Made by a program: the position numbers and the translations under genes | Part shown: positions 1 through 64,000 of the stretch, one piece after another | Position numbering within the stretch: the first letter of the stretch is position 1 | Layout: each line of letters starts with the position of its first letter | Notes under the pieces: generated by a model | Database searches by the model: none | What the model was told of the DNA's origin: nothing | What the model saw: the letters and a program-made list of their open reading frames with translations, nothing else | Source: a bacterium | GTDB taxonomy: Bacteria > Bacillota > Clostridia > Christensenellales > CAG-138 | Length of the DNA: 64,000 bases | Assembly (NCBI GenBank): GCA_022778545.1 | Contig: JALFDW010000039.1 | Coordinates: 33,216 to 97,215 of the forward strand | Direction: 5' to 3'

Positions 1-5
1 AATCA

Positions 6-47
6 AGGCTGACCGGAAACGGTTAGCCTGTTTGCCTTTTGGTTTTT
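6..47 (+). terminator. Rho-independent terminator, probably ending an off-window upstream + strand gene
   Basis: 10-bp stem AGGCTGACCG/CGGTTAGCCT with a GAAA loop, followed by the T-rich tract GTTTGCCTTTTGGTTTTT. Confidence 0.6.
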
Positions 48-203
48 CGTTTCAATGGAACAAATACAGACCGCCTTTGCAGGATATATCCGGTTGAATA
101 TACATATCTTTTTATGTTTGTCAACGCGGCCTTACTATGCTATATTATTATATTAAAAATTATTATATTAAAAAAGCATTTTGTACAGCAGAGGACAAAC
201 ACA

Positions 204-1520
204 ATGGCAACGGAATTTGAACGGATCAAAGAATCCCTCAGGGAAGCAAAGCTCGCGAGTTTTTTGCTGATACCGCTGAAATACGACAGCGACACGTTCA
301 ACGGGAGCTGGCTTGCGGAGAACGCAGTGCGCACCCCCTTTACCACAATGGACATCAATGAGTCCATCAAGCAGTCCATCAACGCGGAAAATACCACATA
401 CGTTATTTCCCGATACAAGATCTCAAAGGAGACCGTTTTTAAAAGCCTGGGCCTCCCCTTGGAGGAGCTTTCCTTCTACGCCTGCGAAAAGGGCAGTAAA
501 TGCTTTGACGTGCGCCATTATTTCGAGCTTTGCGATGCTGAGATCTATGTATTCCACACGCAGGTAGCTTTCCTTGTCGTCAAGATCAAATATTCAAAGA
601 TGAACCTTCTTGACACCATTTGCAATTTGGGCTCCGCAGAAAACAACGTGGAGTACTATTACGCCGGCAGCGATGGCACGCCGGTCCGGTTTGACTTTGA
701 AGGCGGCCTCATTCGGATGTGCGCACAATCCAACATCGTGCCGTTCTTTAAGAGCGGTTGCTCCATATTTCTTGAAGGGTATGTATACACCACTGCCGTC
801 GTAGAAAAACGCTTTGAGGAGCTTGATACAATGCGGCAGATCGTTTTCAACCTGCACCTGATGGTGGATCCTGACACTCTCTGGGAGGACGAGGCGGAGG
901 AAGACATCAATTACGTATACGCGGTGAAGAATCAGACGCTTGCCACCTACCGCTGGGGCTGCTGCATTACGAGCCAGACGATTTCATACATCGTGGCAAA
1001 CAGCGCCATGGACATCGACGGTGAAATGGCTGACCAGGCCGAAAACGGTCTCCCCGTCGTGCTGCTCGCGCTTTACCAGAAATACACCTGCCTGCGTTTC
1101 AGGGAGCTGCTTTCCATCGTGGATAAGAAAAAGCTCAAAAGGCTGAAGCAGCTGAAGCGGCAGATGCTGGACTTCCAGGCTTTCGGCACGATTGCCCCTG
1201 CGAACATCTCCCGCTGGCATAACATCAAGCAGATATATAAGCATGTTCTCGACACCAACTCCATCCCGGAGGCGGTAGACAACATAAGCGTTACGCTTAG
1301 CGTGCTGGCCGAGCATCAGGATGCAATTCAGGCTTCGCGCAACGACACCATAATGGGGCTCATCACCATCTTCGGTATCGTATCCATACCTTCCTCGATC
1401 ATAAGCATCATCGACATCATGACCGGCGGGAACCCGCTGAACCGGCTGACTACCGTGGTTTCGCTGCTGTCCATGGTGATGATGATCATTGTGATGCTGC
1501 TGTATCGGAAAAAGGATTAA
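204..1520 (+). CDS. Hypothetical membrane protein with CorA-like topology (large soluble N-domain plus two C-terminal TM helices); family not recognised
   Basis: ORF 39..1520. I place the start at ATG 204 (MATEFERIK) because 39-203 is AT-rich promoter DNA (TTGTCA 118-123, 17-nt spacer, TATATT 141-146). There is a basic coiled segment KKKLKRLKQLKRQ. Two hydrophobic helices sit at the C-terminus and the protein ends LLYRKKD. No GMN motif is present. Confidence 0.6.
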   Translation: MATEFERIKESLREAKLASFLLIPLKYDSDTFNGSWLAENAVRTPFTTMDINESIKQSINAENTTYVISRYKISKETVFKSLGLPLEELSFYACEKGSKCFDVRHYFELCDAEIYVFHTQVAFLVVKIKYSKMNLLDTICNLGSAENNVEYYYAGSDGTPVRFDFEGGLIRMCAQSNIVPFFKSGCSIFLEGYVYTTAVVEKRFEELDTMRQIVFNLHLMVDPDTLWEDEAEEDINYVYAVKNQTLATYRWGCCITSQTISYIVANSAMDIDGEMADQAENGLPVVLLALYQKYTCLRFRELLSIVDKKKLKRLKQLKRQMLDFQAFGTIAPANISRWHNIKQIYKHVLDTNSIPEAVDNISVTLSVLAEHQDAIQASRNDTIMGLITIFGIVSIPSSIISIIDIMTGGNPLNRLTTVVSLLSMVMMIIVMLLYRKKD

Positions 1521-1556
1521 GCGGTGGGAAGGCAGGAACTTCAAAGTTCAGGCAAA

Positions 1557-1585
1557 AGCGGAGAGGTGCTCCTCCCCGCTTTCTT
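1557..1585. terminator. Bidirectional terminator between convergent genes
   Basis: Stem AGCGGAGAGG/CCTCCCCGCT (one mismatch), loop TGCT. A-run upstream and T-run downstream. Confidence 0.6.
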
Positions 1586-1606
1586 AATACATTTTTCCAG
1601 ATGCGC

Positions 1607-2248
1607 TTATTCCAGCCCGTCCGCCCGCCGCTGAAAGTCCTGAAAGAGCATCGCGCAGTGATAGCCGTCGTTCACCGCATGGTTGCAGTAGACCGAAAGC
1701 GGGATGACGGTTTTTCCGTCCCGCTCCTCGAATTTGCCGAAGGTGAGGATCGGCGGATAAAACGTTGCGCAGTATTGCAGGCAGAACGAAATATTCGTGG
1801 TTTTGATCCACGGCACGGCGGAGATGTTCACCGAATTGAGCGGGAAGGCTCCCTGCGGATTGTATTTGTTGACGTCCGCATACTCTGCGCGCACCCGCTC
1901 GATTTCCTCCACCTGGCGCAGCGCATCCGGAATGTATTCCGCCACAAGGCACTTTACGTTGCCGTTTTCCATCACGTCAAAAAACAGCGGATGCATGGTG
2001 TTGTAGCAGACGAACTCGTCCTCCTCGCTCCAGCCGTAACGGAATTCGGGGTGCGCGTTCACCGCCTGCGCCGCCACCGCAACAAGCATGGGATAAAGCT
2101 TCGCGCCATGTTCCTTTGCATAGCGTCTGAGATGCGTGATGTCGAGCTCCGCCGTCATCGTAAACCCGCAGCCGCCGCGGCTGAAATACTCGTATTCCTC
2201 CCGGCGCTCCCAGGTTTCAAGGTCGACCTTATGAAATGTCGCGTCCAT
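1607..2248 (-). CDS. Chloramphenicol O-acetyltransferase family protein (type A CAT-like)
   Basis: 213 aa, the typical CAT length. The C-terminal NHAVNDGYH aligns with the catalytic HHAVCDG(F/Y)H motif and the catalytic His is retained. The N-terminus (W-R-EY--F) is CAT-like. Confidence 0.8.
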   Translation of the reverse strand: MDATFHKVDLETWERREEYEYFSRGGCGFTMTAELDITHLRRYAKEHGAKLYPMLVAVAAQAVNAHPEFRYGWSEEDEFVCYNTMHPLFFDVMENGNVKCLVAEYIPDALRQVEEIERVRAEYADVNKYNPQGAFPLNSVNISAVPWIKTTNISFCLQYCATFYPPILTFGKFEERDGKTVIPLSVYCNHAVNDGYHCAMLFQDFQRRADGLE

Positions 2249-2282
2249 GTTTTCTCCTTTATTACGTTATTATGTTCCGGTT

Positions 2283-4094
2283 CTATACCGTTTCAAACTG
2301 CGAATGGTAAAGCTCCGCATAGAAGCCGTTTTTCGCCATCAGCTCCCGGTGCGTGCCCTGCTCCACGATGTCGCCCGCCTTCACCACAAGGATGCGATCC
2401 GCATTCTGAATGGTGGAGAGCCGGTGGGCGATGACAAAGCAGGTGCGCCCTTCCATCAGGCGCAGCATGGCATCCTGAATACGGCGCTCAGTCTGTGTAT
2501 CCACGTTGGAGGTCGCTTCGTCGAGGATGAGCATCGGCGAATCAAGGAGCATTGCCCGCGCAATGGTGAGAAGCTGCTTCTGCCCCTTTGAAATGTTGGA
2601 ACCATTGTCCGTCAGCACGGTATCGTAGCCGTTGGGCAGGGACATGATGGTATCGTGGATCCGCGCGGCCTTTGCCGCGGCGACCACTTTTTCCATCGTT
2701 GCATCCTCCCGGCCATAGGCGATGTTCTCAAACACCGTGCCGTGGAACAGCCAGGTATCCTGAAGCACCATGGTGTAGGCAAGCCGCAGGCTCCTGCGCG
2801 TCACGCTGCAGATATTCTGCCCATCGATCGTGATCGCCCCGCTGTCCGCGTCGTAAAAGCGCATCAGCAGGTTGATGATGGTCGTCTTTCCCGCGCCCGT
2901 CGGCCCTACGATGGCAGTGACAGAGCCGCGCGGCGCATCCAGGTTCAGGTCGGAAAGGATGACCTTGCCCGGCTCATAGCCGAAGCGCACGTTTTTGAGC
3001 GCAACGTCCCCCTTCACATGCGCAAGCTCCGTCGCGCCGGGCGCGTCCGCAGGCTCCGGCTCCTCATCCAGCAGGCGGAACACGCGCTCCGCCGCGGAGA
3101 ATGCGCTCTGCATTTCCGCAAGCAGGTTTGCGAACTCGTTGATCGGCCCGGAGAACTTGCGGGAATACAGCACGAAGGAGGAAATGTTGCCCAGCGAGAT
3201 CGCGCCGCCCATGTAAAGCAGCGCACCGAACACGCTGATGAGCGCAAGCGAGAAGTTGTTCACAAAGTTCACGGAAGGCCCCATCACGCAGGCATAATAA
3301 TCCGCGTTGCAGTATGCGTCCACCGCTTCCTTGTTCTTCTGATCGAACCGGCCGATCATGACTTCCTCCCGGTGATACGCTTTTGTGGTGCGCTGGCCGC
3401 TCGTGACCTCCTCCACAAAGCCGTTGAGCTCGCCGAGCTTTTTCGAGCGCAGGCGGAACAACGGGCGCACCTTCTTTGCCCGATACCGCGTGATGAGCAC
3501 GGAAACGGGGATCGTCACCACGAACACGAGGATGAGCACAGGCGAGATGGAAAGCATCATCACAAGGGAACCCAGCACCGTGATAAAGCTCGTGCAGATC
3601 TGCACGATATCGTTGGAAAGCGAGGCGTTGATGGTATCCACATCATAGGAGATGATGCTGATGATATCGCCCGTCTGGTGCCGGTCAAAGAAGCCCACGG
3701 GCAGCGAAACGAGCTTTTCAAAGATGTCCCTTCGCATGCGGTAGACAATGTTGCGGCTCAGACGGATCATCAGCCGCGCGAGGCCATAGCTCATCCCGGC
3801 GGACAGCGCATAGCAGATCGCCATATAGCCCGCATAACGGAACACCGTGGCAAAATCGACCTTCCCCGGCCCGGGCTCAATGGCGTCGATGGCAAAGCCC
3901 GAAAGCTTCGGCCCGACAAGCGCAAGCGCGTTCCCTGCGATCGTAAGGACGATCGCCAGCGCGAGCATCCATTTATATTCCCGGAAATATCCCCAAAGCC
4001 GGCGCAAAATATATGTTTTTTTCAGCTTTTGCTCCGCGCCGTGCAGCGACTGCATCGCCGTTGCGGGCGGGTTTGCGGTTTGTTTCTTTTCCAT
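2283..4094 (-). CDS. ABC transporter, fused permease/ATP-binding subunit (type I exporter half-transporter)
   Basis: 603 aa. N-terminal 6-TM domain. Walker A GPTGAGKTT, signature ISKGQKQLL, Walker B LILDEATS. Confidence 0.9.
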   Translation of the reverse strand: MEKKQTANPPATAMQSLHGAEQKLKKTYILRRLWGYFREYKWMLALAIVLTIAGNALALVGPKLSGFAIDAIEPGPGKVDFATVFRYAGYMAICYALSAGMSYGLARLMIRLSRNIVYRMRRDIFEKLVSLPVGFFDRHQTGDIISIISYDVDTINASLSNDIVQICTSFITVLGSLVMMLSISPVLILVFVVTIPVSVLITRYRAKKVRPLFRLRSKKLGELNGFVEEVTSGQRTTKAYHREEVMIGRFDQKNKEAVDAYCNADYYACVMGPSVNFVNNFSLALISVFGALLYMGGAISLGNISSFVLYSRKFSGPINEFANLLAEMQSAFSAAERVFRLLDEEPEPADAPGATELAHVKGDVALKNVRFGYEPGKVILSDLNLDAPRGSVTAIVGPTGAGKTTIINLLMRFYDADSGAITIDGQNICSVTRRSLRLAYTMVLQDTWLFHGTVFENIAYGREDATMEKVVAAAKAARIHDTIMSLPNGYDTVLTDNGSNISKGQKQLLTIARAMLLDSPMLILDEATSNVDTQTERRIQDAMLRLMEGRTCFVIAHRLSTIQNADRILVVKAGDIVEQGTHRELMAKNGFYAELYHSQFETV

Positions 4095-4111
4095 GCCGTT
4101 CCCCCTCCCCC

Positions 4112-5830
4112 TTATTCCGCTTCGCCCATCTGCACTTCATAGATCTCGCGGTAATCCGCACAGGAGGCAAGCAGTTCCTCATGCGTGCCCGCGCCGATCA
4201 CACGCCCGCCATCCAATACGAGGATGTGGTCCGCATTCAGGATGGAACTGATGCGCTGCGCGATGATGATGGTCGTCGTATCGCTGAAATTATGGTGCAG
4301 GGCGCTGCGCAGCGCCTGGTCGGTCTTATAATCGAGCGCGGAGGATGCGTCATCCAGCACAAGGATCTCCGGTTTCCCCGCAAGCGCGCGGGCGATCAGC
4401 AGGCGCTGCTTCTGCCCGCCGGAAAGGTTTGCTCCCTTTGCGGTAAGCATGTGCGAAAGCCCGCCCTCCTTTTCTTCGATGAACTCCGCCTGCGCAAGCT
4501 TTGCCGCAAGCAGGAGCGTTTCATCCGAAAGGCCCCGGCCAAAGTCGATATTCTCGCGGATGCTGTCCGCAAGGATGAAATCGTTCTGGAACACCACGCC
4601 AAACATCGTGTGTAGCTCCTCCTCCGGGATGCCCTCGATGCGCCGCCCGCCGATGCGGATCTCCCCCGCGTCCACGTCATAAAAGCGCATGAGCAGGCTC
4701 ACGATGGTGGACTTGCCGCTGCCCGTCGGGCCGATGATGCCGAGCGTCTGCCCGCGGCGAAGCGCAAAGCTGACTCCCGAAAGATCATCCCGCGTTTTCC
4801 CTTCCGCCTTGTTGTAGGAGAAGCTCACGTTCTGGAATTCCACATGGTATTCGCTCGTGCGCGGCGCAGGATCGCCGGGGACGGGTTCCACGGGCGTCTC
4901 CAGAACTTCTTCGATGCGTTTTGCGCTTGCCGCGCCTTTGGAATAGATCATGAACAGGCGCGATATCATCATCATGGCATTGAGGATGATGGTGAAATAG
5001 CTCAGGAAGGCGATGATCTTCCCCGCCTTGGAAACGCCCGCGTTCACGCGAAACGCACCCACGACCACCACCGCCGTAAGGCCCAGGTTCAAAAGCAGAC
5101 TCATCACGGGGTTTGTCGTTGCCATGACCGCGCCCGCATGCTGATCCCGACGGACGACCTCCCGGTTCACTTCATCAAAACGTTCTTTTTCATATTCCGT
5201 TTTGGAGAGCGCCTTGATGACGCGCACTCCCGTCATGTTTTCCTGCACCTTGCGCACCATGCCGTCCACAGCCTCCTGCACACGCACATAAAGCGGCACG
5301 CCCCGGCGGGACACGCCGAACACCACCACGCCAAGCAGCGGCAGCGTGCATACGAGCACGAGCGTAAGCACCGGCTCCAGCGTGAACGTGACGCAGATGC
5401 CGCCGAGCAGAAGGATCGGCGCGCGCACGCCGAGGCGCTGCATACGGTCCACCATCTGGTGAACGTTGTAGGTGTCGCTCGTGAGGCGGGAGATCAGCGA
5501 GGAAAGCGTGAAGCCGTCCACCTGGCGGCTGGAAAGATAGGAGACCCGCGCAAACGCATCATGCCGAAGCTTCTCCGTGAAACGGCGCGAGATGCGGGTG
5601 GACATGCGGTTCGCGCACACGTTGCCAAAGAGCGCCACCGCAGCGGCAAGCAGCATGAGCGCGCCCCAGAGGTAAACCTGCACCATATCCCGAAGGGGAA
5701 CGATATCATCGAGAATATGCGAAAGCATCCACGGAATGAACAGCTCCGTGATCGTGCCGATAAACTTGATCGTAAGCTGCAACGCGAGGCGCGCATACTG
5801 CGGTTTTAGATATCGGAGAACGGTTTTCAT
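4112..5830 (-). CDS. ABC transporter, fused permease/ATP-binding subunit (partner of 2283..4094)
   Basis: 572 aa. Walker A GPTGSGKST, signature LSGGQKQRL, Walker B LVLDDASSALD. Separated from its partner by 17 nt, suggesting a heterodimeric exporter. Confidence 0.9.
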   Translation of the reverse strand: MKTVLRYLKPQYARLALQLTIKFIGTITELFIPWMLSHILDDIVPLRDMVQVYLWGALMLLAAAVALFGNVCANRMSTRISRRFTEKLRHDAFARVSYLSSRQVDGFTLSSLISRLTSDTYNVHQMVDRMQRLGVRAPILLLGGICVTFTLEPVLTLVLVCTLPLLGVVVFGVSRRGVPLYVRVQEAVDGMVRKVQENMTGVRVIKALSKTEYEKERFDEVNREVVRRDQHAGAVMATTNPVMSLLLNLGLTAVVVVGAFRVNAGVSKAGKIIAFLSYFTIILNAMMMISRLFMIYSKGAASAKRIEEVLETPVEPVPGDPAPRTSEYHVEFQNVSFSYNKAEGKTRDDLSGVSFALRRGQTLGIIGPTGSGKSTIVSLLMRFYDVDAGEIRIGGRRIEGIPEEELHTMFGVVFQNDFILADSIRENIDFGRGLSDETLLLAAKLAQAEFIEEKEGGLSHMLTAKGANLSGGQKQRLLIARALAGKPEILVLDDASSALDYKTDQALRSALHHNFSDTTTIIIAQRISSILNADHILVLDGGRVIGAGTHEELLASCADYREIYEVQMGEAE

Positions 5831-5840
5831 TTTGCTGCCC

Positions 5841-6278
5841 TCACTCCTTCTTCATTTCGTCCACACACCGCCGGGCGCAGTCCGCGGCGCGCGACAGCAG
5901 ATCCATGAACTGTTTCTTTTCTTCCTCGGTGAAATCCGCCGTGATGGCTTCATTCCATGCGTGCAGCACCTCGCGCACCTCCGGCAGCACTGCAAGCGCC
6001 TTTTCCGTCGGGTAGACCTCCATGGCGCGGGAGTCCGTCTCGCAGGGGCGGCGTTCCACAAACCCGTTTTGCTCAAGTGTGGCAAGCTGGCGGGTCACGT
6101 TGCTCTTGTTTACATAGATCTCCCGTGCGATCGCGTCCTGCGTCGTGCCCGGTTCCCGGCAGACGCGCAGGATATAGGCGCAGTGCTGCCCGCAGAGGCC
6201 GGTATCCCGGAGGCGTTCCGAACGGAACTGGTTGCTGCACCGGGCGATCATCATGATATAGCGGCTGATGTTTGGCAT
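5841..6278 (-). CDS. MarR family transcriptional regulator
   Basis: 145 aa. Winged-HTH core (TQDAIAREIYVNKSNVTRQLATLEQNGFVERR). Lies 10 nt upstream of the ABC pair. Confidence 0.85.
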   Translation of the reverse strand: MPNISRYIMMIARCSNQFRSERLRDTGLCGQHCAYILRVCREPGTTQDAIAREIYVNKSNVTRQLATLEQNGFVERRPCETDSRAMEVYPTEKALAVLPEVREVLHAWNEAITADFTEEEKKQFMDLLSRAADCARRCVDEMKKE

Positions 6279-6351
6279 TTCGTTTTCCTTTCAATAAAGT
6301 CAAAAAAGTCAAAATCAGAACAGAATTGCCGCCAAAGGGCGGAGCAAAACA

Positions 6352-6380
6352 GTTGCGTATTCAACAGTTGCGTTCGCAAC
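6352..6380. promoter_or_regulatory. Two adjacent pseudo-palindromes, candidate MarR operators
   Basis: GTTGCGTATTCAAC (6352-6365) and the perfect palindrome GTTGCG-TT-CGCAAC (6367-6380), in the divergent intergenic region upstream of marR. Confidence 0.45.
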
Positions 6381-6451
6381 CATATGAGAGTGTAACATAT
6401 TGCCGGTAAAATGTAAAGGGAACTTTTGGAATCGATCTGGAAATGCTCCGA

Positions 6452-6480
6452 TTGACACAACGAACCCTTCATGCTATATT
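6452..6480 (+). promoter_or_regulatory. Sigma-70-type promoter giving a (near) leaderless mRNA for the kinase gene
   Basis: TTGACA (6452-6457), 17-nt spacer, TATATT (6475-6480). ATG 6488 lies 7 nt after the -10 box and has no SD. Confidence 0.5.
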
Positions 6481-6487
6481 CAAACCC

Positions 6488-7096
6488 ATGAAACGGACTG
6501 AAACAGAAGCCGCCCTGCTGGCGGAACTCAAACAACGCATTACAGCGCATGGCCATGCGGTCGTAGCCATCGACGGCAACGCCGCCTCCGGAAAAACCAC
6601 CCTTGCCGCACAGATCGCGGAACATTTTGCGCCGCAATGCAGCGTAAACGTGTTCCATATGGATGATTTTTTCCTGCCGCCTGCCCTCCGCACGCCGGAG
6701 CGCCTCGGCGAACCGGGCGGCAACGTGCATTACGAGCGTTTCCGGAGCGAGGTGCTTGCAGGGATCGCCGCAAACGCCCCGTTTTCCTACGGCGTGTTCG
6801 ATTGCAGCGTGATGGCAATAACGCACAGCGTCGCTGCAGAACCGGCAGCACTTTCCATCATCGAGGGCGCATACAGCATGCACCCGTATTTCGGCGCGCC
6901 GTACGACCTGCGCATCTTCCTTTCCGCAACGGCAGAAACACAGCGCGCGCGCATTCTCCGGCGCAACGGCGCAGAAATGCTCAGGCGCTTTGAAACGATA
7001 TGGATCCCCATGGAAAACCGCTATTTTGAAGCCTTCCGCATCCGGGAACAGTGCGATTTCGTGCTGCGGGCGGAAGAAACCGCAGCGGAAAACTAA
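6488..7096 (+). CDS. Uridine kinase / P-loop nucleoside kinase family protein
   Basis: P-loop AIDGNAASGKTTLA. Length about 200 aa. The ORF-track start at 6443 lies inside the promoter, so I use ATG 6488. Confidence 0.65.
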   Translation: MKRTETEAALLAELKQRITAHGHAVVAIDGNAASGKTTLAAQIAEHFAPQCSVNVFHMDDFFLPPALRTPERLGEPGGNVHYERFRSEVLAGIAANAPFSYGVFDCSVMAITHSVAAEPAALSIIEGAYSMHPYFGAPYDLRIFLSATAETQRARILRRNGAEMLRRFETIWIPMENRYFEAFRIREQCDFVLRAEETAAEN

Positions 7097-7101
7097 GTCC
7101 G

Positions 7102-9252
7102 CTATGCTTTCACAAGCTTCGCGCGGAAGCTGATGCGCCGCTGCGTGGGCAGAATATCGAACTGCACGACATATGCGCTTGCAGCAAGGTCCACTTCCAC
7201 GATCACGCCATCACCCATGATCGCATGGCGTATGCGGTCGCCCGGCTGGAATTGCGCCTGCTCCGAAGCGGGTGCAAGCAGGCGTTCGCTCGCCTCAATG
7301 TGGCGAAACGCATCCCGAAGAAGGCGCGTATCCTCCATGCCCTCCCGCACAAGCAGCGGCTCATCCACATTGAACAGGAAGCGCGAAGGATAGCGGAACG
7401 AGCCGTCAAAATTCCGCCCTTCGGACTCGCTCAGCGACAGCGAACGCTGTGCCCGCGTGAACGCCACGAACGCAAGCCGCCTTTCCTCCTCCATCGCCTC
7501 GATGGTGGAGGTTTTTTTCGAAGGAAACACCCCCTCCTCCATCCCCGCGAGGAACACATGCGGGAACTCCAGCCCCTTTGCGGTGTGGACGGTCATCATG
7601 CGCACGCGCTCACCATCCTGCGCCGCATCCGTGTTGGTAAGGAGCGCAACGCGCGCAAGATACCCTTCCAGGGTCGCTTCCTCGCCGCAGGTCGTCTCGA
7701 ATTCGTAGATCGCCTGCTTGAGTTCCGCAAGGTTGTCGAGCCGATCCTGCGCGCCCTCGGTGCGGAGCATCGTTTCATATCCGCTTTCGTCGAGGATCGC
7801 GCTCAAAAGCTCGGACACGGGCGTCTCCGGGCTGGGCGCGCCAAAACGTTCCACCAGGTCCACGAGTTTATGCGCCTGCGTTTTTTTCAGCAGTTCGTGC
7901 TCCAGATTCTGCACAAGCGCCGCGTACAGCGTGCAGCCGTTCGCTTCGGCATATTCCTGCAGAAAGCGCATGCGCCGCTCGCCGATGTTCCTTTTGGGCA
8001 CGTTCGCCACGCGCAGGAAGGAGAGGTCATCCCGATAGGCCACAAGCCGCAGATAGGAAAGCGCATCCTTGATCTCCATGCGATTGAAAAACTGCACGCC
8101 GCTGAAAATCGTGTATGGGATCTCCTCCTTTAAAAAGACTTCCTCCAGCGTGCGGCTGATGTGGTGCGCGCGGTAGAGGATGGCGATATTCCGGAGCGGA
8201 ACGCCCTCCGCGGAAAGGGCTTTGATCCGCCCCGCGATCCAGAGCGCTTCCGCCTCCGCCGTTTTCGCATGGTGCCAAACCACGGGAGCGCCCGCAGGCA
8301 GCGTGGGAATGAGTTCTTTTTCAATGCGGCTACGGTTCTTCGCAATGAGCGAGTTGGCCGCGGCGAGGATCTCCGGCGTGGAGCGGTAGTTCCGCATCAT
8401 GAGGATCGTTTCCGTGCCGGGGAAGTTCTTGTCAAAGTCGAGAAGGTAGCGCACGTTCGCGCCGCGCCAGGTGTAGATCGTCTGATCCGGGTCGCCGACG
8501 ATGAAGAGATTTTTATGGTGTGCGCAAAGCGCTTCCATAAGCCTGTATTGCAGTGCATCGATGTCCTGAAATTCATCCACCATGATGTATTCCAGGCGCC
8601 TCTGCCATTTTTCGCGGATCTCCGCATCGTTTTCAAAGATGTAGAGCGTGTATTTGATGAGGTCGTTGTAGTCAAGGCCGAAGCACTTCTTCTGCTGATA
8701 CAGATAACCGTAAAAGATGATGTCCCGAGGCGCATCCGCAGCGAGGTATTTCGCCCGCAGGCCGTCGAGCGGCATGGCGATCATGTCCTCATAATAATCG
8801 GGGTTTTCGACGGTCTTGCGGATCTCGATCATATCCCGCGCGTTGGAGAAGGTCATGTGCCGGAGCGTGAGGCCGCGCTCCTCATAGATGATCTTGAGCA
8901 TGGCGTCAATATCGGAATTATCGAGTACAAGGAAGTTCTTCGGATATTGCACAGCATGGCTGTCCTCCTGCAAAACGGAAACGCAGAAGCTGTGGAACGT
9001 GCAGACGTAGCCGGTGTCGTTGTCGCCCGTGAGCAGGTGGATGCGCTGGCGCATCTCGTTTGCGGCCTTGTTGGTAAATGTCACGGAGAGGATGTTCGCA
9101 GGCAGGATACCCACCTCGTTCACAAGGTACGCAAAGCGGTGCGCAAGCGCGCGCGTTTTTCCGCTGCCCGCCCCCGCGATGACGCGCACATAGCCTTCCG
9201 TGGCCATGACGGCGCTGCATTGTTCCGCGTTCAAGCCTTCCAGAATGTCCAT
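7102..9252 (-). CDS. pcrA: ATP-dependent DNA helicase PcrA/UvrD family
   Basis: Walker A AGAGSGKTRAL, motif II MVDEFQD, TVHTAKGLEF. Start at ATG 9252 (MDILEGLNAEQ) with GGAGGA 6 nt upstream. Confidence 0.9.
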   Translation of the reverse strand: MDILEGLNAEQCSAVMATEGYVRVIAGAGSGKTRALAHRFAYLVNEVGILPANILSVTFTNKAANEMRQRIHLLTGDNDTGYVCTFHSFCVSVLQEDSHAVQYPKNFLVLDNSDIDAMLKIIYEERGLTLRHMTFSNARDMIEIRKTVENPDYYEDMIAMPLDGLRAKYLAADAPRDIIFYGYLYQQKKCFGLDYNDLIKYTLYIFENDAEIREKWQRRLEYIMVDEFQDIDALQYRLMEALCAHHKNLFIVGDPDQTIYTWRGANVRYLLDFDKNFPGTETILMMRNYRSTPEILAAANSLIAKNRSRIEKELIPTLPAGAPVVWHHAKTAEAEALWIAGRIKALSAEGVPLRNIAILYRAHHISRTLEEVFLKEEIPYTIFSGVQFFNRMEIKDALSYLRLVAYRDDLSFLRVANVPKRNIGERRMRFLQEYAEANGCTLYAALVQNLEHELLKKTQAHKLVDLVERFGAPSPETPVSELLSAILDESGYETMLRTEGAQDRLDNLAELKQAIYEFETTCGEEATLEGYLARVALLTNTDAAQDGERVRMMTVHTAKGLEFPHVFLAGMEEGVFPSKKTSTIEAMEEERRLAFVAFTRAQRSLSLSESEGRNFDGSFRYPSRFLFNVDEPLLVREGMEDTRLLRDAFRHIEASERLLAPASEQAQFQPGDRIRHAIMGDGVIVEVDLAASAYVVQFDILPTQRRISFRAKLVKA

Positions 9253-9366
9253 AAGGTTCCTCCTTTGTGCGCTGATGTGCCTGTTTATTATCGTAACCGC
9301 CGTACAGGGAATCGTCAAGGCCGAAGGATGCTTCCCGAAGGCTTCCAAAAAATTTGGAATTATGTA

Positions 9367-9395
9367 TTGACAACCCGCTTTGAATGCGCTAGAAT
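9367..9395 (+). promoter_or_regulatory. Strong sigma-70-type promoter for the tRNA pair
   Basis: TTGACA (9367-9372), 17-nt spacer, TAGAAT (9390-9395). Confidence 0.6.
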
Positions 9396-9442
9396 ATGCA
9401 AGTGTCCGGCGGAGAACGCGCGGACAGCCCCCCCAAAGGAAT

Positions 9443-9518
9443 GCGGGAGTAGCTCATTTGGTAGAGCGCCGCCTTGCCAAGGCGGAGGTGGCGGGTTCGA
9501 GCCCCGTCTCCCGCTCCA
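9443..9518 (+). tRNA. tRNA-Gly (anticodon GCC)
   Basis: Cloverleaf readable. Acceptor GCGGGAG/CTCCCGC, anticodon loop CTTGCCAAG, T-arm GGTTCGAGCCC, encoded CCA. Confidence 0.9.
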
Positions 9519-9522
9519 ATAT

Positions 9523-9598
9523 GCACCCTTAGCTCAGTTGGTAGAGCACCTGACTCTTAATCAGGGTGTCCAGGGTTCGAGCCCCTGAGGGTGTACCA
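9523..9598 (+). tRNA. tRNA-Lys (anticodon CTT)
   Basis: Acceptor GCACCCT/AGGGTGT, anticodon stem-loop CCTGA-CTCTTAA-TCAGG, T-arm GGTTCGAGCCC, encoded CCA. Confidence 0.9.
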
Positions 9599-9605
9599 AA
9601 CAAGA

Positions 9606-9634
9606 AACCAGGTTTTTGCCTGGTTTTTTGTTTT
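9606..9634 (+). terminator. Rho-independent terminator after the tRNA pair
   Basis: Stem AACCAGG/CCTGGTT, loop TTTTTG, followed by a T-run. Confidence 0.7.
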
Positions 9635-9696
9635 ATAGGCCGGTAAAAAAAGAGGGGGGTGAAGGGCCGTCCTCCATATCCCCCTCCGCTTTGCAA

Positions 9697-10635
9697 TCAG
9701 AGCGACATATCGTTGAAATCGTTTGCTTCTTCTTTGGAAGCCACTTCTCCCACGCGCCCGGCCAGCAGATAGCGGTCGTTGATGGGGTCGTAAAAATACT
9801 TCTTAATGAGCCGGAAATTCTCCACGCAGCCCGTGCTCGGCACATGCGTGCGCGGCCCCGTGCACTCATGCATATGCTCGCCGATGGAAATATGCTCCTC
9901 ATCCACATAGGAAATAGGCATATCCTCCGCAATGGCCTCGCGCACACGCTGCTCCAGCGCGTCGATGTCAAACTCCGGCATTTTTCCTTCAAAGGCCAGC
10001 ACGAAGCCGTGCTTTACATCGCTGTGGTAGCAGCGGCGGCAATCCTCCGGCGGCATATAGAACTCGCAAAGGTCCTCCGCCGTGTGCGCCATGCGGCGAT
10101 AGCGGACGGATTTGGAGACGATGTTGTAGATCTCCTGCGGCTGCGGGCCGAAGACCGTCGGGCGCGTGATGATGACTTCCTCGCCCATACCGATGAGAAG
10201 ATGCGCGTTCACCCGCAGGAAGGGATAAATCATGTCGAAATGCTCCACGATGACGCGCTTCCCCTGCTGCACGGCATGAAGAATCGCATCCGCAAGAACG
10301 TGCATCTGCGTGAACGCCGCTTCAAAACGGATATCAAGATGATAGGTGTGCGCGGTGAAGAAGCCGCCCTCGCTGTCCTGATCGAGGATCGGCAGTGGGC
10401 GCATGTTCACCCCGCCATCGTCATTCGTGAGCTCAAGGCCGGGGAACATGCCCTTGATGAGCATGCTTTTGCCGGAGCCCGATTCGCCGATGATGCCGAT
10501 GAGCTTATCGAACGGGCTTAAATACATCTGCGCGATCTGAATGCCCAGATCGTAAATGCGGTCGCGCCCGCGGGGCGCAAAGAACACGCTGTACAGGTGA
10601 TTGTTAAGCATTCTTGCGGAATAGGACATACGCAC
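9697..10635 (-). CDS. P-loop ATP-binding protein of unknown function, with a possible C-terminal AlaX/tRNA_SAD-like metal motif
   Basis: 312 aa. Walker A GIIGESGSGKS (Opp/Dpp style) but no ABC signature. C-terminal HMHECTGPRTHV resembles the CxxxH zinc motif of tRNA-editing domains; this is a weak recollection. Confidence 0.55.
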   Translation of the reverse strand: MRMSYSARMLNNHLYSVFFAPRGRDRIYDLGIQIAQMYLSPFDKLIGIIGESGSGKSMLIKGMFPGLELTNDDGGVNMRPLPILDQDSEGGFFTAHTYHLDIRFEAAFTQMHVLADAILHAVQQGKRVIVEHFDMIYPFLRVNAHLLIGMGEEVIITRPTVFGPQPQEIYNIVSKSVRYRRMAHTAEDLCEFYMPPEDCRRCYHSDVKHGFVLAFEGKMPEFDIDALEQRVREAIAEDMPISYVDEEHISIGEHMHECTGPRTHVPSTGCVENFRLIKKYFYDPINDRYLLAGRVGEVASKEEANDFNDMSL

Positions 10636-10816
10636 CTCCGGCGAAACTAAATTGTTTTATATTATATTGGAAAGTATATCACATCCCGCAGCCATGCAAA
10701 AGCATTGTTCCGCTTGGAACATGAAAAACAGGGAATGCCATGCCCAAATAGAGCGCCCCATATGCATGCCTGTGAAGCTGCTGCACGGGGCGCCCCGAAT
10801 ACGTTTGGAAGCTGAA

Positions 10817-11335
10817 TCAGGCCGCACCGTCTTCGCCGCCAAAGTGCGTCGAAAAGAATGAGACGAACGAATCCCTGCAACCTGCGGTAAGCCGGTACTC
10901 CTTACCATCCAGATACACATGCCCGTTGCTGCCCACGCCGAAGGCACGGAGTTTGTTCGCGCCTGGGTCGTTTGGATAAACGCTGTATAGGGTGATGCCA
11001 TCCAACACTATGGAATGCGACAAGCCGACATAAGTCACATTTGCCGTCCGGAGCGCTTGCGCCAGCTCGTTCAGCACCGCAGCGTCGGTAATCGTCACGG
11101 CATCCGCGTTCGTTTCCCCGCTGACCTCCACAATTGCGGATGAAATGCTGAATTCATCCGCGTCAGGCGAGATGAGCGCACAAAGCTCCTTCGGCATGAA
11201 GAATACGATCGCACATGCAACGGCAGCAACGGCAGCCAGCACAAAAACGATTTTCCACTTTCGCGGCATTGTGTTTTTTCTTTCTTTCTGCAGCGTTTTC
11301 ATTTTATGTGTCTTTGACGTATCCGGCGTATTCAT
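10817..11335 (-). CDS. Hypothetical membrane-anchored protein
   Basis: One N-terminal TM helix (KIVFVLAAVAAVACAIVFF). The start is uncertain; internal ATGs at 11302 and 11269 are possible. Confidence 0.5.
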   Translation of the reverse strand: MNTPDTSKTHKMKTLQKERKNTMPRKWKIVFVLAAVAAVACAIVFFMPKELCALISPDADEFSISSAIVEVSGETNADAVTITDAAVLNELAQALRTANVTYVGLSHSIVLDGITLYSVYPNDPGANKLRAFGVGSNGHVYLDGKEYRLTAGCRDSFVSFFSTHFGGEDGAA

Positions 11336-11355
11336 TAATAGAGTATTTTTCTATA

Positions 11356-11401
11356 TTATATAATTAATTCCATCTTTATTATATAATTAATTCTATCTTT
11401 A
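11356..11401. repeat. 2 x 23-bp AT-rich tandem repeat
   Basis: TTATATAATTAATTCCATCTTTA followed by TTATATAATTAATTCTATCTTTA (1 mismatch). Lies upstream of the citramalate-lyase operon. Confidence 0.9.
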
Positions 11402-11540
11402 TATTGTAACTAAAATGTTAATAAAAATAATTAAGTCGGCAATGAATGCTCACAATCCCTCAAACAGTTTTACGAGGCGAAGAAATATATTGCTTCTATG
11501 GATATACCTGTATACTTTCCGTTTTTGCGCCCGGCAGCGG

Positions 11541-11569
11541 TTGAAACGGCATTTCACAGGGTATATAAT
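11541..11569 (+). promoter_or_regulatory. Promoter of the citE-citF-hydratase operon
   Basis: TTGAAA (11541-11546), 17-nt spacer, TATAAT (11564-11569). A TGTATAC motif lies at 11509-11515 upstream. Confidence 0.55.
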
Positions 11570-11657
11570 AGGCATGAAAGAGACGCCGCGGGGCGTTGTT
11601 TTGTGTGCCCGCATTTTTGACGCGCTTTACCGCGGCTTTGCGAAAGGAGAAACGTTT

Positions 11658-12527
11658 ATGAGGAGATCCATGCTGTTCCTGCCCGGCAACACGCCGAACA
11701 TCATCATCAACGGCGATGCACTGGGCGCTGACTGCATCATACTCGACTTGGAGGACGCCGTTGCGCCCGATCAGAAGGACGCCGCGCGTCTGCTCGTCTG
11801 CAATGCCATCGGCGAGATGGGCTTTGAAGGATGCGAGGTGACCGTGCGCATCAATTCGCTCGATACCGCCTACTGGAAGGATGATCTTGATGCGATCATT
11901 CCCCTTCGCCCGGATATGATCATGCCTGCGAAGGTGAGCCGCGCCGCCGACATTGAGACGCTCGACGCTTATATTTCCGCCCTTGAGGACAAGCACGGCA
12001 TGGAGCGCAACACCGTGAAGCTGATCCCGCTCATCGAAACCGCGCTCGGCGTGGAAAACGCCTTTTCCATCGCCTCCGCAAGCCCGCGTGTGACCGCGCT
12101 GTTTTTAGGCGGCGAGGACCTGAGCGCGGACCTGCGCTGCAAGCGCACCAAAGGCGGCGAAGAGATCCGCTACGCCCGCGGCCGGATGGTGATGGCGGCG
12201 CGCGCAGCCGGCATCGACGTATACGACACGCCGTTTACCGACGTGAACGACGATGAAGGGGCACTTGCGGACGCGCAGTTCGCAAAGAGCCTCGGTTTCT
12301 CCGGAAAGGCTGCGATCTCCCCGCGGCATGTGCCGCTCATCAACGAGGCCTTCAGCCCCACGGCGGACGAAATCGAATATGCGACCGAGGTCTTTGCCGC
12401 CATCGAACAGGCAAAGCTTCAGGGACGCGGCGCAATCTCCCTGCGCGGCAAGATGATCGACGCCCCCATCGTGGAACGCGCACGGCAGACGCTTGAAGCG
12501 GCACGCCAGCTCGGGCTTGCCCAATAA
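11658..12527 (+). CDS. citE: CitE-like lyase beta subunit (HpcH/HpaI aldolase/citrate lyase family); by context the citramalate/citramalyl-CoA lyase
   Basis: MRRSMLFLPGNTPNIIINGDALGADCIILDLEDAV is the typical CitE N-terminus. AAGGAGA lies 7 nt upstream of ATG 11658. Confidence 0.85.
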   Translation: MRRSMLFLPGNTPNIIINGDALGADCIILDLEDAVAPDQKDAARLLVCNAIGEMGFEGCEVTVRINSLDTAYWKDDLDAIIPLRPDMIMPAKVSRAADIETLDAYISALEDKHGMERNTVKLIPLIETALGVENAFSIASASPRVTALFLGGEDLSADLRCKRTKGGEEIRYARGRMVMAARAAGIDVYDTPFTDVNDDEGALADAQFAKSLGFSGKAAISPRHVPLINEAFSPTADEIEYATEVFAAIEQAKLQGRGAISLRGKMIDAPIVERARQTLEAARQLGLAQ

Positions 12528-12539
12528 GGAGGAACAACA

Positions 12540-13952
12540 ATGAACAAGCTTACTTCTTCTCTTTCCGAAGCCATCCGCAACAGCGGCCTTCAGAGCGGCA
12601 TGACCGTTTCCTTCCACCATCACCTGCGCAACGGTGACCATGTGCTCAACATGGTGATGGCAGAGATCGCCGCCCTCGGCATCGAGGGGCTCACGGTGAA
12701 CGCAAGCTCCCTCTTTGATGTGCACGCCCCGCTCGCGGAGCACATCCGCCGCGGCGTTGTGCGCAAGCTGCAGACGAACTACATGTCCGGCGCGCTTGGC
12801 CGCTTCATCTCCGAAGGCAACATGGAAGAGCCCGTCGAATTCCGCACCCATGGCGGCCGCCCGCGGGACGTCGCAGCAGGCATCACCCCCATCGACGTGG
12901 CGTTCATCGCGGCCCCTGCCAGCGACCCGATGGGCAACTGCTCCGGCAAGCTTGGCCGCTCGGCCTGCGGTTCGCTCGGCTATGCCGTGCCCGACGCCAT
13001 GCATGCAAAGCATGTGATCGTCATCACGGATGATCTCCATCCCTACCCGCTCATCGACTGGTCCATCCCCGAGACGCAGGTGGATCAGGTGGTCGTCGTC
13101 GATTCCATCGGAGACCCGAAGGGCATCGTTTCCGGCACAACGAAGATCACGCGCGACCCCGTCGGCCTTGCCATGGCAAACGAAGCGGTACGCGTCATCC
13201 GCGCCTCCGGACTTCTCAAGGACGGCTTCTCCTTCCAGACTGGCGCGGGCGGCGCATCCCTTGCCGCCGCAAAGTTCCTGAAAGACGTTATGTTAAAGGA
13301 AAACATCCATGGCAGCTTTGGCCTCGGCGGCATCACCGGTTACCTTGTGGATATGCTCAACGAGGGCTGCTTCGAATCGCTCATGGATGTGCAGTGCTTC
13401 GACCTGAAGGCTGTGGAATCCATCCGTGACAACCCGCGCCACCAGGAGATCTCCGCCACGCATTACGCCTCGCCCGATGCAAAGAGCGCCGTTGTGGACA
13501 ACCTTGATGTCGTCATCCTCGGCGCAACAGAAGTCGACACGGACTTCAACGTGAACGTGCATACGGATTCCTCCGGCTCCATCATGGGCGGCAGCGGCGG
13601 CCACAGCGATACCGCCGCAGGCGCAAAGCTCGCGATGATTATCGCGCCGCTTTCCCGCGCACGCCTGCCCATCGTGACGGATCACGTCACCTGCGTTTCC
13701 ACCCCCGGCAGCACGATCGACGTGCTCGTGACGCAGAAGGGCGTCGCCGTGAACCCTGCAAAGCCGGAGCTTCGCCAGCGCCTTGTGGATGCCGGCGTGA
13801 ACGTGAAGGATATCCACGAGCTCAAGGCGCTTGCGGAACGCATCAGCGGCGTTCCCGGAAAGCCCGCGCGCGGAGAGCGCACGGTCGCAAAAGTCATCTA
13901 CCGCGACGGCACGCCGCTCGATGAGATTAAGAACGTGCCCGCAATGGAATAA
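12540..13952 (+). CDS. citF: CitF-like citrate lyase alpha subunit / CoA-transferase; by context citramalate lyase alpha
   Basis: 470 aa. Long collinear similarity to my recollection of E. coli CitF (SGLQ-GMTVSFHHH, GGASLA, NVNV, SGGH-DTA, VTQKGVAVNPA-PEL). Confidence 0.85.
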   Translation: MNKLTSSLSEAIRNSGLQSGMTVSFHHHLRNGDHVLNMVMAEIAALGIEGLTVNASSLFDVHAPLAEHIRRGVVRKLQTNYMSGALGRFISEGNMEEPVEFRTHGGRPRDVAAGITPIDVAFIAAPASDPMGNCSGKLGRSACGSLGYAVPDAMHAKHVIVITDDLHPYPLIDWSIPETQVDQVVVVDSIGDPKGIVSGTTKITRDPVGLAMANEAVRVIRASGLLKDGFSFQTGAGGASLAAAKFLKDVMLKENIHGSFGLGGITGYLVDMLNEGCFESLMDVQCFDLKAVESIRDNPRHQEISATHYASPDAKSAVVDNLDVVILGATEVDTDFNVNVHTDSSGSIMGGSGGHSDTAAGAKLAMIIAPLSRARLPIVTDHVTCVSTPGSTIDVLVTQKGVAVNPAKPELRQRLVDAGVNVKDIHELKALAERISGVPGKPARGERTVAKVIYRDGTPLDEIKNVPAME

Positions 13953-13965
13953 GAGGAGATTTGCC

Positions 13966-14805
13966 ATGAGAGAGATCCAGGCTTCCGCCATCACGGAAGT
14001 TGTAAAGCGCCTCTGCATTGAGGCGAACTGCCACCTGCCCAAAGACATGCAGGAACGCATCACGGAGGCGCGCGCCGCGGAAAACTGGCCCGGCGCATGC
14101 GAGATTCTGGACAGGATCATCGAAAACTACACCATAGCGGACGAACGGAACGTCCCCATCTGCCAGGACACCGGCGTGGCCTGTGTGTTCCTTGAAATCG
14201 GGCAGGAAGTCCACGTTTCCGGCAGCATTGAAGATGCCGTGAACGAGGGCGTCCGGCAGGGATATGCGGAAGGCTACCTGCGCAAATCCGTCGTGCGCGA
14301 CCCGCTCAACCGCGTGAACACCGGCGACAATACGCCCGCCATGATCTATTACGACCTTGTGCCCGGCGACGCGCTCCGCATCACCGTCGCCCCCAAGGGA
14401 TTCGGCAGCGAGAACATGAGCCAACTCAAAATGCTCAAGCCCTCCGACGGCGTGGAAGGCGCGAAGGAGTTCATCGTCCGCGTGGTGGAAGAAGCAGGCC
14501 CCAACCCCTGCCCGCCCATCGTGGTCGGCGTCGGCATCGGCGGCACGTTCGACAAATGCGCCCTGCTTGCAAAGAAGGCGCTCATGCGCAGCACAGGCGA
14601 GCGCAATCCCGCCCCCTATTACGCCGCGCTCGAAGCGGAGCTGCTTGCGCGCATCAACGCCCTTGGCGTAGGGCCGCAGGGTTTCGGAGGAAAAACGACG
14701 GCGCTTGCCGTGAACATCGAAACGGCCCCGACGCACATCGCCGGGCTCCCCGTTGCGGTGAACATCAACTGCCACGTTACGCGGCATAAAAGCGAGGTGC
14801 TTTAA
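13966..14805 (+). CDS. Fe-S hydro-lyase alpha subunit (class I fumarate/tartrate hydratase family); mesaconase candidate
   Basis: 279 aa. ICQDTGVA motif. SD AGAGGAGA upstream of ATG 13966. Confidence 0.85.
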   Translation: MREIQASAITEVVKRLCIEANCHLPKDMQERITEARAAENWPGACEILDRIIENYTIADERNVPICQDTGVACVFLEIGQEVHVSGSIEDAVNEGVRQGYAEGYLRKSVVRDPLNRVNTGDNTPAMIYYDLVPGDALRITVAPKGFGSENMSQLKMLKPSDGVEGAKEFIVRVVEEAGPNPCPPIVVGVGIGGTFDKCALLAKKALMRSTGERNPAPYYAALEAELLARINALGVGPQGFGGKTTALAVNIETAPTHIAGLPVAVNINCHVTRHKSEVL

Positions 14806-14807
14806 TT

Positions 14808-15368
14808 ATGGCGGCAAAACGAATTGAAACGCCCCTCACGGAGGAGAAGGCCCGCGCGCTCAGGAGCGGGGACAGCGTGCTGCTTTCCGGCACGATCTAT
14901 ACGGCCCGCGATGCGGCGCACAAGCGTATCGTGGAAGCGATGGAAAAAGGCGAACCCCTTCCCTTTGACCCGGAAAACGCCGTGATCTATTATGTCGGCC
15001 CAACGCCCGCGAGGCCGGGCCAGGCCATCGGCTCCGCAGGGCCGACGACGAGCTACCGCATGGACGCATACTCCCCCGCGCTCATCGCCCGCGGCCAGCG
15101 CGGCATGATCGGCAAGGGTAAGCGCGGCCCCGCCGTAGTGGAAGCCATGAAGCAGCATGGCGCGGTCTACTTCGGCGCCATCGGCGGCGCGGGCGCTCTG
15201 CTTTCCAAATGCGTGCGTTCGGCAGAGGTCATCGCCTATGATGACTTGGGCGCGGAAGCCGTGCGCAGGCTCACTGTGGAGAATCTGCCTCTGACCGTCG
15301 TCATCGACTGTGAAGGCAACAACCTCTATGAAACCGGCCGGAAGGCATATCTCGCTTCGCAAAAGTAA
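14808..15368 (+). CDS. Fe-S hydro-lyase beta subunit (class I fumarate hydratase C-terminal domain family)
   Basis: 186 aa. GTIYTARDAAHKR and GPTTSYRMD motifs. 2-nt gap after the alpha subunit. Confidence 0.85.
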   Translation: MAAKRIETPLTEEKARALRSGDSVLLSGTIYTARDAAHKRIVEAMEKGEPLPFDPENAVIYYVGPTPARPGQAIGSAGPTTSYRMDAYSPALIARGQRGMIGKGKRGPAVVEAMKQHGAVYFGAIGGAGALLSKCVRSAEVIAYDDLGAEAVRRLTVENLPLTVVIDCEGNNLYETGRKAYLASQK

Positions 15369-15383
15369 ACCGGGATCCCGCTG

Positions 15384-15427
15384 TTGACACATGTGGTTCA
15401 TTTTGTCATAATTGTACTATGGTACAA
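15384..15427 (+). promoter_or_regulatory. gntR promoter with an overlapping palindromic operator
   Basis: TTGACA (15384-15389), 17-nt spacer, CATAAT (15407-15412). The palindrome TTGTAC-TATG-GTACAA (15412-15427) covers the expected TSS. Confidence 0.55.
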
Positions 15428-15450
15428 GCTTGTATGACGAGGTGAACCAC

Positions 15451-16404
15451 ATGTTTTTTGCTGTTGACACAAAAAGCGACGTTGCGATCTACCAGCAGAT
15501 CGTGAACGCCATGTGCGCGGACATCCGCGCCGGGCGCCTGTCCTATGGCGCGCAGCTTCCGACCGTGCGCGCGCTCGCAGATGAGCTCGGCCTTGCGCGC
15601 GGCACGATCAAACGCGCTTACGACGAGCTGGGCAAGCTCGGCATGATCGAGATGACGCAGGGCAAAGGCACCTTCGTTTGCTACCGGGCGGAACAGGCTG
15701 ACAGCCGCAAGGAGCGCGCCATGCAGGCCATCGACACGCTGATCACCACGCTCGAATCGCTTTCGTTCACCCCGGCGGAAATGTCCATCTTTTTTGATTT
15801 GAAGCTGCGGCAGCTCACCAGCCGGGATTGCGATGTGCGCGTAGCCGTTGCAGGCGGCCCGGCGGAGCTGCTTTCCGTCATGGCGGATCAGCTTTATGAA
15901 CTGGGCGGCGTGAACGTATATCAATATGAAGATGCGCTCCCCGCGGACGGCAGCGTGGATCTCACCGTGCTGCGCGCAGGCTGGCACATGATGCACCCCG
16001 AGGAAGGAAGCGGCATGTTTCTCCGCGCCGCAGTCTCCATCACACCGGAAACCGTGGCGCGCCTTGCCCGCCTTGTACCGGGCTGCGCTGCTGCCGCCAT
16101 TGCAAAAAGCGAGGAATACCTTGACCTGATGCGAAAGAGCTTCCGGGATTTTGCGCCGGAAGTGCGCCCTTTGTGCCTGCTTGCAGATGAGCTTTCCGCC
16201 GGTGCTCTCTCCAGCATGGAGGCAGTCTTTGTGCCCGCAGGCTTTGAGCGGCTGTTTTCCCCGCAGGCTGTGGAGGTGCTCAGTGCCTATTCCGCCGCAC
16301 ATCCGCTGCATGAGCATCTGCACCGGATCGACAACGGCTCCATGCTGAACGTCCGCGAGGCTGTCACCCGCCTGCAAACCCAGCGCCGCCGCGGGATGAT
16401 CTGA
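15451..16404 (+). CDS. GntR family transcriptional regulator with a large (~250 aa) C-terminal ligand-binding-like domain
   Basis: N-terminal wHTH (IYQQIVNAMCADIRAGRLSYGAQLPTVRALADELGLARGTIKRAYDEL). ATG 15451 is preceded by GAGGTG. Confidence 0.85.
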   Translation: MFFAVDTKSDVAIYQQIVNAMCADIRAGRLSYGAQLPTVRALADELGLARGTIKRAYDELGKLGMIEMTQGKGTFVCYRAEQADSRKERAMQAIDTLITTLESLSFTPAEMSIFFDLKLRQLTSRDCDVRVAVAGGPAELLSVMADQLYELGGVNVYQYEDALPADGSVDLTVLRAGWHMMHPEEGSGMFLRAAVSITPETVARLARLVPGCAAAAIAKSEEYLDLMRKSFRDFAPEVRPLCLLADELSAGALSSMEAVFVPAGFERLFSPQAVEVLSAYSAAHPLHEHLHRIDNGSMLNVREAVTRLQTQRRRGMI

Positions 16405-16440
16405 ACGTTTTTCCGGTTTCGCACGGTTTCTGCCATACTG

Positions 16441-16466
16441 ACGCGCCTGTCGGCGCGTTTTTTATT
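16441..16466 (+). terminator. Rho-independent terminator after gntR
   Basis: Stem ACGCGCC/GGCGCGT, loop TGTC, followed by TTTTTTATT. Confidence 0.7.
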
Positions 16467-16473
16467 GATCCGC

Positions 16474-16521
16474 ATGTATACAAGCATACATATTGACAAA
16501 TGGCATAATACAATATAGTAT
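16474..16521 (+). promoter_or_regulatory. Glutamate mutase operon promoter with an abutting inverted repeat
   Basis: The inverted repeat ATGTATAC-AA-GCATACAT (16474-16491) lies immediately 5' of TTGACA (16493-16498), followed by a 17-nt spacer and TAGTAT (16516-16521). Confidence 0.5.
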
Positions 16522-16581
16522 ATTGAATTAGAACAAGGCACTATTTATGAAACAGAAAATAGGAATTGTGAGGACGAAAAA

Positions 16582-17001
16582 ATGAGCAACCAGAAAAAGC
16601 TTGTCATCGGCGTAATCGGCGCGGATGTACACGCTGTCGGCAACAAGATCCTTTACCATGCGTTCACGGACGCAGGGTTCGAGGTCATCAACCTCGGCGT
16701 AATGGTTTCCCAGGAAGAATACATCGCGGCCGCGATCGAATCCAACGCGGATGCGATCGTCATCTCCTCGCTGTATGGCCAGGGCGAGCTGGACTGCCGC
16801 GGCATGCGCGAAAAGTGCGATGAAGCGGGCCTTGAAGGCATCCTGCTTTACGTTGGCGGCAACATCGTGATCGGCAAACAGCCGTTTGATGAAGTCGAAA
16901 AGCGTTTCAAAGCTATGGGCTTTAACCGCGCCTTCCCGCCGGGCACCCCGCCGGAGACCACCATCGAAGCGCTCAAGGAAGACCTGCACGTAGAAGACTG
17001 A
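16582..17001 (+). CDS. glmS: Glutamate mutase sigma (B12-binding) subunit
   Basis: 139 aa. The DxHxxG cobalamin motif is visible as [10 protein letters not shown]. Strong resemblance to clostridial MutS/GlmS. Confidence 0.92.
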
Positions 17002-17015
17002 GCCGCAGGGGGACA

Positions 17016-18407
17016 ATGATGAAACCCATCCTGTTGATCGACTTTGGCAGCACCTACACCAAGGTGACTGCGGTGGATGCGGATCATGCGCAGCTTTTAG
17101 GCTCCGCCGCCGCGTACACCACCGTGCAGACGGACGTGAACGACGGCCTTGCAAACGCCGTTGCCCTGCTTGAAAAGCAGACGGGCAAGCTCGATTTTGC
17201 GGAGCGCTACGCCTGCTCGAGCGCCGCAGGCGGCCTCCGGATGATCGCAAGCGGCCTCGTGCCGGAACTCACGGCGGAAGCGGCAAAATGCGCAAGCCTC
17301 GGCGCAGGTGCAAAGGTCATAAGAACCTACTCCTTCGAGCTGACCGAGGACGACGCCGCGGAGATCGTTGCCGAAAAGCCGGACATCTTCCTGCTCGTTG
17401 GCGGGACGGACGGCGGCAACAAGGCCTGCATCCTAAACAACGCGCACATGCTCGCGGAAGCGGGCGGGGACTTCCCCATCGTGATCGCCGGCAACCGCAA
17501 CGCCGCGCGGGAATGTGAACGCATCCTCGCCGGGCGGGAGGTTTACGTCTGCGAAAACGTGATGCCCAAGTTCGGCGTACTGAACATCGAACCCACGCAG
17601 CAGCGCATCCGCGACATCTTCCTGAGCCGCATCGTGCGCGCCAAGGGGCTCACGAAGGCAAGCGAGCTCATCTCCGGCATCATGATGCCCACACCCTCCG
17701 CCTTCCTTGCAGCCATGCAGCTGCTTGCGGACGGCACAAAGGAGCAAAGCGGCATCGGCGAACTCATCGCCGTGGACGTAGGCGGCGCGACGACGGATGT
17801 CTACTCCATCTCCGCCGGCATGCCGGATCACCCCGGCACGATCCTCAAAGGGCTGCCTGAACCTTATGTGAAGCGCACGGTGGAAGGCGACGTCGGCATG
17901 CGTTACAGCATCCACGGCATCGTGGATGCGGCAGGGCTTGATGCCATCGCTTCCGCTTCGGGCATCGCTCCCGCCCGCGCGCAGGAGCTTGTGGACTATC
18001 TCGGCACGCACACGGATGTGCTCCCCACCACCCCGGAGCTTGAAGCCCTTGATGAGGCGCTCGCGAGCTACGCCATCCGGACTGCCGTCACGCGCCACGC
18101 GGGCCGCATCGAGGAATCCTACACCATGATGGGCCTTGCCTACGCGCAGACCGGCAAGAACCTCATGAACGTGGAACGTCTCGTTGTCACGGGCGGTTCG
18201 CTCATCCATACAAAGAACACCGGGAAGATCGCTTCCTACGCCCTGTATGATCCCAAGGACCCCACCTCGCTCAAGCCGCGCAAAGCCGAGCTGCTGGTGG
18301 ACCGGAAATACATCCTTGCCGCAATGGGTCTTTTGAGCAAGTATTACCCCGAAGCGGCGCTGACCATCATGAAGAAGGAGCTTGAAAACGATGGACTTGC
18401 AGAATAA
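17016..18407 (+). CDS. glmL: Glutamate mutase-associated protein GlmL/MutL (reactivase/chaperone)
   Basis: 463 aa. [16 protein letters not shown]-type ATPase N-terminus. Conserved position between the S and E subunits. Confidence 0.85.
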
Positions 18408-19848
18408 ACGCATCCCCGACCAGGAGTTTTACAAAATTCGCGAAGAAGTACTGCAGCAGTGGCCGACCGGCAAGGCCGTAGACCTTGAGGAAGCCATCGC
18501 TTACCACAAATCCCTGCCCGACAAGAAGGTGTTCTCCAAGAAGCTGATCGACGCAAAGAACCGCGGCGTGACGCTGATCCAGCCGCGCGCGGGCGTTGCG
18601 CTCATCAAAGATCAGATTGAGTTGCTCACCTACCTGCAGAACAAGGGTGAAGCGGATCTCCTGCCCACCACGATTGACAGCTACACCCGCCAGAACCGCT
18701 ACGAAGAGGCGGAGACGGGCATCCGCGAATCCTTCAAGGAAGGCCGCTCCATGCTCAACGGCTTCCCGGCCGTCAACCACGGCGTTGCCGGCTGCCGCCA
18801 GCTGATCGACAGCCTCGACACGCCCATCCAGGTGCGCCACGGGACTCCGGATGCGCGTCTTCTCACTGAGATCGCCTACGCGGGCGGCTTCACGAGCTAT
18901 GAAGGCGGCGGCATCTCCTACAACCTGCCGTATGCGAAAAACGTCCCCATGGAGCGCACCATCCGCGACTGGCAGTATGTGGATCGTCTGACCGGCCTCT
19001 ATGAAGAAGCGGGCGTTTCCATCAACCGCGAGCCCTACGGCCCGCTCACCGGCACCCTCGTGCCTCCCTGCGTTTCCCATGCGGTCGCCATCATCGAAGC
19101 GCTGCTTGCGGCGGAGCAGGGCGTAAAGAACATCACCGTCGGCTACGGCCAGTGCGGCAACCTTGTACAGGACGTCGCAGCTATCCGCACGCTGGAAGAG
19201 CTTACGGACGAATACCTCGAAAAGAGCGGCCATGGCGACGTAATCGTCACCACCGTGTTCCACCAGTGGATGGGCGGCTTCCCGCAGGATGAAGCGAAGG
19301 CCTTCGGCGTCATCTCCTGGGGCAGCGCCACCGCCGCGCTCTCCAAGGCCACAAAGGTCATCGTCAAGACCCCGCATGAGGCCGCCGGCGTCCCCACCAT
19401 GGAAGCAAACGCGCAGGGCCTGCGCTGCACCAAGCAGGTGATCAGCATGCTGGCCGACCAGACCTGCACCGCCGCGAACCTGGAGCAGGAAAAGGAAGTC
19501 ATCCGCTGCGAAACGCGCGCCATCCTCGATAAGTGCTTCGAGCTTGGCAACGGCGACATCGCTGTGGGCGCCGTCCGCGCCGTGCAGGCTGGTGTGCTCG
19601 ATATCCCGTTCGCACCCTCCCGCTTCAACGCGGGCAAGATGCTCCCTGCGCGCGACAACACCGGCGCGATCCGCATCCTTGAGCCCGGCAACATGCCGCT
19701 CACCAAGGACATGATGGATTTCAACCGCGGCATGATCGAGGAGCGCGCCAAGTACGAAAAGCGCAAGGCTTCCTTCCAGATGGTCATCGACGACATCTAC
19801 GCCATCAGCAAGGGCCGCCTCGTCGGCAGGCCGCAGGGCATGCGCTAA
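18391..19848 (+). CDS. glmE: Glutamate mutase epsilon (catalytic) subunit
   Basis: [28 protein letters not shown] matches the clostridial MutE N-terminus. ATG 18391 has AAGGAG 10 nt upstream. The ORF-track TTG start at 18382 is less likely. Confidence 0.92.
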
Positions 19849-19981
19849 GCGTTCCTTTTTCGGATTTCACTTCCGAAAAAGGTTTCCGGGAAGAAAACAA
19901 GGATTCTCACGCTGCCGGCGCACATGCCGCCGGCAGCGAATAAAGCTCATTATCAGATAGTTCAGAAAGGACGGTTTCACA

Positions 19982-21235
19982 ATGAAGATCATTGATGTTG
20001 TTTGCTCCGCCGGCCGTACCGGCTTCTACTTTGACGATCAGCGCGCCATCAAGGCCGGTGCGGATCATGACGGGTTCACCTACGTCGGCGCCCCTGTGAC
20101 CTCCGGCTTCTCCGCCGTGCGCCAGGCGGGCGAGTCCATCTCCGTGATGCTCGTGCTCGAAGACGGCCAAGTCGCCTACGGCGACTGCGCAGCCGTGCAG
20201 TACAGCGGTGCGGGCGGACGTGACCCTCTCTTCCTCGCGAAAGACTTCATCCCCGTGATCGAAAACAACATTAAGCCTAAGCTCGTCGGCCGCGAAGCGG
20301 ACAGCTTCAAGAACCTTTCCGAGATGGTGGAAGCCATCACTGTGGACGGCAAGCGCCTGCACACCGCCATCCGCTACGGCGTGACCCAGGCCATCCTCGA
20401 CGCCGTTGCCCGCGCCACCGGCCGCATGATGTGCGAAGTCGTGGCCGATGAATACGGCTGCACCGTGACCGATCAGCCGCTCAACATCTTCACCCAGTCC
20501 GGCGACGACCGTTACTCCAACGCAGACAAGATGATCATCAAGGGTGCACAGGTTCTGCCCCACGCGCTCATCAACAACGTCAAGACCAAGCTGGGCGAGC
20601 ATGGCGAGCTCCTTGCCGAGTATGTCGGCTGGCTGCGCGACCGCGTTCTGAAGCTCCGCCAGGATGAAAGCTACACCCCCGTGTTCCACATCGACGTATA
20701 CGGCACCATCGGCGCAGCATTCGGCAACGACAACTACAAGGGCATGGCGGATTATATCGCTGAGCTTGAGAAGATCGCAGCGCCCTTCCACCTCCGCATC
20801 GAAGGCCCCATGGATGTTGAGGATCGCGAAAAGCAGATGCTCGCGCTCAAGGCGCTCACTGCAGAGCTTGACGCCCGCGGCATCAACGTGGAGATCGTCG
20901 CGGACGAATGGTGCAACACCCTTGAGGACATCAAGTACTTCGCGGACAACAAGGCCGGCCACATGGTGCAGATCAAGACTCCGGACCTCGGCGGCATCAA
21001 CAACACCGTAGAAGCCGTGCTGTACTGCAAGCGCCTTGGCATCGGCGCGTACCAGGGCGGCACCTGCAACGAGACCGACCGTTCCGCACAGGTCTGCGTG
21101 CAGTGCGCCATGGCGACCCGCCCGGATCAGATCCTCGCAAAGCCCGGCATGGGTGTTGATGAAGGCTACATGATCGTTTACAACGAGATGCAGCGCATCC
21201 TCGCACTGCGCAAGGCAAAGGCCGCGCGCAACTGA
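19982..21235 (+). CDS. mal: Methylaspartate ammonia-lyase
   Basis: 417 aa. MKIIDVVCSAGRTGFYFDDQRAIKAG and QIKTPDLGG (enolase superfamily) are typical. Confidence 0.92.
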   Translation: MKIIDVVCSAGRTGFYFDDQRAIKAGADHDGFTYVGAPVTSGFSAVRQAGESISVMLVLEDGQVAYGDCAAVQYSGAGGRDPLFLAKDFIPVIENNIKPKLVGREADSFKNLSEMVEAITVDGKRLHTAIRYGVTQAILDAVARATGRMMCEVVADEYGCTVTDQPLNIFTQSGDDRYSNADKMIIKGAQVLPHALINNVKTKLGEHGELLAEYVGWLRDRVLKLRQDESYTPVFHIDVYGTIGAAFGNDNYKGMADYIAELEKIAAPFHLRIEGPMDVEDREKQMLALKALTAELDARGINVEIVADEWCNTLEDIKYFADNKAGHMVQIKTPDLGGINNTVEAVLYCKRLGIGAYQGGTCNETDRSAQVCVQCAMATRPDQILAKPGMGVDEGYMIVYNEMQRILALRKAKAARN

Positions 21236-21252
21236 TTTTGTCCCTTTCATTT

Positions 21253-21286
21253 GGGCTGTCCGGAGCTTCTTCCGGCAGCCCTTTTT
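21253..21286 (+). terminator. Rho-independent terminator after mal
   Basis: Stem GGGCTG(T)CCGGA/TCCGGCAGCCC followed by TTTTT. Confidence 0.7.
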
Positions 21287-21350
21287 CAGGTAAAGGCCCC
21301 CGTATTCCTGCACAACTTCATAACTGTCTCTTATGAGAACAGAGTTGTCG

Positions 21351-21379
21351 TTGACGGGTTTACAAGTACATATTATAAT
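21351..21379 (+). promoter_or_regulatory. Promoter of the hydrogenase operon
   Basis: TTGACG (21351-21356), 17-nt spacer, TATAAT (21374-21379). Confidence 0.6.
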
Positions 21380-21439
21380 ATATTTGTGTATTATTCGCCC
21401 TTGCACGCGCTGCGTAAGGGCGTTAAAAAGGAGAAACTT

Positions 21440-22894
21440 ATGGCGCTGTTGTTTGATACCCATGTGCAAAAAATGAAATACAACGTGCTGCGCGAAGTCG
21501 CCAAGCTCGCTTATAACGACGAACTAACCAGCGCAAAGCTGATGGACGTTGCAAAAATCATCATCCCGGATGGCAAGCCCATGTTCCGCTGCTGTATTTA
21601 CAAAGAACGCGCGATCATCAATGAGCGTGTCAGCATGGCGCTTGGCGGCGAAGAAGATGGCACGGTCATCGGCGTGCTCCCCATAGCATGCGATGAATGC
21701 CCGGTGGACGGAATCCAGGTCTCCGCGGCGTGCCGCGGCTGTTTGGCCCACCGCTGCAAGGATAACTGCCCCAAGGACGCCATCTCCATCGTGGATCACC
21801 ATGCGGTGATCGACAAGGAAAAATGCGTGGAGTGCGGCCGCTGCATGTCAGTCTGCCCGTATTCCGCCATCGTCAAGCATACGCGCCCCTGCGTAAACGC
21901 CTGCAAGCCCAAGGCGATCCACATCGATCCCGAAACGCAGAAGGCCATCATCAACAAGGAAAAGTGCATCTCCTGCGGCGCCTGCGTCTATCAGTGCCCC
22001 TTCGGCGCGATCACCGACAAATCCAGCATCACGCAGGTCATCTCGCTGATCCGCAATTCGCATGAAAACACGGATTACCATGTATATGCCGTCGTCGCCC
22101 CTTCCATGGCCAGCCAGTATCCAAACGCCGTGCCGGAGCAGGTCGTTGCCGGCATCCGCAAGCTCGGCTTCCACGCCGTTGTTGAAGCTGCCTGGGGTGC
22201 GGACATGGTCGCCTGGCTTGAAGCGCAGGAGCTCGCGGAAAAGGGCTTCCTTACCTCCTCCTGCTGCCCGGCGTTCGTGAGCTACGTCGAAAAGAACTTC
22301 CCCACGCTTGCGCCGAACGTGTCCCACAACCTTTCGCCCATGGCGCAGATCGCCAAGTGGCTGCATGAGACCGACCCAAGCTGCCACGTGGTGTTCATCG
22401 GGCCCTGCATCGCGAAAAAGGCCGAAACGAAATACACCAAAACGAAGGAATTCGTGGATTACACGCTCACCTTTGAAGAAATGCAGGCCATGTTCTCCGC
22501 CCGCGGCATCGACGTCACCAAAATGGAAAAGGCGGAGCTTGACAACGCATCCTTCTTCGGGCGCATCTTTGCACGCTGCGGCGGCCTTGCCACCGCCGTG
22601 GAGCAGGCGCTGCGCGAGCAGGGCGTGACCGAAGAGCAATTCAAGCTCAAGGGCGTTTCCTGCAACGGCATCACCGAATGCCGCACGGCGCTTCTGAAGG
22701 CGCAGAAGGGCGTGCTTCAAGAGAACTTCATCGAAGGCATGGCATGCGAGGGCGGCTGCATCGGCGGCCCGGCCTGCCTGAGCCACAGCTCCAAAAATGC
22801 CGCGCAGGTGGATGCGTATGGCCGTTCCTCCATGGAGCAGACCATTTCGGATGCCATCAGCGTTTTGCGGCTGAATGAAACAGAAAACCACTAA
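21440..22894 (+). CDS. [FeFe] hydrogenase, group B-like
   Basis: 484 aa from ATG 21440 (SD AAAGGAGA). H-cluster motifs TSSCCPAF, GPCIAKKAE and EGMACEGGCIGGP. Several CxxCxxCxxxCP ferredoxin motifs and an N-terminal Cys-rich region. Confidence 0.88.
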   Translation: MALLFDTHVQKMKYNVLREVAKLAYNDELTSAKLMDVAKIIIPDGKPMFRCCIYKERAIINERVSMALGGEEDGTVIGVLPIACDECPVDGIQVSAACRGCLAHRCKDNCPKDAISIVDHHAVIDKEKCVECGRCMSVCPYSAIVKHTRPCVNACKPKAIHIDPETQKAIINKEKCISCGACVYQCPFGAITDKSSITQVISLIRNSHENTDYHVYAVVAPSMASQYPNAVPEQVVAGIRKLGFHAVVEAAWGADMVAWLEAQELAEKGFLTSSCCPAFVSYVEKNFPTLAPNVSHNLSPMAQIAKWLHETDPSCHVVFIGPCIAKKAETKYTKTKEFVDYTLTFEEMQAMFSARGIDVTKMEKAELDNASFFGRIFARCGGLATAVEQALREQGVTEEQFKLKGVSCNGITECRTALLKAQKGVLQENFIEGMACEGGCIGGPACLSHSSKNAAQVDAYGRSSMEQTISDAISVLRLNETENH

Positions 22895-22909
22895 CAGGAG
22901 GTTCCCAGT

Positions 22910-23158
22910 ATGACGACGATTTCCGTATGCATCGGCAGTGCATGCCACAAGCGCGGCTCCTATGCCATCCTCAACCGTTTCAAAGCGCTTGCCGCCGAGA
23001 AGGGCGTTTCCGACAAAGTCACCATTGCTCCGACATTCTGCCTTGGCGAATGCAAGAACGGCGTTTCTGTGAAGGTGGATGACAAGCTCTTCCTCGGCAT
23101 GACCGAAGAAGCCGTCGAAAACGTATTCGACCAGTATGTCCTGCCCAAGCTGGGCTGA
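22910..23158 (+). CDS. Thioredoxin-like [2Fe-2S] ferredoxin domain protein
   Basis: 82 aa. Cys pattern CIGSAC...CLGEC, typical of the NuoE/HydC-like fold. Confidence 0.75.
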   Translation: MTTISVCIGSACHKRGSYAILNRFKALAAEKGVSDKVTIAPTFCLGECKNGVSVKVDDKLFLGMTEEAVENVFDQYVLPKLG

Positions 23159-23166
23159 AGGAGGCA

Positions 23167-24867
23167 ATGGCGATGGGCATCCTGCAATTTGAAAGCGTTA
23201 ACTGCAAGGACTGCTGCAAATGCATCGGCGTTTGCCCGGTAAAATCCATCGAGGTGAAAAACCACCGCGCCATGGTCGTGGAGCGGGACTGCATCCTCTG
23301 CGGCAACTGCACAGTTGTCTGCCCGCAGAACACCAAGCACGACATAAACGACGTCGCGAACATCCGCGGGCTGATCCGGGAAGGGCGCAAAGTCGTTGCA
23401 AGCGTCGCCCCCTCCTATGCCGCATACTTCGGCAGCTGCGGCCTGCCTGCGTTCCGCGCCGCGCTGCAGAAGCTCGGTTTCGCGGATGTGCGCGAAACTG
23501 CGGAGGGCGCGTACCTCGTAAAAACGGAGTATGAAACCATTCTGCGCGAGAAGCGCATGAGTACCGTGATCTCCTCCTGCTGCGCTACGGTAAACGCTTA
23601 TGTGCGCAAGCATTGCCCGGAGGCGATCCCCTTCCTTGCGCCTGTGCTCACTCCCATGCAGGCGCATGCCCGGCTCATCCATGCGGAGGATCCGGAGGCG
23701 GTAATCGTGTTCGTCGGCCCCTGCATCTCCAAGAAGGCGGAATGCCTGGAAGATGCTTCGGATCTCGCTTATGCCGTCACCTTTGGCGACCTTGCCGAGT
23801 GGATGCGCGACGTCAACGTGGAGATCGAGCCCGTTTCCGCTTCGGAGCGCCGCCTTTCCCGCTTCTTCCCCGTTGCGGGCGGCATCCTGAAAACCATGGA
23901 AAAAACCACGGATTACAGCTACATCGCCGTGGACGGCCCGGAGAACTGCATGCGTGCGCTGCATGACGCTGCCGCAGGGAAGCTCCCGAACTGCTTCATT
24001 GAAATGAACTTCTGCACAGGCTCCTGCGTGGGCGGCCCCGCCTTCCGCAAGCGCGAGCTTTCTCTCGCTGCCTCCACGCTCCGCGTTGCGCGGGACGCGG
24101 TCGAAAGCGATGCGGCAGAGCAAGGCGCCCCCGATTATGCGTTTGAAAAGCCCGGCAACCTCAGCGCCGTGTTCCGCGATGAACAGACCTGCTATGCCAC
24201 GCCAACAGAAAAGCAAATCGCGGCGGTATTCAAAAAGATGGGCAAGGAAAGCCCGGCGGATGAGCTCAACTGCGGCATGTGCGGCTATCCCTCCTGCCGG
24301 GACAAGGCGATCGCCGTGCTCATGGGGCGCGCGGAGATCACCATGTGCATGCCATACATGAAAAAGCGTGCGGAATCCTTCTCGGACAAGATCCTGAGCA
24401 TCACGCCGGATGCGATCCTCGCGGTGGATCTCGACCTTCGGGTGCAGCAGATCAACCAGGCTGCCTGCCAGATCTTCTCCGTTGAGCCGCAGGATATCCT
24501 CGGTCAGCCCGTGAGCCGCCTCATCGATGAGTTCGATTTTGTAGACCTCATCGCAAGCGGGAACACGCGCTCTGAAAAGTATTCTTTCCTCGCGGAATAT
24601 AACCTTTACCTGAAGCAGTCGTTCTTCTATGATGCGGCAAGCGGCATCATCATCTGTATCATGAAGAACATCACGAAGGAAAAGCAGAAGCAGAACCAGC
24701 TCATGCGCCACAAGACACAGGTCGCCAGCCTCGCGGACGACATTGTGGAAAAGCAGCTGCGCATCGTGCATGAGATCGCCTCGCTCCTCGGCGAATCCGC
24801 CGCGGAAACGAAGCTCGCCATCTCGGAGCTCAAGGATGCCGTCATGATGGAAAGCGAGGAGCAATAA
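23167..24867 (+). CDS. hydS: Sensory-type [FeFe] hydrogenase with a C-terminal PAS domain (HydS / group C architecture)
   Basis: 566 aa. 2x[4Fe-4S] N-terminus. Altered H-cluster motifs SSCCATV, GPCISKKAE and EMNFCTGSCVGGP. Four-Cys CGMCGYPSC. PAS-like ILSITPDAILAVDLDLRVQQINQAACQIF. Coiled tail. Confidence 0.85.
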   Translation: MAMGILQFESVNCKDCCKCIGVCPVKSIEVKNHRAMVVERDCILCGNCTVVCPQNTKHDINDVANIRGLIREGRKVVASVAPSYAAYFGSCGLPAFRAALQKLGFADVRETAEGAYLVKTEYETILREKRMSTVISSCCATVNAYVRKHCPEAIPFLAPVLTPMQAHARLIHAEDPEAVIVFVGPCISKKAECLEDASDLAYAVTFGDLAEWMRDVNVEIEPVSASERRLSRFFPVAGGILKTMEKTTDYSYIAVDGPENCMRALHDAAAGKLPNCFIEMNFCTGSCVGGPAFRKRELSLAASTLRVARDAVESDAAEQGAPDYAFEKPGNLSAVFRDEQTCYATPTEKQIAAVFKKMGKESPADELNCGMCGYPSCRDKAIAVLMGRAEITMCMPYMKKRAESFSDKILSITPDAILAVDLDLRVQQINQAACQIFSVEPQDILGQPVSRLIDEFDFVDLIASGNTRSEKYSFLAEYNLYLKQSFFYDAASGIIICIMKNITKEKQKQNQLMRHKTQVASLADDIVEKQLRIVHEIASLLGESAAETKLAISELKDAVMMESEEQ

Positions 24868-24871
24868 GCCC

Positions 24872-26407
24872 ATGGAAAGCCTTTTCATCGAGAGCGGGCA
24901 CGCAAGCGTCAACAAGCATGATGAATCGCTCTGCGGCGACTCCTATCACATCACAAAGGAAAACGGCAAGCTGACCGTCGTCCTTTCCGACGGGTTGGGG
25001 AGCGGCGTGAAAGCCAACATCCTTTCCACGCTGACTTCCACCATTCTTTCCACGCTGATGTCCCGCAAGCTCCCCGTGGATGAGTGCATCGAGACCGTTG
25101 CGTCCACGCTGCCCATGTGCAAGGAGCGCAAGCTTGCCTATTCCACCTTCACCATGCTGCAGGTGGAAAGCACGCAGGCCCGCCTGATCCAGTACGACAA
25201 TCCGCGCGCAATCCTGCTGCGCAACGGCAAGAACGTGGATTACAGCACAACTGTCCGCTTCATCGGGGAAAAAGAGATTCACGAAAGCACGCTGTACCCG
25301 CAGGAAAACGATCTTCTCATCCTGATGACGGACGGCGTCACGAACGCCGGCATCGGCAAGGTGATGCCGGAGGGCTGGCCCCGCAAGGACGTGATCGAAT
25401 GCCTGGAGCGTTGGTACACGCCGGATATTTCTCCGCAGCACCTTGCGGCAATGCTTGTGAACGCTGCGCTTTCCCTTTGCCTGGAGTCCCCGGATGACGA
25501 CATTACTGCGCTTGTGTTCAAGGTGCGCCAGCGGAAGGCCGTGAACGTAATCATCGGGCCACCGGCCGACCCGAAGGACGATGAGCGCGTGCTTCGTCTC
25601 TTCTTCGCCAAGGAAGGCCTGCATGTGGTCTGCGGCGGCACAACGGCGCACACCGTGAGCCGGTATTTGAAAAAGCCCATCGTCCCCATTGCCGACAGCG
25701 GGACCGATACCGTCCCCGCGATTGCTTCCATCGAGGGCGTGGACCTTGTGACAGAGGGTGTGATCACGCTCCAGCAGGTTGCAGAGCTTGCGGAAAAATA
25801 TGCTTCAAATAACCGCATCTCCCTTTCCATCAGTGAAAAGACGGATGGCGTGTCCCGGCTTGCTTCGCTCCTGTTCGAGCAGGCGACGGACATCACGATC
25901 TTCCAGGGGCAGGCCATGAACCAGGCGCATGAGGAACTGGACATCGGCTTTGATTCCAAGGAGATGCTCATCAAGCGGCTCACAAAGAGCCTGACCGAAA
26001 TGGGCAAAACGTCAAGGTCAGCCGTTGCTGAATGGATGCCCTTTATGCATGACAAAAGCCTCCGATTCGTTCGGAGGCTTGTTCTTTGTTTTCCGCCTGT
26101 TCCACCGGTTCAGGCGTTTTTCCGCAGGGCGTCAAGCGCCATGCGCGCCGCACCCTCCGCAGCGGATGTTTCCAAAGGGAAGACCCGCAATTCCGGATAC
26201 CGCGCTTTGAGCCGCGTCTTCACACCGCCCGCCACGCAGGCCATGTTTTTGAGCACGCCGCCGGAAAGAGCAATGCGCTCCGCTTTCAGACCAAGCTGCT
26301 CCAGCACCGCGGAAGCAAGCAGGCAAAGCTCTTCCACGGCCTTTTCGCATATGGCGCACGCGGCAACGTCGCCGCGCTCTACCGCTTCCGGCAGGAGAGC
26401 GGCATAA
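24872..26407 (+). CDS. PP2C/SpoIIE-family serine phosphatase with an extra C-terminal domain; the last ~125 codons of the ORF are probably not genuine
   Basis: PP2C motifs LCGDSY, VVLSDGLGSGVKA and LILMTDGV. The ORF runs through terminator 26057-26092 and overlaps the convergent gene by 298 nt. The -1 frame reaches TGA at 26029-26031. Confidence 0.75.
   Translation: MESLFIESGHASVNKHDESLCGDSYHITKENGKLTVVLSDGLGSGVKANILSTLTSTILSTLMSRKLPVDECIETVASTLPMCKERKLAYSTFTMLQVESTQARLIQYDNPRAILLRNGKNVDYSTTVRFIGEKEIHESTLYPQENDLLILMTDGVTNAGIGKVMPEGWPRKDVIECLERWYTPDISPQHLAAMLVNAALSLCLESPDDDITALVFKVRQRKAVNVIIGPPADPKDDERVLRLFFAKEGLHVVCGGTTAHTVSRYLKKPIVPIADSGTDTVPAIASIEGVDLVTEGVITLQQVAELAEKYASNNRISLSISEKTDGVSRLASLLFEQATDITIFQGQAMNQAHEELDIGFDSKEMLIKRLTKSLTEMGKTSRSAVAEWMPFMHDKSLRFVRRLVLCFPPVPPVQAFFRRASSAMRAAPSAADVSKGKTRNSGYRALSRVFTPPATQAMFLSTPPERAMRSAFRPSCSSTAEASRQSSSTAFSHMAHAATSPRSTASGRRAA
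26057..26092. terminator. Bidirectional rho-independent terminator
   Basis: Stem AGCCTCCGA/TCGGAGGCT, loop TTCGT, T-rich tract on the + side and an A-run (T-run on the minus strand) on the other. Confidence 0.75.
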
Positions 26408-27021
26408 GCGGAGAGAGTTCCCCGCGCATCCCCCGGCGTATACAGCACGCGGATCAGTTCATCAATCTCATGAATTCCAGCCTGCGCAAACACAAGCTCC
26501 GTCAGCAGCGTTTGTTGGGCGCGGCCATCCTGCGCGCGCGCCACTGCGGAAAGAATATCCCTGCCGATGGCATACCCGCTGCCCTCATCGTCAATCTTAT
26601 AGCCTCTTCCGCCCGCGCGCGCGGTCATACCCTCCGCATTCCGGCCAAAGCAGATGGAGCCCGTGCCGGAAATGAGCACGGCACCCGCCGCTGCGCCATG
26701 CGCCGCATAGAGGGCGGCAGCCTGATCGCCCACGAGCCTGTATGGGCCCTCATAGCCGCATGAACGGATCATCTGCTCCAATGCAGAATAAAACGCGGCA
26801 TTGCTGACGCCGGCACAGCCGATGGAGAGCATACGGCAATCCCCGCTTTGCGCAAGCACCATCTCCACCACGCCGCGCATGCTTTCGGCAACTTCTTCCG
26901 CGGGCCTGCTGTTCCTGTTCAGCGAACCGAATAACCGCCTGCCGATGATGTTGCCCGAAAGATCCATCAGCACGCATTCCGTTTTCGTTCCGCCGCCGTC
27001 AACACCCGCAACAAATTCCAT
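26110..27021 (-). CDS. BadF/BadG/BcrA/BcrD-type ATPase; MurNAc/GlcNAc kinase (MurK-like) candidate
   Basis: 303 aa. GVDGGGTKT phosphate-1 motif. Immediately downstream of murQ (1-nt gap). Confidence 0.75.
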   Translation of the reverse strand: MEFVAGVDGGGTKTECVLMDLSGNIIGRRLFGSLNRNSRPAEEVAESMRGVVEMVLAQSGDCRMLSIGCAGVSNAAFYSALEQMIRSCGYEGPYRLVGDQAAALYAAHGAAAGAVLISGTGSICFGRNAEGMTARAGGRGYKIDDEGSGYAIGRDILSAVARAQDGRAQQTLLTELVFAQAGIHEIDELIRVLYTPGDARGTLSAYAALLPEAVERGDVAACAICEKAVEELCLLASAVLEQLGLKAERIALSGGVLKNMACVAGGVKTRLKARYPELRVFPLETSAAEGAARMALDALRKNA

Positions 27022-27022
27022 G

Positions 27023-27850
27023 TTAACCCTTCCGTTCCGCCGCGGTGCACAAAAGCTCCAAAGCCCGGTCTACGCGCATGTCCGAACGCACAAGCGCGTC
27101 CTCCGCCGCAGCTTCGCTCACGCCGGCCGTTTCGCACAGGATGCGCACCGCGCGGCCGCGCAGCTTTTCGTTCGTTGCCGCAAGGCTCGTCATCACGCCG
27201 CCCTTTGCATAGCCAAGGCGCACCATCGTCGCCGTGGAGATCATGTTGAGGACGAGTTTCTGCGCCGTGCCGCTCTTCATGCGCGTGGAGCCCGCGATGA
27301 CTTCCGGCCCTACGATGGGCGCAATGCACACATCCACACATGCGCCAAGCCGCGTGCCCGCGTTGTTTACGATCGCCGCAGTGGCAGCGCCAAGGGCCTT
27401 TGCCCGCGTCACCGCGCCGATTACAAAGCGCGCGGAACCGCTCGCGCTGATGCCGATCACAAGGTCATCTTCCCCGATGCCAAGCTCATCCATCAGTGCA
27501 GCACCCGCCTCGGGATCGTCCTCCGCGCCCTCCACGGCGCTGCGCAGCGCAACATCTCCCCCGGCGATGAATCCCTGCACCAGTTTGGGCGAGACGCCGA
27601 AAGTCGGCGGACATTCGCTTGCATCCAGCACGCCAAGCCGGCCGGATGTGCCCGCGCCGACATAGATCACGCGGCCGTTGTGGGCAAGCGCGTTCACGGC
27701 AAGCTCCACCGTTTCCGCAATGCGCGGAAGTTCCGCCTCCACCGCAAGGGGCACCAGCCTGTCCTCCTCGTTCATCAGGCGCAGCAGGGCAGGCGTATCG
27801 TTCGGGTCGATCGCCCCCGTGCGCGGGTTCTTTGTTTCTGTCGTCAGCAT
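27023..27850 (-). CDS. murQ: N-acetylmuramic acid 6-phosphate etherase
   Basis: SIS domain GAGTSGRLGVLDASECPPTFGV. Start ATG 27850 (MLTTETKNPRT) lies directly after the stop of the upstream gene (27855). Confidence 0.88.
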   Translation of the reverse strand: MLTTETKNPRTGAIDPNDTPALLRLMNEEDRLVPLAVEAELPRIAETVELAVNALAHNGRVIYVGAGTSGRLGVLDASECPPTFGVSPKLVQGFIAGGDVALRSAVEGAEDDPEAGAALMDELGIGEDDLVIGISASGSARFVIGAVTRAKALGAATAAIVNNAGTRLGACVDVCIAPIVGPEVIAGSTRMKSGTAQKLVLNMISTATMVRLGYAKGGVMTSLAATNEKLRGRAVRILCETAGVSEAAAEDALVRSDMRVDRALELLCTAAERKG

Positions 27851-27854
27851 GTCG

Positions 27855-28331
27855 TCAATCCGGTATTCCGTCGCCGTCCATATCCACGAACTGCGGCACA
27901 TCGCCGGGTTCATGGTCGCAGCCGTCATGGTTCATGCCTGCGCCTGCCATGCCGTAGATTTCCTTGCCGGCAAGCCCCTTCTGCGTGCGCTCGCGCTCCA
28001 CGATGTTGGAAAGGAAGCGGCGCACCTTTTCCGGATGCTTGATGCTTTGCAGCTCCACCGTGTGGTGGCTCTGATCCGCGCTGAAGAGCGTGATCGTGCC
28101 CACGCCGAAGAGCTTTTGCCCAAGCGTGCGCACCATTTTAATATCAAGAATGCGGTAAAGCAGGATCTCGTCCGTCTCCGTGCGGAAGAAGCCTCTGCGC
28201 AGGATGAAGCGGTCGTTCGTGACCTCATATACCGTAAAGCTCAGCGGCATGCCGAGGATTCGTTTTCTATCGTGCCACAGCACCGGATCATTTTCGGCTT
28301 CGATCGCCTGGTTTGTTTTTTTCTTTGCCAT
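27855..28331 (-). CDS. Bacterial PH (bPH_2/YdbS-like) domain protein with an acidic tail
   Basis: 158 aa from ATG 28331 (SD GAAGGAGAG). Core FILRRGFFRTETDEILLYRILDIKMVRTLGQKLFGVGTITL is typical of bPH domains. Confidence 0.65.
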   Translation of the reverse strand: MAKKKTNQAIEAENDPVLWHDRKRILGMPLSFTVYEVTNDRFILRRGFFRTETDEILLYRILDIKMVRTLGQKLFGVGTITLFSADQSHHTVELQSIKHPEKVRRFLSNIVERERTQKGLAGKEIYGMAGAGMNHDGCDHEPGDVPQFVDMDGDGIPD

Positions 28332-28387
28332 ATGCGCCTGCTCTCCTTCGTGTTTCATTTTTTGTTGTGTCTGATTATTTTATTGTA

Positions 28388-29167
28388 TCATATGCCGCCG
28401 CTGAATTCCACCGCGGCGCACGCATCCTTCTCAGGATCAAAATCGATCCCGGCACGGCGCGCCTGCACGTGCTGAAACCGACGTTCAATGCGGTAGATCC
28501 TTCCATCCTTGCGGAAGTTTGCGCCCGTCTGCCGGAAGCGGAACGCGATCCCTGCCGCCACGCATTGGGCGCGCAGCGCAAGAATCCATTCGTAATCGCA
28601 GAGGCGCGCCGCACTGCCCGATTCCCCGCCCACGACCACCTGCTCCGCCCACGGCCCAAGGTACGGCGCAAGCGTAATTTCCTCAAGCAGCGGTTCACAG
28701 GCAATGAATTTATGCCGGATGGGCGCTTCCCGAAAGACCGGGATTCGCCGATCCGCCATGGCCTGGTTTTCTACCGTGCAGCCGACGACAACGTTCGGAT
28801 AGCCGTCCTCCCAGTCCGGCGGAACACATGCAGAAAGGCGCTCGATGCGCTTTGTGATAAACAGGAACATGAGGTCGCTCCGCTCACGCATCATCGCCCA
28901 TGCCTCCGGCCGCCACGCGTCCGCATCCTCAAGAAGAAAATCCGACGTGAAGCAGGTGTATACCATCGTGCCGGGCGCAAGCTTATATGCCCCGCCGCGC
29001 GCACGGCGCAGAGGCAGGGAAAAGTCGCCCGTTTTTCTTACGATGGAAGCATCCCGTTCATGCCGCGCATCCATGCGGTATACATAGCAGTTCAGGCAGC
29101 CCGGGGAAAGCTTGTGGCAGCCATGCCAGGGGTTCCATCCGGCTTCCAGCGTGTTTTCACCCTTCAT
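28388..29167 (-). CDS. DUF5131 / phage Gp37-Gp68 family protein (three-Cys motif)
   Basis: 259 aa. The N-terminal WNPWHGCHKLSPGCLNCY is the family signature. Confidence 0.75.
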   Translation of the reverse strand: MKGENTLEAGWNPWHGCHKLSPGCLNCYVYRMDARHERDASIVRKTGDFSLPLRRARGGAYKLAPGTMVYTCFTSDFLLEDADAWRPEAWAMMRERSDLMFLFITKRIERLSACVPPDWEDGYPNVVVGCTVENQAMADRRIPVFREAPIRHKFIACEPLLEEITLAPYLGPWAEQVVVGGESGSAARLCDYEWILALRAQCVAAGIAFRFRQTGANFRKDGRIYRIERRFQHVQARRAGIDFDPEKDACAAVEFSGGI

Positions 29168-29231
29168 TTCCGGTTTACCATATATCGGTTTATTATCCTG
29201 TTATTCCCTTTATTTTTCAGCAAAATCCGCG

Positions 29232-29801
29232 TTATTCGCGCGGACCGATCCCGAGCGCGTCCATCTCGCGCTGCATGCCATGGATCACAAGCTCCATCAC
29301 GTCCGTAAGCTCCATCTGAAGCATGGCGCAGCCCTGCTCGATGACCTCGCGGCTGCATTTTGCGGCAAATTTCTTATCCTTGAACTTCTTTTTGAGGCTC
29401 TTTACTTCGAGGTCGGAAATGCCCGTGGGGCGCATCAGCGACGCGGCCTGCACGATGCCCGTCAGCTCGTCCACGGTGAAAAGGCTCTTTTCCAATTCCG
29501 TCAGCGGCTCAACATCACAGCAAAGGCCATAGCCGTGGGCAAGAATCGCGCGAATGTCCGCTTCGTCCACCCCTTCCGGCTCAAGCAGCTCGCGCGTGTG
29601 CTGCAAATGCTCCTCCGGATACTTTTCATAATCCACATCGTGCAGATATCCCACCGCTTCCCAGTGCGCGCGGTCCGCGCCAAAATGTTCCGCCATTGCG
29701 CCCATCGCGGCGGACACCGCAAGGGCGTGGGTCAACAGATGCGGCTCCTGAACATGCTTTGCAAGGATCGTCTTCGCCTGCTCCATCGTAAGCTTTGCCA
29801 T
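29232..29801 (-). CDS. HD-domain phosphohydrolase
   Basis: 189 aa. H...HD metal motif (HALAVSAA...GYLHDVDY). Confidence 0.7.
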   Translation of the reverse strand: MAKLTMEQAKTILAKHVQEPHLLTHALAVSAAMGAMAEHFGADRAHWEAVGYLHDVDYEKYPEEHLQHTRELLEPEGVDEADIRAILAHGYGLCCDVEPLTELEKSLFTVDELTGIVQAASLMRPTGISDLEVKSLKKKFKDKKFAAKCSREVIEQGCAMLQMELTDVMELVIHGMQREMDALGIGPRE

Positions 29802-29864
29802 CTTTTGTTCCTCGTTTCTCCAACGTATTTTATTTTGTTATTATACTTCGGAATCCGCCGCCGC

Positions 29865-30614
29865 TCAACCATCTCCCGGCATCTTTACGGCTTTGCATGC
29901 GCCGTCCGTCGCCGCGATCAGTTCGGAAACCGTCACAAAGCGGAACCCTTTTGCAACAAGCGCAGGGATGATCGCGTCCATCGCCTCGGCCGTGGAGGCT
30001 TGCTGATCGTGCATGAGGATGACGCAGCCATCCTCCGCCTCCCGGACAACAGCTTGTGCAAGCTCCGCCGCGTTGCGCGGCTTCCAATCGTTGGTGTCGA
30101 CCGTCCAGAGCACGAGCGGATACGGCACATTTTTCCGAACGGCCGTATTGTAAAACCCGTAAGGCGGCCGCACGATCGCAGCAGGATGTCCCAGCACGCG
30201 TTCAAACTCCGCATTCGTTTTGCTGATCTCCTCCGCGCACTGCGCCGCAGAAAGGCGCGTCAGGTCCGCATGGGTGAACGTGTGGTTCCCGATCTCGCAG
30301 CCGAGCGCTTCCATGCGCAGGAGCACCTCCTCCCGCCCCTCCACGCGGCTGCCAAGCACAAAGAACGTGGCACAGACGCCATGCTTTTCCAGCACATCCA
30401 GAATGTGTGTAGTGACCTTCGGGTATGGTCCATCATCAAACGTGAGCGCAAGCAACGGCCCGTTTTCGTTCACGGCAGCAGCGGGCAGTGCCCCGCCCCC
30501 ACTGCTGCCGCGATTGGTCAAAAGGAACAGAAACAGCGAAGCAAGGCAGAGCATTGCGGCTGCCGCCCGGCGGTTTTTTTGCGCATTTTGCGCGTTTTTC
30601 CTCATAATTTCCAT
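29865..30614 (-). CDS. Polysaccharide deacetylase (NodB homology domain), signal-anchored
   Basis: LALTFDDGPY, HGVCATFFVLG and GNHTFTH motifs. N-terminal hydrophobic anchor. Confidence 0.88.
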   Translation of the reverse strand: MEIMRKNAQNAQKNRRAAAAMLCLASLFLFLLTNRGSSGGGALPAAAVNENGPLLALTFDDGPYPKVTTHILDVLEKHGVCATFFVLGSRVEGREEVLLRMEALGCEIGNHTFTHADLTRLSAAQCAEEISKTNAEFERVLGHPAAIVRPPYGFYNTAVRKNVPYPLVLWTVDTNDWKPRNAAELAQAVVREAEDGCVILMHDQQASTAEAMDAIIPALVAKGFRFVTVSELIAATDGACKAVKMPGDG

Positions 30615-30710
30615 GTTTCATGTTTATGCGGCCGCAAAACGCGCTATGCGGCGATTGCAGTACTGCTGGAGCTGTGCTATGATTGCGTTAAGAAAGTGAG
30701 ATGTATTTGT

Positions 30711-31577
30711 ATGTGGATCGCATATGCGTTCGCCTCGGCATTCTTCGCGGGTGTCACTTCCATCCTTGCAAAATGCGGCATACGCAAAACGGATTCCGAT
30801 GTCGCAACCGCCATCCGCACCATCGTAGTGCTGCTTTTTTCCTGGGTGATGGTGTTTCTCGTCGGCTCGCAGACAACGCTCCCTGCGCTGACCGGGAAAA
30901 CCGTGCTTTTCCTCGTGCTCTCCGGCCTTGCCACAGGCGCCTCCTGGCTTTGCTATTTCAGGGCACTCCAGCTTGGCGATGTAAACAAGGTCGTCCCGGT
31001 GGACAAGTCCTCCACCGTGCTGACCATCCTGCTTGCGTTTCTTCTGCTGCATGAAGGGATCACCTGGCCAAAGGCAATAGGCGTCGTAGCTATTGCCGTG
31101 GGAACCTGGCTCATGATCCAGAAAAAGGAAAACGCGGAGCAGAAAACCGAAAAGAAGGGCTGGTTCCTTTACGCCGCGCTTTCCGCCATCTTCGCAAGCC
31201 TCACGGCGATCCTCGGCAAGCTCGGCATTGCAGAGGTGGAATCCAACCTCGGCACGGCGCTGCGCACCGGCGTTGTGCTCCTCATGGCGTGGGTCGTCGT
31301 ATTCGCAAAGGGGAAGGGCAGCTCCCTCCGGGAAGTTCCCCGGAACGAGCTTGGTTTCATCTGCCTTTCCGGCATCGCAACGGGCGCTTCCTGGCTTTGC
31401 TATTACAAAGCGCTGCAGGACGGGCTTGCAAGCATTGTCGTGCCCATCGACAAGCTGAGCATCCTCGTTACGATCGCGTTCTCCTATTTTGCGCTGCATG
31501 AACGGCTCTCCAAAAAAGCCGCGCTGGGACTTCTCTTCATCGTTGCGGGCACGCTCGCGATGCTGATTCAGGTATAA
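30711..31577 (+). CDS. EamA/DMT family transporter
   Basis: 288 aa from ATG 30711. Two EamA repeats and about 10 TM helices. The 29112-30710 part of the ORF is a shadow frame antisense to three real genes. Confidence 0.85.
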   Translation: MWIAYAFASAFFAGVTSILAKCGIRKTDSDVATAIRTIVVLLFSWVMVFLVGSQTTLPALTGKTVLFLVLSGLATGASWLCYFRALQLGDVNKVVPVDKSSTVLTILLAFLLLHEGITWPKAIGVVAIAVGTWLMIQKKENAEQKTEKKGWFLYAALSAIFASLTAILGKLGIAEVESNLGTALRTGVVLLMAWVVVFAKGKGSSLREVPRNELGFICLSGIATGASWLCYYKALQDGLASIVVPIDKLSILVTIAFSYFALHERLSKKAALGLLFIVAGTLAMLIQV

Positions 31578-31594
31578 ATGCTGATTAAAGTATA

Positions 31595-31936
31595 ATGGCA
31601 AGAAAGATAATGCGGCGCACAAAACGCGGAGGCGGTTCCTTCCTGCTCTGCCTCCTGCTGAATCTGTTCCTGAACTTTGAATGGTCCATCCCCGCATGGA
31701 TCCTTTTGGTGCTCCACTTCATCTTCGGCCTTTCCCTCTGGTATTTTTACGGAGGGCTTGCGCTTTGGCTCATCGCTACGCTCGTGAGCACCCTCATTTT
31801 TTCCTGCATCGCCGGTGCGGAAGCTCCGCGGCCGCCGCAGGAAAATAAAAACCCTTATTCTCCGAAAAACGAGCTGCTTTTCCCGAACAAGCAGCGCCAA
31901 GGCCAACCGGACCCCCCTCATGACGAAGCAAAGTAA
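31595..31936 (+). CDS. Hypothetical small membrane protein
   Basis: 113 aa with 2-3 hydrophobic helices. No clear SD. Confidence 0.4.
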   Translation: MARKIMRRTKRGGGSFLLCLLLNLFLNFEWSIPAWILLVLHFIFGLSLWYFYGGLALWLIATLVSTLIFSCIAGAEAPRPPQENKNPYSPKNELLFPNKQRQGQPDPPHDEAK

Positions 31937-32190
31937 GGCGCACAGCCGGTCAGCTTTCTGCTTTTGAGGAGCAATACAACGACCCTTTATCCATTATGGA
32001 GGCAGGCTCTTGTCCTGCTTCTTTTTTATTAGGGAGCATTTTCCATCTGGCTCACATGTCAATTTTAAAGCAAATACTTTATTATTCTGCGATATCATCC
32101 GTTATTTGCTCGTTTTTTGTGCTGTTTTGCTTTACTCCCCTGTGTTTATCCATTATAATGAAAGCATCAATCTATCACGGAGGAAAAGCC

Positions 32191-34431
32191 ATGTATCGAA
32201 GATCATCTATGCTGGCCTTGCTGCTTGCACTGCTTTTGGTGTTTTCAGCATGCGCAGCGACCCCGGCCGCTCCGGAAACACCCGCCGTTTCGCCGGATAC
32301 CTCAACACCGGCTCCCACGCCCGAACCGGAAGTGGAGGACGAAGGCCATATGCTCTATGAAGAAGTGCCTTCAAAATACCAGTATGGCGTTTATGTGAAC
32401 ATGAACACCGCAACCGGCGATGTGCTGACCGATTATTCCGTAGCGCTCAACAATTTTGCTGACCGTGATGCCTATGTCTTCTATTCTGAGCTCGGATTGG
32501 TTCATGTGCAGGAGACGCTCTCCGCGCTCGATGCGGCAGGGCTTGAAGCGCTCTCCGCTGAAGGCAAGGCGCTGAAGATCCGCACCAATGACGGTTTCCA
32601 CCCGCTGAGCGCAGAGCTCGTCAGCCTGGAAGGGCACGCCTTCAACCCGGAAGAAAAGGACGTGTTCTATTATATCTACGCTGCCTATGCGGGCAATGAA
32701 GGCATTGAAGTTGAAAAGGCTGCCCGCTTCCTCACTCCGAAAGATGGCCCGGAAGCACTTGCGCAGTACAGCGCTTCCGAAATTGGAGCGATCGTCCCCG
32801 CGGGCGGCGCGACTTCGATGTTCGCAGAATCCTCCAGCTACTCCCCCGGTTATGTGGATGCGCTGGTTCAGGGCGCACGCGAAGCCGGCGTTGAAACGCC
32901 CCGCGTTGCGGTGATTGAGACCACCGTGGGCACGGAAGATGAGATGTACAACGACATGTTCCTGCCGGATGGGGACTATGCCTCCTTTTCCGACACGCTG
33001 CGCGCCCGCGGCATGGAACCGGTCTACATCCCGCTCGGCATCGACAACTACCAGCATGTGCAGAACACGAAATACTTTGCCGACCTGATCCGCAGCTGCC
33101 ACATCGTGTTCTTTACGGGCGGCGACCAGGCTTATTATGGCCTTGCGCTCGCCAACCCGAACGGCACGCTCTCCCTCGTTGCGGAAGCGATCGTGGACGT
33201 CCTTGAAAACGGCGGCACGCTGGGCGGAAGCAGCGCAGGCGCAGCCGCAATGTCCGGCATGGTGCTCACAAACGGCGCGAGCGGCTCCTATCAGCCGCTG
33301 TACTGGAACCAGGCCGAGACTGTTGACGTCTGCTCCTATACCTCCGAAACGGTAGCCGACAACGATACCGTAAACGAAGGCAACAACATGGTCTATAAGA
33401 GCATCGGCTTTGTTGCGCCCGTGCTCGGCCAGGATATCCTTCTTGACACCCACGTGGACGCACGCGGCCGCATCGGAAGGTTGATCGCCGGCCTGCGGGA
33501 CACGAACCCCACGGGCCTTGCCATCGGCATTGACGAGACCGCAGGCATCCGCATCGACGGCAGCACAAAGACCGGCACCGCATTCGGTTCGAGCGGCGTG
33601 TATATCATCGATGCTGCAAACGCCGTTTGGGGCGAAGCCGGAACGGAAGGCGCTTTCAGCGTGACAGGGCTCGTCCTCCATTACCTGACTGTGGGCGACC
33701 GCTACGATTTCTCCACCGGCACGGTCATCCCCGCGGAGGGCAAAACCGAGATCGTTCCGACGGGCGAACCGTACATCACCGAGGATCTTTTCGGCACGGA
33801 TGAAACCGGCACGACGATCCTCTCCTTCGCGCACAGCGCCGCGCAAAGCGTTTCCGCGGAAGTCGCAAATACCATGACGCAGCCCTTCCTTTCCGGAAAT
33901 CTGTACACCTTCACGTTCGAGAAGACCGCCGACACGAAGTGCTATGCTTCCACCGAGCTCTTCCCGAACCCGAAGTATTTCGGCAGCTTCCTGCAGACCA
34001 CCGTAGCCGGGCTCCAGGTCACCATCGCAAACGGTCCGAGCAAGTTTGACCCCAACGCAGGCGGCGATTTCGCACCGCTGTCCGCCGCTGGCGAGGACAA
34101 CGGCTATGCCGTGGGCATCACCTTCTCCGGCCCGATCAGCATCGGCTATGAGGGCAACAACAAGTACTTCCTCGACTGCGAAGAGCCGGACAACATCCCC
34201 GATGATTACGTTGCTGTGTTCGATGCAAGCGGTGCGCCCAAGGCGCAGGACCGCGTCTATACCTTCCGCGTAGACAATGAGAACACATTGCGCATCGTGC
34301 TCGATGAGGATGTTTACTTTGCCGAAGGCGATACCATTCTGGTCAAGACGGGCATCACGAGCCTCTACGGCACGCAGCTTGCCGAGGAAGCCACATTCCG
34401 CCTTGTGAACGGCCAGTGGGTCATGGAGTAA
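32191..34431 (+). CDS. Lipoprotein with a cyanophycinase-like (peptidase S51) domain and extra N- and C-terminal domains
   Basis: ATG 32191 with GGAGGA 7 nt upstream. Lipobox LLVFSAC. S51 motifs FFTGGDQ, GGSSAGAAAM (Ser nucleophile) and LDTHVDARGRIGRL. Confidence 0.75.
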   Translation: MYRRSSMLALLLALLLVFSACAATPAAPETPAVSPDTSTPAPTPEPEVEDEGHMLYEEVPSKYQYGVYVNMNTATGDVLTDYSVALNNFADRDAYVFYSELGLVHVQETLSALDAAGLEALSAEGKALKIRTNDGFHPLSAELVSLEGHAFNPEEKDVFYYIYAAYAGNEGIEVEKAARFLTPKDGPEALAQYSASEIGAIVPAGGATSMFAESSSYSPGYVDALVQGAREAGVETPRVAVIETTVGTEDEMYNDMFLPDGDYASFSDTLRARGMEPVYIPLGIDNYQHVQNTKYFADLIRSCHIVFFTGGDQAYYGLALANPNGTLSLVAEAIVDVLENGGTLGGSSAGAAAMSGMVLTNGASGSYQPLYWNQAETVDVCSYTSETVADNDTVNEGNNMVYKSIGFVAPVLGQDILLDTHVDARGRIGRLIAGLRDTNPTGLAIGIDETAGIRIDGSTKTGTAFGSSGVYIIDAANAVWGEAGTEGAFSVTGLVLHYLTVGDRYDFSTGTVIPAEGKTEIVPTGEPYITEDLFGTDETGTTILSFAHSAAQSVSAEVANTMTQPFLSGNLYTFTFEKTADTKCYASTELFPNPKYFGSFLQTTVAGLQVTIANGPSKFDPNAGGDFAPLSAAGEDNGYAVGITFSGPISIGYEGNNKYFLDCEEPDNIPDDYVAVFDASGAPKAQDRVYTFRVDNENTLRIVLDEDVYFAEGDTILVKTGITSLYGTQLAEEATFRLVNGQWVME

Positions 34432-34461
34432 GCGGCTTTTCAAAAAGCATAAACATCAAAG

Positions 34462-34496
34462 ATGGGGCGCGCCGAAAGGCGCGCCCCATATGTTTT
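34462..34496. terminator. Bidirectional terminator
   Basis: 12-bp stem ATGGGGCGCGCC/GGCGCGCCCCAT, GAAA loop, T-tract. Confidence 0.8.
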
Positions 34497-34506
34497 AGTG
34501 TTTTCC

Positions 34507-35415
34507 TTAGAACTTGAAGTTCTTGATGATGTCCACGATCTCCGCGCCAACACGCTTCTGCGCTTCCGCAGTCTGCGCACCGATGTGCGGCGTGCAGGAG
34601 ACGGTCGGGAAGTTGAGCAGTTCGCTGTTCTTCGGCGGCTCCTCGGCGAACACGTCAAGGCCCGCGCCGCGCAGCTTGCCGGACTTGAGCGCCGCAAGCA
34701 GAGCAGCCTCGTCCACGTTGTTGCCGCGGGAGGTGTTGATGAGCACCGCGCCATCCTTCATCTTGGCGATAGTCTCCTCGTTGATGAGGGGCTTGCCGTC
34801 GATGCTCGGCGTGTGGAGGGAGATGAAGTCGGAATTGGCGAGCAGTTCATCCATTTCAACGTACTTCATGTTCTCGTTCTCCAGCCCTTCCACCTTGAAG
34901 ATGTCGTAAGCGAGCACCTTCATGCCAAGTGCCTGCGCCTTCTGGCCGAGCGCCTGGCCGATGCGGCCATAGCCGATGACGCCAAGGGTGCGGCCGGAAA
35001 GCTCGATGCCCTTGTACGCCTTCTTCTCCCACTTGCCTTCGCGCATGGTGTGGCCGGCAGCGGAGATGTAGCGCGCCACGGAGAACATGTGCGCAAGAGC
35101 AAGCTCCGCCACGGTGTTGCTGGACGCGCGGGGCGTGTTGCGCACGGCGATACCGTTCTCCTCGGCGTATTTCACGTCGATATTGTCCACGCCGACGCCG
35201 CCGCGGATGACGAGCTTCAGCCTGCCCGTTTCCTTCGCCGCATCGATGATCGGTACGCGCACCTTGGTGGCGCTGCGCACGACGAGCACATCGTACTGTT
35301 TGACCTGCTCCGCCAGCTCAGCGGGCTCATAGAACTGTTCGACGACCTCGTGGCCTTCCGCCTGAAGCGCCGCGATCGCGGATTTGTCCATTCCGTCGGA
35401 TGCAAGAATACGCAT
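34507..35415 (-). CDS. serA: D-3-phosphoglycerate dehydrogenase (short form) / D-2-hydroxyacid dehydrogenase
   Basis: 302 aa. NAD motif LGVIGYGRIGQALG. Directly downstream of serC. Confidence 0.8.
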   Translation of the reverse strand: MRILASDGMDKSAIAALQAEGHEVVEQFYEPAELAEQVKQYDVLVVRSATKVRVPIIDAAKETGRLKLVIRGGVGVDNIDVKYAEENGIAVRNTPRASSNTVAELALAHMFSVARYISAAGHTMREGKWEKKAYKGIELSGRTLGVIGYGRIGQALGQKAQALGMKVLAYDIFKVEGLENENMKYVEMDELLANSDFISLHTPSIDGKPLINEETIAKMKDGAVLINTSRGNNVDEAALLAALKSGKLRGAGLDVFAEEPPKNSELLNFPTVSCTPHIGAQTAEAQKRVGAEIVDIIKNFKF

Positions 35416-35440
35416 GGTCTTCCTCCTGATTTCTGTCGTT

Positions 35441-36529
35441 TTACTTGTTCTCTGCTTCGAACTTCTTCATGAAGTTCACAAGGCATTCTACGCCTTCATA
35501 AGGCATGCAGTTGTAGATGGAAGCACGGAGGCCGCCCGTGGAACGGTGGGCCTTGAGGTTCGTCATGCCGGCCGCGACGCTCTCCTTCACGAACTTCGCG
35601 TCAAGCTCCTCGTTCGGCGTGTTGAAGCGGACGTTCATGATGGAACGGCTTTCCTTGGAAATACCTGCGGTGTAGAAATCAGTGGAGTCAAGATAGTCAT
35701 ACAGCAGCGCAGCCTTTTTGACGTTGCGGCGCTCCATCTCCTCCAGGCCGCCGATGGAAAGCAGCCAGTCCATCACGAGCTTGCAGATGTAGATCGACCA
35801 GCACGGCGGCGTGTTGTGCATGGACTTTGCTTCCGCATTGATGGTGTAATCGCACATCGTGGGGCAGATCGGGTTCACGTTGTGCAGAAGGTCCTCGCGA
35901 ATGATGACGATCGTAAGGCCTGCGGGCGCAACGTTCTTCTGCGCGCCGGCATAGATCATGGCGAATTTGGAAACATCGATCGGCCGGGAGAGGATGCAGG
36001 AGGAAAGGTCCGCCACGAGCGGCACATCCCCCGTATCCGGGATATAATCCCAGCAGGAGCCGTAGATGGTGTTGTTGAAGCAGATGTGGACATAGTCCGC
36101 ATCCGGGCTCAGGTTGAGTTCTTCCTGACGCGGGATGCGGCAGAAGTTTTCGCTCTTGCCCGTCCATGCGATGTTGACTTCACCGTATTTCTCGGCTTCC
36201 TTCGCAGCCTTGCCGGAGAAGTTGCCGGTCACGACATAGTCAGCCTTGTGGTTCTTGTTCATGAGGTTGAGCGGGATCGCGGCAAACTGCAGCGTTGCGC
36301 CGCCCTGCATGAAGATGACCTTGTAGTTGTCCGGGATATCCATGACCTTGCGCAGCTGCGCTTCGGCCTGCACGATGATATTATCAAACACTTTGGAGCG
36401 GTGGCTCATTTCCATGACAGACATGCCGCTGCCTTCAAAGTTGACGAGATTGTCCCGCGCGCTTTCGAGCACTTCCAGAGGAAGCATGGACGGGCCGGCA
36501 GAGAAATTGTAGATCCTGTTGTAAAGCAT
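35441..36529 (-). CDS. serC: Phosphoserine aminotransferase
   Basis: 362 aa from ATG 36529 (SD AGGAGA). N-terminus MLYNRIYNFSAGPSMLP is typical of SerC. Confidence 0.88.
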   Translation of the reverse strand: MLYNRIYNFSAGPSMLPLEVLESARDNLVNFEGSGMSVMEMSHRSKVFDNIIVQAEAQLRKVMDIPDNYKVIFMQGGATLQFAAIPLNLMNKNHKADYVVTGNFSGKAAKEAEKYGEVNIAWTGKSENFCRIPRQEELNLSPDADYVHICFNNTIYGSCWDYIPDTGDVPLVADLSSCILSRPIDVSKFAMIYAGAQKNVAPAGLTIVIIREDLLHNVNPICPTMCDYTINAEAKSMHNTPPCWSIYICKLVMDWLLSIGGLEEMERRNVKKAALLYDYLDSTDFYTAGISKESRSIMNVRFNTPNEELDAKFVKESVAAGMTNLKAHRSTGGLRASIYNCMPYEGVECLVNFMKKFEAENK

Positions 36530-36801
36530 TACGAATTCTCCTGTTCTTTCAGCTGTTATTTTTTTGATGCGGCGATGTGCTGGCAAAGGCTTGCGCATCC
36601 TCCCATCTATAACCAATTATACCTTGTCTCCGCAAGGAAAAGCAATCCCTAAGGAAGGAAATTCTATGAAAAATGGTAACGAATTAACATTATATTAACT
36701 CCCGAATTAGCTATGGACAGATCGGGCATCATAATGTATAATCAAATTGTATATACATAGTTTATATTCACTTTAATTATAAATCAGCAGGAGGTAGACT
36801 C

Positions 36802-38019
36802 ATGGACAGGCTCGTAGAACAATACTCTGAAATCGGACCGCTGCAAACCGTTCTGGTACACAGGCCGGATGTTGAAATCGCGCAGATCATGCCGGACTTT
36901 TTCGATGAGATGCTGCTGGACGACATGCCTCATGTGCCTCTCGCACAGGCCGACCATGACGTTTTTGCGGAAACGATGCGCAGGAACGGCGCAAATGTGC
37001 TTTATCTGAGCGACCTGTTCTGCGAATCGATTGCGGAAAAATCGGTGCGCTATGCCTACATCGAAGACTATATCGCCGCAAGCGGCATCAAGGGTGAAAC
37101 GGTGAAGCAGGCCGTGCGGGAGTACCTTCAGCCGCTCGAGCCGCTTGCGCTCTTCCGCGCTGTTTCCCGCGGGATCGTCCGGCGCGACCTTGCGTTTTTC
37201 AAGCCGACTCCCATCCCCCTTCTGATGAAAGACCCTTACCCGTTCGTGGTCGACCCCATGCCCAACATGTATTTCACGCGCGATGTGGCCATCAGCATCG
37301 GCACGGGACTTCTCATCAGCACCATGAGCATGCATTCCCGCGAGCGTGAAACGCTGTTCATACGCTATATCCACGATCATCACCCGCTCTTCCAGGCCCA
37401 GGATATCCCGCTTTGGTCGGATGCATCGCTCGGTTATGGCATCGAGGGCGGCGACGTGCTCGTGCTCTCCGACAAGGTGCTTGCCATCGGCTGCGGTGAG
37501 CGCACGAGCATCGCGGCGGTGGAATGCCTCGCAAACCGCCTGTTTGCCCATGGCTACGAGCGCATCCTCATATTCAACAACCCGCGTTCCCGCACATTCA
37601 TGCACCTCGACGTGCTCTGCACCATGGTGGATCGGGACACGTTCCTGACGCATCCCTGCGTCTACGAAAAACAGTTTGACGTTTATGAGCTGACCGGCAG
37701 CCCGAACCACCTGAACCTTTCCCTCACCACCGACCCGGTGAACAAGATTTTTGCCCGTGCGCTTGGCCTCCCCGCCGTGCGTTTCATCGAGATGGGCGGC
37801 GGCGACCCGATCATTGCCGCACGGGAGCACTGGAACATGGGCAGCAACTCACTCACGCTCTCCCCAGGCCACATCATCACCTATGACCGCAACGAGGTCA
37901 CCAACGACCTGCTCATGCGCGCCGGTATCAAGGTGGAAACCGTCCCGGGCGGCGAACTTTGCCGCGGCCGCGGCGGCCCGCGCTGCATGTCCATGCCGCT
38001 CAAGCGGGAAAAGCTTTAA
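36802..38019 (+). CDS. arcA: Arginine deiminase
   Basis: 405 aa. EIGPLQTVLVHRP, DPMPNMYFTRD and FMHLD motifs. C-terminal catalytic GRGGPRCMSMP. Confidence 0.92.
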   Translation: MDRLVEQYSEIGPLQTVLVHRPDVEIAQIMPDFFDEMLLDDMPHVPLAQADHDVFAETMRRNGANVLYLSDLFCESIAEKSVRYAYIEDYIAASGIKGETVKQAVREYLQPLEPLALFRAVSRGIVRRDLAFFKPTPIPLLMKDPYPFVVDPMPNMYFTRDVAISIGTGLLISTMSMHSRERETLFIRYIHDHHPLFQAQDIPLWSDASLGYGIEGGDVLVLSDKVLAIGCGERTSIAAVECLANRLFAHGYERILIFNNPRSRTFMHLDVLCTMVDRDTFLTHPCVYEKQFDVYELTGSPNHLNLSLTTDPVNKIFARALGLPAVRFIEMGGGDPIIAAREHWNMGSNSLTLSPGHIITYDRNEVTNDLLMRAGIKVETVPGGELCRGRGGPRCMSMPLKREKL

Positions 38020-38080
38020 GCTGCGCTTTCGGGCAGCAAAAATCAGAACGCATACGCTCTCCAAAGCTTACAGGTAAGCA

Positions 38081-38110
38081 AAAGGACGCATTTTTCCATG
38101 CGTCCTTTTT
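38081..38110. terminator. Bidirectional terminator (ends arcA and the minus-strand T-box operon)
   Basis: AAAGGACGCAT-TTTTCC-ATGCGTCCTTT flanked by A- and T-runs. Confidence 0.8.
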
Positions 38111-38150
38111 CAGTTATTGAAGCACTGAATCTTCCACTTATTCGGCAGTC

Positions 38151-39317
38151 TTAGCCCATCTTGCTCTTGATGTCCGCCAAACGCTCCAAAGCGGTGAGCA
38201 GCGTCTCATCCTTCTTGGCGAAATGCACGCGCACGATATCGTTTACATCCTCCATGAAGAAAGAGGTTCCGGGCACGCAGGCTACGCCAACCTTGCAGGC
38301 CATCTCCTCGCAGAATTCCACATCCGTCTGCCCCTTCTTAAGGAACGGGCCGATGTTTGCAAGCACAAAATACGCGCCCTGCGGGTCCGTGTACGGGATG
38401 CCGATGGAATCAAGGCCCTTCGTGAAAAGCTCCTTCATGTGCGCATAATGGGCGCCGAATTCCGCATAGTAGCTGTCCGGCATGTCAAGGCCGGCGATAG
38501 CGGCTTCCATGAGCACGGAAGGCGCGCCCACGGTGTTGAAATCATGGAACTGCTTGATGCGGTCCATCAGGTGCTTGGGCGCGATGGCATAGCCCAACCT
38601 CCATCCCGTGATGGAATAGGTCTTGGAGAGTGAGCTGCAGGAAATCGTCCGCTCCCACATGCCGGGCAGGCTGTTCATGTAAATATGGCGGTGGGGCGCA
38701 TAAACGATGTGCTCATACACCTCATCCATAATAACATAAACGTCATACCGGATTGCCAGATCCGCAATGAGCTTGAGTTCCGCTTCGGTAAACACCTTGC
38801 CGCTCGGGTTGGAGGGGTTGCAGATGAGGATAGCTTTGGGATGCTGCTTAAAAGCGTCCTCCAGCACGTTGGGGTCAAAGTGGAACGTGGGCGGCACCAA
38901 CGGCACGAAGATGGGCTCACAGTCCGCCATGATGGCCTGCGCCCGGTAGTTCTCAAAATAAGGGGAGAACATCACGATCTTATCCCCGGGGTTCGTCAGG
39001 GCGAATATGGTATCCACCATAGCCTCGGTGGAACCGATCGTGACCACAATCTCCGTCTCCGGATCCAGGGTACGCCCCATGAAACGGCCACACTTGCGGG
39101 CCAGAGCCTGCCGGAAGTTCGGCGCGCCCATGGTGATGGGGTACTGATGCGGCCCCAGAGCGCTGATCTCATCCAAACGGTCGGTCAGAGCTTTGGGCGG
39201 GTCAAAATCCGGGAAGCCCTGCGCCAGGTTGATGGCTCCGCACTCGATGGAAATGCGGGTCATCCGCCGGATGACGGAATCGGTGAACATTTGTGTTTTT
39301 CTGCTGACTTCTTGCAC
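38151..39317 (-). CDS. Class I pyridoxal-phosphate aminotransferase (YbdL/KAT-like)
   Basis: INLAQGFPDF, NPSNPSGK and SLSKTYSITGWRLGY (PLP Lys). The ORF extends to a TTG at 39335, but GTG 39317 has GAAGGA 7 nt upstream. Confidence 0.85.
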   Translation of the reverse strand: MQEVSRKTQMFTDSVIRRMTRISIECGAINLAQGFPDFDPPKALTDRLDEISALGPHQYPITMGAPNFRQALARKCGRFMGRTLDPETEIVVTIGSTEAMVDTIFALTNPGDKIVMFSPYFENYRAQAIMADCEPIFVPLVPPTFHFDPNVLEDAFKQHPKAILICNPSNPSGKVFTEAELKLIADLAIRYDVYVIMDEVYEHIVYAPHRHIYMNSLPGMWERTISCSSLSKTYSITGWRLGYAIAPKHLMDRIKQFHDFNTVGAPSVLMEAAIAGLDMPDSYYAEFGAHYAHMKELFTKGLDSIGIPYTDPQGAYFVLANIGPFLKKGQTDVEFCEEMACKVGVACVPGTSFFMEDVNDIVRVHFAKKDETLLTALERLADIKSKMG

Positions 39318-39375
39318 GGTATATCCTTCTTTCAAACAAATTTATCTGAATTCCTTCTGTTTGGAACGCATGGGT

Positions 39376-39807
39376 TTAATGGATGCCCAGCTCTTCCCCG
39401 GTGGCGGGAGAAATACCGTTTTCATTCAGCACGGCAATGAACTTGTCCATATCCGTCACACGGAAGATCATATACGCTTTTCCATTTCCCTGCCCAAACA
39501 CGGAATACATATACTCCACATCGATGCCCGCCTCGGAGATCAAATGCAGCACTTTGGCCAATCCGCCGGGCTGATCGGGAACGCCGACAGCGACCACCGG
39601 CGTCATGGAAAGGATGACGCCCTGGCCGAGCAGGATGGAAGCCGCAGTTTCCGGCTGGTCAACGATCAGCCGCAAAACGCCGTAATCGGTGGTTTCCGCA
39701 ATGTTCAGCGCGCGCAGGTTAATGTGGCGCTCCGAGAGGATGCCTGTGATCTCTGCCAACTGGCCCGCCCGGTTTTCCAGAAACACGGATATCTGATGAA
39801 TTGTCAT
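39376..39807 (-). CDS. Tandem ACT-domain (amino-acid-binding) protein
   Basis: 143 aa. Two ACT-like beta-alpha-beta-beta-alpha-beta units (ISVFLENRAGQLAEIT and VGVPDQPGGLAKVL). Confidence 0.8.
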   Translation of the reverse strand: MTIHQISVFLENRAGQLAEITGILSERHINLRALNIAETTDYGVLRLIVDQPETAASILLGQGVILSMTPVVAVGVPDQPGGLAKVLHLISEAGIDVEYMYSVFGQGNGKAYMIFRVTDMDKFIAVLNENGISPATGEELGIH

Positions 39808-39820
39808 TGTGGTTTCCTCC

Positions 39821-41119
39821 TTAAATCTTTCGCTTATCGATCAGGCGGACAGCCTTTCCTTCGCTGCGCGCAATGGACTTCGGAGCCACAAGGCGCACTT
39901 TGGCGTAAATACCAAGCATGGCCTTCAGCGCGTTGACCAGCTGCTTCTCCTGCTCCGCCACATGGCTCAGCTGATCGGAGAACATCTCCGGCGTCATCTC
40001 CACCTGAATCTCCAGCGTATCGGAATTGTTGACCCGATCCACGATGATCTGGTAATTCGCGGCATAGCCCTGCTCCAGAAGCACGGTCTCGATCTGGGAG
40101 GGGAACACGTTGACGCCTTTGATGATGAGCATATCGTCGCTGCGGCCCATGGGCTTGGACATTCTCACATGGGTGCGGCCGCAGGAACAGGGTTTGCGGC
40201 TCAGCACGCAGATATCGCGCGTGCGGTAGCGCAGCAACGGGAACGCTTCTTTCGTGATGGAAGTGAACACCAGCTCGCCTTTTTCGCCTTCGGGCAGCAC
40301 TTCGCCGGTGTTGGGATCGATGATCTCCGCGATGAAGTGATCCTCGTTGATGTGCATGCCGTTCTGCTCGGAGCATTCAAAGCTCACGCCGGGGCCGCTG
40401 ATCTCCGTGAGGCCATAGATGTCGTAGGCTTTGATGCCGAGCCCTTTCTCGATCTCATGGCGCATTTCCTCGCTCCAGGCCTCTGCGCCAAAGATGCCGG
40501 CGCGCAGCTTGAGCTTGTCCCGGATGCCGCGCTCCGCCGCGGATTCAGCCAGGTATGCCGCATAGGAAGGCGTGCAGCAAAGGATCGTGGAACCAAGGTC
40601 CACCATGAACTGGAGCTGCCGCTCCGTATTGCCGGAGGACATGGGCAGGGTCAGGCAACCCACCCTGTGGCTGCCGCCGTTGAGGCCAGGGCCGCCGGTG
40701 AAAAGGCCGTAGCCGTAGCTGACGTGGCAAACATCCTCGTTCGTGCCGCCCGTTGCAACGATGGCGCGCGCGCAGCAATCCTCCCAAAGATCCAGGTCAT
40801 GCTGGGTATAGAAGGCGATAACGCGCTTTCCCGTGGTGCCGGAGGTGGACTGGACGCGCACGCAGTCCTTCAGCGGGCGGGCCAGCAGGCCATAGGGATA
40901 CGCCTCGCGCAGGTCGTCCTTCGTGAGGAAGGGGAGCTTGTGCAGGTCCTCTACACCCTTGATGTCCTTGGGCGTAAGGCCTTTCTCCTCCATCTTTTTG
41001 CGGTAGTATGGCACGTTGTCCCACACGTTCTGCACCTGGTTCACCAGGCGTTCGTTCTGCCAGGCGAGGATCTGCTCCCTGCTGGCACACTCGATCTCGG
41101 GTTGATAATAGCGTTCCAT
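39821..41119 (-). CDS. paaK: Phenylacetate-CoA ligase family (PaaK-type)
   Basis: 432 aa. AMP motif STSGTTGKRV. N-terminus MERYYQPEIECASREQILAWQNERL is typical of PaaK. Confidence 0.88.
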   Translation of the reverse strand: MERYYQPEIECASREQILAWQNERLVNQVQNVWDNVPYYRKKMEEKGLTPKDIKGVEDLHKLPFLTKDDLREAYPYGLLARPLKDCVRVQSTSGTTGKRVIAFYTQHDLDLWEDCCARAIVATGGTNEDVCHVSYGYGLFTGGPGLNGGSHRVGCLTLPMSSGNTERQLQFMVDLGSTILCCTPSYAAYLAESAAERGIRDKLKLRAGIFGAEAWSEEMRHEIEKGLGIKAYDIYGLTEISGPGVSFECSEQNGMHINEDHFIAEIIDPNTGEVLPEGEKGELVFTSITKEAFPLLRYRTRDICVLSRKPCSCGRTHVRMSKPMGRSDDMLIIKGVNVFPSQIETVLLEQGYAANYQIIVDRVNNSDTLEIQVEMTPEMFSDQLSHVAEQEKQLVNALKAMLGIYAKVRLVAPKSIARSEGKAVRLIDKRKI

Positions 41120-41175
41120 GGTGTTCCTTTCTTATGGCAAAAATAAATGTTTCGTAATAACGCCCTTTGCGCGGC

Positions 41176-41748
41176 TCAGGAATCGCGGCCCAGGGCAAAG
41201 GCCTTCTGGTTCAGCGCAAGGAATTTGGGCGGCACGCTCGCTTCAATGGCCTGCATCCATTCCGCTTCGGTGAAGTCGGCAGATTTGGAAAGCCTGCCCA
41301 GAAGGACCAGGTTCACCGCTTTGGAGGAACCCGCCTGCTCCGCCAGGGAGAGTGCGTCAAACGCATCCACGTCAATGCCCTTTTCCCGCATCTTATCCTC
41401 CAGCCCGTCCGGATAAGAAGCCGCACCGGTGATCACGGGCATGGGGTTGATGCGCTGGGTGTTGGTGATGATCTTGCCGCCGGGCTTGAGATACTCCGTC
41501 CAACGGGCAGCCTCCAACAGTTCAAAGGAGAGGATATAGTCCGCTTCCCCTTTATCGATGATAGGAGAATATACCTTTTCCCCATAGCGCACATATGTCA
41601 CAACGGAGCCTCCGCGCTGGCTCATGCCATGCACCTCGGACACCTTGATGTCATAGCCCCTGCCCAGCAGAAGCCGGCCCAACAGCTTGCTGGCAAGCAG
41701 GGAACCCTGGCCGCCAACGCCTACGATCATGATGTTCCTGGTTTCCAT
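41176..41748 (-). CDS. iorB: Indolepyruvate/arylpyruvate:ferredoxin oxidoreductase beta subunit
   Basis: 190 aa from ATG 41748 (SD GGAGGAGG). MIVGVGGQGSLLAS motif. 2 nt after the iorA stop. Confidence 0.88.
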   Translation of the reverse strand: METRNIMIVGVGGQGSLLASKLLGRLLLGRGYDIKVSEVHGMSQRGGSVVTYVRYGEKVYSPIIDKGEADYILSFELLEAARWTEYLKPGGKIITNTQRINPMPVITGAASYPDGLEDKMREKGIDVDAFDALSLAEQAGSSKAVNLVLLGRLSKSADFTEAEWMQAIEASVPPKFLALNQKAFALGRDS

Positions 41749-41750
41749 TT

Positions 41751-43490
41751 TCAGGCCTCCTCCCCGGCGCAAAGTGCGCCGAATTTGCAAAGCTCGGAGC
41801 AAACGCCACAGCCTGTGCAAAGGGTCGCATCGATCCGCGCCTTGCCTCCTTCCATGCTGATGGCCGGGCAGCCGATCTTCATGCACATTTTGCAGCTCTT
41901 GCAGGCCGTAGCATCCACCTTGAGCGGCGCTTTATGCTTCACATATTTCAGCAGCGCGCAGGGACGCCGGGAGATGATGACGGAAGGCTCGTCCGCCTCC
42001 GTTTCCTCCCGGATGGCCGTTTCACACGCCGCAAGGTCGTAAGGATCGATCACGCGGACGCGCCGGATGCCGACGGCATGGCACAGCGCCTCAAGATCCA
42101 CCTTGGAAGCAGGATCACCCTTAAGGTTATAGCCCGTGGTGGGGTTCTGCTGATGGCCCGTCATCCCGGTGATGGAGTTATCCAAAATGATGATGGTGCT
42201 GTTTGAGTTGTTATACGCCACGTTCACAAGGCCCGTCATGCCCGAATGCATAAACGTGGAATCGCCGATGACGGCCACAGTCTTTCTCCCTTCGGAACCG
42301 CCCGCCTTGCTGAAGCCATGAAGCCCCGGGATAGAGGCGCCCATGCAGACCACCGCGTCAATAGCATTGAGCGGAGCCACCGCACCGAGCGTGTAGCAGC
42401 CGATATCGCCGATGACGGTGTATTTCCCCTTGGCCAGCGTGTAGAACAGGCCTCTGTGGGGGCAGCCGGCGCACATGACCGGCGGGCGCGGCGGAATGGA
42501 TACGTCAAGCGCCGTACCTTTATGCGCTTCGAGGCCCAGTTTTTCCGCCACGATGTTCTGGGAAAGCTCCCCGAGGGGGGAGAAACGCGTCTTGCCTTCC
42601 GGGACAAGCCCCAGGTTCCGGCAATGATCCTCAATGAAGCCGTCCAGCTCCTCCACAACGACGAGCTGCGATACGGAGGCGGCAAAATCGCGGATGAGCT
42701 TCTCCGGCATCGGCCAGGCCATGCCCAGCTTCAGCACCGGGAAACGGTCGCCGCAGGCTTCTTTTACATATTGATAGCTGGTGCTGTGGGTAATGATGCC
42801 GATGGAATGATCCTCCCCTGCTTCAACCCGGTTGCAGGGAGCGGTTTCCGCATATTCGGCCAGCGCCGCAAGGCGCGCTTCCACGATCGGGTGGCGCAGC
42901 TTCGCATTGCCCGGCATCATGATATACTTCTTCGGGTCCTTTTCATAAGGCCTGGGAGCCGGCTCCTGCCGTTCCCCGGTCTCTACAGCGCTTTGGGAAT
43001 GGGCCACCCGGGTGCACATCTTGAGCAGCACGGGCGTGTCAAACCGCTCGGAAAGCTCATAGGCCAGTTTGGTAAATTCGAGCGCCTCGGCGCTGTCCGC
43101 AGGCTCGAGCATCGGGAGCTTCGCCGCCTTGGCATAATGGCGGGAATCCTGCTCGTTTTGGGAGCTGTGCATGCCGGCGTCATCCGCCACGCCGATGATC
43201 ATCCCGGCGTTGATGCCGGTATAAGAGATGGTGAACAACGGGTCAGCGGCAACGTTGAGCCCCACGTGCTTCATGCCGCAAAAGCTCCGCTTGCCGGCTA
43301 AAGCAGCGCCGAAGGCCGTTTCCATGCCAACCTTTTCGTTGGGCGCCCACTCGGCATAAATCTCCGGATACTTGGCTGCAGCTTCGCTGATCTCCGTGCT
43401 GGGCGTACCAGGGTAGCTGGAAAGAACCGAGCAGCCTGCCTCATACAGGCCCCTGGCAACCGCTTCGTTGCCAAGCATAAGTGTTTTCAT
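41751..43490 (-). CDS. iorA: Indolepyruvate/arylpyruvate:ferredoxin oxidoreductase alpha subunit
   Basis: 579 aa. TPP-binding region GDIGCYTLG...GDSTFMHSG. C-terminal 2x[4Fe-4S] (CKSCKMC...CP, CTGCGVC). Confidence 0.9.
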   Translation of the reverse strand: MKTLMLGNEAVARGLYEAGCSVLSSYPGTPSTEISEAAAKYPEIYAEWAPNEKVGMETAFGAALAGKRSFCGMKHVGLNVAADPLFTISYTGINAGMIIGVADDAGMHSSQNEQDSRHYAKAAKLPMLEPADSAEALEFTKLAYELSERFDTPVLLKMCTRVAHSQSAVETGERQEPAPRPYEKDPKKYIMMPGNAKLRHPIVEARLAALAEYAETAPCNRVEAGEDHSIGIITHSTSYQYVKEACGDRFPVLKLGMAWPMPEKLIRDFAASVSQLVVVEELDGFIEDHCRNLGLVPEGKTRFSPLGELSQNIVAEKLGLEAHKGTALDVSIPPRPPVMCAGCPHRGLFYTLAKGKYTVIGDIGCYTLGAVAPLNAIDAVVCMGASIPGLHGFSKAGGSEGRKTVAVIGDSTFMHSGMTGLVNVAYNNSNSTIIILDNSITGMTGHQQNPTTGYNLKGDPASKVDLEALCHAVGIRRVRVIDPYDLAACETAIREETEADEPSVIISRRPCALLKYVKHKAPLKVDATACKSCKMCMKIGCPAISMEGGKARIDATLCTGCGVCSELCKFGALCAGEEA

Positions 43491-43506
43491 AGGTTCATTC
43501 CTCCTG

Positions 43507-45063
43507 TCAGTTAGTTTGTTCGCCGATGGAATCCTTCACAGAGACGGTAACCTGCCTGTTGTAGCAGGAAAAGACCTTCTCTACCCGCTCACTGGCGGGC
43601 GCTTTCGTAATAAGGCTGACCACCGGGACGATGACGAGCCCCGCAATCATGCAGAACGCACCGCAGTTGATGGGGGACTGGAGCAGGGCGGGGAAGCTGG
43701 CGCGGGCAAAGATGTTGGCCAGCATCACCACGGTGGAGAAAAGGAAGCTCACGGCGCAGGCAGCCTTGGTGGTCCGCTTCCAGTACAGACCGTACAGGAA
43801 GGGCGCCAGGAACGCTCCCGCCAGCGCGCCCCAGGACACGCCCATAAGCTGAGCGATGAAGGTGACGCTGGACTTGTACTGGATGAGTGCCAGCACCACG
43901 GAAATCACGATGAATACCACGACGAGGCTCCGCATCCACCGTACCTGCCGTTTCTCGTCCATGTTCTTTATCATATTATCCTTAATAAAGTCCAAGGTCA
44001 AGGTCGAACTGGAAGCCAGAACGAGGGAGGACAGCGTCGACATGGAAGCCGAAAGCACCAGGATCACCACCACGGCGATGAGGAGGGTGGGCAGGCCCGA
44101 AAGCATGGTGGGGATCACGGAATCATAACCGCCCGCAGCGATGTCGATCTTGTCGCTGAAAAGCCGGCCGAAGCCGCCGAGGAAGTAGCACCCGCCAGCC
44201 ACGATGACGGCAAAAATGGTGGAGATGATCATCCCCTTGTTGATGGCGGATTCACTCTTGATGGCATAGAATTTCTGCACCATCTGCGGCAGGCCCCATG
44301 TGCCGAGGCTCGTCAGCAGGACGACGCCCAGCAGCCCCACAGGGTCAGGACCGAAGAAGGAAGCAAACACGCCGGGAGCGGAGGACACCGTCTCATCGCT
44401 GACCTGCGCGAGGTTTTGGAGCGCCTGCAGGAAACCGCCCTGGCCTTTCAACACCGCCAAGATGACAGCGGAAATGCCGAAAATCATGATGATGCCCTGA
44501 ATGAAGTCGTTGATCGCAGTAGCCATGTAACCGCCGGCGATGACATAGATGCCGGTAAGCACCGCCATGACGATGACGCAGACGGAATAGTCGATATCAA
44601 AGGCCATGGCAAAGAGGCGGCTCAGGCCGTTATACAGCGAAGCCGTATACGGGATAAGGAAAATAAAGATGATGACGGAAGCGCAGAGCTTCAGCGCCTT
44701 GCTTCCAAAGCGTTTGCCGAAAAACTCCGGCATGGTGGCACTGTCCAGATGCTGCGTCATAACCCTGGTGCGGCGGCCCAGCACAGCCCAGGCCAGCAGG
44801 GAGCCCAAAAAGGCGTTGCCCAGGCCCGCCCAGGTGGCGGCGATGCCGTATTTCCAGCCGAACTGCCCTGCATAGCCCACAAAGACCACCGCGGAGAAGT
44901 AGCTGGTGCCGTAGGCAAACGCAGTAAGCCACGGGCCAACGCTGCGCCCGCCCAGAACGAAGCCGTTCACGTCGGTGGCATGGCGGCGGCAGTAGAGGCC
45001 GATGCCCACCATAACACCGAAGAAGACGATCAGCATCGCCAGCTTGATGATCAGGTCAGTCAT
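43507..45063 (-). CDS. Sodium:solute symporter (SSS) family transporter
   Basis: 518 aa with about 13 TM helices and an SSS-like pattern. SD GGAGGA. Confidence 0.8.
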   Translation of the reverse strand: MTDLIIKLAMLIVFFGVMVGIGLYCRRHATDVNGFVLGGRSVGPWLTAFAYGTSYFSAVVFVGYAGQFGWKYGIAATWAGLGNAFLGSLLAWAVLGRRTRVMTQHLDSATMPEFFGKRFGSKALKLCASVIIFIFLIPYTASLYNGLSRLFAMAFDIDYSVCVIVMAVLTGIYVIAGGYMATAINDFIQGIIMIFGISAVILAVLKGQGGFLQALQNLAQVSDETVSSAPGVFASFFGPDPVGLLGVVLLTSLGTWGLPQMVQKFYAIKSESAINKGMIISTIFAVIVAGGCYFLGGFGRLFSDKIDIAAGGYDSVIPTMLSGLPTLLIAVVVILVLSASMSTLSSLVLASSSTLTLDFIKDNMIKNMDEKRQVRWMRSLVVVFIVISVVLALIQYKSSVTFIAQLMGVSWGALAGAFLAPFLYGLYWKRTTKAACAVSFLFSTVVMLANIFARASFPALLQSPINCGAFCMIAGLVIVPVVSLITKAPASERVEKVFSCYNRQVTVSVKDSIGEQTN

Positions 45064-45125
45064 AATGATTTTTCCTCCATAATTCTTAAATATTTAAATT
45101 CAATTATGAATTATCGCTTTTATGC

Positions 45126-46763
45126 TCAGTTGCTGATCTGAGCTTCCACAAGCCTGCCATGGCAGTATTTCTGCCGCAGAACGGGCTTTTCGATCTTGCC
45201 GGTGGGGTTGCGCGGCACCTTATCGAAGATGACCTTCCGGGGGCGCTTGTACCGGGGCAGCTCCTTGCAGAACTCGTTGATCTCCTCCTCGGTGCAGGTG
45301 AGGACCTCCTTGAGTTCGATGATGGCCGCAGCGATCTCGCCAAGGCGCGGGTCGGGCAGGCCGATAACGGCCACATCCTTGATCTTGTCGAACTTGCGCA
45401 GGAAATCCTCGATCTGCACCGGATACAGGTTCTCGCCTCCGGAAATGACCACGTCCTTCTTGCGGTCCACGAGGTAGATGAAGCCGTCTTCATCCATCCG
45501 CGCCATGTCGCCTGTATAAAGCCAGCCATCCTTCAGGATCTCCGCAGTAGCCTCCGGATTTTTGTAGTAGCAGAGCATCACGCCGGGGCCGCGGACGGTC
45601 AGCTCGCCGATGTCGCCCTCGCGCACCTCACAGCCATTCTCATCCACGATTTTTGCTTCCCACTGGTAACCGGCTTTGCCGATCGCTCCCACCTTGTGGA
45701 TATTCTCCACGCCCAAATGGACGCAGCCGGGGCCGATGGATTCGCTGAGGCCATAGTTGGTGTCGTACTGATGGTGCGGAAAGATCTTCATCCACCGGTG
45801 GATCAGGCTCGGGGGCACCGGCTGGGCGCCGATGTGCATCAGCCGCCACTGATCCAGGAGGTAATTGTTGAGGTCCACCTTGCCTGCCTCAATGGCATCG
45901 AGCAGATCCTGGCACCAGGGAACAAGCAGCCACACGATGGTGCAGCGTTCCTCGGTGATAGCCCTGAGGATCCACTCCGGCTTCACGCCCCGCAGCAGAA
46001 CGGCCTTGCTCCCGGAAAGGAGGGAGCCGAACCAGTGCATCTTGGCGCCGGTGTGGTACAGCGGCGGGATGCACAGGAACACATCCTCACGGGTCTGCCC
46101 ATGGTGATGCTGCTCCGTCTCGCAGGAGGAGAACAGGGCGCGGTGATTGTGCAGGATCGCCTTCGGGAAGCCGGTGGTGCCGGAGGAAAAATAGATCGCG
46201 GCATAGTCCGTCTCCGCAAGCGCCACCGGCGGCGCGCTGGAGGAACAGAAGCTCATAAGCCGCATGCAGTCCTCCGTATAGCTCGGGCCGTCCGTGCCCA
46301 CGAAGAACATCATGCGCACCGAGGGCAGATCGCCGGCGATGACATCCATCCGGCTCACGAATTCCGGCCCGAACACCAGTACTTCCACATCCGCGAGCTC
46401 CAGGCAGTATTTGATCTCATCGCTGGAATAGCGGAAATTCATCGGCACGGCGATGCAGCCGGCCTTCAGGATTCCAAAGTAAATAGGCAGCCACTCAAGG
46501 CAGTTCATCATCAAAATGCCCACTTTTGTCTCCCGCTGCACGCCGCGGCTCAGCAGCAGGTTGGCGAAACGGTTGGCTCGGCGGTCAAAATCCGCCCAGG
46601 TCATCTCCCGGCGGTAGGGCGCGTTGGGCTGCGCGCTTTCGATGAGCTGCGCTTCACGCCAGGTAACAGCTCTGTCCCGTTCTTCGGACGGGTTGATCTC
46701 AACGAGGCTGACCTCACCCCCGTAGAGCCGGGCATTTCTTTCCAACAATTCCGTGATTACCAT
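45126..46763 (-). CDS. AMP-forming acyl-CoA synthetase (class I adenylate-forming enzyme)
   Basis: 545 aa from ATG 46763 (SD GGAGAAGGAG). YFSSGTTGFPKA and YTGDMARMDEDGFIYLVDRKKD motifs. Confidence 0.88.
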   Translation of the reverse strand: MVITELLERNARLYGGEVSLVEINPSEERDRAVTWREAQLIESAQPNAPYRREMTWADFDRRANRFANLLLSRGVQRETKVGILMMNCLEWLPIYFGILKAGCIAVPMNFRYSSDEIKYCLELADVEVLVFGPEFVSRMDVIAGDLPSVRMMFFVGTDGPSYTEDCMRLMSFCSSSAPPVALAETDYAAIYFSSGTTGFPKAILHNHRALFSSCETEQHHHGQTREDVFLCIPPLYHTGAKMHWFGSLLSGSKAVLLRGVKPEWILRAITEERCTIVWLLVPWCQDLLDAIEAGKVDLNNYLLDQWRLMHIGAQPVPPSLIHRWMKIFPHHQYDTNYGLSESIGPGCVHLGVENIHKVGAIGKAGYQWEAKIVDENGCEVREGDIGELTVRGPGVMLCYYKNPEATAEILKDGWLYTGDMARMDEDGFIYLVDRKKDVVISGGENLYPVQIEDFLRKFDKIKDVAVIGLPDPRLGEIAAAIIELKEVLTCTEEEINEFCKELPRYKRPRKVIFDKVPRNPTGKIEKPVLRQKYCHGRLVEAQISN

Positions 46764-46795
46764 TGTTTTCTCCTTCTCCTTTTCCTGTACGCGGA

Positions 46796-47049
46796 TAAAA
46801 AAAGTCCTCTGCAAAATGCAGAGGACGAGTTGACCCGTGGTACCACCTCAATTTGCTGCCAAAAGCAGCCTCAGCAGGATACTGACATATCCCCGCGCTG
46901 TAACGGGCGCTCCCGTCATTGCCTACTTCACAGTTCAGCATGCCGCTCCGAAAGGTATTCAGCGAAAGCGCGTCCACTGCCTCGCACCACCCGGCAGCTC
47001 TCTTGGGATGCTTTCTCCCGCCTACTTGGTTTCTTCAACGCATTTGAAT
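46796..47049 (-). promoter_or_regulatory. T-box riboswitch leader, specifier aligned to UAC (Tyr)
   Basis: Read on the minus strand. AGTA S-turn 47026-47023. AGAGAG bay 47003-46998. Distal loop GGGTGGTGCGA. GAA-TAC-C with TAC at 46957-46955. F-box CCGTTA 46906-46901. T-box AAATTGAGGTGGTACCACGGG 46854-46834. Terminator GTCCTCTGCA-TTT-TGCAGAGGAC plus T7 at 46826-46796. Confidence 0.85.
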
Positions 47050-47059
47050 AATTTCGTAC

Positions 47060-47089
47060 ATATTACCACCCTGTTTCCGCCGGTGTCAA
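47060..47089 (-). promoter_or_regulatory. Promoter of the T-box operon
   Basis: Minus strand: TTGACA (47089-47084), 18-nt spacer, extended -10 TGgTAATAT (47068-47060). Confidence 0.6.
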
Positions 47090-47256
47090 CCTTTTTCTTT
47101 TATAATTGAGCAAGTTTTGCGGAAGGCCGTCCTTTGCCTCCCGGTGCCGGATCCGGCCATTCCATGATACCGGTTTTCTCCACAGAAATACACCAAGTTT
47201 TGGTTTCTATTTTGAGCCTGTGCGCAACCTGAAGTAGCAGACTGAGGCTGCCTGCC

Positions 47257-47892
47257 CTATACTTCCGCCTTCACCTGTTCTAGCCCGATGAGCGACGCCA
47301 TGCGGTAATACGCCTTGGCTGTTTCTTCCACATGGACGGCCATGCGGAACGCATCGTCCACATCCCGGGGCGAAACGGCGATCATACCATGCCGTTCCAG
47401 TACAGCGGCAAGACCGCTCTCTCCCAGCGTTTTCACGATGCTTTCCGCAAGCGCCTCCGTGCCCGGCGGCGCATACGGCGCAAGCGGGCAGCGCCCGCCG
47501 TAAAGCAGCGCCTCCGTTGTAACGGGCAGGATCTCCCGGCCAAGCGCGGCAAACACCGTAGCATACGGCGCATGCGTGTGGCAGATGCCGGAAACATCCG
47601 GCCGGGCCCGGTAGACCGCCAGGTGAAACGCCGCCTCGGAGGTCGGTTCCACGCCTGCCGGCGCATCGAGCACCTGCCCCGCAAGGTCCATCAGCACGAT
47701 CTCACGCCAGGTTTTTGCCACGCGGTCGGAATCATGCGGCGTCATGGCGACAATGCCTGCCGCCCGGTCGATCATGCTGCAGTTTCCCGTTCCGCCCGTG
47801 CAAAGCCCGGCTGCTTTTGCCGCGCGCGCCGCGAGAAGCACAGCCTCTCGCATGGTTTTGTGGAGATCCACGCCTCGTTCTCCCTTCGGCAC
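47257..47892 (-). CDS. Class II aldolase/adducin family protein
   Basis: 211 aa. Zinc His motif ICHTHAPYAT. Confidence 0.8.
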   Translation of the reverse strand: MPKGERGVDLHKTMREAVLLAARAAKAAGLCTGGTGNCSMIDRAAGIVAMTPHDSDRVAKTWREIVLMDLAGQVLDAPAGVEPTSEAAFHLAVYRARPDVSGICHTHAPYATVFAALGREILPVTTEALLYGGRCPLAPYAPPGTEALAESIVKTLGESGLAAVLERHGMIAVSPRDVDDAFRMAVHVEETAKAYYRMASLIGLEQVKAEV

Positions 47893-47897
47893 AATTC

Positions 47898-48956
47898 TTA
47901 ATAAAACAGGGTAGCCACGTCGTAAAGGTCTTTGCCGACCTTCTTGCGTTCCGTTACCGCGCGGTCAAGGTCCGCCACGGCGATCTCCGTACCGCGCAGG
48001 GAAACCATGTTGCCGTATTCCCCGCTCACCACAAGGTCGCCCGCCTTCACGCCCATACGCGTGCCAAGCATGCGGTCGAATGCGCTCGGCGCGCCGCCGC
48101 GCTGCAGATGTCCGAGCACCACGGAACGCGCTTCAAAATGCGCCCGGCGCTTATCCAGCGTTTCATCACTGCGGATGGCCTTTTCAATGCGGTCCGCCAA
48201 GTGGCGCGCAAGCTCGCGGTGCAGCAGCAGGACGTTGCCGAACATATCGCGCTCAAGATCCTCCACCTTCTCGCCCGTAAACTCAAACCCTTCCGCCACG
48301 GCGATGATGGTATAGCGCTCACCGCGCAGATACCGGTCGCGCACCAGCTTATAAATCTCGTCAAAGGACATCGGGAATTCCGGGATCAGCACCAGGTGCG
48401 CATTGGCTGCAACGCCTGCCTGCAGGGTGATCCATCCCGTATGCCTGCCCATGCACTCCACAACGAAGCAGCGCTCGTGGGATTCCGCCGTGGTGTGCAG
48501 GCGGTCGATCTCCTCCATGGCGATGTTGGAGGCCGTATCAAAGCCGAACGTCCAGTCTGTGCAGGAAAGGTCGTTATCGATTGTTTTCGGCACGCCGATC
48601 ATGTTCATGCCGAGCTTACGCAGCGTGTTCGCCACGCCGAGGGTATCGTCCCCGCCGACGGCAACAAGCCCTTCGAGCCCCAGCCGCTCCATCGCGCTGC
48701 GCACGATCTCCGGGCCGTTCTCAAACTTCATCACATTGGTGCGGGAGCTGCCAAGGATGGTGCCGCCCAAAGTCTGGATGCCTTCCACATCCGCGCGGGT
48801 CAGCCAGCGGCCTTCCTCTTCCAACACGCCGCGCCAGCCGGCATAAAAGCCAAATACTTCGATGCCCTCCTGCAGGCAACGCGCAACAACGCCGCGGATC
48901 ACCGCGTTCAGGCCGGGGCAGTCTCCGCCGCCCGTAAGGATTCCGATTTTTCTCAT
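47898..48956 (-). CDS. pfp: 6-phosphofructokinase, PPi-dependent type by signature residues
   Basis: 352 aa from ATG 48956 (SD GAAGGAGA). GGGDCPGLN. GGDDT (Asp at the E. coli Gly104 position). PKTIDNDL (Lys at the Gly124 position). Confidence 0.8.
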   Translation of the reverse strand: MRKIGILTGGGDCPGLNAVIRGVVARCLQEGIEVFGFYAGWRGVLEEEGRWLTRADVEGIQTLGGTILGSSRTNVMKFENGPEIVRSAMERLGLEGLVAVGGDDTLGVANTLRKLGMNMIGVPKTIDNDLSCTDWTFGFDTASNIAMEEIDRLHTTAESHERCFVVECMGRHTGWITLQAGVAANAHLVLIPEFPMSFDEIYKLVRDRYLRGERYTIIAVAEGFEFTGEKVEDLERDMFGNVLLLHRELARHLADRIEKAIRSDETLDKRRAHFEARSVVLGHLQRGGAPSAFDRMLGTRMGVKAGDLVVSGEYGNMVSLRGTEIAVADLDRAVTERKKVGKDLYDVATLFY

Positions 48957-49015
48957 AGGGTTTCTCCTTCGCAATATTTTATAAAACAAAACTCGTGTTT
49001 TACATTCTCTTTGGC

Positions 49016-49693
49016 TTATTCGATGATTCCCCGCTCGCACAGCGCCCGGAGCACAGCTGCGCCGATCGTTTCCACAGACAGGAGGCCGTCCTCCGCCATG
49101 CAGGGGATCACGGCAATATCGTTGTACCGCGCGGCATAGGCCAGGTACTGCGCCATCGCACGGGATTGAATGTCATGGGAGGATTCGTAAACATCGCGCC
49201 CTGTACCAACATAATCCCGGTAGCCCTTTTTGCCCACGTTTGCTTCAGCCGCCGCAGGCGCGACGGAAAAAACAAGGTTTACATCCGGCCTTGGCAGCCC
49301 CAAATGGTTATATTCCAGATCGAACACCCAGTCCGCAATGTCCGGCTTGCCAAGGTCGATATCCCGGATGCTTTGATAGACCGCGTTGGAGAGCACATAG
49401 CGGTTGAGGATGAGGATATCCGCCGCACCGTCCCGATAATCGCGGAAGCTTTCCATGCGGTCGAGCGCAAACCAGAGCGCCATGCTCTTGCCGTCCACCT
49501 CGTCCGCCCGGGTGCCCTCCGCGCCGGAAAGCAGCTTGCCGATCTCCCGCCCGAAAAAGCTCTCATATGCCGGGAAGTCACGCGTTTCGACCGTATAGCC
49601 GCGCGCAAGCAGCGCGTCGCGCAGCAGGCGATACTGCACGCCCTTGCCGCTGCCGTCGATTCCTTCGATTGCGATGATCCTGGTTTTTTTCAT
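49016..49693 (-). CDS. tmk: dTMP kinase family protein
   Basis: 225 aa. P-loop IEGIDGSGKG. Confidence 0.7.
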   Translation of the reverse strand: MKKTRIIAIEGIDGSGKGVQYRLLRDALLARGYTVETRDFPAYESFFGREIGKLLSGAEGTRADEVDGKSMALWFALDRMESFRDYRDGAADILILNRYVLSNAVYQSIRDIDLGKPDIADWVFDLEYNHLGLPRPDVNLVFSVAPAAAEANVGKKGYRDYVGTGRDVYESSHDIQSRAMAQYLAYAARYNDIAVIPCMAEDGLLSVETIGAAVLRALCERGIIE

Positions 49694-49785
49694 TCAAATA
49701 TGCACCTTTTTTAGGAATGATAATATCGTACCACAAAATCCGCACATGCAAAATTCATTTTTTCTTATCGGAACGAATTTCGCCA

Positions 49786-49817
49786 TTGACAAACAATATT
49801 ATACAAAATATAATATT
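49786..49817 (+). promoter_or_regulatory. padR promoter with a 9-bp perfect inverted repeat over the -10 box
   Basis: TTGACA (49786-49791), 17-nt spacer, TATAAT (49809-49814). Inverted repeat AATATTATA-CAAAA-TATAATATT (49795-49817). Confidence 0.55.
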
Positions 49818-49840
49818 GTCCAGGAAAGGAGTGATGCGCA

Positions 49841-50161
49841 TTGACGTTTCAATTGGGTTCCGCCCTGCTCGATGCCTGTGTGCTCGCCGTCCTCAGCCGG
49901 ACGGACGCTTACGGCTACATGCTCACACAGAGCGTCAAGGAAGTGGTGGAGATCAGCGAATCCACGCTCTACCCCGTTTTGCGGCGCCTGCAAAAAGAAG
50001 GCTGGCTCACGACCTACGATCAGCCCTGCTCCGGCAGGCTCAGGCGGTATTATGCCATCACCGATACCGGGCGCACGGCACTCGCGCATTACCGCACGGA
50101 ATGGGATATTTACAAAAAACAGGTTGAAAGCATGTTGTTTGGAGGATACAATGAAGAATAA
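49841..50161 (+). CDS. PadR family transcriptional regulator
   Basis: 106 aa. YGYML...STLYPVLRRLQKEGWL...RRYYAITDTG. TTG start with AAAGGAG 9 nt upstream. Confidence 0.88.
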   Translation: MTFQLGSALLDACVLAVLSRTDAYGYMLTQSVKEVVEISESTLYPVLRRLQKEGWLTTYDQPCSGRLRRYYAITDTGRTALAHYRTEWDIYKKQVESMLFGGYNEE

Positions 50162-50300
50162 CAGAATACCGTTTAACCGGCGGCAGGAAAGCCGCAGCCC
50201 CGAATTGACGCATGATGAGGCAAAGTTCCGCTCAGAAAACCCGGCATATATTGCACTACTCTATTATGACTATGCCCAGGCGCTCAGGAGGTGGAACTGA
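50151..50300 (+). CDS. Candidate 49-aa small protein, translationally coupled between padR and the DUF1700 gene
   Basis: ATG 50151 is preceded by GGAGGA. Its stop TGA overlaps the next ATG (TGATG at 50298-50302). No recognisable family. Confidence 0.3.
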   Translation: MKNNRIPFNRRQESRSPELTHDEAKFRSENPAYIALLYYDYAQALRRWN

Positions 50301-51256
50301 TGACGCGAACAGAATTTATGCGCGCCCTGACCCGCGCCCTGTATGCGTTCCCGCTTGCAGGCGGGAAGTACCTCCCCGAAGCGGAGTGCGCTTCCGCGCT
50401 GCGCTACTATGAAGAATATCTGGATGATGCAGGCATCGCGCCGGAAGATCCCGTGCCCGCCGAGCTCAACGACCCGGAAGCTCTCGCGCGGGAGATCATC
50501 GCCGAAGCGTGCGAGGATGCGCCGAAAGCCTCTGCCGCTGCTGCCGCACCGGCGGATCCATCCGCATGGCCGGAATTCCGTTCCGTGCAGATCGACGTTG
50601 TCAACGCCGCCGTGACGTTCCTTGCCGGCAGCAGCTACCATGTGCAGATCGAGTATCCGGACGATGCGCCTGTGCCAAACGTGGAGATGCGCGGGCAGAC
50701 GCTCTGCATCGAAGACCAGAAGCGGCCGCAGAGATTCCGCCTTTTCTCCTTCCGCAGCTGGAAGGGCGGGCAGATCCGCATCACGGTTCCTGCCGAAAAA
50801 GCCGTTTCCTTCGAGTCGTTCCACATCGAGACCGTCAACGGCGCCATCACGCTGCCTGCGCTCGCAGTCGAAGATGTGCATTGTGAGACCGTCAACGGCG
50901 GGATCACCCTCACCGGCCTGACCGCGGACCGCCTGCACTGCGAGACCGTCAACGGCGGGATCAGCCTTGCTTCCTGCTATGCGCATCAGCGCATGCACTG
51001 CGAAAGCGTGAACGGCGGCGTAGCGTTCGATGGCGAACTGCGCGGCAAAACGCATGCCGAGACCGTGAACGGCAGCATCCGCATTGCCACGGCGCTGCCC
51101 ATTACCGCCTATGACCTCGATCTTCGGACCGTTTCCGGCGGCGTATATCTCGATGGTGAAAAGCACCGCAAGGAAGTACGCATTTCGAACAGCGCGGAAA
51201 ACTCCGTGCGGGCCGAAACGGTGAACGGCGCCATCAAGCTTGAATTCTGCAAATAA
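50300..51256 (+). CDS. DUF1700 (PadR-associated) N-domain fused to a DUF4097 beta-helix repeat domain
   Basis: N-terminus MTRTEFMRALTRAL...ALRYYEEYLDDAG is DUF1700-like. Repeated ETVNGGI(T/S)L units are DUF4097-like. Confidence 0.75.
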   Translation: MTRTEFMRALTRALYAFPLAGGKYLPEAECASALRYYEEYLDDAGIAPEDPVPAELNDPEALAREIIAEACEDAPKASAAAAAPADPSAWPEFRSVQIDVVNAAVTFLAGSSYHVQIEYPDDAPVPNVEMRGQTLCIEDQKRPQRFRLFSFRSWKGGQIRITVPAEKAVSFESFHIETVNGAITLPALAVEDVHCETVNGGITLTGLTADRLHCETVNGGISLASCYAHQRMHCESVNGGVAFDGELRGKTHAETVNGSIRIATALPITAYDLDLRTVSGGVYLDGEKHRKEVRISNSAENSVRAETVNGAIKLEFCK

Positions 51257-51283
51257 TCAATCTCACGGGAGGATTTCCGTTTT

Positions 51284-52513
51284 ATGGAACGGCAGCCCCT
51301 TTGGACGCGCAATTTCACGATCCTGACCTTAGGCACGGTCATCTCGATGCTCGGCAACGCCATCTCCGGCTTTGCCCTGAGCCTCCTGATCCTTGATTAC
51401 ACGGGTTCCACACTGCTTTATGCCATTTTCATGGTGGTATACAATCTGCCCAAGATCATCATGCCCTCCATCGCAGGGCCATACCTGGATCGTTTTTCCC
51501 GCACGAAGGTCATCTGGAGCCTGGATTATCTCTCGGCAGGGCTATACCTCATCATATTCTTCCTGCTGCAGGGCGGGGTGTTCAATTACGCGCTGCTGCT
51601 CTTCCTCTGCATCATCATCGGCACGATCGACAGCGTATACCTTGTGGCCTACGACAGCCTCTACCCCATGCTCATCAGCGAAGGAAACTATGCAAAGGCT
51701 TATTCCATCTCCAGCATGATTTACCCGCTTTCGGCGCTGATGGTGCCTGTCGCCTCCTGGTGCTATGAACATGTTGGCCTCACGCCGCTGTTCCTGTTCA
51801 ACGCGGCCACGTTTGCGATCGCCGCCACGTTTGAAACGCAGATCCGCCTGAAGGAGACGCAGGTTTCTTCCACCCAGGAACGGTATTCCCTTTCCCGCTA
51901 CAGGGATGATTTCAAGCAGGGCATCTCGTATCTCAAGCAGGAAAAGGGTCTTCTTGTCATCACGGCGTATTTCGTGGTTTCCACGATGGTGGGCAACGGC
52001 GTCAGCACGCTGATCCTCCCCTACTTCAAATCCCAGGAAAGCCTCGGCGTAATGACCTACACCTGGGTAATGGGCTGCTCCGTGTTTGGCCGGCTCGTAG
52101 GCGGCATCGTACATTACCGGTTCCGCTACCCCACGGCAAAGAAGTTTGCCATTGCGTTTTTCGTTTACATCATGTCCGCGCTGATCGACGCAAGCTATCT
52201 GTTTACGCCGGTGCTGCTCATGATGCTCCTGCAGTTCATCAGCGGCCTTATCTGCGTCACGAGTTTCAACATCCGCATCTCCTCCACGCAGAACTATGTG
52301 CCCAACGAAATGCGCGGCCGCTTCAACGGCACCTTCCAGATGCTGACCACCGCCGGCGCGATCTTCGGCCAGCTGCTTGCGGGTGCCCTTGGCGACATCC
52401 TGCCCATCCGGCCTATCGTGGTCGTGATGAATGCAGTTTCCATCACGGCGGCGATCCTCATCATGTACCGCGGGCGCAACCATGTAAAGCCCATCTACAA
52501 TGTGGACATCTGA
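51284..52513 (+). CDS. MFS transporter
   Basis: 409 aa, 12 predicted TM helices. PYLDRFSRTK loop motif between TM2 and TM3. Confidence 0.85.
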   Translation: MERQPLWTRNFTILTLGTVISMLGNAISGFALSLLILDYTGSTLLYAIFMVVYNLPKIIMPSIAGPYLDRFSRTKVIWSLDYLSAGLYLIIFFLLQGGVFNYALLLFLCIIIGTIDSVYLVAYDSLYPMLISEGNYAKAYSISSMIYPLSALMVPVASWCYEHVGLTPLFLFNAATFAIAATFETQIRLKETQVSSTQERYSLSRYRDDFKQGISYLKQEKGLLVITAYFVVSTMVGNGVSTLILPYFKSQESLGVMTYTWVMGCSVFGRLVGGIVHYRFRYPTAKKFAIAFFVYIMSALIDASYLFTPVLLMMLLQFISGLICVTSFNIRISSTQNYVPNEMRGRFNGTFQMLTTAGAIFGQLLAGALGDILPIRPIVVVMNAVSITAAILIMYRGRNHVKPIYNVDI

Positions 52514-52545
52514 GTTTTATATTTAAGTTTATAGTTAAGACAGAT

Positions 52546-52584
52546 AAAGGCCATACGCTGAAAAAGCGCATGGCCTTTATTTCT
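52546..52584. terminator. Bidirectional terminator
   Basis: AAAGGCCATACGC-TGAAAAA-GCGCATGGCCTTT followed by ATTT. Confidence 0.75.
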
Positions 52585-52601
52585 GCTGTTTTATTGCTTG
52601 T

Positions 52602-53495
52602 TTATAACTCCATCTGCCGCAGCGCGCTCTTCTCCCGCTGATGCGTATAAATCACCTCGATCAGGACGCCAGCCGTGATGATGAGAAAGCCGATGAAGCC
52701 GATCGTATCCGGGTACTGGTGCAAAAAGATCGCAACCCACAACGGGCCGAGCACCATCTCAAGCGGCGTGATCATCGACGCGCGCGTACCGCTGATCCTC
52801 CGCAGGCACAGGTTATAGCAAACATAACCGCCGCCAAACTGGAACACGCCGAGGATCAGGAGGATGACCCACTCGGAAGCGTTCAGCGTCAGGAGCGCGC
52901 CGAGCTTGCCCTGCACAGCGCAGAGGGTAAGGAGCACCGCCGCCATAAAAATGTTGTTCAGGCTCACGATGCCAAGCGGGTTCCCGCCGCCCACGTTCTG
53001 CATGGAGAACGTCAGGAGCGCAAACCAGACGCCCGATGAAAGGGCGATGACATTCCCGAGGAACGTCACCTCGCCCGAGCGGGAGCACATGGAGACCACC
53101 ACACCCACCATCAGCACACCAAGCGGGATCAGGCGGTTTCTCGAAACCGCCTCACCTTTCAGCCAGGCGATCAGGTAAAGCCAGACGGGAGCGGTGTACT
53201 GCATACCCACGGCGATGGCTGCGCTGGTCTTTTGCAGCGCAATCACGATGAACAGGCTTTGCAGCGTAAAGAACACCATCATCGCAAGCATCGGCCAGCC
53301 CCACTTGATCTTTTTCGGCCGGAGAAAGGGCAGGAGCACCACGCCTGCGATCAACGCACGCATGCCTGCCACAAGCGTTGCATCCATGGAAAGGCTCTTG
53401 ATGAGCGGCGCATTGGTGCTCCAGAGCAAAGCCGCCATCAGCGCAAGCAGCATTCCCTCCGTTTGGCTATTCCGCTTCTTCTGCATCATTTCCAT
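52602..53495 (-). CDS. EamA/DMT family transporter
   Basis: 297 aa from ATG 53495 (SD GGAGGA). About 10 TM helices. The start overlaps the hflX 3' end by 29 nt. Confidence 0.85.
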
Positions 53496-55269
53496 CGTTT
53501 CCTCCAAGGATCCGTTTGAGTTTATGCATGGCGCTCTGCGGAAGCTGCGCGCGGATGCGTGTGCCCTCCGCCTCGTGCTCCTCCGAAAGGATGCGGCCCT
53601 CCGCACGGATGATCGCCACAGCCTCGTATTTATCATAGGGGATCAGCAGCTCCGCCGTGGTGCGCCCCGCGCCGAGCATGTGCTCCGCGCGCGCAAGCAG
53701 CGCTTCGATCCCTTCGCCCGTTGCCGCGGAGATCAGAGCCGCCTCCCCCTTTGCCGCGGGCCGTTCCGAAAGCTTGTCTATTTTGTTGTACACGTTGATG
53801 CGCGGCGTTTCGGCTGCGCCAAGGCTTGCGATCACATCCTCCACGACCGCCATCTGGCTGTCGTAATAGGGGCTTGCCACGTCCACCACATGCAGGATCA
53901 GGTCCGCAAGCGCAACTTCATCGAGCGTTGACTTGAATGCCTCCACAAGGTCGTGCGGGAGCTTGTTGATGAAGCCGACCGTGTCGGATACGAGCGCCTG
54001 TGTACCGCCCGGGAGCGTCACCTGCCGCACCACCGGGTCCAGCGTCGCAAACAGCTTGTCCTCCGCAAGGACGCCCGCATCGGAAACGGCGTTAAGGAGC
54101 GTGGATTTGCCCGCATTGGTGTACCCCACGAGCGCAATGAGCGGCAGCGGGTTTTTCTCCCGCCTGTCCCGCCGGAGAGAGCGCTGCTTTTCAACATCTT
54201 TCAGCTCCTCACCCAGCTCGTAAATGCGGCGGCGGATGCGCCGTTTGTCCACCTCGAGCTTTTTTTCGCCCGGGCCGCGCGTGCCGATGCCGCCGCCCTG
54301 CTGCGAAAGCGCCACACCCTGCCCGGCAAGGCGCGTCATGCCGTATTTCAGCTGCGCAAGTTCCACCTGGAGCTTGCCTTCGCGCGATTGCGCACGCTGT
54401 GCGAAAATATCGAGGATCAGCGCCGTGCGGTCGATCACGCGCACGCCGAGCGTGGTTTCAAGGTTGCGCTGCTGCATGGGGGAAAGCTCGTCATCGAAAA
54501 TGAACAGGTCGGCTTCCAGCTCGCTGCCAAGGAGCGCAAGCTCTTCCGCTTTGCCGCTGCCGATGTAGGTGGCGTTGTCCACGGGCCGCCTGCGCTGCTG
54601 CTCCCGCGCAACGACGTTTGCGCCCGCCGTCTTTGCAAGCTCGGCCAGCTCCGCCAGCGTGTCATATCCCTCCGAATTTTCGATGCCGACGAGGATCGCC
54701 CGCTCCGGCCGCGCTTCGGCCGTCTCCTTCGTGCTGCTTCTCAGCCGGTCGTCCGCAATGCGGATCTCCTCCATCAGCTGGCGCTGCGGCAGGCGATATG
54801 GCCGGAGTGGCCCTGCGATGAGCACCTCCCGCTCTTCCTCCTGCATCTCGCCCAGGAATGCCGCATAAAAGCTCGTCGCCTCGCCCGCCTCGTTCACGCC
54901 GAGCGCGGCCATCGCGTCAAGCCGCATGCTGCGCAGCGTCCCGAGATCCACGCCGGAAAGCCTGCCGTCCCCGCTGGGATGGGTATGCAGGCAGCGCACG
55001 CCGCAGAGCCTGTCCGCATTGCGCACAAGGCGCATGTTGGGCATGTTGACCTTGCCGGAATCGCCGATGGAAACATCCTCCACCGTACCGTCCCTGCCGA
55101 TGTAAACGGAGATTTCCCGCCGGATGAGGCCGGTCAGCGCAGAAAGCTCACCCACAAGCTCGTGCGAAGCGAACTCGCCGGCCGCCATCTTTATGTCGTA
55201 TACCGCCGCGATGCGTTCAAGCACCGTCGCGCGGATGCCTTCGATGTTGCCGTTCACCTGTTTTTTCAT
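53467..55269 (-). CDS. hflX: GTPase HflX (long form with an N-terminal extension)
   Basis: 600 aa from ATG 55269 (SD GAGGTG). G1 [10 protein letters not shown]3 DTVGF, NK-D. Confidence 0.9.
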
Positions 55270-55285
55270 GCGTTCACCTCGTTTT

Positions 55286-55322
55286 CCTGCTGTATTCCTG
55301 CTGTATTTTATCCTGCTGTATT
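55286..55322. repeat. Three direct copies of CCTGCTGTATT in the AGCS-hflX spacer
   Basis: Copies at 55286-55296, 55297-55307 and 55312-55322. Confidence 0.85.
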
Positions 55323-55325
55323 TTA

Positions 55326-56705
55326 TCATAGAAGCCTGCATTTGGACAGATGCCCGCGCGCAATAAATTCCGCCGTATCCTGCCGCACATGGGGCGCAAG
55401 CGCAAGGAGCATGATGAGGTTCGGGATGGCCATGAACGAATTGAACGCTTCGCCCAGCCGCCACACCGGTGCGATCTCCATCACCGCGCCCACAAGGGCA
55501 CAGATCAGGAACAGGATGCGGTACGCCCGCACCCCTTTCACGCCCAGCAGGAACTCCGCCGCGCGCACGCCGTAGAGCGACCAGCCAAGCATGGAGGAAA
55601 ACGCGAACAGCGCCACACAGACCGCGAGGAACACGCCCGCTTCGCGCCTCGGCACGACCGTTGCAAGCGCATCGAGCGCGATCGCCATGCCGGAAGCATC
55701 CGCATTTCCGTATGGAATATGGATACCCGAAACAAGCACCATCAATGCGGTCAGCGTGCAGATGAGGATCGTATCCACAAACACCTCAAAGATGCCCATC
55801 ATCGCCTGCTCCACGGGGTCGTCACACCGGGCGGAGGCATACGCCATGGGTGCCGCCCCGATGCCCGCCTCGTTGGAAAACACACCCCGCGTCATGCCGA
55901 CGCGGAGCGCGCGAGAGAGTGTGAACCCCACGGCGCCTCCCACAGCCGGCCGGACCCCAAACGCGCCGGAGAAGATCATCCGAAAAACCTCCGGCAGGCG
56001 CTCCGAAAAGCGGAGGATCACCCAAACGGTTGCCCCGATATAGAGTGCGCTCATCAATGGAACCACATACGCGCTTGCGCGGCAGACGCGTTTTGCCCCG
56101 CCAAGGAGCACTGCACCAAGCGCCGCTGCAGTAACCGCTCCCGTGACGAGTGCAAGCAGGCGCGTATCCGCCGCAGGCGATACCGTTCCGGCGGCCTCCG
56201 CAACGGCAGAAGCGATGGTATTCACCTGCACCATGTTGCCGCAGCCGAGCGAAGCAAGCAGCGTGAACGCTGCAAACAGTGCCGCAAGCGGCGCAGCCCC
56301 CTTCCCCATGCCGAGGAGGATGCAGTACATCGTGCCGCCCACAGGCGCGCCATCCGCACCGCGTTTACGGTATCGCATGGCAAGAAGCACCTCCGCATAC
56401 TTCGTCGCCATGCCGATCACGCCGCTGACCCACATCCAGAAGATCGCGCCCGCGCCGCCAATGGCGATGGCGGAAGCCACCCCCGCGATGTTTCCCGTGC
56501 CGACGGAACCGCCGAGCGCGGCGGAAAGCGCCTCAAAGGGGCTGATCTCACCTTTCCCGCCGCCTTTTTTCGGGCGGAACAGGTGCAAAAGCCCCCGGCA
56601 TACGGTGCGAACGCGCAGCGGGAGCAGCCGCGTTAAAAACAGCATGTAAGCGCCCATAGCGATGAGCAGCAGCGCCACGGCCAGGTTCAAGGTTTCATCC
56701 AACAT
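55326..56705 (-). CDS. Alanine/glycine:cation symporter (AGCS family)
   Basis: 459 aa. [23 protein letters not shown] and GAGAIFWMW motifs. Confidence 0.9.
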
Positions 56706-56739
56706 AAAAGCACCCCCGCTGTGTTTTATGCGGGGGTGC
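56701..56739 (-). terminator. Hairpin plus U-tract after the PQQ-repeat gene; its 3' arm contains the AGCS Shine-Dalgarno
   Basis: Minus strand: GCACCCCCG-(12 nt)-CGGGGGTGC followed by TTTTATG, where that ATG is the AGCS start (56705). Confidence 0.55.
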
Positions 56740-56754
56740 GTCGCTTCATGCGGA

Positions 56755-58584
56755 TTACTTCAGTTTGATTCCATAAATGCGCTGGCCGCGTGTGCCGACG
56801 ACGATCATGTTGTCATATGCTGCGGGCGAAGCTTCGATGTTGCTTTCGATGTTGATCGTATCAAGCACCGTGCCGGTTTTCCCATCGAGCAGATAGACAT
56901 TGCCCTTGCGGTTGCACTGCACAAGATAGCCGTTGCCCGCCGCGTCATAGAGCATCACCGGGGAGCTCCAGGCATAGTTGCCCATATCGTACTCCCAGAC
57001 CGTATCGCCCGTTTGAGTATCAAGCGCATAAATCACGCCACGGTCGTCCCCGCCGTAGCTTGCGACGGTCGTAAAGAGCATGCCTTCCACGTTCCCCTTG
57101 CCGAGTACGGCACTCGACATGATGCCGCCCGTCACGTTCTTGGTGGTATACACTTTGAACTCCCTCTGCCAGACGATCTCACCGCTCGTCGCATCGATCT
57201 TGAAGAACGCAACGGGGCCGTAGCCGTTGCTGTCCGCCTTGTTATCGAGCGTGGAACCGACATAAAGGTAGGCGCGGCTGTTTGCGATGTCCTCCTCAAA
57301 GGCGGCGGTGGCGTTCGTATCATCCCAGATATCCTGCACCCAAACGGTCTCCATGGTGTTGACGTTCACGCAGTGCATAAGCCCCGCGTTCTCGGTCAGG
57401 AACAGGTATTCCCGCCAGCCCACCGCGCTGCCTTCATAGCCGACCCAGTAATCGTTCTCGCCGGTGCGCGTTGCGCCATAACGGTATTTTACGGGGCGGG
57501 AGGGATTCATCGTGAGCGTACCCGCCGCTTCATCGTATTGCGTGTTCAGCTTCACACGGTAAAGCAGGCCGTTTTCGCCCGGGTAGAGCAGCACATCGCT
57601 TTCGGCGCACACGAGGGCGGAGCTGTCGTAAGCGTGCCAGGAACGGTCGGCAAAGCTGTCCGGCTTGTTGCCGAAGGAGAAGAGCACCTTGCCCGTCACA
57701 AGGCTCACGGCCATCGCGCGGGATTCTTTCCCGGCTTCTCGGTAATGGTCGCCGGAACCTAGGTAGAGCACCGGAATGCCGCGCGGATCGAGCGAACCCG
57801 CACCCTTGAACGGCACGCCGATGTTGATGGGATCGCGCGTTTTTTCACCGGTTTCAAGATCGAGGAAATAGATCTTGCCATCCATCGTGGCATAGATGAC
57901 CTCCACGAGCCCCGCCTTGTTCTTTGCGGAATCGTACAGGTTCATGATCTTTTTGGTGGATTCCGGCCATTGTATAATAATGGGCTGGCCGGACCATCCG
58001 CTGCCCGTCCACGTGCCGGAATAGCTTCCGCCTTCGCCCTTGCCAAGGCTGCCCGTACCCTGATACCATACGGCCTCAAGCTTCTTTTCCACAACGTTTT
58101 CCGCCGTGCCGTAATACGGGTTCTCGCGGTAATTCGTGCCGCGGAAGGTCACCACGCCAGGGAGTTGCGCATAATCCGCGCCGCTGCCGAAATAGACTTT
58201 ATCCCCTTCCGCAGCTGCGTACTGTTCCACCTGCGCGCCATCCACTTCAATTTCGGAATGGAAGCCCCATTTTGCGCCGGTCGTATCCACCGTGTCCGTC
58301 GCCACGCTCGCCGGGTCCGGGATCGGCGTCGGCGTGGGCTCAGGCGTAGGCGACGGCGTCGGCTCCTGCTCGGGCAGGGACGCTTCGCCACCGGGTGTCG
58401 TTGCGGGTTGATCCGCAGCCGGTTCGGCCGAATTTGCCGGGGACTGCTCCGGAACGGAAACGCCTCCGCTCGTGAGGGAAGAGAGCGCAAGGATGCCCAT
58501 CAGTATGGCTATAATAAGCAGGATCAGGATGATCAGGAATTTCGGAGTGATTCTTCTGCGCCTTCTGCGGCGGCGTGTAGCCAT
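56755..58584 (-). CDS. Membrane-anchored PQQ-like beta-propeller repeat protein
   Basis: 609 aa. MATRRRRRRRR plus a TM anchor, a Pro/Thr-rich linker, and repeated W/G-rich blades (GEIVWQ, GDTVWEY). Confidence 0.75.
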   Translation of the reverse strand: MATRRRRRRRRITPKFLIILILLIIAILMGILALSSLTSGGVSVPEQSPANSAEPAADQPATTPGGEASLPEQEPTPSPTPEPTPTPIPDPASVATDTVDTTGAKWGFHSEIEVDGAQVEQYAAAEGDKVYFGSGADYAQLPGVVTFRGTNYRENPYYGTAENVVEKKLEAVWYQGTGSLGKGEGGSYSGTWTGSGWSGQPIIIQWPESTKKIMNLYDSAKNKAGLVEVIYATMDGKIYFLDLETGEKTRDPINIGVPFKGAGSLDPRGIPVLYLGSGDHYREAGKESRAMAVSLVTGKVLFSFGNKPDSFADRSWHAYDSSALVCAESDVLLYPGENGLLYRVKLNTQYDEAAGTLTMNPSRPVKYRYGATRTGENDYWVGYEGSAVGWREYLFLTENAGLMHCVNVNTMETVWVQDIWDDTNATAAFEEDIANSRAYLYVGSTLDNKADSNGYGPVAFFKIDATSGEIVWQREFKVYTTKNVTGGIMSSAVLGKGNVEGMLFTTVASYGGDDRGVIYALDTQTGDTVWEYDMGNYAWSSPVMLYDAAGNGYLVQCNRKGNVYLLDGKTGTVLDTINIESNIEASPAAYDNMIVVGTRGQRIYGIKLK

Positions 58585-58620
58585 GGAAAATACCTCTTTT
58601 TATAAATCGATGATGCCTGT

Positions 58621-58649
58621 ATTATACCTGTTTTGGGCGGTTGAAACAA
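58621..58649 (-). promoter_or_regulatory. Promoter of the PQQ-repeat/AGCS/hflX/EamA gene string
   Basis: Minus strand: TTGTTT (58649-58644), 17-nt spacer, TATAAT (58626-58621). Confidence 0.5.
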
Positions 58650-58748
58650 GATGGGAAGGGGGAGCTATCCCCCTTCCCGGTACGACCCATCCGCTTTCTC
58701 ATCATTCCAAGGAGAGCAATAAAGCGGCTCCGTTCTTATGCGTTTCAC

Positions 58749-61049
58749 TCAGTTTTCATGTTTCCGTTCTCTCAGCGCCCGAAGCACTCTTTCCGGCGTA
58801 AAAGGCAAAGTGCGGAGATGTATACCTGCCGCTTGATAAACCGCGTCGGCAATTGCGGGAGCAACCGTATGCACTGATGCTTCTCCAATGGATTTTGCTC
58901 CATAAGGGCCGGAAGGTTCTTCGCTTTCCACAAACTCCACCTGAATGCAATCTGGCGGCACATCTTCCCGGCAGGGGATCTTATACTGCATAAAGGAATC
59001 CGTTTCCAGCCTGCCAGTCTCAGAACGGTGGACCTCTTCAAAGAGCGCCATGCCGATCCCCATCATGATACCGCCCTCTGCCTGCACCCTCGCAAGCGCC
59101 GGGTTGATCACCTTGCCGCAATCCGCAACGGAAACAAAGCGCAGCAGCTTGATCTTCCCTGTTCTGATGTCAAGCTCGATCTCGGCAAAGCCGGACATGA
59201 AGGTAAGCGGAGCAAGCATGCTGCTGTAAGTAGCGGAAGCGATCAACTGATCCGCTGCCCCTCCTTCAGAAATACTGCCCAACTGCTCCAGAGAAACAAA
59301 CTGTTCCGGAGATTTTTCAACGAACACTTTCGTTCCATCAAACACAGCTTCTTCTTCACTGCATTTCAGCTTGGCCGCACCGGACTGCACCATCATAGCC
59401 TTCAGCTTTTCCGCCGCCTTCAGGATGGCGTTCCCCGCAACATAGGTTGTAGAAGATGCAAATGCACCCGTATCATATGTACCATAATCCGTATCACCAC
59501 TGCGCACGCAAACGCGCTCCGCTGAGGTATCCAAAGCTTCTGCCGCGATTTGCGCCAACACGGTGTCCGAACCCGTGCCAAGATCCGCTGCACCTGTCAA
59601 CAGCAAGTAGCTTCCATCCCGTTCCAACCGGATCGTCACAGTCGCTTTATCCGCATTCGGTATGCTGGTACGGTGCGTTGTAAGCGCGACGCCCAAAGCC
59701 CGCACATGATCCTGATCCACGACTTTGCAGCGGCTTTTGGAATCCCATCCAATCATCCTTCGGCCCATTTCCATGCAGCGCTCCAAAGCACAGCTTTTAA
59801 TCTCACTGTGCAGCACTCCTCCAACGTCCCCAAGACGGGCCATGTTTTTCAGTCGGAATTCATAGGAATCCATACCGAGTTTTGCAGCCAGCTCGCTGAT
59901 CGCGCACTCCAGTGCAAAGCCGCCCTGCGTTGCGCCATAGCCACGCAAAGCACCTCCGGGAACAATATTCGTGTAAATGGTGCGGCCGCAATAGGAGATC
60001 GCATTTGCCCGGTTATAACTCGGCAGGATGTTGTTGGCAGCCACCATCGTGACCGCCGGCCCTTCCTCGCCGTAAGCGCCTGTGTTGCTGTAATTGTCAA
60101 TGCGGATCGCTTTCAACGTACCGTCCCGGTCAGCCCCAAGCGTAACCTGCATCCGCATGGCATGCCGTGTAGTTGTGGCACTAAAGTTTTCCTGCCGATC
60201 CAGGATCAGGCAAGCCGGCCGGCCGGTCTTTAAGGTAACAAGCCCCGCAAGCGGCTCTGTGACCGCCACCTTTTTGCCACCAAATCCGCCGCCCACGCGC
60301 ATTTTGATGACGCGGACTTTTCCGATGGGAAGTCCAAGGCTGTAAGCGACCTGCCGGCGAAGGTGATAGGGCGCCTGTGTCGTCGCAATGACCGTCAGGC
60401 GGCCATCAGGCGCCAGATAGGTATAGCTGCGGAGCGTCTCCATCATCGCATGGGCCTGCGCCTGCGTTTCATACATGGCCGTATGCACGACTTCCGCTTT
60501 CGCAAGTTCTGCTTCCACATCCCCCACATTGACCTTAAAACAGGAAATCTGGTTCTTTTCCGGGGCATACCCTGCCGGCTGCGCAGGAACAAAGATATCT
60601 GACTCGTCGTGGATCACGATGCCGCTTTCTTCGCTTTCTTCCGGTTCAAATACAGCTGGAAGCAATTCATATTCAACTTTGATCAAGCGCGAAGCCCGTT
60701 CTGCAGCTTTTTCCGTTTCTGCAGCTACAAGGGCAACTTCATCCCCCACATAGCGCACAGTCTGCTCCAGTATTTTCCGGTCATAAGGGGAAGATTCCGG
60801 ATAAGAACCTCCACAGGAGCTGTAACGGATATCCGGCGCATCTTTATAAGTAAGCACTGCCGCCACGCCGGGCACGGCTTTCGCACGAGTCGTGTCAATA
60901 GCAGAGATTCGCGCATGCGCATAGGGGCTTCGCAGAACTTTCACATACAGCGTTCCAGGCAACTTCGGATAATCGTCCACATAAACAGGGGCACCCGTAG
61001 CAAGCGCTGCAGTATCAACTTTCGGAACAGAGACACCAATGTTTTTCAT
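58749..61049 (-). CDS. Xanthine dehydrogenase/aldehyde oxidase family molybdopterin-binding subunit
   Basis: 766 aa from ATG 61049. GGGFGGK motif. Typical a/b-hammerhead and MoCo-binding domains. Confidence 0.88.
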   Translation of the reverse strand: MKNIGVSVPKVDTAALATGAPVYVDDYPKLPGTLYVKVLRSPYAHARISAIDTTRAKAVPGVAAVLTYKDAPDIRYSSCGGSYPESSPYDRKILEQTVRYVGDEVALVAAETEKAAERASRLIKVEYELLPAVFEPEESEESGIVIHDESDIFVPAQPAGYAPEKNQISCFKVNVGDVEAELAKAEVVHTAMYETQAQAHAMMETLRSYTYLAPDGRLTVIATTQAPYHLRRQVAYSLGLPIGKVRVIKMRVGGGFGGKKVAVTEPLAGLVTLKTGRPACLILDRQENFSATTTRHAMRMQVTLGADRDGTLKAIRIDNYSNTGAYGEEGPAVTMVAANNILPSYNRANAISYCGRTIYTNIVPGGALRGYGATQGGFALECAISELAAKLGMDSYEFRLKNMARLGDVGGVLHSEIKSCALERCMEMGRRMIGWDSKSRCKVVDQDHVRALGVALTTHRTSIPNADKATVTIRLERDGSYLLLTGAADLGTGSDTVLAQIAAEALDTSAERVCVRSGDTDYGTYDTGAFASSTTYVAGNAILKAAEKLKAMMVQSGAAKLKCSEEEAVFDGTKVFVEKSPEQFVSLEQLGSISEGGAADQLIASATYSSMLAPLTFMSGFAEIELDIRTGKIKLLRFVSVADCGKVINPALARVQAEGGIMMGIGMALFEEVHRSETGRLETDSFMQYKIPCREDVPPDCIQVEFVESEEPSGPYGAKSIGEASVHTVAPAIADAVYQAAGIHLRTLPFTPERVLRALRERKHEN

Positions 61050-61050
61050 T

Positions 61051-61839
61051 TTACTCCACCTCACCGATCGCTGTCAGGGTACGTTCCACAAGCACACTGC
61101 AAAGCGCTCTGCGGTATTCGGCGCTGCCGCGCATATTCGTGCCGAAGCTGAGTTCTGCCGCTGCAGCAGCGGCAACTTCTTCCTGCCTTGCACCTGCATC
61201 CGCCAGTTTCATCGCCTCATATGCCAATGCGGCACGAGCCGGCCTTGCGCCGACTGCAATCCGCACTCTGCCGCCAGCACTGGACACCGCCACATTCAGG
61301 ATCGAAAAGTCTCCGGCAGAATTACGGAAGCTTATGAACTTGCCTGCGCCTTCGCAGGGCGGAAGAATGATCTCCGTGAGCAGGTCGCGCCGCAGCGGCT
61401 GCCGGAGAAACTCTTCCAGTGAGACTTCTCCCTGTTCAAACAGATTGATGCGCGCGTCCACCGCAAGCAGCGGCGTGATCACATCAGAAAAGCCATACTT
61501 TGAAAACACCGAAGCTCCGGCCGTAGCAAGATTCCGGAACTGAACGCCAATGATCTCGCCAGCAGCCTGACTGATCAGCCCGGTGCAGTAGCCGCGGAGC
61601 AGCGGGTTGACCTCAAGCTCGCGCAGTGAACACATGGCGCCAATGCGGATCGTACCATCCTCTTCTTTCCGCACATAGTCAAGGCCGCAGGCAGAAAGGT
61701 CTATCGCCAGAGGGATGTTGATGTTCGACATGCGAAGGAACATGTTCCCGGCGATCAGCATGCTCCTCGGGGACGATCGAAGAAGCTCAGCACACGCTTC
61801 CACGGTTTCAGGCCGCTCGTATTTATTGACTCGATACAT
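61051..61839 (-). CDS. FAD-binding subunit of a molybdenum hydroxylase (CoxM/XdhB-like)
   Basis: 262 aa. The position and length fit the medium subunit. AGNMFL / ATAGASV motifs. Confidence 0.8.
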   Translation of the reverse strand: MYRVNKYERPETVEACAELLRSSPRSMLIAGNMFLRMSNINIPLAIDLSACGLDYVRKEEDGTIRIGAMCSLRELEVNPLLRGYCTGLISQAAGEIIGVQFRNLATAGASVFSKYGFSDVITPLLAVDARINLFEQGEVSLEEFLRQPLRRDLLTEIILPPCEGAGKFISFRNSAGDFSILNVAVSSAGGRVRIAVGARPARAALAYEAMKLADAGARQEEVAAAAAAELSFGTNMRGSAEYRRALCSVLVERTLTAIGEVE

Positions 61840-61850
61840 TGCTTTCTCCT

Positions 61851-62324
61851 TTATTTTTCAGCGCAGAGGAACTTCCTGATCGCCCGCATCTGCGCTCTAT
61901 AGCCTGAACATCGGCAAAGATTTCCGTTGAGGTAATGCGCAATGCCTTCCTCATCGGGCATCGATAGTTCCCGTTTCATGGCAAGCACCGCCATGATAAG
62001 ACCCGGAGCGCAATAACCGCACTGATCCGCGCCCTCCTCAGAGAGCGCCTCTACCAGCGCCGCTGCTTCCTCAGAGACGCCTTCTACAGTTGTCACACAT
62101 TGTCCTTCCGCCCGCGCGACCGGCACCGAACAGGAAAGCACTGGCGTTCCGTTCAGCCAGACCGTACATACGCCACAGTTTCCGGTTTCGCACCCGGAAC
62201 GCACACTGTAAATGCCAATCCTGCGCAGCACTTCCAGAAGGGAATCCTCCGGCTGCGCCTCGCAGATGGTCGATCTTCCGTTGATGTTAATTTTGAATTG
62301 CACGTGTAATCCGCCCTTTCCCAA
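61851..62324 (-). CDS. [2Fe-2S]-binding small subunit of a molybdenum hydroxylase
   Basis: CETGNCGVCTV and CGYCAPG...CRCSGY motifs. The start is ambiguous (TTG 62324 or GTG 62303). Confidence 0.88.
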   Translation of the reverse strand: MGKGGLHVQFKININGRSTICEAQPEDSLLEVLRRIGIYSVRSGCETGNCGVCTVWLNGTPVLSCSVPVARAEGQCVTTVEGVSEEAAALVEALSEEGADQCGYCAPGLIMAVLAMKRELSMPDEEGIAHYLNGNLCRCSGYRAQMRAIRKFLCAEK

Positions 62325-62590
62325 TGACTTACAGCATTACGTGGTGTTTCTATGCTCATGCGCAGCTGCAGCTGTTTCCGCAGCACGCTTTTTTCTGCTA
62401 TATTGTATCACCTGTCGGAAAGTCCGGCATCTGCGCCATATGTGCAGGTATTTGTGCGATGCTCTTTCTCTGATCCATCCCGCCGGAATATTCCTCTTCA
62501 TCAAACTCTTGACAAATACTTGAAAGCAAATTACCATTGCTAAAAGGATTGCGCATTCCCAATGCGCTGCATACCTAAAATATCAAAGGG

Positions 62591-63307
62591 GTGAATCCTA
62601 TCACTGACCGCGAAATCGTAGAATCCTATATCCCGATTGCCAAGTTCATCGCCGCAATGTCCGGCCCCCGCTGCGAAGTTGCTGTTCATTATCTTGCGGA
62701 TCTGGATCATTCCATTATCGCAATTGAAAACGGCCATCTGACAGGGCGCAAGGTGGGCGATACACTGTTCGATTTCGACCTGCACACTTTGTTTAAGCCC
62801 GAATATATCCAGCGCCCGTATTTAGTAAACTATGCCGGCAAAAGCTCTATCGGCAACCGGGTTTTCCGCTTCTCCACCTATTACATCCGCAACGCAAAAG
62901 GCCAACTGATCGGCCTGCTCAACACCAACGTGGATGTTACGGATATGCTGGAGCTCCGTCGCATTGCATCGCGGGAACTGTTCATGAGCCAGGATTCCAG
63001 TTTGCCCATTACGGATGCCCTGCCGCAGGCGCTTGCAACTTCCACAACATCTCTTATTGAAAACACCTTGGCAGAAGCCATGGAGCACTATGGCTATACA
63101 GATCCGCAGAAGCTGAAAAAGGAGGAGAAGCTCCGCATCATTTCCTACCTGCATGCCCGTAGCATTTTCGCACTAAAGGGGGCTGTCAGCGCCGTTGCGA
63201 AGAAACTTTGCATTTCAGAACCTACTGCCTATCGCTATCTTCGCAGCCAAAAGGATGCTGTTTCGGACAAAATACCACTTCAATCCGAAAGCACATCGAA
63301 CGAATAA
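62591..63307 (+). CDS. YheO-like PAS domain plus HTH transcriptional regulator
   Basis: 238 aa. YIPIAKFIAAM...EVAVHYL...IIAIENGHLTGRKVGD is YheO-PAS-like. C-terminal HTH (ISEPTAYRYL). GTG start. Confidence 0.75.
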   Translation: MNPITDREIVESYIPIAKFIAAMSGPRCEVAVHYLADLDHSIIAIENGHLTGRKVGDTLFDFDLHTLFKPEYIQRPYLVNYAGKSSIGNRVFRFSTYYIRNAKGQLIGLLNTNVDVTDMLELRRIASRELFMSQDSSLPITDALPQALATSTTSLIENTLAEAMEHYGYTDPQKLKKEEKLRIISYLHARSIFALKGAVSAVAKKLCISEPTAYRYLRSQKDAVSDKIPLQSESTSNE

Positions 63308-63340
63308 CATTTTTCTAAATACGTCTTGCCGGAGTCTCAC

Positions 63341-63374
63341 AAAAGCTCTGTGATACAAAAAGCTCTGTGATACA
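63341..63374. repeat. Perfect 2 x 17-bp tandem duplication inside a terminator loop
   Basis: AAAAGCTCTGTGATACA occurs twice. It is flanked by stem CGTCTTGC (63322-63329) / GCAAGACG (63378-63385) followed by CTTTTT. Confidence 0.85.
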
Positions 63375-63497
63375 ATAGCAAGACGCTTTTTGTCACCATG
63401 AATCGCGCATGGCCCACCAAGAAGGAGAGAGGTGAGCCATGCTCTTTCATTTTCGCCGTTCACGCCAAAATACTTTGGGTAAACCTAAACGCAAAAC

Positions 63498-64000
63498 TTA
63501 TTTCTGCTCGATCGCAAAGACTTCGTCGCTGTCCTTTTCCTTATCCATCAGCTTGGAGAGCACAATGTAGAGAACGAAGCCCGCAATCATGCCGCACACG
63601 CTGGAGGGCAGCGGGACAGCCGCCTGGTTCGCTACAACAATACGGCAAATAATGAAACCGCACACCCATGCGATGAAGGCAGAAAGGCGGAAACCAGCAG
63701 GCATACGATAGCTATTTGCCTTGGGCGAATTCATGACCCAGAAGTGCGCGATCAGAATGCCGGCAAACGGCGTGGTGAATGCGCCGAGGTAACCCAGCCA
63801 GGTACCGAAGTTCTTAGCAAAGCCGAAGGTAGAAGCAAGAACGGCGATCGCAACGCAGATGATCGTCCAGCCCCACTTGGGGATTTTGATGCCGACGAGG
63901 TCGCTCAGATTCGTAAATGCAAGAGAGGAAGAATAAACGTTGTTGTCCGTGGTCGTCCAAAGTGCCAGGAGAAGGATAATCAGCCCGGGAACGAGGAGGC
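63498..64000 (-). CDS. NCS1-like nucleobase/cytosine permease, C-terminal part (5' end outside the window)
   Basis: I hand-translated the frame up to 64000 with no stop: ...WTTTDNNVYSSSLAFTNLSDLVGIKIPKWGW...FAGILIAHFWVMNSPK...; several TM helices. Confidence 0.65.
   Translation of the reverse strand, partial: LLVPGLIILLLALWTTTDNNVYSSSLAFTNLSDLVGIKIPKWGWTIICVAIAVLASTFGFAKNFGTWLGYLGAFTTPFAGILIAHFWVMNSPKANSYRMPAGFRLSAFIAWVCGFIICRIVVANQAAVPLPSSVCGMIAGFVLYIVLSKLMDKEKDSDEVFAIEQK

Follow-up and report, generated by a model that had tools for sequence, protein, structure and literature searches.

IorAB-PaaK clusters of gut bacteria are usually read as producers of phenylacetate or indoleacetate, and the operon described here, which lies in a 64,000-nucleotide stretch (the window) of contig JALFDW010000039.1, raises the question of which way such a cluster runs when a tRNA-sensing leader stands in front of it. 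We consider it fairly probable that a tRNA-Tyr T-box gates a seven-gene operon for the salvage or biosynthesis of an aromatic amino acid from an aryl acid.

The leader occupies 46797..47047 of the minus strand, which carries all features given below, and comprises Stem I, Stem II, Stem IIA with the F-box, Stem III and an antiterminator/terminator region. The Rfam T-box leader model (RF00230) matches 46818-47047 over its full length (model positions 1-219 of 219) at 124.9 bits (E = 2.9e-27; gathering score, 93), so that the T-box first proposed by a sequence-only reading is confirmed by a covariance model, and each of the elements named in that reading was found again at its position. Upstream lies a sigma-70-type promoter, in which TTGACA and TG-n-TAATAT (an extended -10) are separated by 18 nt (47060..47089); with 10/12 matches, it is the top promoter-like site in a scan of 37500-47400. 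The leader itself contains AGTA (47026-47023), AGAGAG (47003-46998), the distal loop GGGTGGTGCGA, the specifier codon UAC (Tyr; 46955..46957) within the specifier-loop 3' strand GAA-UAC-C, the F-box CCGTTA (46906-46901), the T-box sequence AAATTGAGGTGGTACCACGGG (46854-46834) with its bulge UGGUACC (46839..46845), and the intrinsic terminator GTCCTCTGCA-TTT-TGCAGAGGAC followed by T7 (46797..46826; 10-bp stem, 3-nt loop, U7); the codon and the bulge were each placed by sequence, RF00230 and fold. On folding, GAAUACC is unpaired in Stem I, the terminator context reaches -21.4 kcal/mol (z = -3.1) and the antiterminator alone, with the canonical 7-nt UGGUACC bulge, -9.5 kcal/mol. The CCUC needed by the antiterminator helix sits in the 5' arm of the terminator; the two structures are predicted to be mutually exclusive, with the terminator favoured. 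A tRNA with discriminator A73 would offer the UGGU bulge a pairing partner in its terminal ACCA. The window contains no tRNA-Tyr gene; the tRNA-Phe(GAA) of one related locus (L006) carries A73 and CCA.

The identity of the sensed tRNA was addressed with related loci, for which the 80 best-matching species loci were selected from at least 588 matching stretches; across these best 80, the first gene of the operon, ACS, is 77-91% identical. A T-box is present in 29 of the 80 species, and the same operon occurs without one in the other 51, so starvation control is not universal in the family. In all 33 orthologous leaders, which come from other species, the specifier columns hold either UAC (Tyr) or UUC (Phe) and no other codon. 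Among the 80 related loci, UAC, the codon of the window, occurs in 17 leaders before ACS and UUC in 12 others before ACS (counting L037); the 5 internal leaders all have UUC. The structure is conserved as well, with 94.3% of cells paired in the 33 leaders versus 39-49% in slid controls, none of 500 shuffles as good as the real pairing and compensatory changes in 30 of the 44 base pairs tested, which supplies the covariation called for by the sequence-only reading. The terminator helix (columns 290-299 with 314-323) is kept with covariation, GGTGGTACC is invariant, and 14 of the orthologous T-boxes pass the Rfam threshold independently (94-131 bits). In the fetched related loci, the T-boxes of tyrS (GAA-UAC-A) and trpS (GAA-UGG-G) share the register of the operon leaders. 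UAC and UUC are the canonical Tyr and Phe specifiers, with a usage of 0.99 each, and UAC at 46957-46955 fits the TBDB rule, under which the second to fourth bases counted from the bulge's 3' end form the specifier (PMC7778990). The assignment of UAC as specifier is thus well supported. The base 3' of the codon, a C that had earlier raised doubt about the register, is C in 32/33 orthologous leaders and G in one; since it is conserved in the leader family, it does not speak against the register. The earlier attribution to Tyr stands for the leader of the window, but a 'Tyr only' specificity is too narrow for an operon family that swaps Tyr and Phe sensors.

Downstream of the leader, the seven genes belong by Pfam and NCBIfam matches to the families from which the sequence-only reading had built its operon. 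The first, ACS, is an AMP-forming acyl-CoA synthetase of the class I adenylate-forming type (45126..46763; PF00501 and PF13193); all its NCBIfam matches fall below equivalog cutoffs, and its closest PDB entries are FadD13, FadD5 and feruloyl-CoA synthetase. It is followed by a sodium:solute symporter of the SSS family (43507..45063; PF00474), for which the top NCBIfam matches are PutP and PanF (below cutoffs), the ActP match is weak and the PDB offers a distant vSGLT match only. IorA, the alpha subunit of an indolepyruvate/arylpyruvate:ferredoxin oxidoreductase (IOR) with TPP and 4Fe-4S domains (41751..43490; TIGR03336, 690 bits against a cutoff of 650.9), is separated by 2 nt from the start of the beta subunit IorB (41176..41748; PF01558; NF005325, 274.8 bits against a cutoff of 230). 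The next gene encodes a PaaK-type AMP-forming phenylacetate-CoA ligase (39821..41119; PF14535) that scores 498 bits with TIGR02155, under the equivalog cutoff of 646, and matches the phenylacetate-CoA ligases 4r1l, 2y27 and 2y4o in the PDB (E = 1e-117 to 1e-120). A tandem-ACT-domain protein, a putative amino-acid-binding regulatory subunit (39376..39807; PF19571 ACT_8), matches 2f06, a 144-aa entry deposited as 'conserved hypothetical protein' (E = 8e-29). The last gene encodes a class I (fold-type I) aminotransferase of the kynurenine/YbdL/aromatic type (38151..39335; PF00155), closest in the PDB to KAT I/III, YbdL and 1dju ('aromatic aminotransferase'); its start is probably GTG 39317, which has a good ribosome-binding site, rather than TTG 39335 as given earlier. 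The junctions, as read and folded, bear out the proposed continuity of the operon: the intergenic gaps measure 2-62 nt, no strong hairpin or terminator was found in the gap sequences between the seven genes, and the operon ends at the intrinsic terminator GGACGCAT-loop-ATGCGTCC then UUUUGCUU (38081..38110), in a 111-nt tail region folding at -35.2 kcal/mol.

A T-box switches genes on when its tRNA is uncharged (PMC7778990). This mode of induction, together with the AMP-forming ligases and the aromatic specifiers, favours an anabolic route from arylacetate through aryl-acetyl-CoA and arylpyruvate to the amino acid; the same direction was proposed in the sequence-only reading and, although drawn from regulatory logic, it is supported as far as computation goes. 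In the proposed mechanism, a single transcript, begun at the promoter (47089) and ended at the terminator (38081), would be gated by a class I transcriptional tRNA-Tyr T-box. With charged tRNA-Tyr, the terminator at 46826-46804 would form and transcription would end ahead of the first gene; uncharged tRNA-Tyr would pair through its anticodon with UAC in Stem I and through its free ACCA with the UGGU bulge, stabilising the weaker antiterminator and allowing all seven genes to be transcribed. The SSS symporter would then take up an aryl acid, the two AMP-forming ligases PaaK and ACS would make aryl-acetyl-CoA, IorAB would carboxylate it reductively to arylpyruvate with reduced ferredoxin and CO2, and the KAT/YbdL-type aminotransferase would yield Phe or Tyr, with end-product feedback probably exerted via the tandem-ACT protein.

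The arrangement of the related loci refines this picture. Gene order is kept, with few exceptions, across the 80 species loci and the tandem-ACT gene always comes after PaaK. The ACT gene is directly followed by tyrS, which has its own Tyr T-box, in eight related loci, most of them labelled Lachnospiraceae; the identity of tyrS was established in L013. A conserved promoter with a palindromic operator is found in 64/80 orthologous loci; the promoter of the window is without this operator. Four loci (L002, L003, L009 and L019) have a Tyr box before ACS-SSS and a Phe box before IorA, the contig of L009 alone among them continuing through IorB, PaaK, ACT and aminotransferase, and in L054 PaaK-ACT is preceded by a Phe box. 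The anabolic reading is strengthened by the switching between Tyr and Phe specifiers and by these split units, as it is by the neighbouring tyrS in Lachnospiraceae and the kynurenine/aromatic type of the aminotransferase. The arrangements with two T-boxes in related genomes suggest a division of labour in which ACS, with or without SSS, would be the tyrosine-side module (4-hydroxyphenylacetate) and PaaK the phenylalanine-side module (phenylacetate). With IorAB behind the Phe box in the dual-T-box genomes, however, Tyr starvation alone would not fully induce the carboxylation step, and this layout weakens the simple reading in which ACS-SSS feeds Tyr via IorAB.

The same layout, with the Tyr box controlling ACS-SSS only, would suit a T-box that mainly induces a Tyr/Phe importer, the co-transcribed enzymes forming a loosely coupled module for recycling aryl acids or 2-oxo acids, with no dedicated biosynthetic route. 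The SSS symporter could, judging by its best family matches, import Tyr or Phe itself: these are the amino-acid/vitamin carriers PutP and PanF and not carboxylate carriers of the ActP type, the group containing the known phenylacetate permeases. Amino-acid transporters are, moreover, commonly under T-box control (PMC2494555). Such a role is nevertheless rather unlikely. SSS is missing in roughly one third of the orthologous operons extending past ACS (about 22 loci, in which ACS is directly followed by IorA), and many operons without it keep a Tyr/Phe T-box directly before ACS-IorAB-PaaK (L028, L031, L040, L045, L051, L059, L063, L069, L076 and L078-L080). Separate Phe T-boxes, furthermore, stand directly before IorA and before PaaK, and wherever SSS occurs an acyl-CoA ligase accompanies it, as would suit the uptake and activation of a carboxylate.

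In the catabolic direction, which is the usual annotation, the amino acid would be converted through arylpyruvate and aryl-acetyl-CoA to arylacetate, and the T-box would be either a relic or a link, serving some other purpose, between fermentation and tRNA charging. IOR is reversible and was first described in peptide fermentation, according to references in PMC13285125 and to PMC5817080, and an aminotransferase together with IOR makes up the first half of an oxidative pathway, as in CD2382-iorAB-butK of Clostridioides difficile, where a homologous IorAB likewise adjoins an aminotransferase (PMC7438776). The operons of C. difficile and of archaeal peptide fermentation, however, combine sigma-54/activator control with an ATP-conserving kinase or ADP-forming synthetase: the iorAB operon of C. 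difficile is sigma-54 dependent and includes the kinase gene butK (PMC7438776), and fermentative IOR pathways conserve ATP via ADP-forming acyl-CoA synthetases (PMC5817080). Here, by contrast, a T-box precedes two AMP-forming ligases and the operon has neither a phosphotransacylase/kinase pair nor an ADP-forming synthetase, so that no ATP would be conserved if the operon ran oxidatively, a point that further strengthens the anabolic reading. To induce the degradation of Tyr or Phe at the very time that the cognate tRNA lacks its amino acid would be self-defeating, and compensatory changes in 33 leaders, with a specifier restricted to Tyr/Phe, argue against a relic; catabolism is thus quite improbable. 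In Geobacter, iorAB-paaK is listed under amino-acid biosynthesis (PMC2700814).

Specifier loops with overlapping codons have been described (PMC5622331; Saad et al. 2013, as cited in PMC7778990), a response to two tRNAs has been proposed for the NT-box of Clostridium acetobutylicum, and the almost invariant C makes ACC and UCC as conserved as UAC and UUC. The sensing of Thr (ACC) or Ser (UCC) within UACC/UUCC, or of two tRNAs, is nonetheless highly improbable. The 7-nt GAA-NNN-N leading directly into a helix has the geometry of the tyrS/trpS controls, in which positions 4-6 form the codon; a codon read as ACC or UCC would be followed at once by the base with which pairing of the helix begins (A27-U108); and neither Thr nor Ser is connected with the encoded chemistry. 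UGGU is also present in every leader, whereas Ser tRNAs normally carry G73.

Allison reportedly found that rumen anaerobes reductively carboxylate phenylacetate and indoleacetate. The chemistry proposed here, with IOR using reduced ferredoxin and CO2, is that of the aryl-acid pathway of Methanococcus maripaludis, in which aromatic amino acids are made from aryl acids in an IOR-dependent manner (Porat et al., as cited in PMC4162585). As in the aryl-acid systems of M. maripaludis and rumen anaerobes, a PaaK-type AMP-forming ligase accompanies IorAB in the gene cluster, but the host differs from the methanogen in being a bacterium, represented by a gut Clostridia MAG that is labelled Christensenellales or Oscillospiraceae; the one operon further includes ACS as an extra ligase, together with a symporter, the tandem-ACT protein and a dedicated aminotransferase; and the direction is indicated by a tRNA-sensing riboswitch instead of labelling or genetics. 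The leader resembles Tyr T-box leaders of the Bacillus subtilis tyrS type (RF00230) in its full-length model match, K-turn base, S-turn specifier loop, AG bulge and distal loop, Stem II/IIA with F-box, Stem III, 14-nt T-box, UGGU bulge and competing terminator/antiterminator, and it has UAC as do 99% of Tyr T-boxes. It differs from them in its conserved C, not purine, after the specifier, in the flipping of its orthologues between Tyr (UAC) and Phe (UUC), and in its target, an acyl-CoA ligase/IOR/PaaK/aminotransferase operon rather than an aminoacyl-tRNA synthetase, a shikimate-pathway gene or a simple transporter. A literature search turned up no paper in which a T-box is connected with IOR or PaaK. 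Other T-box operons, such as trp, ilv-leu, the tyrosine operon of the B. cereus group and phenylalanine hydroxylase, also respond to uncharged tRNA with genes for the cognate supply, but that supply comes from de novo synthesis or direct uptake (PMC2494555), whereas here it would come from the reductive-carboxylation salvage of an exogenous fermentation end product. If this is true, uncultured gut Clostridia would make Tyr or Phe from waste arylacetates when these amino acids run short.

The leader of the operon lies on the minus strand and is recognised by the Rfam T-box covariance model (RF00230) at 46818-47047; the score is 124.9 bits (E = 2.9e-27; gathering score, 93), and the match spans model positions 1-219 of 219 and is the sole cis-regulatory RNA detected by the Rfam scan within the 64-kb window. 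This check, proposed along with the sequence-only reading, and a base-by-base reading of the reverse strand bear out to the base the T-box elements described there. These comprise the region's best promoter-like site (TTGACA, an 18-nt spacer and TG-n-TAATAT; 47089-47060), the AGTA of the S-turn (47026-47023), the AGAGAG of the AG bulge (47003-46998), a distal loop of sequence GGGTGGTGCGA, the motif GAA-TAC-C with the specifier TAC at 46957-46955, the F-box CCGTTA (46906-46901), the T-box sequence itself (46854-46834) and, from a terminator scan, a terminator made of a 10-bp stem and a U7 tract (46826-46797). When Stem I is folded, GAAUACC remains single-stranded on the 3' side of the specifier loop. 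A folding energy of -21.4 kcal/mol (z = -3.1) was obtained for the terminator in its context, versus -9.5 kcal/mol for the antiterminator, which forms after deletion of the terminator 3' arm and displays the canonical 7-nt UGGUACC bulge; CCUC is common to both structures, which are mutually exclusive. The terminator is thus the default state and the antiterminator requires external stabilisation, a requirement shared by all T-boxes and satisfied, in the textbook mechanism, by the uncharged tRNA (PMC7778990). By comparison with class I transcriptional T-boxes, the leader is ordinary as an RNA, its single deviation being a pyrimidine 3' of the specifier.

Downstream of this leader, Pfam and NCBIfam searches confirm the seven genes previously read on the minus strand. 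The first encodes a generic AMP-forming acyl-CoA synthetase (ACS, 45126-46763) that misses all equivalog cutoffs and whose closest solved relatives, FadD13, FadD5 and a feruloyl-CoA synthetase, do not reveal its substrate; it is followed by a sodium:solute symporter (SSS, 43507-45063) whose nearest families, PutP and PanF, are both matched below cutoff. IorA (41751-43490; TIGR03336, 690 bits, cutoff 650.9) and IorB (41176-41748; NF005325, 274.8 bits, cutoff 230) form the indolepyruvate/arylpyruvate:ferredoxin oxidoreductase (IOR) and harbor PF02775, PF01855, Fer4 and PF01558 domains, with both the TPP and the 4Fe-4S features accounted for. The phenylacetate-CoA ligase (PaaK-type, 39821-41119) possesses the C-terminal PF14535 domain, reaches 498 bits with TIGR02155 (cutoff 646.3) and is similar to phenylacetate-CoA ligases of known structure (E = 1e-117 to 1e-120); its family is clear and its specificity for aryl acids putative. 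A tandem-ACT protein (39376-39807; PF19571), closest among solved structures to 2f06 (an entry titled 'conserved hypothetical protein'), precedes the last gene, a class I aminotransferase by Pfam (38151-39335) whose nearest counterparts of known structure are kynurenine aminotransferases I and III, E. coli YbdL and 1dju ('aromatic aminotransferase'). Its reading frame is listed from a TTG codon at 39335; the in-frame GTG at 39317 is the likelier start, as it is served by a far better ribosome-binding site (GAAGGA, 5-nt spacing).

As the sequence-only reading had it, the operon is compact: intergenic gaps measure 2-62 nt, folding of these gaps revealed no terminator-like hairpin, and the sole strong terminator past the leader is located at 38110-38081. 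The few promoter-like or terminator-like matches inside the operon are all intragenic and weak. The flanking genes, a class II aldolase and a phosphofructokinase upstream and a convergent arginine deiminase downstream, have no relation to aromatic metabolism. A functional Tyr T-box is predicted, with high confidence, to govern the entire operon.

In terms of distribution, an exact look-up of the window ACS protein returned no record, and ACS proteins 99% identical to it are present in many gut metagenome-assembled genomes (MAGs), one of which is labelled Christensenellales by NCBI. A scan of one genome per species returned at least 588 matching stretches, and the best 80 loci (L001-L080) were fetched; they belong to gut and rumen Clostridia MAGs labelled Oscillospiraceae, Faecousia, Acutalibacteraceae, Lachnospiraceae, Acetatifactor and others, with ACS identities of 77-91%. 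Wherever the contig is long enough, tblastn with the seven window proteins recovers the order ACS-[SSS]-IorA-IorB-PaaK-ACT-[AT] among these 80 loci, the bracketed genes being the symporter and the aminotransferase. A gene for a PaaI-like thioesterase of the hotdog fold (4HBT), absent upstream of the window operon, lies directly upstream of ACS in 38 of the 80 (e.g., L013:9480-9953), about 550 nt away. Immediately past ACT, a T-box is present in eight of the best 80 loci, most of them with a Lachnospiraceae label; in L013, it (17437-17748) is followed by an identified tyrS (17772-18995), and a UAC-A T-box occupies the same place in L008, L010, L016, L017, L022, L026 and L039. The one in L010 (12181-12461) scores 71 bits against the family HMM with nhmmer and falls below the Rfam gathering threshold, which indicates that some of the genuine T-boxes of these lineages escape this cutoff. 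Just upstream of the L078 operon lie a Trp T-box (6445-6712), a trpS-like gene and a PALP-family (PLP-dependent) enzyme gene (6653-9160).

A leader HMM run with nhmmer on the best 80 loci, counting T-boxes upstream of ACS, identified a full-length T-box directly upstream of that gene in 28 of them; a 29th, in L037, is broken by a 165-nt hairpin insertion. Fourteen of the orthologous T-boxes score 94-131 bits in Rfam, independently of the leader HMM. In an alignment of 33 orthologous leaders (A1), the columns homologous to window positions 46957-46955 contain UAC or UUC only; among the best 80 loci, 17 ACS leaders share UAC with the window and 12, L037 included, have UUC. Neighbouring T-boxes of independent targets serve as controls and fall in the same columns, with GAA-UAC-A before tyrS and GAA-UGG-G before the trpS-like gene of L078. 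The position of UAC in the window also agrees with the rule of the T-box database, which takes bases 2-4 counted from the 3' end of the specifier bulge, and 99% of the T-boxes for Tyr and Phe use UAC and UUC, respectively (PMC7778990). The alternative registers AAU and AUA/AUU are not conserved, being broken by L051 (GAGUUCC), L068 and L074 (GAAUUACC) and L080 (CGAUACC), and the register ACC/UCC is rejected on the grounds of geometry, as the 3' neighbour of the codon would fall in a helix, and of the discriminator base. The assignment of UAC as the specifier, about which the sequence-only reading had expressed uncertainty, has become the best-supported point of the analysis.

The reason for that uncertainty was a C, in place of the usual purine, after the codon. 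The departure is genuine: the window leader lacks the conserved purine 3' of the specifier, and the corresponding base (window 46954; column 107 of A1) is C in 32 of 33 leaders and G in L059, the neighbouring controls having A (tyrS) and G (trpS). The C is characteristic of the family, and the deviation concerns a secondary feature and not the fold. As for the tRNA partner, all the leaders of A1 possess UGGU, a bulge that calls for a tRNA with A73. In general, tRNA-Tyr carries A73, and the tRNA-Phe(GAA) gene of the related locus L006 ends in GGC-A-CCA, i.e., A73 followed by CCA. Neither tRNA-Tyr nor tRNA-Phe was found within the 64-kb window, where the sole tRNAs are adjacent tRNA-Gly(GCC) and tRNA-Lys(CTT) genes at 9443-9598 on the plus strand.

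RNAalifold, run on A1 with no structural input, recovered Stem I, Stem II, IIA, Stem III and the terminator, 32 of the 51 pairs being maintained through double changes. When the pairs of A1 were counted a second time on a structure bearing the antiterminator in place of the terminator, 94.3% of cells were paired versus 39-49% with partners slid by 1-3 columns, compensatory changes affected 30 of the 44 pairs and none of 500 shuffles did as well. Because the sequences share ancestry and some redundancy, such pairing counts overstate their independence; the contrast between the observed and slid pairings is large all the same. Within Stem I, compensatory changes are seen in 17 of the 21 pairs of helices 1-5; in helices 9 and 10, pairing reaches 99%, with a compensatory change in three pairs, and AGAGA and GGUG are invariant or almost so.

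The regulation of the operon varies across species. In L002 (6242-6488 and 9868-10099), L003, L009 and L019 (5990-6223 and 9584-9820), the operon is split into two units, with a Tyr box (UAC) before ACS-SSS and a Phe box (UUC) before IorA; of these contigs, only that of L009 extends over IorB, PaaK, ACT and the aminotransferase. L054 has a Phe box (11846-12098) before PaaK-ACT only. Each split leaves ACS with the Tyr unit and PaaK with the Phe unit, and the split operons probably stand for two or three independent lineages only. It can be tentatively proposed that ACS acts as the Tyr-side ligase and PaaK as the Phe-side one.

A T-box in every orthologous operon is not the rule, as nhmmer with the family HMM found none upstream of ACS in 51 of the best 80 loci, and Rfam, applied to 15 of those 51, detected none at its gathering score. 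The operon also occurs in cultured bacteria, among them L008 ('Bacterium 1xD42-87') and L039, in both of which this T-box is missing. Short leaders without a T-box occur in L001 (9900-9990), L065 (9915-9990) and L047 (9905-9990), those of L001 and L065 having no convincing match to an Rfam family; they carry a hairpin and U-tract near-identical to the T-box terminator, e.g., CTCGTCCTCTGC-TTTT-GCAGAGGACGTTTTT in L065, and appear to be either remnants of a lost T-box or attenuators with another, putative antitermination mechanism. In L037 (9337-9760), the insertion splits the Phe T-box in the Stem II region and forms a near-perfect hairpin (-72 kcal/mol); additional palindromic sequence follows the terminator, ahead of ACS. 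The insertion resembles a small mobile or palindromic element.

Another kind of control is suggested by a conserved promoter, where a 26-bp palindrome, TTG-ACTTTAnCACTT-w-AAAGTGnTAAAGT (core also written ACTTTAnCACTT-AAGTGnTAAAGT), extends across the -35 and -10 elements in 64 of the best 80 loci, 21 with a T-box and 43 without (L001:9872, L004:9916, L006:9921, L013:9433, L065:9886 and about 60 others). It also precedes second T-boxes, as well as PaaK in L001 (15691) and L053 (15666), and looks like the putative operator of a repressor. A conserved regulator encoded beside the operon is rejected: clustering of all the open reading frames of the best 80 loci yielded no recurrent transcription-factor gene, the only recurrent genes being the seven of the operon and the PaaI-like thioesterase. 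The palindrome is absent from the window promoter (47060-47089), so that no specific control other than the T-box seems to act on the window operon.

Reductive carboxylation of phenylacetate and indoleacetate is classical physiology in rumen bacteria; the operon is a candidate for the underlying genes and would widen the concept to tyrosine. In the window, ligase, IOR and aminotransferase make up a full enzyme set within one unit, and several features point to its use in the anabolic direction, from arylacetate through aryl-acetyl-CoA and arylpyruvate to the amino acid: induction upon amino-acid shortage argues for supply, since degradation would make no sense under such circumstances; the sensors are limited to Tyr and Phe, whose arylpyruvates are handled by IOR; acid activation is driven by AMP formation in both ligases; and tyrS, or a trpS-like gene with a PALP-family gene, adjoins the operon in several lineages. 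A weaker point is that the symporter resembles PutP and PanF and could import the amino acid itself. The catabolic direction is the usual one in annotations and models of gut anaerobes, whose IOR/PaaK clusters are taken to produce phenylacetate, 4-hydroxyphenylacetate and indoleacetate. However, fermentative IOR pathways regain ATP via ADP-forming synthetases (PMC5817080), whereas the ligases of the window are AMP-forming, and the aminotransferase-iorAB-butK operon of C. difficile is controlled by sigma-54 (PMC7438776). In Methanococcus maripaludis, experiments have established that aromatic amino acids are made from aryl acids by way of IOR, according to the work of Porat et al. as presented in PMC4162585, and the iorAB-paaK genes of Geobacter have been placed among amino-acid biosynthesis operons (PMC2700814). 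On balance, the operon probably functions as an anabolic salvage route from aryl acids to Tyr/Phe, its direction being inferred. The anabolic proposal made previously is thereby supported; its purely Tyr-specific version, applied to ACS-SSS, is incomplete, as IorAB comes under the Phe sensor in the genomes with both boxes.

What is new here is the target operon of the T-box and not the type of RNA. The literature search returned no paper tying T-boxes to IOR/indolepyruvate, iorA, PaaK or phenylacetate, an earlier listing in TBDB, RegPrecise or a survey table being possible, and neither an oxidoreductase nor a CoA ligase figures among the T-box targets of a 2008 in-silico regulon survey (PMC2494555). 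All the T-box-bearing loci among the best 80 are MAGs from uncultured lineages and are therefore less likely to have been curated before. The interest lies chiefly in a riboswitch informing on a pathway commonly annotated in the reverse direction: the T-box is a rare genome-encoded pointer to pathway direction, since it marks genes that are wanted when tRNA-Tyr or tRNA-Phe is uncharged. This is relevant to metabolic models of gut communities and to the fate of arylacetates; host phenylacetylglutamine and p-cresol derive from phenylacetate and 4-hydroxyphenylacetate. The leaders also provide RNA biology with a natural series of orthologous T-boxes that pass between Tyr and Phe by one base, with a pyrimidine at a normally conserved purine position.

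It is conceivable, if rather speculative, that tRNA-gated reductive carboxylation constitutes a main Phe/Tyr route in these uncultured Clostridia (Oscillospirales, Christensenellales and relatives), which abound in gut and rumen, with labour divided between the two ligases; ACS would then be a hitherto unrecognised 4-hydroxyphenylacetate-CoA ligase that acts with its own symporter on the Tyr side, and PaaK would serve the Phe side. If so, the carriers would be net sinks for phenylacetate and 4-hydroxyphenylacetate, and the one-base flip between UAC and UUC would act as an evolutionary knob setting which shortage opens the pathway.
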